From NCBI RefSeq assembly GCF_964355755.1, contig NC_092671.1:17670001-17734000 (forward strand): a stretch of 64,000 nt of DNA, given 5' to 3'. Of the stretch, positions 1 to 64,000 are shown one piece after another. The notes beneath the pieces were generated by a model. The model was given only the letters and a program-made list of their open reading frames with translations, was not told where the DNA came from and ran no database searches. Origin of the DNA: Antedon mediterranea (taxonomy: Eukaryota; Animalia; Echinodermata). How positions within the stretch are numbered: the first letter of the stretch is position 1; each line of letters opens with the position of its first letter. The translations under genes were made by a program, and so were the position numbers.

Positions 1-3000
1 CTTTTCTTCTGATTTTCTATATATCTGTTTTATTTTTAATTCAAAACTTGTTGCTTTTAATTTGAAGTACATAGAGGAAGTCCAAATTTATTATTAATAT
101 TATAATTAGTTTTGTAACTACTAACTGTTTGTTTTTTTATAATTTTAAAATAAAAATAAAGGATATATTTTCTTTATCAAATTGAATAAAAATAAAATTA
201 TACTCAAAATATTATGGAGATTTAGATCGCAAAATTAGAGGGCTTTATGGCATGTCCGTTATACAGTGATTACACAAGATATCTTATACACTACTAATTA
301 TGCTAATAACCCTGCCCACATGTAGATATCAAACAGTCACGTAAGTTTATATCAATATATATTCATCTTGCATAAAGCATAGGATCTTTTTGATCATTGT
401 TGAAATTAATTGATGGCTTAATGACTAGCCAGCCTGTCCTTCATAGCAAGAAAAACGGGACGATTATTACCTTCTCAGGCATGAATAGAAAATCACATCC
501 TTTTGCTTTGTAGACTTTTTTTTGTTTAAATGGAATTATAAAGGGTTTTAAAAGTTAAAAGCTGGTGTGATTATCTGGAATTTGTTTAAGTACTGATACA
601 ATACGTAGCTTACTGTTAGTTACCTTGACTTAGTATTAGATACCTCCATGGTATTAGTCAACCTCAGTTATAATCCTGAAATGTAGTATAAATAGTGTAC
701 CGCCCTCTATTTTATGAAAACTTTTATCACCGAGATCAGTGAAGTAGGAATTAGGTTGTTTCTATTGGTTGGTTGTTTAGTGCCTTGGTCATTTGCTCTA
801 TTGATTGGTTGATGAAGATGTTGCTTGTTGTTGATTGGTTGTTAAGTAAATATCAACCAAGCTTAATTGGTTTGTTGGTCAGATGATTTGTTTAGTGTTG
901 GTTGCTCAGTCACCTGATTAGATGATCATCATGTGATTTGACTTAAAGTGATTCTATTTGATATAAGCTTTTACATAATTAAATTCACGAAATCTTTAAA
1001 AATAAAATTATAATATATTATATATAAGTTCAAGAACTTATTTAGACAACTTTTTTGATTTAAAATGGACATTTGGAATTTGAAAAAAACTGTAATAGCC
1101 TGTATATAGGCAACCTTATAGTAATAATGGGTTAAGAATGTTGTTGCAAAGGCCTTGACATTGTAGTGTCAGCCTCATGTTTATGAATGTAAACTTCCTT
1201 CTTTTTATGAATTTTAAAGAAAATCAATATATAGCCTGATGGGTAGACTTAATTCAAATGATATGTATTAGTCTCAACGATAGTAGACAATGTCTTGTAT
1301 GAGTCAAAGATGCTCTCCAGGTGAAATAGCATCCTGAGATGAGTGTGAATCTTATTGCACTTAAGTCACTCATTTTTTTTTATCTAAATGTAATTAATTT
1401 TCTGTGGACCAGAGATTACAAAATAAAAGATTAAATGAATGAATTTTTGAGTTATTGGTGGTGAAACCAAACAAAGCATGTAATGCAATCACCAATACAT
1501 TCTGTTCCAAGTCCACCCCTATTATACAACAATTTCAAGATAGAGGGCACTATATCTATAATAAAACAATTTTGCAGTCCTTGCTTTGAAAAATACCTGA
1601 AGATAAAGTTGTTTTGTTTCATTCTATTTAATTCAGTTTTGCAATTATGTATTTGTTATCTACTGTAAAGCTCTCTTTTATTTCCTGATATTTCACAATG
1701 ACAAACACTGAAAACAAAGGGGATTCACCATTATACAATTATCATCAATAAAGATAAATCGAGAATATCAGTTTTATACTATCTTTGCTATATTAAGAAA
1801 TTGTAGGTGAAATAACAACTTATATAACCAACTATTTTAATTAATTACCTATATTAAAGGTCACTAGAAGTGAATAGAGGAAGTATTTGATTGATTTTCT
1901 TTTCCTACGTATAATAATGAGATGATTAGATTTGAGATAATAGTTTGACAGTTAAAGAACTTCCTAATATCCAGCGTGTTTGCTTTTTTATTGATACACA
2001 AGAAGAAGCATGATTATGTTCCTCCCCTGAGTTTATAGCCTCTCTACCCAGACATGGACACAAACAAAATAAAACAACAATAACCACTTTTTCATAAAGT
2101 ATGTTTTTTTTAATCAATTTTTTCATTTTATTGCCATCTATATATTTTAACTAATTGTATTTAAAAAATGTAAATGAGGTTTCTTTTTAACATCAAAATA
2201 ATCTTAGCTTATGTATATACTGTTTCAAAGATATGTATTTTTTTAGCAACCTTATAAATACGAGAAATATATAAATGTGCATATATACATATATTATTAT
2301 ATTTATAACAGAGAACTATAATAAAAGTGGGACGAACCCACACAAGACAAAAAAAAAAGTATGATTATAAAAAAATAACTTAAAGTAAATTAACAATTAT
2401 CTTATCACCCCTGAATTGGTACTTAACAGACTTTTTCTCACAGAATAAGTTTATAAAAAAGCGTTATATTTCATAGTTATCTATATTAATAATATGTCAG
2501 TATTATAAAATATGTTTTTCTGAAGTAATGCCTTTGAATATTTCTATATTAGTTTCGGCATACATAAGTACATTTAACACTCGTTCATGAAACGAGGGCA
2601 ATTTGTTCACAAATAGTATGGTTACCATTAGTATCAAGTTTTAATTATGAAAACCGTTGGTGAAGATACGCTACAGGCGTTTATATGAGGTTGATTTTCA
2701 GTTCAAATTCTTTTAGTAATGTGTAAGTGGTTTAATATATTAGGCCCATACTTCATATGTAGGTCTGTGACTAATATAGAATGCCATATTTTGTAATTTT
2801 AATTATATACAACAAATTATTATTAAAGCGTATATTTTGTTATCAGCCTTGTATCATCCTTCATATCTCAATGATATTCACAAGAAATAGTTTAATAAAT
2901 GATATATTATAAATGTACATTTTATCTGTAACTTACTACTACTTCTGTACAAACTACCTTTCATGTGATTATTTAATTAAGATATTGGAATAAATTATTC

Positions 3001-3899
3001 TCTCTGAAACTATGCTGCTTCTTATTATGTTTCATAATGTGTTAGTGTGCATGTTTTCTCTTATGAAAGATTGGAGGATACAGATCATAGAGGGCCACCA
3101 GGGGAATTAGGCAGTGAAATTGTTGGTAAACCAACTAGTTTGACAAGCTGGATTTTTCCTTTTTTTCCCAAAAGAGACAACATTTGTCATGGGACAGACC
3201 ATCACTCATGTTGCTGGTGTCTACCTTGAAATTGGGCACAATGGGAAAAATTGGATTCATTCTAACCTTCCAAACCTTCCTAGCTATAGGTTTATATATG
3301 TAAAAGAGGATATAAAATATGTAATACTAAAAATGTGTTTATAGTTGTTTTGTTGCATGTGCAAGTCTCATTGAATGGCAGCTTTAGAAAAAGTCCTCAA
3401 TATCCATGTGCAACAGAGATCAAATTGATACAACCCTCCTCTTGAACGAAACACAATGCATTAACTCAAAAGGAATGCTTAGCTTCATGTTATATAAAAT
3501 GAAATTTGTGAAAAACGCTTTCAGGAGTTTATTTATCACTCAGATTCTTATAACATTCAACTGTCTGTAGACAGAAAAGTATCTATTTCAGAAATTAATG
3601 AATATGCAACAAAAGAATTACCACTACTTAAGTAGCATTTTGATAACAATATGATATAATATAGTATTAATATTAGATATTATCTGCAAAATTCTGAGAT
3701 ATTAAAATATTATTAACTAATTATACTTAATAATACGGTCAGTCACATGATGACCGTCTTTAGAGGGCGAGGCTGTTTTTCCATAATCTACCATATACTT
3801 AAGAGTTATTTAAAAGTTAGTGTGGCTAGGCCATATGGGCAATTAACCACTAGGGTGAGGTAGTTGAAGCACCACATCAACAACTATTAAGTACTTTCA

Positions 3900-4057
3900 A
3901 GCTCTGTCTACACTATCAAACTTTATATGACAAAAAATGTGATGCCCAAATATGGACATGATGATGTCATATCACTACCATATTTAAGCATATCACTACC
4001 ATATTTGGGCACATCACAGTTTTTTTGTCAAACTTGTTTGATATTGTAGACAGAGCT
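3900..4057. mobile_element. Palindromic MITE, PIF/Harbinger-like
   Basis: TIRs AGCTCTGTCTACA...TGTAGACAGAGCT; nearly whole-element hairpin; TCA/TTA flanks. Confidence 0.75.
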
Positions 4058-4554
4058 TTAGTTGGTTCTAGCGTAAGCCTATGGTTTTTGTCTTTAAGGA
4101 ATAATGCATAATGAATTAAAGCTTGCACCATGATTATAAGATTACTTTAAACCAGTTAATAACAATTTAAGTGAATGCTTGCCTAATGAACATAATAATG
4201 ATTAGGTTTGCAACGGCATCCATACTATTCTGTTTCTTTGTTTTGTCGTTGAACTTTTCAATGCGACATACTTTTAAGCTGTTAATGTTTCAAAAGTCTT
4301 TTCACGAATATTTTCCATTGATTCAAGACGAGCACTTGGGGCATTTTTAAACATTTCTTGTCTTATTATGACAATGTTCATTTCCTGCAAAATATTGCTG
4401 AAATAGCAAAATATGCAAAACAGTTGTATTTAGAAAGTAGAGGTAGGAACTATACTGTTAATTTCATTTAAAAATCAAACAAAACTGTAAAGTTTACATG
4501 CGTGACACATTCAGGCAATTTTGACCAGACTATTCATTCAAATAATCATTATTT

Positions 4555-4745
4555 TGCGTTGCAGCTAAAAGTTTCATAGCGATAACTGGTTAAATGGCAT
4601 TCTAATACCTAATCAATTGAGTGTTTTTAATCGTTATTTTCATGCTGTTACTGAAAATTTATCCGGTTTCTGCTCCCAAGAAATTGGAGTTAATTTATTC
4701 ACATGGTTAATAACTGGTAATTGATTCGCATCAGAAACAGGACCT
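4555..4745 (+). repeat. Interspersed repeat fragment, same family as 25285-25661
   Basis: Shares TTGCAGCTAAAA, GCGATAACTGGTTAAATGGC, GGAGTTAATTTATTCACA and CAGAAACAGG with the 25.5 kb copy. Confidence 0.7.
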
Positions 4746-7700
4746 AAAATATTAACTTAAAAACCTATTTTTCAAGACAATTTGATTTAAATTTAACTGC
4801 ATCTTGATTGACATGGACATATCTTGTTCATCTTTATCCATCTTTATCCATTGATACCTCCAAACAATACTATTGACACGCTTGAATTATTTTAATATAT
4901 TTTTCATATAATAGTCTGATTTATCTCGCTGAAAATGAGTGGTTTTGTATGCTGGATGCATGAACATTGAACTATCTTATTTTTAGTAATTGTTGTTTTT
5001 AAAAATTCACCGCATTTGGGTTAGCCCAAGGCTTCACAGTAGTTTTAAAGATTTGAATTCATTATATTATACTTTTTTTTATGAAGTGTACACCCCACTT
5101 AACGTTTTATTATGCGATAACAGATAGAATTGTGTGGGATAATATTGACCTGGATTTGGTGTGGTCCTACCCTGGATACAGGCACGTGTGTGTATCTGTT
5201 TATCTAGTTTTTGTGAGGCTCTGATATTGTGTATGTACACGTGTACACTTTCACTGTCTAGTTACTGGAGCCAGACGGTATTCTGTACTCCGAATTTTAG
5301 TAACTTAGGTATTTGCTTCTGTGAATTTGCATGTAGATGTGCATATGAAATTTGGATTGTAGGCTTGCAGTTCTTTATACTGTACATACACAGAATGGGA
5401 TAACTTGTTATGGCAACAAAGGCATCTTTGTATTAGGGTACTTTGAATCATTTATGATAACAGTCTACATCATCTGATATGTTATGATACCTTTAAATAA
5501 ATATGTGTACTGACCTGGGATTGTTTCACCTAGTTAACCTGGATCATATGATTGTAATTGCACCCTGCCTGCAATCAAATAGCCCTCCCCAGGTGGATCA
5601 TATGTACTGACCTGGGGATTTTTTCCATGAGTTTGCAAAGTATGTGCCAATTGTAATTAAAGGCAAGCAAATATTATAGGTAGGCATAAAACACTATAGT
5701 ACATTTTAAATGTGCAGTGAATTCTATTTAGAATATGTACCACAGTAGCATTGAATGAACCTATATAGCATCCTGCACCAGTTTAATGTGTGTTGTTATT
5801 CATTTCGGTTTAGTTACAAATTCCTTATCCCCAAATCCTTGGCATAGCATATTACTAAATTAAGGATCAAATATTTCAATTGTGTTTGTATGTTACCTAG
5901 CAACTTGTAATATAGAATCGCACTAATCCATATTCGATAGTTAATCAGTTAAATTTGTTTACAATTACAAATAATAAAGGTTCTGTTATTAAATGTCAAA
6001 TATACTGCAAAGTCAAGAACAGAGATGATGCTGAGCAAGCATGGCTTCTAATCCTCTTTTGGAAAGAGGAATCTTTAGTGCAGCTATTAAAAAGCCTACG
6101 TACTATAATAGAGTCATGAGACATCAATTAGGGGTAAACCATTGCAATTTGTAGGTTTCCCTATACCACAATGTCTTGAGCATGACTTACAGAGGCTCAG
6201 ACTGGCTTTAGATAACAAAAGGATGGAACGGAAGACCTTGTTTTCCAAATTATTGTTGCTCAGGTGTGATTTCCTTCTTTATATTAATTATTATGTTACC
6301 ATATTTTTAAGATGTTTACGTATTTTTAGAATCTGCTGGTAGTAACTGATAAAATTTCTAACAATGAACGTTTTAAACGTTTTTGCATACCTTTTTCGCG
6401 TATTACTTTAAACTTTTCAACAATTCTAGGTCCCATACGTATTACTCATTAACTAGAAAATGAACTCTTTTACCTGTTTACCTGTTTTGTTACTTGTTGT
6501 TAAGAGTTTACATTATATATGTTTAATATGGTGTGACTTGGTGGTCAAGTGTTAAAAGTGCATGGGTTCAAAGCCTGCATCAGTCTAGTTTTAAAAAGTG
6601 ATTATGTACAGTAAATAAGCACAGACTGCTGTGGATTATTAGTGTATGGTAAAGTGTTCCAACCAAAATGGGTTCATAACCTGTATTGCTCTATATTAAA
6701 CCTACTGTAGTGTTATTTATAATTAGGAAGCTTATTTTGCCACAAAAGTGTTCAAGTATTTCTATATTTTTCCTGATTGGCCGCCTAAACTGTTAACCAT
6801 CCCATTCTGAATGTTCAACAGTATAGATAAGCTGCTGACAATGAACTTGGCCATATACCATCAGGTCATTTTTTTAACCATCAGTTACAAGAAAGAATTA
6901 AGTGGAAATTAAGCTGTGATCCTGAAAAGAGTTGAATGACCGACACAAGAGGAAATCATATATTGATATAACAAGTTGGATATGTTTCCAGTGCTAAAGA
7001 ACTTGTAAAGGACAGCGGAAGAAATCATCATTTAAATTAAATTAAAGTTCATCTCAGAAAATGTTAAACTTTTCCATATAAAAACAAATATATTTTACAT
7101 ATACAAAAATATTTGAATGTTATTGACACAATACAATTCATTCATTATTCACTCATTTATTGAATAGTAGGGTAACATAACAGAAAAAAGTACACCAGAA
7201 AGGAATAACAACAATGTACAATAGTTGTTGTTGAATTTAACTGTAATAGTAGTATAGTGGTTTTTATGATTTATACTTTAAGACCATAATACAGTTTGAT
7301 TCATAATCTAAAAATCCAGGGTAGTGTTAAAAATATAGAAGAAAAGAAATTAATTACTCTAGCAGCTCTGGTGTGATTCAACGCTTCTTTTGTCCAACGT
7401 TAGGCTTGGCAATTCTGTGGTGACTGCCATTCATACAGTCTTTTTTTATTTCTAACCGTAAACATCTTTTCATATACTAACTATAGTGTTTAAATAATCC
7501 CCTGTTTTTATCTAGTCAAAATGATAGCATATATTGTACAAATAACAGGTCACCACCTTATTGTATTTAGTCAACCTTGGCTCCCTAGGTCTCAATTTGT
7601 TATCAATTTATATTACATTTTTAGTGATAAACACAATTTAACTACCAAGATTTAAATGGAGTACTAACTACTATTATTTTATTGCATTTTTAGTAATAAA

Positions 7701-8152
7701 AAAAATTGGGGGAGGGAATATTTTTTCTCCTACTAATATAGTAACTGTTATAAGTAGGGCCAATGTAGAGTGTAAGGATTTCTTGTATTGGATAAAGCTG
7801 TTCTAATATTTGCATTGATAAAACACAATGTAAAAATAGATAATGGATCAGAAACCAGGTTTCTACCAATCTTGCAGTAGGTTTACTGGGTTAATATTCA
7901 GACATTGGCTCAATATCATGCACTAGTATATTGTAAATGTTAATAAAGCTTTATATATTGTTTGTGTGTATTATTATTAATGTATTATACCATATGGACA
8001 ATTGTCTGAAATAAAAGTTGAATTGAAAAAAAAAAAAAAAATTATGAGTAAACGAACACAAAATATCTTGTAATCTAGAATGTGAGTGTGTATTGTTGTT
8101 ATCAATACGTCATGCCATAAGCAAAAATTGATAAATAATTATGATATAAATG

Positions 8153-8496
8153 TAGTTAACTCTCTCGATACCGAACACCTTTGGGCTAATAGGAAATATG
8201 TTACAGTCTACTCTTCTAATACCAGACTCTCTGAAAACCGAAAAAACTCCCCCACTTTTCTTGGAGTCCAAAAGGTCCAATATTCTTTTTAACCATTAAA
8301 TACACAATCGCAATACCATACTTTTCCAGAAAACAGCCTGAGGGTGTCCAGTATTGGGATACTTTACTGTATAATAAACTTGTTTGTTTTCCGAATGTGT
8401 TTTTAATGGTAAAAATGAATTTGCGTTTGGACCTCAAGAAAGGTTTTTGATGCGTTTCCAGTTTTTAGAGTCCGCTTATTGGGAAAGTTGACTGTA
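8153..8496. mobile_element. Degenerate Tc1/mariner-pogo-type MITE
   Basis: Imperfect TIRs TAGTTAACTCTCTC / GGGAAAGTTGACTG followed by TA. Confidence 0.5.
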
Positions 8497-10406
8497 TTGA
8501 ACTAGTTAATTACTCGTATTGATTTATCAATTTATTGACTTAACTAATTTTTGTCACCTTTGGCCTGGAGATATTTGGATAACCTCATTGTTGGATGTGA
8601 TGAAAATTTACCAAGGGAAATCAATTACACAAATGATCAGTGGTTGACGTAAGTAAACAGTTGACACTGTTTATTGTGATTAGTAACTAGCTTTTGATGT
8701 TTCCAAAATTATAAAATGAAAAAATTTTCTTACATAAATTTTCTTGCATTAAAAAAGCCTAAATGTTGTGCAATTTTTAAAAATTGCTTCTATGGGAAAA
8801 CAGCGTAAAACATTTACGTAGCTGAAATGCATGTACAAATAAAACAATTGACTTCACTACTGCATGATCATAAAGTGAGAAATAGTCTAGCATTTAAAAA
8901 ACAACAAAGGAGCACTTTGAAAGGTAGAAAAGAAAAAAGAAAAAGGGCTAGGGATATATTTGTGTAGAAGAGGACTTCATATGCCACTTCACCCATCTCC
9001 AACCCATCCTATTTTTCTTACTCCTTCTAAATTCTGGTTTTATGAGATTCTTTAACTTTAAACAAAAATATCATGACCCTGTGTGTAATGGTTTTTTTTT
9101 TTGCAACATAATAACATTTATCCCCACTACACAACATCCATTAAAAAATGATAGATTAATTATTAATATATTGTGAAAATAGAAGGCTGTGGAATACTTG
9201 ATATAATGCAGATCCAAAATATTCTGATTGTTTTTTTCTTCAATGCTAAACATGCTCTTAAATAATATATAAAGAATAAATCTTAATTAAGAAACCTACT
9301 ATAAGTTCAAATTATATATCAATTAAATATGTTTTCTCTATATCTTACTTCTATTGGATTTTAACATAGATGTGTTTAACCAAATATACAATTTTAGTTA
9401 TTATAATTTCAAGTAGGAGTTGTTAGTTAATAAAATTAAATTTAACTCTAGGTGCAGTTTGTTTCTACTAACTGTATTGTTTTTTATTTCAAGTTTAGTT
9501 TAACCTGGATAATAATAAACTTAATGGCTAACTGGTAAAATTGTGTGTAAACGGAGACATTTGAAGATGACAGAAACAGTTTTTTTTCACATATGGCAGT
9601 TTGATGATCATTGTACTTTTGTAATTTTATGTGTATTTTAACACATTTTATTGATATTTGTAACACAAACAAACAACTTTCCCAGCATGAGTTAATAATA
9701 AAAGTTTCATTGAATTGAATTGAATTTCTTTCAATTGGCCATCTCGGTCTTTATCATAATTATATATATATATATTATTATCATTTATTTAAAGATGCAT
9801 TGTCCCCCAAAAAAATGAAAAATAATGATTAATAAAATCAGACTTTGAATAGGCCATTTTGCATTTGTATATTATGCGACATTAAAAAGGCATAATCAAC
9901 AAAAATATTAACAAAAATTATATAACTTTAAGTATACAATTATATAATAGTTTATAAATATTTGTGAGATTGAACAAATAAAATATAAACGTAAATTATA
10001 ATTTCATTTAAAAATAGATATCTGAAAAAATTGCATAATTGCTTTTATATCATCATTTATGTTCTGACCTTCGTTAACAATGTTTAATGTAAAAATAATG
10101 TTAATACATTCTATCAATGTGTAGCAATATATTAAACAATATTAAAGCAAGAGGCAAGGTTTTAGAATAAATTGTTAAAACGTTGTAAGTATTAATAGAA
10201 ATTCTTACTGCTTCTGAGCTGCAATCAGTTTAAATTATAGCGGTTATATAACAGTTGTGGCAATGTTTGTTGCTGTCTTAATCAACTCATCTATTCTACT
10301 GTTTTTAAATACCTCAAGAATTTTGTCTTCATTCTTCTTCTTCTCATATATATCATTTACAATGAATGTAATGTTATATTATTGGAGTTTTAAAGAATAA
10401 TAAGAT

Positions 10407-10644
10407 TGTAGAACCCCCTCCTTTGGGACAGCCCTTTCTATAGGATGCCTCTATTAAGGGGACACTTTCCTGTGAAATAAACAATTATGTTTTTTAACAC
10501 TACAGCCAACCTCCATTCAGTGGACATCCCTGTTTAGGAGGACACTATTCCCTGTGAAATAAACAACATATACTATGGTGCCCTATTCAGTGGACATCCC
10601 TATTAAGGGACACATCTTTGACTCCCTAAGTAGGGTCTACTGTA
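10407..10644. mobile_element. MITE with TGTAGAACCCC...GGGTCTACTGTA ends and GGACAC subrepeats; related copies near 17010-17082, 45172-45930 and 51700-51806
   Basis: Imperfect TIRs, TA flank, recurring TAAGGGGACAC/GTGTCCC motifs. Confidence 0.6.
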
Positions 10645-12169
10645 TATCTAAATCAGTTTTAATATTAGATAAATTCAAAACAGAATGAGAAAATGTATAC
10701 TGTAAGTATAGTAGATTAACAAAGTTTGTTAATAAAGCCTTAAGTAGTAGTAATTGCACAGTTATATGTGGAGTGTGGATGGATATGTAAAAACAAAACA
10801 ACACCCTTTTTCTTAAAAGTATTCTCCATCTATATCATTCATTTATTTTTTTTTACTTCTTTCTTTGTCGGCACTACCAGAGTCATGGCACTAGAATCAC
10901 AAGTGGATCTAACACATAAATAAAGTAATAAATAAAAACACAGAATCAGTAGAAAAAAACTTATGAAATACACAAAACTTAAACATATATCATCACATCA
11001 TCTATTTATGTATTTATTCAAATCTTAATAGTAATTGGAAAACCAGTTCTGAACTTATTGGTATGATCCAGTTGATTGACCCAAACACTTAAAGTTTTTG
11101 TTTAAACGACCTACAATTCTTTTGTCCAGGAATTTGTATGTATATTTTAGAAGCTTTTTTTTAGATTAATCAAAGTATTAAAGCAAAGTGCTGTTTTCCA
11201 TTCAGGTTTTATAAAGGTGGTGGTTTCATTGTGACTAGAAGGTTGGGCATTTTACTGATGACAATACGAGGTAAATAAACAATATGAGAAAAGTTTACAT
11301 CTACAAAAACCCTGACCGTTCTTACAAAATATACATGCTATAAAATAATCATATTGATTCTTAACAACTTTTTATATAGAGTTTGCCAGGATTTTTGATA
11401 TATTTTTGTATAAATATATAATTAAATTTTCGTAGAAATGACCCCCTGTCTTGGGGACTTTCCTTAACCTTGCTGTGTTATCACTAATATATTCTTTATG
11501 TTTAACATGAAATAAGTATACCCTAAAGTAAGTATTATTCCCATAGGATATTTAGATTGAGTTTAAGTAGAAAATTCTGTAATAAAGTGTTATAATCATT
11601 TTATTGTGGATAGGGTCCATAACCTGATAAAGTCAATAAAGTTATCATAGATTGTTCAATTCAACATGATAATCATTGGACTTTCGAACAATTTGCATTT
11701 CTCTGATCAATGATATTTGTAAAAAGATCCATTCTTCCTTAGCATTAAACAAATTATTTAAAAACATTAGATTAAAATGTCTAAATTATTTTGCTATATA
11801 TCTATCTTTCCGGAACAAATAAATCGAAAGTTTATGTTTTATATCATCCAAAATAGTTTTATTTTAAAGAACAAACTATATACTTATGGCTAAGGTAAAT
11901 ATATATTGTGTTTCTCAGTTTTACTTTGAAACCTGATCCAAACGCAGTACCTGTTTTCATTTCAAATTCTAAAAGAAATACCTTTGCTAATTTTTCTATA
12001 AAAAAGAAATTTGTTGCTAATGTAGTGAATTAATTTTAGTTTGCATTAAAACAGAATTATTCGGTTTTAATGCTTTTATAACTATAACAGCCATCAGCAA
12101 TTTTATTCCTAATATATGTTATGGACATCTTTAGGTATAATATTTAAAATTAATTGACCCTGTTAGTTA

Positions 12170-12553
12170 GGAGCCTGGGGGTAATAAACGTTGAGTACCT
12201 ATTTAGGATCAATAGAGTAAGCAGGCAGGTGTATACAGTACGGATTACACGCTTGAGTGCCTGCGCACTATGACAATCAGAGTAGGTGTAACAAGGGATT
12301 GCAATCTGATTGCCGTGCTAAAGCTAAGAAAACTATAGAGCGATCCAGAGGTTGAAGTTCACCAAGTATACTCTAGTATTATTTCTATGTTGATATGAGC
12401 TTAATAGCATAGTGGTCTATAACACGGACTCAGCTGCACAGGATTTAGAATTGTTGTCGATTATATGTTACAACCATGATATAAAAGTTTTGCCAGTTGT
12501 GAATATATATATATATTTTTTTATTGAGAGTTTTATTCAGATAATTTTGCCAA
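12170..12553 (+). promoter_or_regulatory. Putative promoter / 5' UTR of EGFR exon 1A
   Basis: Locally GC-richer, non-repetitive stretch directly upstream of the signal-peptide ATG. The TSS cannot be placed from sequence. Confidence 0.35.
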
Positions 12554-12632
12554 ATGAAGGATTTTTTATTGTACATGCTATTATTAATGTGCTTTCTGAA
12601 TGGCTTTGCTAGACGTCATGGAGCAAATAAAA
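12554..12632 (+). CDS. EGFR: EGFR exon 1A, signal peptide [26 protein letters not shown]
   Basis: ATG, hydrophobic core and G-F-A cleavage-type site, then a phase-1 donor A|GTAAGA. Joining to exon 2 gives K-T-C-V-G-T (human EGFR has KKVCQGT). Confidence 0.8.
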
Positions 12633-15600
12633 GTAAGATTATTAATGTTAGGATGAAGTGTTTAGCAGTATTAGTTGACAGTGGAAGGGGGTGTAAATAC
12701 TATGCATTTTCACAATTTTGTTATATATTCTTTCCTACCTATTATTTTATTTTATACAAAAATACTGATTTATATTTAGCTTGTCTGAATAAACCTGAAT
12801 ATATTATTTTTTAATATAACCCTAAATTTAGTTTAGCAAATAGTGTTTTATCCATTTAAAATTGATCACTCTTTTTTAGCGTTTATATATTTGAAAATAT
12901 ATATTTCAGTTAAGATTACTACTTTTTTAGGTTGGTATATTGCATCATTGATTATTATATTAAGGATGATTATTACTATGTAATGATTCTAGACAGTTTA
13001 TTTATTTTCTAAAAGTATGATACATAGTATACATTATATAAAAATTTACCAAAGGAAAAATTATTTTAATAAATAAAAAAATGACCATACAAAAAAAATT
13101 AAATCACCTATTAGAATATCTGCAATGTTAATTTACGATATATTAAGTAAAATCATTTAAAAAATAAATTTGTTAGAATCTAAAAACATATACAGTAGGC
13201 CTTAGTTAATTTTTATGAATGTGATATATATTTGTCAACATTTATAAGTTTGTATAACAAATAAACCATGCATTTAATGTTGTATTTATGATAAAATTCC
13301 TCCGCACGTTTACATAAAAAGATCATCTGACCTATTTATTTCAAACATACAGTACATGTTCAAAGAACTTGTGTAATTCATAATTAATTAAACGTCATAG
13401 TAATTACTTTTATATTAAGTGTTAAGGCCCATTATCATTGTTAGAGTACCGAGTTTCAACGGCAAGTCTGTCTTGTTTTCATTGTGTTGTTATTCTAAGC
13501 GATTCCATTCTATTAATCATATGTCCACTCGGTATTAAATATATTCAATCCCTTTTAAATTCCAAAATATATTCTTCTTAATTTGACAAGAAGCTTCTAA
13601 CATTTACAACCAAAACAGAACTTCTTTGTTTTAAATTATATTTAATATATAAAAACATAAATTAGTAATAATGAGTTAATAAATTTATATACTCTGAAAG
13701 GATAAATCATTACGGATTATATAAAGTTCAGAATACAGGATTGATCAAGGATTATTTAGTGCAGGAATTTAGTTTGAAAAGTGCATGTTTCAGGTCGCTC
13801 TGTTAGATGTTGTGCGAGTAGCAAGATCATAAAATAGTATATACAGCTTAACTTGTCATTTACTATTTCCTCTGATCAATCATTTTGTATAATTGCAAAA
13901 GTTTATAGCTTTTACATTTATCTAACTTTATCCTCCAATAAAACGAATCAATCATAAAATTGGTTTTATAAAAAAGAAAATAAACCAAATTTTATTAGAT
14001 ATCGTGTTTAGCAAATCATTGATTATTTAACAGTTAGTAGACCATAGTATATTTGCCTATGGTGTCACTTTTATGATTAATAAAATGTAAAGGTTTGTTA
14101 TACTTTAGTGGTATTTATATAAGTTCTTAGGTATAGCAGATTTAAAGAACATGCGTGTCCATACCGTATATAATTTCCTATGAATTAATTGTGTGTATAG
14201 AAATAATACTAATAGGAGTTACATTGAACTGTTTAATAATCTTATAATGAATAGAGTTTTATAAGAAGATTAAAAATCCATTGAATTTTCTCCTTTTTAA
14301 GATCAGTCTAGATCCTAACTAACATTGTTTTCTCAGACTAAAAACGTGTTATTATTACAGATTTTAAAGACGGAGTAACTTTAGATTAGAAATTAAAATT
14401 CAAAATGCGCAGTTTGATTCGCTTCAACGCTCACCGCAGCGACCCTCCTACTCGTCGGGGCTTACCTCCCGGGCGGGGGTTACTACTAATAATGTATTTA
14501 ATTACTGGGGATATAGATCAATAAATCACAATTTATGACATCCAAACAAATTTGCAAACATAATTTAGTAGATAAATGTCTTATTTAGTAGACCACGCCC
14601 AATTCAATAACCCCAAAAAGTTGGTGAAGAGAACAACACAGAAGTTATTAGGACAAGAAAGTAAAATCAGTTCTAGGAAGCTAAGGAAATTATTGATACG
14701 CTAGTGATGTTATCATTTAATCCCTATGAACTTCAACATATAACTTAGGATATTTTAACCATAATTATTTCTAAATTTTAGTTCTTAGTTATTTCTCATT
14801 TTTATCAAACTTCGTTATATATTATTTATTTATTACACCAACCTAAACACCATGTGGAAAAGCTGGATTTAAAGAAATATAATATGCATATAGGTTTTAA
14901 GCTAATTTTAAGTTGGATGACATATTTTACACGAGGATTAAAACTGAAAAATATCTATAGCTTCTTAAAATGAATGTATTGACTATAGTCATTTTGTGGA
15001 GGAATGTCCTCAACATGTTAGATATAAAATGATATAAGGCAGGTAATTCCATCTGGGAATAACTGAAACTACATTTCTTTTAAATATTTTCAAAGAAGAA
15101 TTATTAATATGTTATTAATATATCATATCAATAAATCAAAATCATTTTTATCCTCTTAAATGTTATAAATCTACTTTATACAGTTTCAGATAACTTTTTA
15201 TAAGATATGATGTAATGTCATAATATATCAAGTTCAAGAAATATAAATTATTAAAACTGCATTTTTGGTAAAAAGTTTTATCTATTATCAGTTTTATATT
15301 TTAATTTTATAGTAGGCCTACATATTTTGTTATGGTAACATTTTAGTTAAAGATATACTAAAGTACTTCTATTATATTTCATTCTGTAACTGGCAGGCTT
15401 CCCGTTGTTGAGTGTGAATTTAAATAAAATAAAAAACAAAATATTAATAATATATGCAAGCCCTGTATTTTCAATGCTCTAAATATTGGTCCAATCTTAA
15501 TGACCTTTAATTTTGTTGTTTGATTTGTATCTAAACTGAAAGATTTTATTTCCTGTATTGTTTTAAGCATTCTATTTAAAATGTTGTAATATCTGTTATA

Positions 15601-18600
15601 TTATCGTCTTCTCATCATGATTGTATTTACTTTATAATGTTTAGGCAACAGGTGATTTCAATATCCTTCAAGATTAAAAGTTTTTATCTCCATTAAGTCC
15701 ATAATCATCATTATTATTTCTAGTACCAAGAATTATTAGTCATTATCATTATTATTATGATAAGAAAAATTTATTATAAACTCTACTATTTTTTTCTTAA
15801 ATCAATAAGATATGGTTATTATTCTCTATTATCCAGTTATTAAATCTTCCTCATCCATTTTGGAACCCCTTTTGACGGCCTATCAATGATTACGGCACCT
15901 ATTAAATTTAATATAGTCAAAGTGCATTCTGTCTGGTTATACCAATATCCATAATTAATAATCAGTGTACATAATATCGCAATGATTAACTTTGTTTTAG
16001 TATTAACAACGAGAGTCAACCATATTGACCATTTGTCATTTATTCGCTAACATGATCCATCAAACATGTCAATAAATCTTTCTGAGGTAATTGGAGCATG
16101 AGAGCAATGTAATCACCTTGTTTTAATTATCATTAACACAGTCACGGAAATCCACTCTCAAAACGATAACGTACGTTTAGATGTACTTTAAAAAAAATCT
16201 GAAATGGTTTTTAATGTAAGTGAAACAATAAATAATGGGATGGAATATGAAGATGTAATCACATAGATTACCTAGTTTATTCCTGTAAATATTTCTCTGT
16301 TTTAAATTGGCCACATTTACACTTGTGCTTCGATCATCTAAAGCTAGTTTAATAAGTGTAAACCAGTGGCCCTGTTCACTTACTTAATTTAAATACTAAG
16401 CATTTTGCTTAAGTCAAAAGTTTTCACTTAAATAGGGTTGTTTAAAGGTGTTTGCCTTAAGCTTGATTCCCACTTACGTAACGCAGCGACGTAAGCGCAA
16501 CGCAAGTAAGTTGACCAATCACAAGCGACAGTTTGGATGATCTACCGCATATTGATCGATCAAATCACTTGTTTTGTTCTTATGTCCTTTTGTTGCGTCC
16601 TTCCTAGCGGGAATCAAACTTTATTTTAAGTGTTAATGGTTAAATATGAGTACTGGGAGATGTACAGTATGCCACAATCATCTAAAAACATGATGGCATA
16701 AAACTCGGAAATCTATTTAACCTTCTATGCAATTTATCAGCTACTTATCATGGAAGTATCTCCTACAGAATTTATGGAACTTATCAAACACATAACATCA
16801 TTCTATTTCTAGTATTTATGACAGATATTACCTGTCTATTTCTTGCCTAGCTTACCTGGATAAACCGACTTCTCCTCAAAGAGCGAGATGTAACTCGAAA
16901 AGTAGAAATTTTTATTTAAAAACCCCTCTCCACAAATGGTATAGTCCATAACTTTTTTTTTAGTTTTGAAATGCTGAATGATTCTTTAATGGATGAAACA
17001 GCAGAACTTCTATTAAGGGACAAATTCAGGACTCAACTAAGTGTCCCCTTAATATGGGTGTTCCAATTAAGTGGTTCTACATTTATGCCATCCCTATTTT
17101 GGCCATAATAAGAACATGATAAAATCTTTTTCAAATATTTGTGTCAATCCGACATGTTCCTGCAGCGATGTTTTCAGGTAATTATCTAATAATATTATGT
17201 AAGATAATTACTATAATGTCTGGTTATGGAAACTGTGATCTATAGTTGTAATTTCCTCTTGAATATGGAAAATGAAATTGGCAATAAATATATATATATA
17301 TATATTTATATGAAAAAAGTGTACTAAGAAGAAAAACAATTTATTTCATGTTAAATGTGTTTTGTGGTGCTGTAAAAAATAATTTCTCACATTAAAAAAT
17401 GTATTAAAGATCATTTACTATTAAAGGATCAAAGCAGTGGCACTGTCATTACTTCTGTTTGCTTCCCCAAACCAGTGTTCAAGTCCTGCCTATGTCACAA
17501 TGAGTTTGTCCTGATCAAGCATATTTTAAATAGCAAGTTTGTTTGTGAATATTAAACCAAATATAAAATAGGATACATAGAAAATAACCTTTTCTTTTTA
17601 GTTAAACTTTTAAAGGTAATTAACTATTCTTTGAAATAATGAAAAGGATAATATTTCTACAAGATAGTATAGTAGTTTTGTTTGACTATTTAAGAGCAAG
17701 ACAGTTACTACATGCTCGGTCAGGTTATGACATTTACAAATTACTAAATAATATATCACCTTTACAAATGAACAGTTTGCCATAGGCTTTCTTTGGTTAT
17801 CTTAATGTATTTTGTTAATATTTTATATATCTAAATCGCCTTATAAACATTTATTTCAAGCATATTTTAAACACCTTCAACCGAACTGTAAAGCTTCACA
17901 TTTTTAACATTAGAGAGCATTGGTTGTATTCACCAAACACACTTAAGTGAAATATTAAAGTCAATACATATCATTAAGAATTTCATTTAAAAGTAAGCCT
18001 TTTTTTATGATCTTATAATTGATTTTGACTTTAAAACTTTACTGTAACATTGAAGCAGTTGTTTTATTCACTTAAGTAAAATATTAGTCAATACATAATT
18101 AAAAAGTTCACTTAAGTGAGTTTTAAATTGTGGAGGTGTCCCTAGCTTTGATATGAATTGTAAATACAGCCACAGAAAATAACATTCAAACTTTCAACTA
18201 TTGACTACTTCCATCTGTGAAAGTTCCAGGATTTCTTGATATGTATCTTCCATTTCTTTCATTGCCTCCTCTTTCACTCCTCATGCCACTATTCTTTAAG
18301 GAGTGACTTAGGACAATTAGTTCTGCTTAGTTTAGAAATGTCTGCTGTACAGAAACCATGATCTTACGTTTTCTGCTGGTATCCTTGCCTTGTAAAGTAT
18401 TCTTTGACATGATAAACATTATTACATTAAGACAATCTAATGCCATTAATAAGTTGGGAGGCAATCATGGAGTCTTAACATACATAGATGTTGTGATAAG
18501 TACCTACGTAAACACTGAATCGTCTTTTACTTTTCATTCATTCTTATGTATTAATAATCTATTCATCATCTAAATGACATCATAACATGGCTTTAAAATT

Positions 18601-21600
18601 GTATTAAAAACATTAATATAATGAGATGGAAATCTGCAACGGAAAACAGCAGAAGGAATGCTGTATGTCAAAGCGTTTATATAAGCTCCTTGTTGCTAGG
18701 CGATAATAACTTACGTAACAAAAATAACTGAAGAAGATTAACTGTGAATTAAGTAATTGCTATTTCTTTTTTGTTTGGATAGCGGTCATGACTCCCATTA
18801 AGTAGTAGTCATTGAATTGATGTATTTGTTGATTATTTGATTTCCCCGACGCTAAATTAGCATTTTTTTTTTAATTCAACAAGTATAAACAGCGGACATA
18901 TAAGATATTATGATACATAACTGGATTCAGTCAAAATATTGCCTGGTTAATGAATATCTTTACAAATTAGACATGAAAAATGTCATCCTTAAGGCTTTTG
19001 CGTAACCATAAACACATAATATGTACTGTTCACTAGCAAACGCCTGCGCTAAGTTTGCTTGCGTCATTGGCAGGAGCCACACGTCTTGTGTGCCACATTC
19101 TGCTGAGATGTTTTAAAGAAGAATTACATCATTTCACTTCCACTTTTATAGGACATGCATTAATGACGTTAAATCCTAATAATATCCAGACAAAAGTAAT
19201 TTGAATTGCTGATTTTAAAAACATGGTTTTAGTTTTTTTACAGACATGTCCAATTTCTTTACTGCCTTTCATATAAATAATATATTTAGCAACATTTAAT
19301 TTTTATTGAAAATTAATCAATTATATTGTAATTACAAAATCATCAATTCAATTTTATTGCATACATTTTTACAGCTAGCAAAAGGGCAATAGACATACGT
19401 GACCTAAACAATGATTTCTTATGGATACAAAACTGATGATTATGATACTTAAGTTTGAAAGGAAGACAGTTGCTTATTTATATCAAAGCATGTTATAATG
19501 TTAGTGCTTTAGATAGCAACTTGTACAACCTACAGCTATGTATTTAATCAGTGTGTAAACTACACTCACCTCTGTGTAGTAATAAGCATAAATTAACTTG
19601 TCATTATGCCTGACTAGAAATAGTGGTGATTTGATACTAGTGTCAATATTTGAAGATTCAACAATCATTCATAATTATATTAAGGTTGACTACTGGTGTC
19701 TATAGTATATACCTGTATCAATTTACGTAAGGGCAGAATTCAGTAAATCGCGTATTACTACTAGAATGTTTACTCGATGGTATATTAAGTTGGTTCGTAA
19801 TTTCGGTACTGAATTTAACCACCTGATGTAACCCTGTTTGCTATTTAAATTGAGTTAGATAATTAGTTATTGACAATTTAAAAATTAAAACTACATTTTA
19901 TTAATCCTTTAATTACAAAAATATAAACGTTGTAGTGGTGTATACTTTACTATTTCAATCGACTATTTGTGTAAATTTGACTCAAACATTTCTCTTTTGG
20001 AAGTAATTTCACAGTTTCAACAAAGTATTAAATCGCAATGTTTTTCTGTGTTTAGTGGTATATCATTTGTAAAACATGAAAACAATTAATATTTATTTTG
20101 TATTTTTGTATTAATATTTGTCCTCAGTGAGGACAAATATATATTTTGTGACTGAACGAATAAAGAATACATAAAAAAATTGTTCTACTTTGCATCCATC
20201 CTTTTCCCCATCCCTCAACCCTAATGTTACATGCAAAACACAAATTGGGTTTGATTAAATTTGACTCAAACATTTTGACTCATTTTGTGACTTTCTCTTT
20301 CGGAAGTAATACCCAGGGTGCTAATTTTAGTTGACTACAAAAATCACCGTGTCTATTTTTCATTCCTGTATACGACATGTATTATTGTCCTGCGGTACAT
20401 ACAATTGATATTGCCAGTTTTTTTATGGTGAAATTATACTATGTATTTGTGGGCACGACCTAGATGGTACATAAGCAAAACGAGAATATTTTTTTTCATT
20501 TCAACTTCTATGTATACTTAAAGACTACAATTTATTTATAGGGATTTTTGTTTACAGAAAATTAAAAGGTCACTGCTGTAGAGGATAACATGATCAACAT
20601 TTAAACGTAGGCACACCCGATGAAATACATTCTTCCATGAACTGCCTACAATTCTTTCATTTGTACTATTGATAATTTCTCTCGAATTTCATTTATTTCC
20701 TTGAGTAGTATATTTATAGGTATTTTTTATATGTTTTTCTTTTGTAAATAGAGCAAGTACTGCATATACAAACACAATTTAACCAATATTCTTCCTTTAA
20801 AGGCATCTGAAAACTTATAATTGTTTCATTTCATCTTCTACGTATACAGACTACAATTTTGTTATTTAATATGTTTTTATTTAAATAGAGTAGCACATAT
20901 GACGTTATCAAATTTTTATTTTCTTTTAAGTTCTGTTATTTATTTGTTAATTTTGTAGCTTAAGTTAGTTAAAGACCCCTTCCCTGCAATTTTGGACGTT
21001 TTTTGGAAAATAATACATATATATCACTTTAAAAACATTAAACCATGTCATTCCTTGTCTTAAATGTACGTTTTATGGTAAATTATGATAAAAAGTGAGA
21101 AACAATGCACTACCTAAGTAGCTCGCGGCGATCGACCTCTCGTGGACGGTCTCAGGCCTAGCCTAGCTAGGCTTAGTTTTGTAGGCCTAGCTGGTAAACA
21201 TCGGTAACGTACGAACATCGTACGCTAGCTATATACCTAGCCTGACGTATAGTTGCTGCATTAATTGTCTTTCTATTTTTGCCAGACTCCGTTGATACAA
21301 ATTGGGGAAAACCCGGTATTTTCGCTGAAAAGTTAGGAGTCTTCCATTTGTTTTGGCTTCACGATCGATCGAAAAGTGGGCGAATTACAGGTGAAAAACA
21401 ACAATATCAATCCGCGCGCAATGCATTTTGGGATTTATAGCGGGCCGCTATAATTATTAAAATCGATTTATTTTTCACATTTTTAACCGTTTAAAGACGA
21501 AAAAAGTTATCGCAATAGGACCATATAGTATTATTTTTACATTAAATGTAGTTTGTGATCTTAAATTAGATCTAAAAAACGTAGGGAATGGGGCTTTAAG

Positions 21601-24600
21601 ATAAAAGGTACCAAGCTTGATTAGCTTCAGCTATACCTTGGCTACCTTTTGTATTAATTTGTTTTTTTGTTTGTTTGATACAATAAAGAAGATACATGTA
21701 CTATCGAAAAAAAATAACTATGTATTTGCAAACACAATTTAACCAATAATCATTGTTTCTTAGAAATAAGGCTTAATTCTGACATAGGCGAGCACAATGG
21801 AAAAACTTTGGGATAAATCTCCGTCTTGGATACATACCTCATATATCTCAGATGTACCGCAAAACGTAGATTTGATAACATTAGTTCTAACTATTACGAT
21901 ATTGTTCCATATTTATATCTTAGGAAGATATTATAAAGGGTTTTAAAACAAAATTTCTGATTTAATCAGTAGATTTTCAACCGTGCGTGGTATAAGTAAT
22001 TTCCAGGTTCATTGTGAGTTCACGGGTTTACCTTGCAACCGAAACGGCCCACGGTGTCTTGGAAGTTAGTTTCAAAAGATGTTTAAGCTGAATAATGTAT
22101 TAATTATACCAATGCAGATGCAGCACCTCCTCCAATAAAACATTACTTAGAATAATAATCTGAGGGCCCCTTGATATGCTGTTTAGGGTCACCCTCACTA
22201 AATAAGGTTTAATAAAAAAAATAAATAAAATAAACAAATAATCATATAACCAAAACATTATTAGAGTAGTTAATTCTTTGTGAAAAAAACATAAATAGAT
22301 TATTTGATGTTGTCTTTGAAAGATAACAAACCAATACTGACAAACAGCTGATGCATTAGTAATATTATAGACTATTATTTTTTTATAAATATTAATAAAA
22401 CCCCTACTCTTTCAAAATGTTTATCCATACAAGAAATTGTTTCAATTTTTCTCATGAAAGTGATATTAAGGTGCTCACCTCCTAGCTAGCATTGAATTAT
22501 AACGTATTCTTGAAATCTATACATTTGAAGTAGGCCCCTGTAGTCTTTACCTTTAGGCTACCCTAGATTTGTATTCAGTTTACTCACGGATGAAAGCATA
22601 AAAACACATTAAAATTACTTATTAAGTCGACACATTTATCAATGTGAAGGAATAATAATAAATTGAGATTTTTATACAGTTTTTATAGCCTGAAGTATTA
22701 TACAGTAGCAGTTATCTATTACTCTTGATCAAACAAAATGTGAAGGTTATAATGATACTTTTTTGTCAATGTTTCGGCCTGTTTATAAGTTCAATTTTGA
22801 ATTAGAACTGAATTAAATATGTCTTTTTTTTTTCAATAGATACATCATTCAATATATATATCATCATATACATACATCTTGTATACTTAAACAAATGCAT
22901 AATATTAATATATCATTCTTTATTGAATACCTAAACAATGTATATATGTTGTGTTGCGTAGCACTGTGTAAATTATATATAAGTAATACTGTCAAATTAT
23001 TGAAACAGTGCTCATATTTGGAACATGATCTCATAATTGCATCAATATATGTCATATACGCACATATATATTTTATACATAAAAAGGCATAATCAATATC
23101 ATTCTTTATTTTAATATAAAAAGGTGTTGTTTTTTATTCATATTGTTCATTCCAAATTTAACTTCAGTAATTGTATAATATACAGTACTACAGTATAAAT
23201 AATTAACTGTTTTTGACTAGTCATAATAAATTATTGACATTATATTAAGAGACTGATAATAAATCACATGAAGGTATTCAGATATGAATTAATTTCTAAT
23301 ACACAGAATATGGTATTAACATAGACATATTTATTCTCACTTGCTCAATATAATGTTTATTTATTTCAAATATGAATTAGAATCAGAAAGACATGCATAT
23401 TTTATAATGATGAATAATTTTCGTTTTCTAATTTTTTCAATGAAAACTGCCTAATCTGTTGTACGGTTGTTGACCCGGCAACCCTACTGGCAACCCTAGG
23501 TTAATCTTCATCAATGTCATGCAGTTGGCAGCTTCTTTGCAAGTTTTCAGTCTTTGATTTCGTAGCCTGCGAGTTAGCAACGTTTTGTTGAAAGTCAATC
23601 CTTGGTGTCCTGCTGAGAAGAGTGTGACTAATTGAGAGTGGTTGAATTGATACAAATACTTCATTCTTAAAGGATTGACCGATAACACAGCCAGGGATAA
23701 CATCTATACTTGTTACTTTCTTTTATTTCTATACAGGTGTATCAAAGGTTTATTAATTCATCTTATACTGTATAACCCAAAAACAAATTCATAATATTCA
23801 TAATCAAAAGATTTTTTAACTAAACCATTATTATATTTATATTAATTAGAGGTACGGTAGTTTTTTTAACAAAGTTTATAATTGCAAAAGACTAGAAATA
23901 TAAGATTTCAAATATAACATTTACTTTTACTCAAAATCAAATTAGATTATTGTTCACAAATAAAAATATAATTGTTAATAATTACAAAAGACTAGAAAAT
24001 GTAAAGATCTTTTTAGTTTTGCGCAAAAATGTTGGCTATATACTGTCCAACAATCACAAAAGAAAGGAAATGATTCAAAACATTTTTACACATTGTAAAT
24101 TCCTATAGGAAAATAACCAAAACAAAAGAAAGTATATTCCAATTTCGGAGGAAATTCCGCCACAAAAAAATTACCGTATTTGCTTAGTTAAGTTAGGTAA
24201 TTCCCATGAAACACAAGTACAACATCAATACAGGATGTAATAATTGTATAATATGATTTTTACAGTATGTAATTTACACAACTGTTTGATTCAAGTAGCA
24301 TGGAGTGTCTTAATATGATTTATGAAAAATGTCTTTTTGACAGAATTGCCAACTCTCCAATTGCCTATTAACATGTGTTTTTCTTGTTGGTTAATATCAA
24401 AGGGTAAAAGTTAAATAGTCTAGAGAATTTGTTAAAATTAATATAATTACATTATTCATATTAGAAATTTTTAACTAATCAAAAATTGTTGAAAAGATTA
24501 AGAACATGGTACATATTTTAATTGAAAGCTATTGAATAGTGGAGCATACAGACGTTCATAGGTTCTTAAATTCTAAACTACATGTGTGAAGTATGCATAC

Positions 24601-27600
24601 GTAAAGACGTCTTATGCTATTCTACAATAAGCTTAATTTTAAAAATTATAAATTGGCCAAATGCTTGAAGCATATTGAGCTAGAACTGCAATTTCTCCAC
24701 TGTGCTTGTTCGATCAGTGGATAAACCTATTTCTAACATACAATGTAGGTGTCTATAAAAGGCAAACTACATCATGATAGTATTGGAATGTAGGTCTAAC
24801 TATACAACTTTACATGTACTGTTTAGTGCTGCCTAGAGACCGTTTTACAAATCGCATCAATGCAATTTGATAGCTACTAAAGGGCCACAGATAGTCTTTA
24901 AACTCAGGTATAAATCTCTAGAGAAAAATAAGATTAGGTTCTTTAATTTGAGGCAATAAAAATGCAATCCTGAAATCGTTCACCCCAGACTGAAAATACA
25001 TTTTCTTTTAGGACTTTAAAGATCACGCTTTGATTGCAAACTGCTTGGGGAAAATGTGGATTAAGTATTCTAAATTGTAACGATGTAAAGTTTTTTTTAT
25101 CATGCTTTAAAGAAGTTTTATTATGTTCTTGTTGAATAAGAGTTTGTGTACCAACTGAAGGTGTATTAATATTCTTATTGGGCTATATAGTGTGTATAAA
25201 AAATCTTATTGATCTTATCATGTAAATCTTATCATTTTGAGTTCCAGTACCTCCCCTCTTTCTTAGAACAATGCAAGTTTATTAAGGGTCTGCCGAATAA
25301 ACCAATTATTTCAGAAATGTAATTTCTATATTGACTGCATTTGCTCAAAAATAACCGTTTAAATCAGTGTGTGGTCGTTGACAAAAATTGGTAGAATTAC
25401 CCAAAATGCAATTGGTCCTGGCGGTTAATTTAAACGTTATTGCAGTGTAGTTTAAAGTCAGCAGCTGTCCATCAAATAATCGTTACTTCTTGCAGCTAAA
25501 AATTGCTCAGCGATAACTGGTTAAATGGCGTAAAACCATATTTTGCTCTGCCTTTTAACCGGTTACCACAAAATTGTCATGTTTCTGCTCCTAAGAAAAT
25601 GGAGTTAATTTATTCACAGCGTTTTTAACCGTTTTTTTTAATGCAGCAGAAACAGGCCCTAAGAGAATCCGAAATCTTTTACCATCGCTACAGACCTCTT
25701 TAAAATGGATATGGCCATGCCAATTTATCCACATAAATCAGCAAGCTTCTACCAACACCACGGCTCCCCTTGGAATGGCTCACCCCAATTTGTTTGTATA
25801 ATTTAAAATAATTTCATATGATCAATTTTTATAAGAATCACCACAAGTTGTAATAATAATTTTAATCACTTTGATTCAGTACATTAATCACATGCTCCTT
25901 AAATTACCAAATACTCGTGTTAGATATTGATTAAGGTTCACTTATGTTAATGAATTTTAGTTTACCTCAAGAACCAGCTGTGTTAATAAATAAGAGGCTT
26001 TTTACAATTAACAATAAGTTGTGTACTCAATGTCAAACTCCGCACTCGGCATAAGAGCATAGTTCTTCGAAAACTGCGAATAGATAGATACAAACAGCAG
26101 ATAAAACCGAAATTACAATTTTATAAAGTTCAAATTTTTTTTAATGTGATTGTTAAATAGATTATTATGATAAAATTGGAAGACCACCTGCCAAACAAAT
26201 TTTGGGTCCTCAGTTGAGACCTTTTCCATCACAAAATACTAAACTAATGGCAAAGAATGTTTAACCATTAAATCATAAAGTAAAATAATTATAATGGTTG
26301 TCTTTTATAGCGCTTAATACAGTGTTTCTATAAGCGCTTTTCACACAAAAGCGATCCATAAAAATAACCAAGAATAAAGATGATGCAGAAGAACTATTTC
26401 TCCAACACTTAACTACCACATTAGAGCTCGCCGGAACAGATTTAACAGGATCTCGAGTGAAAAAGGCATCTGTCTATCCTATCCAATAAAAATTCAATCA
26501 AAATTAAAAAAAGGTTATGATATGTTTAAGGTGATTAAGTATGTTATATCCTTTAAGAAATAAATTAACCATGTTTTTAAATATTATATTAATAAAAATG
26601 AGCAAAGCTGCAAACAAGTAGACAGTTGCCGCCACACACCCTGTAGTCTGTTGCCACCGCAACAATAGATATTTATATTGTAGGCCTACAATGATATGAA
26701 TGTTATGTCTTTGTTCATGTACTGGCGGTACTTAATTTGTCTATCAAGTGTTCATTGTTAAAGTCAGACAACAATCATGGTCATAAGAGATATGTTTAGA
26801 GAATATGATTAAGTGTAGAATATAAAAACATTTTCATTCTAATGAAATGTCCAATTTGTATTTTATGTCTTTTCAAAAATAGGCTAATGATTAAGCCCTA
26901 ATTTTTTTTATTATATTCAATTCACAACCAACAAACTAACATGCTCATAAATTCTACCAGATCCAAACTGTAATTTACATGCCTACAGTACTCTATAACT
27001 GAGACGCTTTTCTAGGCCCTACTGAAAAGAAATTGAATTGGTGGGTATAAAAAACAGAATGCACTGTTGCAGTATAACCAAATATAGAGATTAAATTGGG
27101 TAGAGAGTATAGTAGATTTTTTGTTATTTTTCTTACTTTTTAGTATTTGAAAAAAAAAGCAAAACAAAAGCTACACCTTGGTGACTATGAAACATATTTA
27201 ACAAGATAGAGGAGCATTAACCAGACACAGGAGATCATCTGTTTAATCCTCAGAGTAGATTATCTTTTTAATCTGTATCAGGACCTGATTTAACTCAGCT
27301 ATTGGCTATAGGCCACTTTAAAGGACATGTTTAAATAACAAAAAAAGTGGAAGACGTCCTCAATGAGGTTGGGAAAGGTGAACCAACAATGGCTCCAGGA
27401 TGACTGATATGTGCTTTAAATATCTTTAATATTTTGTGCTTTTGTTAATATTTTATTTATTATTATTACTTATATGCCAACAGCCATTTATATTGATTAC
27501 TGCACTTTTTAAAGTGATCTAAAAGCTGTTTTTGTTGTTACTTCAATTATAAAGTAGTGCGACCGTTGTTAGTTTGGTGATTAACATGTTTGTTCGTGGG

Positions 27601-30600
27601 ATGATCAGATCCTGTGAAATGGTACTATAGTTTTATCCATGTCCAAAAACAGTGACTACTCAATATTTTAGACAGTAGAATCAATATTAATTAACAATAG
27701 TACTTAAACAGATTTATTATAGTCCCTTCGAAAACTTTCAAGCATGGGAATAGTTGAGCGTTAAGGCAGAGGCTCGTTAATTAAACATAGCCATTGATTT
27801 GCTGCTTCATGGTTTTAGACTTTCATGGCGTATGTTACACACATTCATTACCAAGTACCCTTTAGTAAATTGGACATGATGTTAATTGGAAATATATATC
27901 TTGTTCATGTAGCATTTTCAGATGATCTTTATTGTGTAAGGCGCTATATAGATATATTATAATAATGATAGAATTGTGCTGGGTCACTGAATGTCCACTA
28001 CTTTGCTGTGACCCGAACTGTCCAAACGCTATAATCTAGTGTCTGCAGTTACTATCATGTGACACTGATCACACGTTATAATACAACATGTCCTACTTCA
28101 CACAATTTAATTAACATTGCGCTAGAATGTCTCGCAACTCTGAATGCTAAAAAAATGTTAGTTGTAAACTTAACAAAGATATGGGAATAAAGCTTTCACT
28201 TCTCTTTATATTGTATTTTTTTCACAAATTTGATATATCAGGTAAAACTTTACAGTAGCCAGGTAAAGATTATAATTGGTGTAAAACTGAATTGTGGATC
28301 ACACGCTATTAAAGGTTGCCTTCTTATAATCTTACTAAAGATAACTGACTTTAAAAAGAAAGAATCCTTGGTACTACCATTTTATAATACCTCCATGGTA
28401 CTACTAGTCAATCGACTGACTTAAATACTTTAGCCTTCTTTACAAATGAATATTATCTGCCAAAGAAAAAGTTTCCTCAAAGATGAATCATGTACACCTA
28501 AAAATGTACATTGTTCAATTTCTTCTGATAGATATTTCCTTGTACATCAGACATTTACTTGTTAAACATTCCGTGTATCTCTCTATAATGATGAAGTTGT
28601 AAAATATAAATCTATTAAATATAGTTAAAGTATATTTATAAAGGTTTTATACATGAGGGTAAAAGCTTGTGATATGTGTACCCATCATCTTTATATATTT
28701 CAGACTGGCCAATTTTGTTGTAATGTACTAATAATTATTCTGTATTTTAGGTGTGTGCTTTAAACTAATAAAAAGAACATATTTTTTTGAAGAACTTCAG
28801 TTACATTTCGGCTTCAGGTCAAACTATATATCATCATTTATCGACATGATGTTTGAACCTTGTACTCAAACATGTCCTAATGGTATCACCTGAGCGAGTC
28901 TATTTACTGGATTATATCAGCTATTTACTTGGACATTTGAAAACGTTGCCCTATGTTGACTTACCAGTTCACTGACTGAGCTATAGTCAATTGACTTCAA
29001 CTGGTGTTTTATGTATACACAGTTATGAAAATATATGTACACAATTTTTAGTAGGGGTTAATTTGGTAATTTAGTAAGAAAGTAAATACTTATGCAAGAC
29101 CAGTATAGAGGTTATCTTTGGTTCCTATAGACAAAAAGGAAGAGTGAGAACTCCAGGTGAATGGGCCTATAGATGAGTATTTTGTTCACAAATAATGATA
29201 AAGTTGAATTGAAACTACTGAAATGTTTGAAAGTATTCAACATATGGCGGAATTAGTTATTATTTCTGCCATACTCACCACTTGTGGATTTCTGCCACAT
29301 TTCTGCCACATAATGATGATCCTTGTTTACTGCAGTTAGTTAATCATAATCCAATAGATCGATTTATAATTAATTAAAAATAAATCAACCACTAAAATCA
29401 TATTTCAATGAGGTTTCAATGGCGACTGTACTTTTTGATACTTTTGCTTTTAACTATAGACCTATGACCCCATTATGATATTGATCATAATGCTGTGCAT
29501 AATATTATAATCTTGTAAAAAGTGGGTAACCACCAGCCTAAGTGTTTTACCTGTACTAAGAACTTTATTACCACTAACCAACAAAAGGCAGGTAACAATG
29601 TCTTTAAAATAAAACAAAATCAAACAAAACCAGGATCTGCTAGCAGGTTTCCTCTGGCCTTGGCCACCGTTCTTATCTGGTTATGAATATGTTTTTTATA
29701 TTGTTTGCTTAAAATAGGTAAACCGTCTGTTTTGTTATTGTCATGTTCTCTTGAATATATCAACAAAGTCTTGTGTTATTGCAATACAATTTTATTAGGA
29801 ATATTGGTAGTGTTTTCTGAAAATTTCTGATTTTCAGTGAAAGACTTAAGCCATAATTGGATAATTTCATCGAGTCCCCTTGATCAGTAAAACTGATATC
29901 GATTGCAGTTTCACCTAGCTAAAAAATCTCTGTACTGTGAAACTTACCAGGTGGTAAAAAAGGAATGATTTTTTCTTTTCATGGCTCAGAAGTCTTTTCG
30001 TGACTGTAGTCAAACTCTCGAAACATTAAAGTCCGTTCTTGAGGTCTTGGTACTAAAATAAAACTAAAATAAGCGATTAGGGCTTTTAAGAATGGGCTAA
30101 GTGGTTTACACTTTAAAGAAAATAAAGCCAGACGGAAATGGTGAAAAGAAAATGTTCACATCATATTCTGCCAGTACACCTGCAAGATTTCAACACTTGC
30201 TGATTCCTTCGGGAATAATATCAATTAATACTGTTGATGCATCTATAAAAAAAATCAATGAGCTTCTTGAGATTACTAAAAAACATTTGCATTGTTTTTC
30301 AAGACATATCTGCGATATAATCCTGCCCTGTTGATGTTACTATTCTCTGTAATCCATAGATTAATCATAGATTATAATTAATCATGGATAATTTATCATA
30401 TCTTACGACTTCTGATGGTGAAATTTGCATTGAAAGTCATCTATCTGTATTATTGTTATCGTCAACCACGTGTTTGAGTTCGTAATGGTTTTTTAAGCAA
30501 TTCACGCTTTCCTATTGATTACCAGATGGTGTAGCACTTTAAGGCATTGAAAATAACGCTCTCTCTATTGATTCAGAGGTTGTATGAAAATTTCCATGAA

Positions 30601-33600
30601 ATCAACAAAACATATTGTACCTATGTATACATAATTTATCTATGTTGTATTGTAAAACTTTTTGATTGGTCACATCAAAATATTAAAGCCCCATTCCCTA
30701 CGTTTTTTAGATGTAATTTAAGATCACAAACTATATTTAATGTAAAAATAATACTATATGGTCCTATTGCGATAACTTTTTTCGTCTTTAAACGGTTAAA
30801 AATGTGAAAAATAAGTCTATTTTAATAATTATAGCGGCCCGCTATAAATCCCAAAATGCATTGCGCGCGGATTGATATTTTTGTTTTTCACCTGTAATTC
30901 GCCCACTTTTCGATCGATCGTGAGGCCAAAACAAATGGAAGACTCCTAACTTTTCAGCGAAAATACCGGGTTTTCCCCAATTTGTATCAACGGAGTCTGG
31001 CAAAAATAGAAAGACAATTAATGCAGCAACTATACAACGTCAGGCTAGGTATATAGCTAGCGTACGATGTTCGCACGTTACCGATGTTTACCAGCTAGGC
31101 CTACAAAACCAAGCCTAGCCAGGCTAGGCCTAAGACCGTCCACGAGAGGTCGATCGCCGCGAGGTACTTAGGTAGTTTTTAAAGTGATATATATGTATTA
31201 TTTTCCAAAAAACGTCCAAAATTGCAGGGAAGGGGTCTTTAAACTAAAAATGTTTGTGTGGTATTTACAATATTTCTATAGTAAAGTCATGTTTGTGGTA
31301 TACCAAAAGTTGAGAATGTCTTTACGTTTCAATTCTCTTTCTACAACCGTCTTCTAGAATAATACTACAATTCAATCATTTTTACTTATTCATTTTAACT
31401 TTTAATTATGTAGTTATATCACTATTGGAGGAAAAGTTTGGGTCATTATTGCGAACTTAAATATACTTATTTATATATACTAAATTAACTTGATAAACTT
31501 AAAAATCTACTGTACAGCATTTATTCAAATTAATTCTGTAGCATACTTTCAAATGATCGAGTACTTTCCATTTCTCTTGTATTTGTTTACAGCTATATAT
31601 GATGATGTGTCCCAGTTATCAGTTGAAAACTTGGAATGAATTATGATTAGGCTAATGTTATATTCATTCTCATTCAGTCAATTTTACATTAGTTAAGTCA
31701 TTTACTGTGTCCTATATAATAAGTATCTCTTTGTTGCAACATCACAGGGTGTGAAATTTGTTTTTGTCTCAAGATGGTTTTTGATTTTTTTAATTGATAA
31801 ATCACCTTAAGGCTTGGTGTCAAAGTTAATTTTTTCAACAATTTTGTTTAATTATTTTAGATATGATATATGAACTGTGTCTTGTCACCGTGTGGCAACC
31901 ACTTTGTGAATGTTACAATTTTTATGTGGCCCATTTATGATATTCCTTCGGGGGTTTTGATGGACACATATCTGCATATGTACAGTATAATGTGTCCTCA
32001 TTGTTATATGTATTGGTAAATTAAAAGTAATAGGTGCACTATGAATTTTTCGTTTTCTTTTATATGGAATTTTGTTATTCTGAAATAAAGTAATCATATA
32101 GACTTATTTTTCTGGTTTTCTTTTTTTACAGCATGCGTTGGCACATCTACTGGTTTTACGACGGTGCAAAATCCGGATCAAAGATATTCAATACTCAAGG
32201 CACTCTATTCGAATTGTACATATGTAGAAGGAAATCTAGAAATTTCATACCAGCAAGATATAGACAAAGACTTTTCATTTTTAAAAGACATCCGTGAGGT
32301 GACGGGATACGTTCTTATTGGGTTGTCATATCTACCGTCTTTAATGTTACCAAATCTTCGCGTTATCCGAGGAACCACTCTTTTCGAAGGAAACGCACTT
32401 TTAATTAGTCATAATTACCTCGAAGGAAATTCAGAAATTGGGTTGCGCGAGCTCAACCTAAAATCACTTCAAGGTAAATTTTTTTTACACAGTTTTTAAT
32501 TATGTAGCAATTTATATGAATTTTTTTAGACTTAACCATTTGCGTTAGTTTCATTAAGATATTTCTTAACTTAAAAGTATTAATTAGTAGAAGTAGTATA
32601 TAATGTAACTATCATTACATATAACATAAATATGAAATTCACTGAAAATTATTATATAAGCAACATAAAGAACATAATTGCACCATACAACAAATATGGA
32701 GGTTTTAGCTATAGATTTCTATAGACTGTTGGCAATTTTGCTATCCCAAATTCCAAAATATTGCATGCTTTATAAAATAACAACTGTACACAGGCATAAA
32801 TAAATCCTAGATAGTACATTATATTAATTATAAAATATTTATTAATCATAACATGCATTCAATTATTAGTGATTTATATATTATTATGCATATTCTAAGA
32901 AAATATTACATAAATAACAAAGAAACAAAAAAAAAGAATCAATTATTTGTATTATTAAACCTATTTTTAATTATTAAATATTTTTTAATCATAACATGCA
33001 TTCTATTATAAGTTGTGATTTATTTATATTAATTACACACATTCTAAGAAAATATTACATAAATAACAAAGAAACCAAAAACAAAGAATCAATTATTTGT
33101 ATAATAAAGCCTATTTTTAATTATTAAATATTTTTTAATCATAACATGCATTCTATTAGCTGTGATTTATTTATATTATTACGCATCATGCTAAATATTG
33201 TTTAATCTTTCCATAGAAATAATTCGAGGAAATGTACAAATTGCAAAGAACAATCAGCTTTGTTTCGCAGACACCATCAATTGGAAAGATATTGTATCAC
33301 CAGATGCTAATGTTACTATAATATATGATGATGCTGTACCACGACGGGAATGTAGGTGTAATATGTATAAATGGACATAACTTAGAAAATAATAAGATTT
33401 TTTATAAAGTTGGTAAAAAAATATATCAATTATATAGATATGTGATTATGTATGCATTGTGTTCTGTAGATTTTACGTATACTTTTACAATTTACAGATC
33501 ATACTGTTTTTAAATAAATTCCAAAATATATGATATATCAAAGTGGTCATTTAAATAGATAATAAATAAGCTTTATAAAAATCATTTTTTAAACAAATCC

Positions 33601-36600
33601 ACTTTTATATGTGTTCTTGAATTTGTGTTTACTGCAAACGGTAATTTCAATAATATTACTTGGGTTGTGATACTTTTATTTTATTTGAAGGTCCATCTTG
33701 CAAAAACGCAAATGCTGGGTGCTGGGGTGAAGGCACAGAAAACTACCAACAATGTAAGTGATAAAAGAAGGTTGAATAAAATACTGTAACAAAACAAAAG
33801 AAATATGAGTGTTAAAAGATAAATACTTTTCACTGAGAACGTATCACATTGTGCAATTTAGACGAGATATCTATATATAGATATAACATGTGCAAAAGAA
33901 AACTTTAATTTATTCTTTTCAGCAATAAAAATCCATTTTTTTTGTATATAGTTGAGAAATTGCTTTTTGCCTATTCTTCCTTCTCCTTCAATGTACGTAA
34001 TTTGTCAAGACAATCAATAAAAAAATGTAGTATATAGATTGGCTGTAAGTAATTTGGATTGCACTAAAATTTAACCATAGGCTCTTACTTATTCATTTAT
34101 AAAATTTGGCAGTTTATCGATATTTAAGATTATAAATTATAACGTGAATAAAAACAATTTGATATATATTGAAATTTAGAGGAAAAAAACATATTTTTAA
34201 CCTTGGCATTTACCTGTAGGTGTTTTTTAATTTTTTTAAAGTGTCAAAAGTTATTTGTGATAAAACTTGTGACAATCGTTGTCATGGACCTACAGCAGCA
34301 GATTGTTGCCATAAAAGCTGTGCAGCAGGTTGTAATGGACCCCTTAATACCGAATGTCTCGTAAGTAACAAACATATTTATAGAGTTATATATAAATCAT
34401 ACTGTAAATTATAGAATCAGTGCTCATATTGGGAACATGATCTCATAATCACGTCGAGCATAACTCATTGGGGAAAGTTCCGTATTTTTTAGTTGTATGA
34501 AAAAATGTATCTGGACGGAATTTGAACTTGCAACCTCTTGCTTACAGGGCGAGTATCATACCACTAGACCACAGAGCCATATATGGTATTTTCACAGATT
34601 TTCACCCACCAGACACATTCTCTCGTACCACAAATGCCCTCACAATCAGTGGAGGCTTAACAAGTCAGAATAAATTCCAACAAATATTTAACTTTTAAAG
34701 TTAACTGTATAGATACGTGCAATATAATAATTATTGCGTACATATTTTAAAGTTTTAAACTACATTTAAACAAATTCCTGGGTGCAGGTGTTAATGGTTT
34801 GAATTGTTGGGGGATGGGCATTGGGTGAGGTTCAAGGGGGTGGGGGCTGTATTTGATTTAAAAATACTATTTATACAAATAAATCAATTTACTAACACAT
34901 AGGAAATTCTAATTTTGGTTGTATATTGACAATTAATTTATAAACGATACAGATGAGGAATTTCTGTGAGAATAAAGAAAAATCAACCCCAACCAAATAA
35001 TACAGAAATAAATAAGAAATCATTCTGTAGAATTTCTGTTTAATTGTGATTTAAAATAAAATAATAAATGAAATAGGCTATGAATGTTAATATTGTTATT
35101 TCAGGCATGCCGAGATTTCACTAATGGAGATGAGTGTGTCGAGTCATGCCCACCAAAATTTGTGTATGATCCAAGCAGCTACACGAATGTTCTGAACCCT
35201 AATTTTAAGTTTCCTTATGGTGCCCAATGTATCGAAAAATGCCCAGGTAAGGTTATCTGAGAAGAGATAAACTAAGCTATTAAATGTAATTTACATCATC
35301 ATCATCTTTTATTCAAGTCAGTTTTCTCCCTCTTCAAAGGGGTTACGGACTGTTGCTCTACCAGGCTGCTACACCATCTCTCCACTTCTTCTTGTCTTGC
35401 ACATGTTACTCCAAACTAACTTTTCTCCTTTCTTTCCTACTACTGTAGTACCTTCTTTCTTTCTTTACCATATCTTTCCACCTTTCACCTTTGGCCATCC
35501 TCTTTCTCTTCTACCTCCAACTTCTAAATGCCAATCTCTGTTTACTAGTTCATCTTCATCTTTTCTTAGAATATGTCCCATCCATCAGCTCCTTTGTGTT
35601 CCTTTCTGCCAGCTTAACAGCACACATCTTATAGTTGGCCTTTCTGTTATTCTCAAAATTCCTTCTTCAGTAATCTTTATGTTCGATGTATTTTTATGTT
35701 TAATTCATTATTTGGTATGTTTTATTTGTATGCTTTGTTTATTAGAAAACTTTCTAACTGACAGCGAAACATGTGTAAAGCATTGTGATGACGGAAAACA
35801 AGAAAAAGAGGGCAAATGTGTTGATTGTGATGGTCCTTGTCCAAAGAGTAAGTTTTATAGCGTAGTGGATTAATTACTCGGCAACTATAGCATTTAGCAT
35901 CTGTTTTAGCAATATATCTTCTGTCATTAGTTAAATATATGCACAGAAATTGTAAACATGTTTCAGAAATTTATTTAAACATGTACTGAAACAAACTGAA
36001 ATTTCATTACTTGTTGACTTACAATAATTATATTAAATACATTTAGCATGTGATGGACTGGAGAAGACCGAGTCATTAAACTCTATAAACTATCAACAGC
36101 TGAAAGGTTGTACAATAATTAAAAAAAACATCATCATTGGCGTGGTTACATTTCTTGGGTAAGCAATCTTAACTCTTTTAATGTAAGAAATTTTCAAATT
36201 GGTATACCAGTTTGATAAATTGAGATCAGTAAACAAAAATGGCCAAGTGGTTATGAGCACCGTTTACCAAAACTAAAGAGTTAATATCAGCATAGGTTCT
36301 AGGCCGACTTGCTCCTAGTTCTGGTGGTGGAACAAGTCTTCTCTAAAGGACTATAAACTGTAGGTCCAGTATACACACTGTTTGCCCATATGCACTTTCA
36401 AGATCAAAAATATCCCTGTGTCAGTAGGATTTACCGCCTATCTTATAGGACAATGATTAATTTACAATTGGTAATTCTTGACCATAGGACATAATTAAAC
36501 AATGATTGTCACAGAATGTATCTCACAGTGGCTAAACATAATGCAAGATTAACTAGTGTTTAATTTTACTTGACCTAAAAGTCATTAATTAATATTATTA

Positions 36601-39600
36601 TTATAATAATTACATATTAAAAGTAAAATTCTAAATAATTTTTCTAGCAATTTGAACAATAGATTAAAAATATTTTACACTTTATGTTATTCCCATGTAA
36701 GTTTATATCATTTTACCACTGTATTGCTTGGAGGTAAGATTCTTTACGTATCATATTGTGTTTTCTTTATTTAGGGACGCGCTTAACAACATACCTCCAT
36801 TGACACCTGAAGATTTGGAGATATTTAGAACAGTCAAGGAGATCAATGGCTTTCTATCGGTCCAGGCCACACATGAAAATCTTACCAATTTGTCATTCTT
36901 TGAAAATTTAACTGTCATTAAGGGGCGTGAACACTACAGGTAATGGCTATAGACATTGTCACTAATTTAAATAATTCATAGTTTTACTTGCACTTGACAA
37001 TCAATATCCTTTTTGACCAAACAACTGGTTTGCTCCAACAAAAGTCTCAACGCTTTTTGCAATTCTCTCTTGTGGTCAATTTTTCCTAGCTGCATAGATT
37101 TACTTGGTAAGGACCAAGCTAGTTTAAAAATTGTCAATCCACCATTGACTAGATCTAGATCATTTTAAATAAACGGGAGTTGGATAAGGTCCACGCTTTA
37201 ATATCACTAAGTCACAGCACAAAGGTTGGCTAATATAATCTGGGAGTAGTTTTTGCTAGTCATTGCTAATACAATTTTTTTTTTTCAATTTACAGTTTTA
37301 ATTCAATAGTTAACTTACATTGAAAACCTGTTGTATAATACATACACTATTATTTTTAAATTGATTTAATGCACAAAATCGCACTAAGTATGCCTATGTC
37401 CAATGTAAAATTTTAGGTGGAGGTACACCCAGCTATTGCCAAAAGACAAAATCCCAAACAACAAGCCTAAATAAAATTGAAATCACTATTTCATGTTTAG
37501 AAATATTTCTATTTGTTTTAATTTCATCACAAAAAGCAGCTTCTTAACTAACCATATTTTGTTTATTTTCTAATACAAAATTTTATTTCATATTATACAC
37601 GGGCCTATATGTGACACGGGCACAGCACGCACTCTTTTTGCTAACATGGATATGTGTTTTACATTTTAGTTCTACCCCAGATACACTACATATTCAGCAG
37701 ACTAGCTTACAATATCTGGGTCTGACCTCCCTGGAAGACATATCATCCGGAAATATACGTATTAGAGAAAATGAACAACTTTGTTATGTTAACAACGCCA
37801 TTATGTGGACAAGCAAATTAACTAATGCAAATGAACAGAGAGTAAGAATTGTCCGAAATAAAGTTGCTGAAACATGCAGTAAGTATTTCAAATGAAACAA
37901 TTGTTTTATCATTATTTATACTGTTTCAATAATGATATTGTTCTTTTTAATTCTAGTGTTCATGAAGCATCCTTGTCAATTATGGGTACCAATTTAGAAT
38001 CAGTTGGACTGACATCGCTTGAAAAAATTCTGAAAGGAAATGTATTGTTTCTACAAAATCCAAATATGTGTTATATTGGAGAAAGTGAAATACTGTGGGA
38101 TAAATTTGAACAAAATACAATTGAACAAAGGTTTTTTACTAGTGGCTCTTATAACTTGGGCAACTGTAGTGAGTATATTATTTACTAGCTTATCCAGAAA
38201 TGTGTTTATCACGTTAACCTGTGGGTTATTAAAGCATCGTAACTACGCTTCGTAACATTTTTATCACCACCATCATCACCCATGCACAGCTCTCACCTGA
38301 TAGTTTAAGACCGATTTAGTTTCTGTCTTTTTCGTTGACATTTTTCCAAAGTCTAGTAAAAGTTTTACAATATTCTGCAGTTTATTACATTATTTAGTAC
38401 TTTATGTTTTGCTAGTGATTACAGTGATGGCAAAATCCAGTTCTAATAGCTTCTTTAGTAACAGTAATGTTCATCTGTTCATTGTTAGTTTCCATACATA
38501 GGGTTGCATGATGTATTAGTAATACAGAATTTGTCTTTATTACATTAAAAAGAATGTAGTATTTAAAATTTGCATATAGATTTAAACAAATATAAATTAT
38601 TTGGTCATTTAGACGCAACAATCAAGCTATTGGCTATAAACCAAATGTGTAGTGTAGTGTATATTTACTACCAACATAAAAACTAAAATCACAAAATTAT
38701 TGTGAGTTCAATTGAGACATATACTATGCAGGCTACAATTGTACCAGTGTTATAATAAGTACATTTAAAATTAATTAATTAATTAACAGATGTTTACTTT
38801 ATAAAAGACATTTACTATAGATTTTAAAATAGAAAACAAAAGCAAATTAATATTGTTAGTTTCTTCATACTGGATTCAAAATATAATAGTTCACTTGTCT
38901 TGCCTTGTCAACTTAGAGAAATTGACAAAGCACTAAAGTAAATAATGACTTAACTGTAAACATAACCTTTGAAACATTATGCAAACTTAGCTGTGAATGA
39001 CGTAATATTTTTGTTATGTCATTCACAGCTAAGTTTAAAATGAAAAGTATGTTTCACATATTCACATAATCACACAGACAATGTCATTTTAATCAATAAT
39101 TACAACTAAATGAAAGCACAACTATACCAATGTATCGTATTGTCCTTCAACAAATTAGTTAATTGAAACTATTTACAGTAATAAAGTTTTAAAAAGGTGT
39201 ATAAATCAAGCAAAGAATACATTTAAAAGAGTTAGGATTGGCTTTTTTAGCTAACTTTATGTCCCAACATGAATACGGATAGAAACAATACTCTTGACTT
39301 AAATTGTTATTTTTCAGTCAGTCATTCGTTTAATCACAATGTTTTTGGTATTTAGTTCATCTCAAATTCATAGCAGTGGTTAAATTGTTGTATTCTAGGT
39401 CAAATCATTATTTGATTGCATGATATCATATGTTATGAATTCATATAATATGTGAGATAGTTTTTGTCTTTCAACAAATTCAAATTCACTTCCACTGTCA
39501 TACATCTGATTTTAAGTGTTTGAACAAATTGTTTTAGAGTATTGTATTTGTTCAACTTAGCTTTGAAATTGTTTTAGTTTCCTTGATGGAGTAACTGGTA

Positions 39601-42600
39601 TTGAAGATTTTAAATGTACAGTGTGGATATCTTTTTGGCTATTTGGCAGTAGAAGTCATAATTATTTTTTCATTGTGAAATCTTGTTTTAAATGAAGAGT
39701 ACTTGTTCTATGGTTTTGTAGTAGTAGTTGTCGTCATACCACTTCAGATCGCATTATTTTATTAGTTACCTTTTAGGAATTGAAAGTTGAAGAGCAGTTT
39801 TATTGTGATGAACAAGTGAACTAAATGGTACCAGAGTGAACTAATTGGAAATATGTTGGGTGAAAGTCATTTAATTAATTTTGATTTTTTTTTTGCAAAC
39901 AGGCATCCAAGCTTACTAACCAGCACAAATGATTTTCTTTTTTATTTCTAACAAATATTTTTTAGGATTTAATTTTGCGTTTTATTTGCAGAGATATGCA
40001 CACAAACACATATAAGAGAAGAGACTTGGATTATTAACAAACATAGCACCACACAGCTATTGACTTGGGATAGGGACTAATCCCTAGATATTGACTGGGA
40101 GTGCATGGGAATAACCCCTAAATATTGACTGCGAGTGGAGTTAATCCCTAGCTATTGACTGGAGGTGGGAATAACCCCTGGCTATTGACTGGGGATAGAG
40201 AATTATCTCTAGCTATTGACTGAGGGTGGAGTTGATCCCTAGCTATTGACTGGAGGTGGGAATAACTCCTAGCTATTGACTGGGGGAAGGGAATTATCTC
40301 TAGCTATTGACTGAGGGTAGAGGTATCAAAGTAGGGAATGACTGGTTCCACTTTGGCAGCTATGTAACAAGGGCTTTGATACATTTTGAAGTTTTATTAA
40401 CAGCTTTAGCTTCAAGGCTTTTTATGTTGAATTAAAAGAGGCTACAGATAAAAGGACTAAATCTATTATTACATTTGCATTTGAATATGAATAATAGTAT
40501 TGTGAATTCCAAAACCATTTAAATGAAAACAACAATTTTTTAAAAACTTATTTGCTAAATTTACTAACAACATTTATTAGTTTTGTTAAACTGATATTTG
40601 CTAAACATTACAATATTGTTCAAATATTAAATAATTCTGTAGCCTCTTTCAATCAAAATGTTGAGCTTTTAAAGATAAGAACACTACCACAGTAGTTTGC
40701 AAGCCATGCTTCTTATGTATACCAATTATTTAATAAATTGAAGTTCAAAAAATTTAATATTATACACAAATAGAAGAATATGATTTCGGAAAAACAAATT
40801 AAAGTGATTATTTTTATAAAGATACATGGATAATGATGGTTTTATAACTTTTTTTCTCAAAATATTTTCAAACAAAAAGAAAATAATATTTAAGCAATCT
40901 CTTTGTGTATAATTGTAACATTGAGGTTGATGAGGGAAGAGTGAGATAACATTCTCACTTTTCCCTGGGTTGATGAGGTTTGGTGACGGTTGGCATTTGA
41001 AGTGATTTTTTAAAAAAAACCACCAAAGTATGGATATGATTTATCCATATGTATATGACATGATATCATCATTGGATAATATGGAGCTTTTGATTGCGAT
41101 GACCTATGACCTACGTATTGAGGTTTCGTTGGTCATCGTTTGAACCTAGAAACCACCAAACTAGTGTCAAGGAATTGTGAGGATGCACTTCCTTGCGCAC
41201 AATTAATTAAGTTGTAAAGCTTGTTTCGCACTAGGACGCAAAGCAAGGATGTGGGTCACAACGTAAGTGAATTTACCAATCACAAGCAACAGTTTGAATA
41301 ATCCATCGCTTTGATTGATTAATTCAGTCGTGTTGCCGCTTACATCCTTGCATTGTGTCTTTGTGGGAACCAAGCTCCTTCGGTCATTACAAATATAAAG
41401 CTCCCTATTTCTATTATCAATATGGATATTTTTATTGTTTTACAACTATGTGAATTACATCTGAATCTAAATATTAAACTTTCCTGATTTTTGGGCTATA
41501 ATATTGAAGTTTAAAAATGTACATAATTTTGATAAATTCAATTTCTCCCACAAAGCATTTATGCTGCTAATACAGTAAATGTAAATTAAAAAATTGAATG
41601 TAGTGTACTATATTTTCAATTTACCGTGATTAAAGATGACTTGAATGAATTTATATGTTGGTATTTTATTCGTTTTAAAACTCGATAATAAAAGCATATC
41701 AAAGTAGAAATAAAACATGCTTGATTAAAAAGCGCTCTTCCACAAAGTCTAGATATAAAAATAATAAAAAATCATTACATTGAATTACAAATGATCATTT
41801 CCTGCAGCAGTAGACTTACATTAAATATATTGATATAGTAATTGAATTTACCTTAATTATGCAACATAGTATCAGATGTACTTCACATAGGTATGTTACT
41901 TGGAACATTTACCATTGTATTTTTATATTGTAGTGTATGCACATACATACATATTACATTATAACACACATACATAAGTTTTCTGCTGTTATTTTATTTA
42001 TATATATATATATATAAACAAATCAGGCAAAGAACATTAATTCTAAACCGCCCGGTAATATACTGAAATTTAATTAATTCATTTGAAACGATAAAGATGA
42101 GGAAATCTGTGAGAATGACAGATATATATATATATATATATATTATATAAAATTCATAAATTAGGTTTAAATTATTTGTTGTATAGAATTAGAAATTCAT
42201 CTGAATAGAAATATTTGTTTATATATTTGTATTTGTTTTGAAGTTTGATATTATGTTTGATTAATTTAATTAGTTAATGAGGGACGTGTATGCGATGCCC
42301 AATGCCAACAGATAGGTTGTTGGGGTCCTGGTCCAGAACAGTGTGTCGAATGTAAGAATAGAAAGATTGGTAATAAATGTGTTGAGGACTGTGATTATGA
42401 AAATGGGTAAGTTTCTAATAAGCTAAAAATAATATGTTACTATAACTAATTATTGTTTTTTTTTTTTCCTTGCAATTTGAAGAACTTATTTAAAGAGCAT
42501 TTATTGTTTTTCCTCGTGTTAATCTTGGTCGAAATCATATTTATTGTTTGTTTTATCTGGAGGTTAAGACATAAAACCATTTTGGCTGATTGAAAACATT

Positions 42601-45600
42601 TAAATTTTCTGCATCATCGTGTAATTTTGTAATTAAAAAAGTGTTCCTTAACTTAGTAAAAGGAAGTAAAAGTTGATTCATTTGTTGTATTTATAGGGAA
42701 TACCTTGCAGAAAACGATACATGTAAATATTGTCACGAAGAATGCGTTGGTGGATGTTCAGGGCCGGTAAGTTCCAAACTGATTGTTCAAGTTCAAGTAA
42801 TTTTTATTACGATAATAAAAACAGATAACATAGAAGACTAAAGATTGAATTTATTGTTATTTTAGGGGTGGATCCGGGGAAGAGCGCTGACATGCAGTAA
42901 TAATATTAATAGTCTGTCCAAAATAGATAATAATAATATCCTGGATTTATATAGTGCCTAATGTTGTGAAACCTCTAAGCACTGAACAGTATTATGTCAT
43001 TCATTTTTCGGTCATTTTTTGCATCAGACGTGTATGGAAACATACTCCCATAATGCTGCTAGTAATCAGCGCAATGTTGTGTCTTGATATCCAAATGTAG
43101 TTAGGTATATGTTATTTTAGCTGTCAAAGAGGGACCCCAATGCTGCCCAACTGGATCCATCCATGTATCTATATAAATTATGGTTAATTCTGACATAGGC
43201 GAGCACAATGCAAAAACTTCGGTACAAATCTCCGCCTTGGATACCTACCTTATCTATCTCAGATGTACCGCAAAACGTAGATTTGATAACATTAGTTTTC
43301 AGTTCGATATTACAAAAGAGTTTTTTAACAAAATTTAAGATTTCAACAGTAGATTTTCAACTCAATTTCAATTCTTCGCGGTCAAAGTAATTTCCGGGTT
43401 TACGATGAGTTCACCTTGCAACAACCTGGTTTCAACTATCTTCTCTCTTTTATACACAAGGGAGCAGTTAAAATAATAGTATAGATTTGACCCTAAAGGT
43501 GACTGGAAACAGGCACTTTCCATCAATCAATACAGTGTCTCTTTGGAAGACGAAAACAAATCAGATAGTAAGACTGGGGCTTAAGTTGGCCATTAGTTAT
43601 AGCCATTTCAGTTTTTTGTTTATTTTAAAAACGGACCGCGCGTGTGTGAAGGTAGAGTGGTTAAAAATAAAATTTATATTGCAAATTAATAAAGATGAAA
43701 TTAAATATACGCCATAAAGAATCGGAATATATTGTGGGAAATAGTATTATAAAATTACATAGGGAGATTTGATGATAAGACATTTTGTTTAAAATCGAGT
43801 GAAATCCCGATAGCTGAGTTTTATTGAGTAAGCTGGCAGGAATAACTGTAGGCTATCTCCCTGTGTCCCGTTAGGACCGAGATGTCTGCCCGTGTTGCAA
43901 GCCGTAATGTCTTCTTTCTTGGGCCCACTCTGTCACGGCAGTTAGTTTCAAAAGATGTTTAAATTAAATAATGTATTAATAATTATTAGGATGGTATTTA
44001 TTTGAATAAACCCCTCTCCAATAAAACATCACTTTGAATAATAATCCCCCCCCCCCCCAACCCAACTATCTGATAAACGTCCATCCACATTTATAATAAC
44101 ACAATTATACTATTTGTAGTAGAATTCATCGCACTGTTATCTACAATATACCAAGCATTTGTTATTCTTTTTTACCACTTTTCATATCTATTAGAGGATT
44201 TCAAAATTGCCTATTCAAAATATGAATAATTAATCTTCATTTTACATGTTTTAATACATATATCTTTAACATACATTTGTGGTCTTTTGTAAACAGGGTA
44301 ATAACAAATGTGATGGATGTAAGAATTTCAAAGATGGACCATTTTGTGTGCCAGAATGTCCTAAAGTGAAGTATAATGATTCATATACTTGTAAATCTTG
44401 CCATGATCTTTGCATTGAAGGGTAAGTATTTTTTATTTTATTTTATTCAATCGAAACCAACAGCGATAATTACCGCCACTAATGCAAACAAAGCCAGGAC
44501 TGTGTAAAGCACCTTGATTGGTCCTAACATTGATCAAGGGCTTCTCTCGTCCAGTGCCCACCTTGACCAGAGGAAAGGCATATACCAAAACGTCTGAGGC
44601 AGATACCAGATGAGGGGCTGCCATAACTTTGGTGATCTGACGAGAACCGATGTTTCAACGTGGTAAAGCCGTATAAGTATATAAGTGTAATTTGGTTTTA
44701 ATGATACATATATTATAATATATATCACATGTGATACAGGCGTGGCATATGATACTGGACATATAATAATAATAATAATAATATCCTGGATTTATATAGT
44801 GCCTAATATTGTGAAACCTCTAAGCGCTGAACATTTTTTTGGGATCAAACAAGTATTCAGCTAGTAATCAGCGCAAAGTTGTGTCTTGATCTAACCGGGT
44901 TCCCATTTATACACCTGGGTGGAGACAGGCAAACATAAGTAAAGTATCTTGCCTAATGATAATGCCATATGTAGCGATTACAGATGATTATTATTAAGAT
45001 TATGAATACAGAGGATCGAGTGGATATTATGAATATGAATAATAATTTTCTTAACAGTTGTAGTGGACCTTCAAATACTATTGGTGAAAACGGCTGCCAT
45101 GCCTGTGCAAAGGTTAAGGTACAACAAAGACAAAAATTGGTAAGTTATAAATATTAAGGATTTGTTAAAATACTGTAGAACTCCCATTAAAGCCGATTTT
45201 CCACTAGATAGGCGAATTTGTTCGCGCGAATCGAAAGCGTCATGCTATGCACATGCGTATTCGCGTTTCTGTCTGTCATACTGCCTTCTTCGACGAATTC
45301 TAGTTCCTTTGATTTTTCGCTTCAGCGAAATTTACTAGTTCGAATTGTTTCTACTTTTTGCGAAGCGAAATATTGCGCAACCAATCAGAGCTCAAGAAAT
45401 GAGATATGACGCTTTCATGAGCACTCATGCGAATGGAAATGCTCAGCAACCACGCGAGGAACATGAACGTCGCAGCTATTCGCTCATGTACTGGAAAGAG
45501 AGTAGGCGATTTTTTCTCTTCGAAATATTGGATTCGCGCCAACAAATTCGCCTAGTGGAAAATCAGCTTAAGGGGACACCCTAGGGACCCAACAAAATGT

Positions 45601-48600
45601 TCCCTTAATAATAGGAGTGTCCCTATATTGGCCGTAATGTTGAACAGGTTTGATACAAACAAAGCCAGGACTGTGTAAAGCACCTTGATTGGTCCTAACA
45701 TTGATCAAGGGCTTCTCTCGTCCAGTGTCCAACTTGAACAGAGGAAAGGCATATACCTTTCCTCTGTTCAAGATACTTTACTTAATGTCCCCTTAATGTT
45801 CCCTTAATAGGAGTGTCCCTATATTGGCCGTAATGTTAAAACATACTATATTTCCCCTTGTTTATTTCATGAGAAATCCCCTTAATAAAGGTATCCCTTG
45901 AATAGTGCTCCAAAGGAGGGGATCTATTGTAATAATATTTATTTTGTCAACAGGAGTGAGAATAGACTAAAGCAAAAAGATTTTGCACTCTCCCCATTGT
46001 ACAGTAAACAAACAGTACAATAATATACAACAAAATTAAACAAAATACAATAAAACTATAAAACTATACATTACAAATTTCATTGCTTGGAATTTGTGCT
46101 TTCGTACATGATTGTCAATTTTCAATCCTCCTTCATGATACTTGATTAACATTTAAATTGTTTTTGGTTACTGAATTCAAAATCTGTTATATATTTTCTA
46201 AATAGCACTTATCCTGTAATTTCTAGTTTCTAATCGGATATTTTTTTTTTCAAAATTAACTCATTGTTGAACGTTATCCCGATATTTTTCTATAGCATGT
46301 TTGTTAAGAAAATAATTTGACAATTTAATATTATTATTATGCTTTTAGATTGAGTGCTTACCTGGTGGTGCTTTTGGTATCAATACAACTTGTGATGAAG
46401 GCTTTTATTATGAAAGAAGGTCACTTAAGAACTCTGATACAGTAACTCAGGTAATTCACTACAAATTAGCTTTCTGATCTAAGCACAATTGTATAATAAA
46501 CATATGGTTAGGCTACTGTGGATGGATCAAATGGAGTGGGGTGGTGCAGCCAATACGGTAATGCAGAGGCCTGAGGCCCATGGTCTGAACCCTAAGTGCC
46601 CCTGCAACGCTGGAGGCCTTGAACGTTTTCAGCCTTTTTCAACTTATTTTAAAGCTGGTTGTTTCCTCTGGGTCCATAGCCGTTACGCCACTGGGTGGAG
46701 CTACATTTACTAAATGAAACATCAAATTGCGATGTATATGAGGTGGCGGAAAGTAGTCAAAGTCAAAGTACTGTATTGGCAAGAATTAAACATGAAATGC
46801 AAGACAAAAACAACAACAAAATGTTGTGGCCTAGGCTTTAGATTTATCAATCAAGCAAGTTTATAAAGAAGCAATAATAATATTAATAATAATAATAAAA
46901 ATAATTTGTTTAAAAAACAACATCTATATTACACAACATCAAAGACCATCACGAAGCCAATGTTTTCTCACCAAGATGGCGGCTTGCTAAGTACTATGGT
47001 AAAAATGTAACGTCAGTGCAAACATTCCTTTGAAGAATATTTCTCTATTGATTTTCTATTGAATCTAATATTATTAAACTGACAGACAGCAATAATGAAA
47101 GGTATCTTTTTTGTATTAGGTTTGCCAAGAATGTCACCCAGAGTGCCGCAACTGCACTGGGAAAGGCAGCTATAACTGTGATGTTTGCAAGAACTTCAGA
47201 CGTGATGACCAATGTGTTCCCACATGTAAACCCGATGAATATTATGATGAGGCGTTTGAATGTCATCAATGTCATACACATTGTAAAGGAGGCTGCAATG
47301 GACCATCTGCATCTGAATGCAAAACTGACTGCAGCAAGTACAAGATAGATACTGGTGATGGAAAGGTATATTTGTATTATGTAATTAGTATTATGTAGAA
47401 CCCCTTTTCAAGAACCAAAAAAGTCTCCCTCTGAATAGAAGGTGGCTGTAGTGTATAAAACATATATTGCCCCTCATTAATTTCACATAAAACTGGGGAT
47501 ACAGATACTATGTATTCAACATATTTACAAGGATAACCTTATTATCATTAGTCGCTATTTCTCTACGCTATGGATGTTTATATATTATTTAAATAATAAG
47601 GTTTTAGTAGGATTAATTGATATTTCGAAATCAACAAGATTTAAGGTCTCTGATCTTCATGTGTTTGGAGGCAATATATGCTTTCAAAAGTGACAATAAA
47701 AATATCTAGTATCAAGAACAGGTAGCTATTGGGCATCATAAAATACATGCAACCAGTGCCCAGAGGAGGGCGGGGGGGGGGTGTTTCACTCTTAAATATT
47801 TTCATACGGGGAGGTGCCGCATTTACGGGGTATATTTTGGTGGTGAATTTAATAGTCTCTTGCCCGTCCACTTTTAAAATGTCACAATTTATCCCACAAT
47901 TTTAGCAGGGATTATAGCTATACTGAATGCTAAGCCAATCGCTAAATGAATCCTACCTTTGAATCAATGAAAACTAGTTGCTTATGTTATTGCAAAACCT
48001 TGTCACGAACAGTTCCCCTTTTGCTGGGAACTAGTACAAATATTGCGCCCTATCTGGCGTGGCCTTTTTCATGTCGCCTTGGGAACCAGTGTCATTCCTT
48101 TGTATTAAATCAATATATCATATTTTTTGTTGAGCATTTAAAATATTTCTTTTCAGTTTCTATGTGCATCAGAATGCCCTGTGGACTACCCATATCAAGA
48201 TAGGCCGTACCATTGCATATCCAACTGCTCAGAAAACATGTTTGCAAATGAAAAGTACTTTTGTCGACCTTGCCATGACGAGTGTTTTGCAGGATGCTTT
48301 GGTGATCAGCGAAAGGATTGTGTGCAATGTAAAAACGTGATTCATAATGGAGAGTGTAGGAGTGCTTGTCCCAGTGGAACTGATATGAATGAAAATAATG
48401 TTTGCAAAACTGTGTCAATGCCAATTACAGGGCAAAGCACCAATCAACCAAAGTGAGTTTTAGATACTAAAATTAATCAGACAATTATTAGTAGAAATAT
48501 AACTTTTTTAGCCATTATATTTATTTGAGATTCATATGATATTGAATTAAATTTTCTGGCTTTTAATATTTTGCCTTCAATTTCTTTTCTTTTTTTTTCA

Positions 48601-51600
48601 ATTTCTTACTTGATTCAGTCTTATTTCTAGATCTGGCTTGTCAACCTCAATGATAGCTGGACTCAGTGGTGTTTTTATAATCATATTGCTGATTTTAATT
48701 GTAATTATTTACTCCGTGTATAAACGCAAGTACAAGGATAACTTACTAGAACTTACCACTACCCTTGTAAGTATACAACTATTACATAATATATTTTCCG
48801 TTTGATTTCTGTGATTTTCTACATTTATAATGTGTTGTGTATGATTATAATATACATAGTACTGTACTTGATCTGTTGATGTAAAGTATTTTTTGATGGT
48901 CGCTACCATTACCAGTGTTACCTCCATATGTCATATTCCTAATCAGTATCTTCATCATCATTGTTATCGTTATCATCATCATCGGCATCATCATCATCAT
49001 CCTCACCAATCATCATTATCATCATCGTCGTTATTATTATTATCATGTTATCAACATTACTTTAACATCATCATTATCATTATCATGTTATCAACATAAC
49101 CTTTAACATCATCATCATCATCATAATAATTTATCATCATCATCCTCACCATTATGTTATCAACATTACCTTTAACATCATTATCATCATCATTACCATC
49201 ACCACCATCATTATCATCATTATGAATATCATGTTATCAACATTACATTTAACATCATCATCATTTATCATCATCATCATTATCATGTTATCAACATTAC
49301 CTTTAACATCATCATCACCATCTTTATCATCCTCATCATATCATCAACATTATTAATATCATGTTATCAACATTACCTTTAACATCATCATCATTTTTAT
49401 CATTTTATCTACTTTACCTTTAACATCATCATCATTATTATCATTTTATCAATATTAACATTATCATCATAATCATCATTATTATCATGTTATCAACATC
49501 TTTAACTAAATCATCAGCATCACTATTTCATCATCATCATTTCTGCCAAGCATTACCTTTCATTCTTTTCATTATTACATTGACATATTTTATACATGCA
49601 TACTCTATATATCATGTGGCATGTATTTGTTAAAGCATGGTAAAATGTATGTATTTTTAAATTTCATTGTTACAATCGTCTTGCTAAATTTGTATTTTCC
49701 AATCGTTTGTTGGAAACATTTGCATGAATTCTGTATTTGGGTACACAATTTTGGTAGTTAATCCTTCATCTTGTTTATTAATATAAAATTTAACTTATGA
49801 AAAACATATGATATGATTAGTGGTAAACTTGTCTATAGTTTTAATTTAATAATCAGAGTTTAATAAATGCAACATTCACTAAATTTGATTTATTACAAGA
49901 AAGCTTATTATATGTAAAGAATATTATATTTTATCCAAAGTGATCATATAAATGCATTTTATTATTTAATATCTAGTTTTTTATAAGCATAATAGAAAAA
50001 TGAAATTTAAGGAATAATGCAATATTGTTTATTGTACCTTGTGGTAATATACCTTGAACCCTTTGAAATAATATTTATATCAAAAATGTTTACTATCAGA
50101 TAAAGTGTAAAAAAAATAGTGGTTGGTATCAAAATATTAGACTCATTTAGTGGATGGGTTTACAATGACAACAAATTATTAATGCTTGTACTTTTTAAAT
50201 AGTGCATGTAAATGAATAAATGTTATCTTTTTTGCATGCTTTAATTTTTACAATAGGCCATAAAACAATTGGAACATCCGGATGAAACTGAGGTAAGGGC
50301 ATGTTTTATGTTACCATGGTAATTCATGTGTGTTGTTTTATCAGTATTTTGATTGTGCGAAAGGAAAAGAGGATGGATTTAGATGTTTGTGCATGAATTG
50401 TTACCAATTTTATTAACTTCAGTAAATCTATAATATATATTATAAAGTTGTCTGGTATTATAATGTGGACATAAATAGATACAGCCATGCACAATTTGTA
50501 ATTTTGTAATCAATAAATAATATATATAATAATAATAATATTTTGTTTCTTGGTATTCACATGAGCTTTAATCCTTGTACACATACGTACTAACGACATT
50601 ATTTTGTTTATGATAACCATGACACCCTATTGATGTAATGAAGTATTCGTTCATGTCCCACTCTTTATCCTTACTTGTTATAAATAAATATAATATATAA
50701 ATAAATATGTTTATATCATAATATTTAAATACAATTTCCATATTTTTTTCAACTTTAGCCTTTGACCCCAAGTGGTGTAGCGCCAAATCAAGCACAGTTG
50801 CGATTGATTAAGGAGAATGAAATGAAAAAGATGTCAAAGCTAGGAAGCGGTGCTTTTGGTACTGTCTACAAGGTATCAATATATTTATTTACTATACATT
50901 CATGTTTTTTATCTTCCAAATCTCTCTCTGCGATAAATCCTAATTCCATGAGTATTTTCGCTGCAGTGAAATTGGTAGTTCGAATTGTTACTACTTTTTG
51001 TGATTGAAAAATTGTGAAACCAATCAGAGCTCAGGAAAATGAGCTATGATGCGTTTATGAGCACTCATGCAAATCGAAAACTCAGCAGAAACGCGATGAA
51101 CATGAGAATCACAGATAGTGGAAAGAATGATTTAACGTTGGATTAGTGCAAACAAATTTGCCTAGTGGAAAATCTTTGTCCCTTTGAAATATCTTTGTCC
51201 CTTTGACTAATTCCAAAAAAATTAAAAATAAAAGATTTCGAAAAAAGGTGGCTCATTTTGAAGTATCATAATAATTATTAACTATCACCAAAAAATTTTC
51301 AAAAAAAAAAAATCATTTAACTGAAATACAGACGTTTTTTTTGTTAAAAAAATAACTTTGACTTCCAGTCAAAGTTTTCGATAAAAATATATCCCATAAT
51401 GAAACGCGCTTGTTAGGCTACTCTGTATCCATAATAATAAAACTTCCTTATGATCCGTGTGAAAATACCTTCTCAACCGTGACAAGTTGTAAACAATCCT
51501 AATTAACGTATGCATAAATCGTACTCATGGTTTGAAATCTTTGTTTACTTTCGCTCGCGATGATTTTCCAGATGAAATGTAATCAAACTAATTTATCTGT

Positions 51601-54600
51601 TAATTACGTAAACTTGTTGTTTTTAGCTCGAATTTTCTTTAATATTACTTTGATATGGCAACTTTAAATTTAGAATATTTTGACCTTCACTTTTTTGTGT
51701 TTCAAGGGACAATACATCTTTAAGGAGACACTTTCGGGAAGTATATATTTTTTTCCAAGGAAAGTGTCTCCTAAATAGCGGTGTCCCAAAGGAGGGTGTT
51801 CTACTATTACCTGAGTTCACGCTTGGATGAAACGATGCAACGATAATACAGTGTGCGTACATCCTTACGGTACATCCAAGTTAACATCAATTTTATATTG
51901 TCAAAAAAACTACTGTTTAATTAATTTTCATAGGGAGTTTGGACACCAGAAGGTGAAAAGGTACGAATACCGATAGCTATCAAGGTTCTCCAGGAGGGCA
52001 TCACAGCAAAAGCAACACAGGAATTATTAGCGGTATGTATAATTTGATTAAATTCTACACTTGACTTTTGTCAGCCATTTCTCCTCACAATGAGAAGCTA
52101 TAGAGTGCGAGTTTCTCAAGAAGACTTATTAATGACGTGTTTGCATGTATATGCAATATCAGTCTTACAACCAACAATTTTAGATTTATACATCTGTTAT
52201 TGTTTTCTTCCATGTTAAAGTTGTTGTATTAATTTTGTATCAATTATACATATTAGGAAGCTTATGTAATGGCTTCAGTGGATCATCCGTGTGTTTTGCG
52301 GTTACTCGGCGTCAACTGCGGACAAGAAATGATGTTAATCACTCAACTTATGCCGATGGGGGCACTTTTGGAATTTACGAGAGAACACAAAGGTCGTATC
52401 AGCTCACAACATTTATTGTTGTGGTCTCATCAAATTGCACAGGTACGGTATAATGTGTAACATGTATTTAGATGTAAAATGTTAAAATTGTAATTTAACT
52501 GACTGGAATTCAGTGCGTTTCTGGTTGAATTTAACTGTTTGTTTGTCTATTTATAAGTGAAAACATTAATTTGTTTATAAAAGTTTATAAAAAAAACCAC
52601 AAAATGGCATATTCAAAGTTTTTTTTAAAAATCTTATTTATTAATACATCTTTATCATTCTATTTAATTACAATTTAATTTACATTTGTAAAGACTACTT
52701 CAAATATTTGTTGTTCTCACAGGGAATGGTGTACCTTGAAGATAAGCATATCATACACAGAGATTTAGCAGCCAGGAATGTTCTTGTATTGTCACCAAAC
52801 CAAGTCAAGATCACCGATTTTGGTCTTGCAAAGTTTCTTGAGATAGAAGAACATGAGTATAAATCTGACGGTGGAAAGGTTAGAAGTTCTACTTTTTAAA
52901 GAGGACTTCCTTGGGCTAGCCCATAATGTATTTTTCCACTTCCTTGGGCTAGCTAGCTAGATATTGTCCAATTTCAATGGATATTGTATGATTTCTACCC
53001 TTTGGAAAAAAAGACGATCAAAAACGATCTCGACGAACACGTGAAATAACGTGGTCGTCGATCATAAACGAAGTCGCTTTGTTATCACTAATTCTGTTCA
53101 ACCTTATCTCAATTAATTACGTTTCTCAATAGACGAACAATGGCCCAATTATAACATAACAAAGGTCTAATTAAACACATCAATAACACCGCGGTAGATT
53201 ACAAAGACCGGGCGGCGATCGAACTGTCAATCATTGTTAATAGGTCGTTCAAGTTTATTAGCCAATCGCAAATCAGTTTCCGTGTGGGTGGATCAAGTAA
53301 ATTGTCCAATCAACAAAGCCCTCACGACACTGACAACATTTTTCTGGCATGCGATTGTGTGCACTCACTACTGTAGAGGACGCGTTTTGGATTGTTTTTC
53401 AAAGTGCACTCTGGCGACTAAAATAACGCATTATTAATCTGCCTTCGCAGTATTTTTTTTTAAAGGTACGATTTAAAACGACCAATAATATGTACAATAA
53501 TATATCGTCGTATTTTTCAGTGCGTACAAAAACGACCAATAACGTACCGGTACACTATCATATACAGTAATAAATATTATTAATAAATCGTCGTATGTTT
53601 TCATACGACCAATAACGTCATAGTTATACAGTAATTATTATTATTGATCGTCGTATGTTTTCAGTGCGTAAAAAACGACCAATAACGTACACTATCATAG
53701 TTATACAGTAATTATTATTATTGATCGTCGTATGTTTTCAGTGCCTAAAAAACGACCAATAACGTACACTATCATAGTTATACAGTAATTATTATTATTG
53801 ATCGTCGTATGTTTTCAGTGCCTAAAAAACAACCAATAACGTACACTATCATAGTTATACAGTAATTTTTATTATTGATCGTCGTATGTTTTCAGTGCGT
53901 CAAAAACGACCAATAACGTACACTATCATTATACAGTAATTATTATTGATGATCGACGTATTTTTCATTGCGTACAAAAACGACCAATACCGTACACTAT
54001 CATTATACAGTAATTATTATTATTGATCGTCGTATTTTTCATTGCGTAAAAAAACGACCAATAACGTACAATATCATAGTTATACAGTAATTATTATTAT
54101 TGGTTATTATTATTATATATTATTATATTATATATTATTATTAAATGTATTGGTATATTTATTATTGCAACCTAAACTATATTCATAGTAAAATAAAGGT
54201 CTATTCACTGTAAGTTGGCCGATCTAACTGCAGCCGGCCGCGGGATAGCCGTTCGCCTGCGAGGCCTATGTTTTCCGCAACGATTGAAGAAAAAACTGCA
54301 GTTTAATTTCGAACGCGATCACACAAAACGCGACGGAACGCGATCACACACCACATGCACCACCACCACCAGAGATCGCCTTTCAGTTTAGCTCCTCCTC
54401 TTTTCTGATACTCTATTGTTTATGTATCGCGTGGAAATTAATTGGATTAATGCCAATTATGAAAGGTTCGTTAAACCAATTACCGCGGTGGTTAGAGGGT
54501 GTAAAGTCTGTGATCGTTTTTTAATCAGGATAAACGATTAAAACAGACTCGAATATGATAGTTTATGATCGTTAGTACTCTAAACATGTACTAACGTGTT

Positions 54601-57600
54601 CGTCGTTTTTTCCAAAGGGTAGGGATATTGTCAAATTTTCAGGGATATTGTCCAATTTCAATAGATATTGTATGATTTCCAGAGATATTGTCAAATTTTC
54701 AGGGATATTGTATGAGTTTTAGCCACTTTTGCATTGGTTTGTCATGCACGTTATACACAAGGAAGCTTGGGAGTATATTTGTTTTCAATTTTATGATTTA
54801 TTTTCCAACAATGATTAAAAAGCTAATTAAAAATCATGCAGTCGTGCGCTACTTTCAAAGTGTGTGGTGTTCCCAACATAGTGTGTTTATTTGTGAATAG
54901 TATAGTTACGTATAATTTGGTTTTTTTTTCTAGATGCCAATTAAATGGTTAGCACTCGAATGCATCATGACAAGAAAGTTCACACACAAAAGTGATGTTT
55001 GGAGCTTTGGTTAGTTAATCATTAAAAACGTATACAATTTCCAAATATATAAATGTAGTTCAGGGGTCTTATTGCAGAAGATCAATTATTACCTACAGTG
55101 TTTAATGGTGGAAAGTTATACTCTGGCCGGTACATGACTGAGTCATTTTTAAGTGATTGTTAAAATGATCCTCATTACTAAAAGTTGGTATACACCAGTG
55201 GCAGATCCATGATTTTGAAATAGGCTAAGCTTAATTATTGTCCTATCTATGTAAACTTTAGGGTGAGCCCGGGCTGGCTGGGCCCCCCTTGGATCTGCCC
55301 CTGTACACTTTCATTAATGTTGGGCATCTTGAATTCTTGTCTTGCGTTTTCATAAGGTTTTCCTTATCTTCTTAAGTATGCTTCTCCGTATTATCATTAT
55401 AATTCACTGTAAAACTCTATGCTAGTCTTACAAAGGTTCTTTATAACTTTGCTTAATTTATTATATATAATAATTTAAAATGTTGATAATTATGGACCAT
55501 TCACAGAATAAAAAGATGTTTTTAATTAATTTTGTTTAGGTGTCACACTTTGGGAATTAATGACATTTGGTCAGAAGCCATATGAGCATGTGAGGGCACG
55601 TGACATGCCAGGGATCTTGGAAAGAGGTGAAAGGTTAACTCAGCCACCGATTTGTACAATAGATATCTATATGCTCATGGTAAAATGTAAGTTATATGAT
55701 CTTGAAGAGTTAAGTTAAGTTAAAAACTACTGTGATTCAGAAGGCATGCCTTCTTGTAAACATACAGTCATACTAGCGGAATCTGACAAATTCATAATCC
55801 TAATATCTTTTTCTGCCAACAATTGGAAAACATTACATTAATAATAAATAATATTATTGTTTGTTTTCTAGGTTGGCTTTTGGATCCTGAGAGCAGACCA
55901 CAATTTAAACAACTTTCAGATGAACTAGACAGAATGGCAAAAGATCCATCACGTTATCTTGTTGTACAGGTGAGTAGGAACAGAGTTTCCATCCACCCAC
56001 TTTATTTTTAGATATTATTAAGTAGTTAGCATTAAATTATATGTTAACAATATTTGAGTATAGGATCAACTTTGACATACTGTACAATAATAATATTGGT
56101 GATAAGCACATGATCCTACAAGAATATAGCAACAGTATAATAGTTGTGTTTGTGTTTTAAATCAAGCCTAGCTGATAATCGAATTGTTTTAGTCGGACCT
56201 ATACATACTAAGTATGAGTCATGTTAATAATGTTTATAATAATAAACTAATTTATATTCATCACATTAATGTTTAGAATGATGGCCACCAAACTCTTCCA
56301 ATGACAAACAAGGATGATTTTTACAAGAGTCTTTTAATTGACGGAGGTGAAGCGGATCCCGACTTGTTCATGGATGCTGATGATTACCTACAACCTAGTG
56401 TTTGTACCACTGATCCTGCGTATCGATTCCCTGAGGTGGAAGATGTTTTTGATGAAGTAAGTTATATGGGTGTCAGCAGGTCAGGGAGGTGATGGAGCAA
56501 ATGAGTGAGTGGTCGAGCGTTTAAGACAGTGGAACCGTAATTACGTAGCCCTAGCATGGCAAGTGTTCAAGGCTCACTCGCTCCATGGTTCTGGTGGTAG
56601 AATGAGTCTTATTGGATAAGGACTATAAAACCAAAACCGTAGGTCCAGTATACACATCTAGCTCATGTGCACTTTAATGAACCTAGTACATTTTTCGAGA
56701 TGAGTAGGGGAATGCCCTTGTGTACTAGTACATTACAACCATTGATCATAACTGGGTCCTCTGGGAGAACAGTCTTTGAATGAAGAGGTCGCCCAGTATA
56801 AATAAATATTAACAAACAAATAACAATTTGATTGAAAGAAACGGCTACTTTGCATCAGACATTTATTTTTATTTTTGGAGAAACAAAATTGTTTATTAAT
56901 CATCATATTCTCGTTATTGTTGTATTGCCAGATAAAAGTATACTTTCTTTCAATAATTTTTTCTTTAGAATCGGGACTATTTAAATGATGCAGTAACTTT
57001 CTCCAGCCCACCTTCATCAGCTGTTAGCTACAAACACAAGGGCTTCCCACGCACTTCCACTGCCAGCCTCGGCAGATACTCCCAAGATCCAACAGTAGCG
57101 AGTCATTTACACAGACAGAGAAGTAATGTTAGTCAGAGAAGCAATGCAAGAAGTAAGTTACAATAATAGCTGCTTAAAAAATGCTTGCTTTATTAACTTG
57201 GATAAAAGCTACGTGCAAAACAAATCAAATAATGTTAATCAGTTGTTTATCTGAACTCTGACCTATCCATCCCAAATCCTAATGTAAAATCGATGTAACA
57301 GGTAATTATTATTATTTCCTACCATTGAAATAAATATTTAAAAATAAATATTAAATCTTCTAAATAAAATATGATTTAGTCAATTTCTGATTTACATTAT
57401 TTTTCTTGTGTGCAGTATTTTGGGCATGTGGTTTGTTAATTGTATACTAGGACATGTTAAATTAAAAATAATTGTATGTACCTATAGATACTGTACTGAC
57501 TGGTTAATTTTTTATAAATGTCAATGGGGGGATTACCTCTTTTTTTGTATATTACAGCAGATATCATTTAGCATGAAAAGTACTCATATATGGAGGTGGG

Positions 57601-60600
57601 CTTCAATCATGCTTGAATGGGGTTGTAGCATAGACATTTCAGATATACCATATTTACCTGTGCCAAAGATTCTTTTCTAAAGCTCAATTATTTTAATCAA
57701 TAGGGATTGCATTTATACGATTTTAAAGACATGTCCCCTATGTTTTTTCCATCTAATTTAAGGTCACGAACTGCATTTTATAAACAATTTCAAATCGCAA
57801 TAATTTTTTTCGCCTTTAAACAGTCAAAATGTGAAATATAAGTTGATTCTAATAGTTTAAGCGGCCCGCTATAAATACCAGCATGCATTGTGCAAGGATT
57901 GATATTTTAGTTTTCCTTCTGTGATTCTCCCACTTCGATCGATCATGAAGGCCAAGCAAATGGAAGATCGTAACTTTTCAGTCATAAAACGTGTCTTCCT
58001 TCAATTTGTTTTAACGGATTAAGAGCAAAAATGCCATAATTCAACCCAGAGCTAATAGAATCAAATACAGCCGGAATTTTTTTTAATTTATGTTTTTGCT
58101 TTTTAATGTACTACATATGTTGTCTATTGACTTATTTAGTTGTAATAACTTGTGTATGGTCTTTTCAATATGTGGTCATTCATTATCATAATGCATGTAG
58201 CATTAAAATGGGGTAGACTTACTATTTTATACTATCTGGAACTGAATTAGTTGTACTTTTCTAATTACGTGTTCTGTAAACCAAGCTCTGCTTTCTCTTT
58301 TTTTATACATACAGTATAACCCCTCTTGTGGATCAAAAACCCTCTCATGTAAAATAACCTATTCTAGGGACAACACTATTGAGGGGCATTGCATTAAAAG
58401 GTCACTCCACTTCATGTGTACCATAAACTGTAACAAACAATCAAGCAAATTGCATAAAATACAAGTTTTATGTACTATTCTAAAGTTAATCATTAAAATA
58501 GATAATACAAGATAAACAGTTTATTTACTTATTCAACATTAACTGACATTTCATTTCATTTATTTTGTCTCATAAAAATACAATATAAAAAAACATGGAT
58601 ATGAACAAGAACAAGAAAACATCCCACAAAACCAGGCAGAGACAGGATTCCTAAAAAGCGAACTTAATCACTATCTAGTAGGTCTCCTATTGCACTGATT
58701 GTATAAAAAACATTTAGAATAAAATTTGTATTAAACATTAAAATTGCATATAATACTATATTAAAATAAATTAAAATATATTGCAATTAACTGACATCTA
58801 GGCTGTCTGGAGGGATGTAGGTGGGGTGGCGGTGGTCAAGGGTGCACCCCCTTTTTTTGCTGAAGCTTCGATTGTTTCAGACTAGAGATGAACAGCGAAA
58901 GTATAATAAATAGGCTAATAGCCTAGTTCATGACAATTTTTGCCCTTTTTATAACAAAACTACTGGCTGTGGCTTGCCACCCATTGATCAAAGAGTACAG
59001 TACAATTAATTATATTTTTATAATAATTCAGTATATGTTTGATTTCATTTGGTTGTTGTGTCATATGAGGAGTAATCGTTTTCATTGGTTGTCACATTCA
59101 TTTTTCTTCATAATATATATTGGCTGGTTTTTGTGTAAAAACCATTTATGACATAGAATCATTCCAATGTATTTCATCATTAAAATATTCCTACGTTTGT
59201 AAAAATTTATTCAGATTTAATATCATGCCATTTATAGTAGATGTGTTCTCATTTTGTGTCCAAAGTAGAATATCATGCCATCATTTAGTCCCGTATATTT
59301 TCATTATTGTAGTATAGAACGCACCATCATCTATCCCATTCTCTGATAAGTATATTGAAACTCTCTATTTTATCACAGAGATTTGCTATCTTTTTCAGAG
59401 TTGTTAGAAAGTATGTCTAAATTAACAGCCCGTAGATTACCAGAACTATATAACCCTAAAAATTTAGAAAAAGAAGCGCTGGCTGGCCAACCATCAAAAA
59501 TGGTGGAGAGAACGTCAATCTCGAATCTCTCATCAACTGTTCAGGACGTAGAAGAGCCACGTATGTTGTTGATGTTTAACATACTGTTACGTTCATCTGT
59601 TTATTTCTTGTTTATTCAGATTTATTATAAAACATCATTTGTCATTCCGTACACATCCCTGCAATTTGATTTTGTTTTACAACATCCATGTTGGATCATG
59701 TTTGAAGATCACCTTGAGACCATGTTTCTTCTGCAGACAACAGCTTTCTTGATTGATGTACGAGTCTATTTTTGATTTTGATCATGTAATCCGTTTGTTG
59801 GGATTAAGATTATTCAGGTAGAGAAAGTAAGATCATGGAAGTGTGGGTAATTTCACATTTTTTGGTGTAACACAAACTCCCTTGGGCAAATACTTCACAA
59901 TGTCTGCTCTTCTGGAAAGTTTGATTTTTGAAATGCATCCTAAAACAAAAAAAACATTATTATTGAAGTTACATAATTTTCCAGTAAATTTTTTTGGTTT
60001 ATTTTATTTGTATTTTATTTAATGCACAACCAACACCTTCACTAACAGACGGAGATAAAACAAAACAAAACATTAAACTTTAACAATTTTAGATCAAAAC
60101 GAATAAAAATACTAAACAATATAACATCATTTATTTATTTTCACTCACTATTTATCATTTACACATTGAACAGAGGAAAACCAACCACAAACAGAATGGA
60201 TTAAAAAAATATATAAAACTAATAATATTAAAATATTAACAAGCAGAGAATAAATTATAAACTGATCTGTGATATACTGAAAATAAATAAATAAATTAAT
60301 TTGAAACGATAAAGATGAGGAAATCTGAGAGAGAGAAAAATACATCATATCATTGCATTAAAACTGTCAGAATGGGTTAATAGAAAGATAAGATTTTTAT
60401 TGTATATCGTAACATAGACAGTGAAGAACAAATATTAATAGAGAATTACAGGTCCATCCAACCTCTTGGAACTATCTTGGAGGTTTTAGTAATACACAAA
60501 TGAAAAATATATGTAATAGCACAAATTTTAATTCTACACATCCAAAACATTCAGATAATAACTGCTTTATGCATCCAATACAAAATATAATGCAATACCA

Positions 60601-63222
60601 CTTTTAATTGTTGGTTTAAGATGATTATTATTTCTAATATATGGACTATTTGCCGTAAGACATACTAATGCCATCACAGGATAGGATTTGCATCATTAAT
60701 GCTCTATCTTTAAATACTGTTTGCTTCGGGATTTATTGACGAAATGTTGTGATGCAAGTTGTTGGTCATAATTATAGCGTATGTGTTTGGCCTTTACGTA
60801 ATTATCAAAACAGATTATTATTTGTGAGCATTTTTTTTTGTGGTTGTGAACATTCACACTTGGCAAATCAAAAAAAATGATGGCTGATAAGTTTGAAAAA
60901 ATCAATGTAGGCTACTGTCTTGAAAGAATGTAGAAAGAAATGAACATTTCACAATTATGTTTGTTTTTAATAAAAAATATTTACGCTTAATAAACAAAAC
61001 CCTTAGGGTGGTCTATGTCTGGTAATTTTAAGTTTTTATGATATTAATACTATTACTTTATTTTTATTATTATTGGAAACTTTTTTTCAGTATGAATATA
61101 GTCATTTTGCCGTACTTGTTATTACAAATTGAATTAACTAAATAAGAATTATTTCAATTTCAATATTGTAATAATATATTTTAAGAGGCCTACTATTAAT
61201 AGGCAGCGTATAAATACAGTTGGGAATTTTAGTGGGGGAAGTAATTACAATGAGAGGAAATTACTAATTAATTATGAGTTGGATGTGATATTATTTATAG
61301 GAAAGGTATAAGGTATAGTAAATCAAACAAGTTTATTTTAAAACCTTATTATTTTTATTAATTTATTATTATTGTATTGTGGTAATTTTGTATTTGTTGT
61401 TTTAATCATTAATATTGTTGTTTACTATTAGTAGTTGTTGTTGAGTGATATTATTAACAACATTGTTATTTATTATTGTATTCTTGGTAATATAATATTA
61501 ACTAATATTATTGTTTCATTATGTGGTTTTTATTGTTCACACATCTTTCCTCCTCCACTATGTTTTTGTTAACATGAACGGGTTCGTCATTTTTTCTACC
61601 AGATTATTCTCATCCTTCGTCCGATTATCAGCCTTTACATTTTGATAAAAAGTATCAACCGTTAATACGGGCAGAAATAGACGGTGGTCATGGTAAGACA
61701 ACGTTCACGCAAATCGCAATCCAATTTTTTTGTTCCCTTTAGTAATGTTCTAACACTCGATTTAATCTGTCATTTTAGTGTTTCCTTGTTTTAATTTTAC
61801 ATCTGTTTCTACATTGTTTTTAGTTTTTCAAAATAGTTTTGTCTATTTATTTGTTATCGTTTTTTATTTTGTTTGGTTATTAGTATTCCTTTTTTATCAC
61901 TTATTGATAATAATTTTGTTTACAATATACTCTGCTTTTTTTTTACTTCAAATACTCGGTAGAATATATCTCATTCCACATTGTTTTTGTTTTCTTATTT
62001 ATTTTGTAGAAAATATTTAAATGTTAAACTAAATAACCTAACAATTTACGTCATAAGCATTTTTTTTAGTACGTTTTTTTTAATTTCAATATTTTAATTT
62101 CTGTTAAAAACTTTTCATTTCAATTAAATTTTAAAAACTCTTTTCTTTGTAAACTTATTTTTTGATTGTTTGTCTTTATAAGTTATACTTTAATTGCATT
62201 GATAATTCTATTCAGTTTTGTCATTTATATTTGTGTTTTTGAATAGCATGAAACGTGCATGTTTTCTCCCCATGTTTTTGTACTTTTGTTTGCTTCTACT
62301 ATTTATTTTAGGTTTACAAAATATGCTTCATTTATTTTTTTAAACTGGATTTAAATTAACCTCTACTAACACTAAAGCTAATTGTTAATACATGTGTAAC
62401 ATATTTGTAATCTGTAATTGACTGTTACATTTTACCAGGGTACATTCACTTCACTTGCTTGAAAAAAAGCAGTAAAGTCATTGGAGTAAGTTCCTGAATA
62501 TATGATTGGTTGACAAATGATACTCAGGTTTTTCAGCATATAGTAGCTGCCAAAAGAGGGATTTTAGGGTGTCACTGGGAAATCCACCTTTTACCTCCTC
62601 AAAAACACAATTTACTTTCATATTTTGTTTCTTTCAAATTTAAAATTTCAATCAATGATTGTATTCCATATGCATGCTATATTTTAAGCCCAATTATCAA
62701 TTTTGATTTCAATTCATAAAAAATGATCATACCCATGCTTAAATTGATATATTGATGATATTATATTATAGTTTATATTTTTCATTATTTATATTAGGTG
62801 AAGATAATTATGAGAACACACAAACAATAGGAAGCACATCAGGACCTGAGGACTACAAGCCAATAAGGAATGGTCCAACACTAGCAGTTGATAACATGGA
62901 ATATCATGCATTACTACAAAGAAGCCCACCAAGAACAAACCCAAGTGTAATGAATCGCCAAATGAGCACACCCGTTCAACACTCACCTTTGAAATACCCA
63001 CCTGTAAATAATGCAAATTTTACCAGTAGTCAGCCACTTCTGAATGGTCAAGTCGATTATCAGAATTTGAATAATGCCTCATCAGGGCATCAGGACAGTT
63101 TAATAACCCCAAAGCGATCAAGCAGTGTGTCGCAAGCCACGAGTGATGGCTACTTGTCGGAGCATGATTATATGAACAGTTTTGAACCTCCACCAGTCAG
63201 TCCAACGGAATCAACCGTATGA
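12554..63222 (+). CDS. EGFR: Epidermal growth factor receptor (ErbB family receptor tyrosine kinase), multi-exon gene, about 1482 aa using exons 1A, 10a, 19 and 29
   Basis: The exon chain below joins in frame at GT-AG sites (4449 nt including stop). Motifs: [29 protein letters not shown], furin-like Cys repeats, a TM helix, [45 protein letters not shown] and RYSQDPT. Confidence 0.97.
16460..16620. mobile_element. PIF/Harbinger-like MITE
   Basis: TIRs AGCTTGATTCCC / GGGAATCAAACT with TTA on both sides (TSD). Confidence 0.8.
20973..21595 (+). mobile_element. Non-autonomous TTAA-targeting DNA transposon (Kolobok-like), copy 1
   Basis: TTAA TSDs; AG...CT termini; imperfect TIRs AGACCCCTTCCCT / AGGGAATGGGGCT; near-identical inverted copy at 30687-31238. 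Confidence 0.85.
21773..22160 (+). mobile_element. Interspersed repeat, internally deleted relative of 43184-44047
   Basis: Shares TAATTCTGACATAGGCGAGCACAATG...GATGTACCGCAAAACGTAGATTTGATAACATTAG and the 3' end AGTTAGTTTCAAAAGATGTTTAA...GAATAATAATC. Confidence 0.75.
25285..25661. mobile_element. Probable MITE, family shared with 4555-4745
   Basis: AGGGTCTG...CAGGCCCT ends with TAA-like flanks; second partial copy in the window. Confidence 0.5.
28181..28241 (+). CDS. EGFR: Candidate alternative first exon 1B, signal-peptide-like [20 protein letters not shown]
   Basis: ATG, basic residue, hydrophobic core, and a phase-1 donor CAG|GTAAAA that is in frame with exon 2 (gives ...DISACVGT). Confidence 0.45.
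30687..31238 (-). mobile_element. Kolobok-like non-autonomous element, copy 2 (inverted, about 70 bp internal deletion)
   Basis: Reverse complement of 20973-21595; TTAA at 30683-30686 and 31239-31242. Confidence 0.85.
32132..32473 (+). CDS. EGFR: EGFR exon 2, domain I (L1)
   Basis: ttttacag| acceptor; CVGTSTG...[11 protein letters not shown]...[10 protein letters not shown]; G|gtaaat donor. Confidence 0.95.
32825..33195. repeat. Tandem repeat, about 145 bp unit, about 2.5 copies, abutting the exon 3 acceptor
   Basis: ATCATAACATGCATTC recurs at about 32846, 32988 and 33138. Confidence 0.8.
33217..33351 (+). CDS. EGFR: EGFR exon 3, end of L1
   Basis: ccatag|; [27 protein letters not shown]...; T|gtaggt. 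Confidence 0.93.
33691..33753 (+). CDS. EGFR: EGFR exon 4, start of domain II
   Basis: ttgaag|; [21 protein letters not shown]; T|gtaagt; phases 1/1 fit the neighbouring exons. Confidence 0.9.
34242..34360 (+). CDS. EGFR: EGFR exon 5, domain II
   Basis: [40 protein letters not shown]; |gtaagt. Confidence 0.93.
34513..34578 (-). pseudogene. tRNA-derived sequence (tRNA-Pro-like), SINE head or pseudo-tRNA
   Basis: Minus strand reads GGCTCTGTGGTCTAGTGGTATGATACTCGC...GAGGTTGCAAGTTCAAATTCC: A and B boxes present, stems broken. Confidence 0.6.
35105..35246 (+). CDS. EGFR: EGFR exon 6, domain II dimerization arm
   Basis: ttcag|; [47 protein letters not shown]; G|gtaagg. Confidence 0.94.
35746..35847 (+). 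CDS. EGFR: EGFR exon 7, end of domain II
   Basis: attag|; [34 protein letters not shown]; A|gtaagt. Confidence 0.93.
36047..36158 (+). CDS. EGFR: EGFR exon 8, start of domain III (L2)
   Basis: tttag|; [38 protein letters not shown]; GG|gtaagc. Confidence 0.92.
36235..36420 (+). mobile_element. Degenerate tRNA-derived SINE, same family as 56494-56812
   Basis: A box TGGCCAAGTGG; shared GTTCTGGTGGT and AAGGACTATAAA..GTAGGTCCAGTATACACA core. Confidence 0.7.
36775..36939 (+). CDS. EGFR: EGFR exon 9, domain III
   Basis: ttag|; [27 protein letters not shown]...[13 protein letters not shown]; AG|gtaatg (phase 2). Confidence 0.94.
37670..37878 (+). CDS. EGFR: EGFR exon 10a, C-terminal half of domain III (mutually exclusive variant a)
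   Basis: ttttag| phase 2; [40 protein letters not shown]...AETC; A|gtaagt phase 1; 209 nt. Confidence 0.92.
37957..38168 (+). CDS. EGFR: EGFR exon 10b, C-terminal half of domain III (mutually exclusive variant b)
   Basis: ttctag| phase 2; [40 protein letters not shown]...LGNC; A|gtgagt phase 1; 212 nt; open frame. Confidence 0.88.
40057..40320. repeat. Minisatellite, about 30 bp unit (GCTATTGACTGGAGGTGGGAATAACCCCTA-like), about 9 copies
   Basis: Periodic TATTGACT. Confidence 0.9.
41218..41376. mobile_element. Harbinger-like MITE, family of 16460-16620
   Basis: AGCTTGTTTCGCAC...GTGGGAACCAAGCT termini; shared ACCAATCACAAGC core. Confidence 0.7.
42274..42406 (+). CDS. EGFR: EGFR exon 11, domain IV start
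   Basis: [39 protein letters not shown]; GG|gtaagt. Confidence 0.93.
42697..42766 (+). CDS. EGFR: EGFR exon 12, Cys-rich
   Basis: [23 protein letters not shown]; |gtaagt. Confidence 0.92.
42932..43090 (-). mobile_element. SINE 3' fragment, family of 44767-44960
   Basis: Shared ATAATATCCTGGATTTATATAGTGCCTAA...GTGAAACCTCTAAGC...GCTAGTAATCAGCGCAA. Confidence 0.7.
43184..44047 (+). mobile_element. Interspersed repeat, longer copy of the 21773-22160 family
   Basis: Both ends align with the 21.8-22.1 kb copy. Confidence 0.7.
44297..44421 (+). CDS. EGFR: EGFR exon 13, Cys-rich
   Basis: [41 protein letters not shown]; GG|gtaagt. Confidence 0.92.
44430..44673 (-). mobile_element. 5S rRNA-headed retroposon (SINE3-like)
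   Basis: Minus strand begins TACGGCTTTACCACGTTGAAACATCGGTTCTCGTCAGATCACCAAAGTTA, matching the 5' half of animal 5S rRNA, and ends in an (AATAA)n tail; TAAGTAT direct repeats at 44423-44429 and 44674-44680. Confidence 0.8.
44767..44960 (-). mobile_element. CORE-type SINE fragment with (TTA)n tail
   Basis: Minus strand GGCAAGATACTTTAC...CTCCACCCAGGTGTATAAATGGG...AGCGCTTAGAG...CACTATATAAAT...TATTATTATT. Confidence 0.65.
45058..45139 (+). CDS. EGFR: EGFR exon 14, Cys-rich
   Basis: [27 protein letters not shown]; |gtaagt. Confidence 0.88.
45191..45568. mobile_element. PIF/Harbinger-like MITE nested in a GGACAC-family MITE
   Basis: TIRs AGCCGATTTTCCACTAG / CTAGTGGAAAATCAGCT; TAA TSD; host element continues TGTAGAACTCCCATTAA|GGGGACAC. 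Confidence 0.85.
46349..46450 (+). CDS. EGFR: EGFR exon 15, Cys-rich extension
   Basis: ttttag|; [34 protein letters not shown]; |gtaatt. Confidence 0.88.
47120..47365 (+). CDS. EGFR: EGFR exon 16, furin-like repeats
   Basis: [36 protein letters not shown]...[15 protein letters not shown]...; |gtatat. Confidence 0.92.
48157..48452 (+). CDS. EGFR: EGFR exon 17, furin-like repeats and stalk
   Basis: tttcag|; [13 protein letters not shown]...[14 protein letters not shown]...CRSACPSG; AA|gtgagt. Confidence 0.92.
48631..48766 (+). CDS. EGFR: EGFR exon 18, transmembrane helix
   Basis: [30 protein letters not shown] followed by the basic stop-transfer KRKYK; |gtaagt. Confidence 0.93.
48950..49545. 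repeat. Compound (CAT)n/(TAT)n microsatellite with higher-order ATCATGTTATCAACATTACCTTTAAC units
   Basis: Directly visible; explains the His/Ile/Ser-rich spurious ORFs. Confidence 0.92.
50257..50292 (+). CDS. EGFR: EGFR exon 19, 36-nt juxtamembrane exon [12 protein letters not shown]
   Basis: caatag| ... GAG|gtaagg, phases 0/0; supplies the acidic residues before PLTPSG. Confidence 0.8.
50759..50872 (+). CDS. EGFR: EGFR exon 20, JM-B and kinase P-loop
   Basis: [38 protein letters not shown]. Confidence 0.96.
50925..51173 (+). mobile_element. Degenerate truncated copy of the 45191-45568 MITE
   Basis: Shared TAGTTCGAATTGTT, AACCAATCAGAGCTCA, ATGAGCACTCATGC and GCCTAGTGGAAAATC. Confidence 0.75.
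51934..52032 (+). CDS. EGFR: EGFR exon 21, kinase (catalytic Lys)
   Basis: [33 protein letters not shown]; 99 nt, same size as human exon 19. Confidence 0.96.
52257..52442 (+). CDS. EGFR: EGFR exon 22, kinase alphaC and hinge
   Basis: [18 protein letters not shown]...[12 protein letters not shown]...QIAQ; 186 nt. Confidence 0.96.
52723..52878 (+). CDS. EGFR: EGFR exon 23, kinase catalytic and activation loops
   Basis: [22 protein letters not shown]...KITDFGLAK...EYKSDGGK; 156 nt. Confidence 0.97.
52998..54619. mobile_element. 1.6 kb non-autonomous DNA transposon, CCC...GGG termini, TA TSD (CACTA/EnSpm-like)
   Basis: TIRs CCCTTTGGAAAAAA..CGA / TCG.TTTTTTCCAAAGGG; TA on both sides; interrupts a host minisatellite. 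Confidence 0.85.
53475..54100. repeat. Internal tandem array, about 77 bp unit, about 8 copies
   Basis: AAAACGACCAATAACGTACACTATCATAGTTATACAGTAATT...GATCGTCGTATGTTTTCAGTGC repeated. Confidence 0.92.
54620..54718. repeat. About 20 bp minisatellite (GATATTGTCAAATTTTCAGG); its left part is at 52960-52997
   Basis: Periodic GATATTGT on both sides of the 1.6 kb element. Confidence 0.8.
54934..55009 (+). CDS. EGFR: EGFR exon 24, kinase
   Basis: [25 protein letters not shown]; 76 nt. Confidence 0.96.
55196..55303. mobile_element. Small hAT-like MITE with 5-bp TSD
   Basis: TIRs CAGTGGCAGATCC / GGATCTGCCCCTG; TACAC on both sides. Confidence 0.75.
55540..55686 (+). CDS. EGFR: EGFR exon 25, kinase
   Basis: [15 protein letters not shown]...[20 protein letters not shown]; 147 nt. 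Confidence 0.96.
55872..55969 (+). CDS. EGFR: EGFR exon 26, kinase end
   Basis: [33 protein letters not shown]; 98 nt. Confidence 0.96.
56277..56456 (+). CDS. EGFR: EGFR exon 27, proximal C-tail
   Basis: [20 protein letters not shown]...MDADDYLQP (human has DADEYLIP); |gtaagt. Confidence 0.93.
56494..56812 (+). mobile_element. tRNA-derived SINE
   Basis: A box TGGTCGAGCG, B-box-like GTTCAAGGC, conserved-type core GATAAGGACTATAAA..CCGTAGGTCC, A-rich tail; second copy at 36235. Confidence 0.75.
56969..57152 (+). CDS. EGFR: EGFR exon 28, C-tail with Cbl-type site
   Basis: ctttag| phase 0; NRDYLND...GRYSQDPT (human RYSSDPT, Y1045 mature numbering); A|gtaagt phase 1. Confidence 0.88.
57727..58020 (-). 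mobile_element. Old truncated copy of the Kolobok-like family (same orientation as copy 2)
   Basis: GCGGCCCGCTATAAAT, ATGCATTG, CGATCGATC and CAAATGGAAGA match 30687-31000. Confidence 0.75.
61603..61692 (+). CDS. EGFR: EGFR exon 29, candidate 90-nt cassette exon in the C-tail
   Basis: ttttttctaccag| phase 1; [29 protein letters not shown]; G|gtaaga phase 1; GC-richer island in very AT-rich surroundings. Confidence 0.7.
62798..63222 (+). CDS. EGFR: EGFR terminal exon, tyrosine docking tail ending ESTV-stop
   Basis: attag| phase 1; YENT, DNMEY, YQNL and YMNS motifs; TGA at 63220-63222. Confidence 0.9.
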
Positions 63223-63670
63223 ATGTATACAGTGTGATAATCGTACGGTTTTTAACAAAATATCTAGATATCTATTTATGTAATTGATTTGTTTGATGAT
63301 ACAAAATTTTATGCAATTATTTTTTAAAACTGCATAATTAAGCTTGTTACTTCTGTTTTTAAATAGTTTTTAAGTATAATTAGGAACGAATGAAGGACAT
63401 GAAATACACTAAAGAATATTGCGTTGGATATTAATCTGTTTATCGTAATGTATTTATGTTGTTTAATATGTTGAACAAAAGTTCATTGTTATACCTCGGA
63501 TATGGGCATTGGTGAAGGGTATGGAGTGATGGAGAGGGGTTGTTGATAGTGATTTTTGTCATTTAATGAAGAGTTCTGCTTTATATATGGTACAAATATA
63601 TTGAAAATGTATCCTATATAAGTTTTCGGTGAAGGGAGGGTTTTGCATTTTTTCTTCAACTACACTTAAA

Positions 63671-63676
63671 AATAAA
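63671..63676 (+). terminator. Candidate polyadenylation signal AATAAA in the 3' UTR
   Basis: AATAAA about 450 nt after the stop. Weak evidence in AT-rich DNA; the UTR may extend further. Confidence 0.25.
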
Positions 63677-64000
63677 AGTAATTTGTTTAACTTCTGTTGA
63701 CAGTAACAAAACATGCGTGAAAAAATTATGTTGCAACTATCAAACTAGATGTTAATACCAAAGTATGTGTTACTTGAAATTTCCCTGTTGTTTTTAAACG
63801 TGAATGTTTTAAAAAGCATACATTTACCTGTACAAGTTTTTAATATACAAGATTGCATGTTTGGATTATGTTGATATAAAGTTTGCGGTACACCACGCAT
63901 GTAGTTCTAAAAAGAACTGTTGAGTTTCTCGACTTTTTTATCACTATGCTTCGATCGAGGAGTAAGAGTACAGGAGTGTGGGAGTGAAGACAATTGAAGA

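Follow-up and report, generated by a model that had tools for sequence, protein, structure and literature searches.

A single EGFR gene of the crinoid Antedon mediterranea carries two tandem, homologous versions (10a and 10b) of one ectodomain exon, and both are real and expressed, each being joined in RNA to exon 9 on one side and to exon 11 on the other. With one or the other copy spliced in, the gene would encode two full-length receptors that differ only in this segment, which forms the C-terminal part of domain III. We consider it fairly probable, judging from the residues exchanged, that these two isoforms differ in ligand response or ligand preference. Two versions of the same segment recur in other phyla, probably independently, which goes beyond anything proposed in an initial annotation of this DNA.

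Within the window (the whole stretch of DNA that was analyzed, 64,000 nucleotides long; all coordinates below refer to its forward strand, on which all of the exons described are read), the gene spans positions 12554 to 63222, beginning with one of its alternative first exons and ending with the stop codon. It corresponds to the RefSeq EGFR of this species in an exact, letter-for-letter match. The ectodomain has the L1-CR1-L2-CR2 arrangement and is followed by a transmembrane helix and a tyrosine kinase, the architecture of the EGFR/ErbB family; the protein matched at 100% by exon 10a (P0001, RefSeq EGFR-like isoform X2, Antedon mediterranea) contains domains PF01030, PF00757, PF14843 and PF07714, and the best match with a solved structure is human EGFR (E = 6e-273). 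Isoform X1 is present in the window as 29 exact exon blocks, from residue 30 onward, and the first exon that it shares with isoform X2 is absent from the window. Three further sources of isoform diversity were observed along the gene, namely an alternative, signal-peptide-like first exon used in isoform X3 (12554 to 12632, approximately 19.5 kb upstream of exon 2), an alternative acceptor immediately before the transmembrane helix (at approximately 48620) that makes isoform X4 four residues shorter, and a tyrosine-containing cassette exon of 30 codons in the cytoplasmic tail (61605 to 61694) that is skipped in isoform X5. High-copy repeats, with contig depths thousands of times the single-copy level, occupy introns at approximately 42900 to 46100 and 34400 to 34700, and a related repeat element is found in opposite orientations at approximately 21200 to 21400 and 30850 to 31100.

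Exon 9 (36776 to 36939), common to both isoform types, encodes the middle of domain III (L2) and can be spliced from its donor to either twin, in phase 2. Exon 10a (37670 to 37878; 209 nt; isoform X2) encodes the C-terminal part of domain III with a polar, arginine-rich ligand face, and exon 10b (37957 to 38168; 212 nt; isoforms X1, X3, X4 and X5, or P0002 to P0005) encodes an alternative C-terminal part with an uncharged ligand face. Between the twins is an intron of 78 nt (37879 to 37956), the shortest gap in the gene (all others are approximately 170 nt or more), and exon 11 (42274 to 42406), again common and encoding the beginning of cysteine-rich domain IV, can follow either twin, in phase 1. 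Adjacent, homologous, similar in length, equal in phase and 78 nt apart, the two exons have the properties of a tandem duplication. The initial annotation had described them with these coordinates, lengths, AG and GT ends, open frames and phases (2 in, 1 out), all of which we recovered; its estimate of about one-third identity is borne out at the protein level (23 of 70 columns, 33%), and the invariant motif residues that it listed are present. The contrast that it drew between a basic 10a and a hydrophobic 10b holds at the ligand-facing positions but not for the charge of the whole exons (0 for 10a and -4 for 10b).

DNA contigs of sequencing runs X2 and X3 (run labels, not isoform names) cover positions 36346 to 40173 unbroken and with zero or one difference, although the window itself may derive from these runs; the duplication is therefore not an assembly artifact or mis-join. 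A profile search of the window found no third copy of the exon, the sole other strong match being the homologous L1 exon; tblastn revealed no tandem twin of any other exon of the gene in the window, and a simple scan of intron 9 found no micro-exon. In the intron after 10b we observed a near-perfect inverted repeat of 23 bp with an 8-nt loop (38983 to 39036), probably a small mobile-element remnant.

The automated RefSeq annotation already lists both isoform types: of the five Antedon isoforms in the RefSeq cluster, one contains 10a, four contain 10b and none contains both. Direct evidence for splicing comes from assembled contigs of one RNA run from one study (run X1, possibly among the data behind the RefSeq models), the RNA type of which was initially guessed and the contigs of which contain spliced joints. 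A 267-nt contig joins exon 9 to 10a (36939>37670, GT..AG) and continues into exon 11 (depth 45.1), one of 241 nt connects exon 9 with 10b (36939>37957, GT..AG; depth 44.2), and a 59-nt contig leads from 10b into exon 11 (depth 38.2); intron contigs of the same run have depths of 8 to 11. The joints 37878>42274 and 38168>42274 appear as loose contig ends identical to the start of exon 11. All four junctions that had been predicted are thus seen in this run, with short sides of 27 to 29 letters, below the 31-letter bridging bar, as a branch in the contig graph would be expected to yield. A joint from 10a to 10b (37878>37957) is not listed among the contigs of this run (contigs lose rare forms), and the DNA runs X2 and X4 contain no splice joints. 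The either-or use that had been proposed agrees with the RNA joints and with the RefSeq isoforms; both forms occur together in this single RNA sample.

How the choice might be kept exclusive is suggested by the reading frame. Inclusion of both twins shifts the frame and leads to a stop 13 codons into 10b, and skipping of both gives an immediate stop. Transcripts with a premature stop are typically removed by nonsense-mediated decay, and transcripts containing both twins or neither would be expected to be lost in this way. The short intron between the twins may also hinder co-inclusion: the sole branch-like word in it that fits the consensus is 10 nt away from the acceptor, and because this shortest intron has no well-placed consensus branch word, steric exclusion is possible. 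For exon 10a, a candidate branch point, CTAAC, is predicted from the consensus at 37641 to 37645. A search for pairing elements that might direct exon choice returned only short AT-rich matches among the repeats within 36900 to 39400, and RNA folding of 37560 to 38330 (z = 0.44, with 12 of 20 shuffles equally good) provided no evidence of a docking/selector structure.

In human EGFR, the corresponding segment is encoded by a single exon. The initial annotation had placed it at residues of about 408 to 475, and the alignment gives approximately 409 to 475, with residues 4 to 50 of 10b aligned to human residues 412 to 456 (gapless up to 449) and residues 10 to 69 of 10a aligned to 418 to 475. 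Of the 16 domain III residues listed as ligand contacts of human EGFR in the available part of PMC11400634, the twin exon holds seven (H409, F412, A415, V417, I438, K465 and I467), and by alignment these cover four of the five residues given there as the pocket for EGF-Leu47 (L382, F412, A415, V417 and I438). Contacts V350, D355, F357, L382 and Q384 sit in shared exons, so that about half of the face is swapped; the claim that the exons swap the ligand-binding face stands for this half and fails for the rest, for example the D355/F357 site.

At positions 412, 415, 417, 438, 440, 465 and 467, 10a has D, H, Q, R, R, R and V and 10b has A, S, M, L, L, F and S (the terminal Cys serves as the anchor for 465 and 467, which are less sure, notably in 10b); the Antedon twins have none of these seven ligand-face residues in common. 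In addition, the conserved Asn at position 469 is replaced in 10b. The swap would exchange four of the five residues that form the pocket for the C-terminal leucine of the ligand (D/H/Q/R in 10a, A/S/M/L in 10b), together with the 440/465/467 rim, and would leave the D355/F357 site unchanged; the two receptors probably differ in their affinity or preference for EGF-type and neuregulin-type ligands.

The exon boundary after the terminal Cys is widespread: 51 of the 85 proteins that do not continue into domain IV read past this Cys as a phase-1 donor would give. At the other edge, an optional insert of 11 to 20 residues is found directly before the twin exon in Asterias, Glandiceps, Lingula and ticks (P0007, P0010, P0042, P0179, P0187 and P0188); in asteroids the insert is contiguous with the exon in open reading frames P0398 and P0390, which points to an alternative acceptor lying upstream. 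Splicing seems to have a general hotspot at the exon 9/10 junction, and lineages that have no twins are no exception. In one EGFR-like sequence, P0380, the entire domain III region is repeated in tandem with almost no change, either a real recent duplication or an assembly artifact.

Only one ligand, of the neuregulin type, was found in sea urchin and in Pacific oyster (the accessible portion of PMC4914847, Table 2), which weakens the idea of a switch between two ligand classes. Such small ligand repertoires are in line with an alternative in which both receptors bind the same ligands and the swap instead tunes autoinhibition, basal activity or dimer coupling, the extreme case being an ErbB2-like poor binder that serves as a partner. 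The three Arg residues on the 10a face and the replaced Asn 469 in 10b could alter autoinhibition or coupling in this manner. Fly EGFR reportedly has a direct domain I-III autoinhibition, which we counted toward the same alternative. In LET-23, ligand binding reorients domain III and brings it into contact with domain II close to the dimer arm, according to the part of PMC13416820 available. Every solved family member cited here nevertheless binds its ligand at this surface, and a change at seven of seven positions with no effect on binding would be unexpected; we regard this alternative as unlikely, though worth keeping in view.

Among the members listed, two versions of the segment occur in 9 of 21 protein clusters, corresponding to 10 species: Antedon, Anneissia, Asterias (two species), Amphiura, Diadema antillarum (whose two versions come from separate records and may be haplotypes), Apostichopus, Lingula, Mercenaria and Crassostrea virginica. 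All five echinoderm classes are thereby represented, together with the lamp shell (brachiopod) Lingula, the clam Mercenaria and the oyster Crassostrea. The flanks are identical and the differences end at the exon edges in nine of nine tested pairs (one Asterias species was left out). A single version is found, among the members listed, in the remaining 12 clusters (Glandiceps, Ptychodera, Owenia, Lineus, Watersipora, Haliotis, Biomphalaria, Mytilus, Octopus, ticks, horseshoe crabs and decapods); these represent annotation, in which absence does not equal genomic absence, and the isoforms listed cover 15 of 50 tick, 15 of 43 decapod and 15 of 22 Mytilus members (and 15 of 16 Asterias members). 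The second crinoid genus, Anneissia, has intact orthologs of both exons, which are 60% (a to a) and 44% (b to b) identical to those of Antedon, as against 27% to 39% across types. We infer that both copies have been kept by purifying selection since before the two crinoid genera split; together with the two versions in five echinoderm classes, the Anneissia pair upholds the proposal of an old duplication that was retained.

The number of duplications was approached with a tree (69 rows, 66 columns) and with quartets. In the tree, the two Lingula versions pair with each other (95/93), those of Mercenaria nest within a clade of clams (99/89), and crinoid 10a clusters with type a of Anneissia (99/91); few of the deep forks are resolved. 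Adding 14 sequences made the types within classes firmer (crinoid b with b, 91/90) but not those across classes, the only such group being a weak one of asteroid 1 and ophiuroid 1 (82/65). Quartet AU tests (28 lineage pairs, 63 to 69 columns, LG+G4) gave p < 0.05, uncorrected for multiple tests, for both shared-class topologies in 6 of these pairs, each of which includes Lingula or Mercenaria (for example, p = 0.011 and 0.010 for Lingula-Mercenaria, and 0.014 and 0.014 for crinoid-Mercenaria), a signal for separate origins that gene conversion would mimic. A single bilaterian origin of the twins is disfavored by these 6 of 28 rejections of the shared-class topologies. None of the 10 echinoderm quartets was decisive, which speaks neither for nor against a single origin in echinoderms, and none of the seven quartets with the oyster pair was decisive. 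Taken from the sequences, the distribution is probably best described by one or more origins in echinoderms and separate ones in Lingula and in clams, with perhaps another in oysters. A bolder version of the preferred reading would make the exon that encodes the domain III pocket an evolutionary hotspot, duplicated at least three times (in echinoderms, lingulid brachiopods and heteroconch clams, and probably in oysters), each time giving an animal with one receptor a regulated splice switch between ligand-tuned receptors (for example, EGF-type versus neuregulin-type); we offer this tentatively and consider it doubtful as a whole.

We evaluated whether the ligand face bears a signature of selection. 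Between twins, ligand-face residues are identical at 9 of 56 sites compared with 39 of 194 other surface (non-core) sites (p = 0.57, eight pairs pooled), which is no excess divergence, and between orthologs they are kept at 23 of 49 sites compared with 85 of 174 other sites (p = 0.87, seven pairs pooled), which is no excess conservation. Between Antedon and Anneissia, 10a keeps six of seven ligand-face residues and 10 of 26 other surface sites (a single post-hoc case), and 10b keeps only two of seven; the chemistry of the pocket differs from class to class. The ratio of exon distance to flank distance is 4.05 for 10b and 4.74 for the oyster type 2, compared with 0.94 to 2.82 in 12 single-version pairs; new function and relaxed constraint fit the fast evolution of 10b equally well. 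In lineages with a single version, too, this stretch varies more than the sequence on either side of it (the ratio exceeds 1 in 11 of the 12 single-version pairs).

This variability, the absence of excess divergence or conservation at the contact sites, and the 12 of 21 clusters with one version (among the members listed) would fit an explanation in which the twins are near-equivalent: the exon would be a convenient unit of duplication, frame shifts would make either-or use automatic, each copy would be used in some cells, and the surface would drift. Both copies have, however, been kept in five echinoderm classes, and twins turn up again in three further lineages; this is the only exon of the gene with a tandem twin in the window, and the 10a face is largely preserved between the two crinoid genera, and we consider near-equivalence improbable. 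That one copy is a pseudo-exon or an artifact of assembly or annotation, as might be suspected from automated RefSeq models and a single RNA run, is largely refuted by the continuous DNA contigs across both exons, their presence in spliced RNA at similar depth and the intact Anneissia orthologs of both, and we regard it as extremely improbable.

The closest known counterpart is found in the chordate FGFR IIIb/IIIc exons, in which a receptor tyrosine kinase likewise uses tandem exons for an either-or swap of the C-terminal part of a ligand-binding domain, and the IIIb/IIIc region is a hotspot in which splicing has changed repeatedly among bilaterians (both from the available sections of PMC5703972). 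The families and folds differ, the FGFR segment belonging to an Ig fold and the EGFR segment to an L domain. According to the same sections, the FGFR pair arose by one chordate duplication and its ligand switch and ESRP control are proven, whereas the EGFR twins appear to have arisen several times and are known from sequence and splice joints. By this analogy, the twins would be a device like FGFR IIIb/IIIc that is new for EGFR. EGFR is mentioned neither in the main text of PMC5703972 nor in its six supplementary files, and no EGFR row occurs in the Esrp-dependent tables searched. Ancient homologous either-or exons comparable to the EGFR twins are known; they are enriched in membrane proteins and arose convergently in vertebrates and invertebrates, and the main text of the study describing them contains no occurrence of EGFR, ERBB, FGFR or echinoderm. 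The TGF-beta receptors, too, show repeated independent duplication of a ligand-binding exon, but there the copies are mostly included together, which yields two-domain receptors, whereas co-inclusion of the EGFR twins breaks the frame (comparison with the accessible part of PMC13187141). Vertebrate ErbB1 to ErbB4 and the flatworm EGFR expansions also provide several receptor versions with different ectodomains, but by whole-gene duplication (available portion of PMC4914847).

The initial annotation knew of no description of such exons in EGFR, and we found none in the literature searched (from which subscription journals are mostly absent), nor in the available parts of PMC4914847, PMC5703972 with its supplements, PMC9741552 and PMC13187141. 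The animal-wide survey in PMC4914847 counts one EGFR gene in the sea urchin (in the part available) and contains no occurrence of splic-, isoform or exon; with one gene counted and splicing unmentioned there, echinoderms look like single-receptor animals. New here are the joints seen directly in crinoid RNA, the finding that the twins extend to three protostome lineages, together with evidence that they arose separately, and the negative contact-site selection test.

Echinoderms, a brachiopod, a clam and an oyster thus appear to have two EGFR ectodomains from one gene. The isoform pairs are natural swap experiments, identical except for about half of the domain III ligand surface, and they make it testable how this surface relates to ligand choice or signaling strength and whether the repeated duplication reflects selection for ligand discrimination. 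Studies of EGFR in the development or regeneration of urchin, starfish, sea cucumber and oyster would need to name the isoform. If the hotspot reading is true, then splicing reaches in these animals what vertebrates obtained by duplicating the whole ErbB gene.
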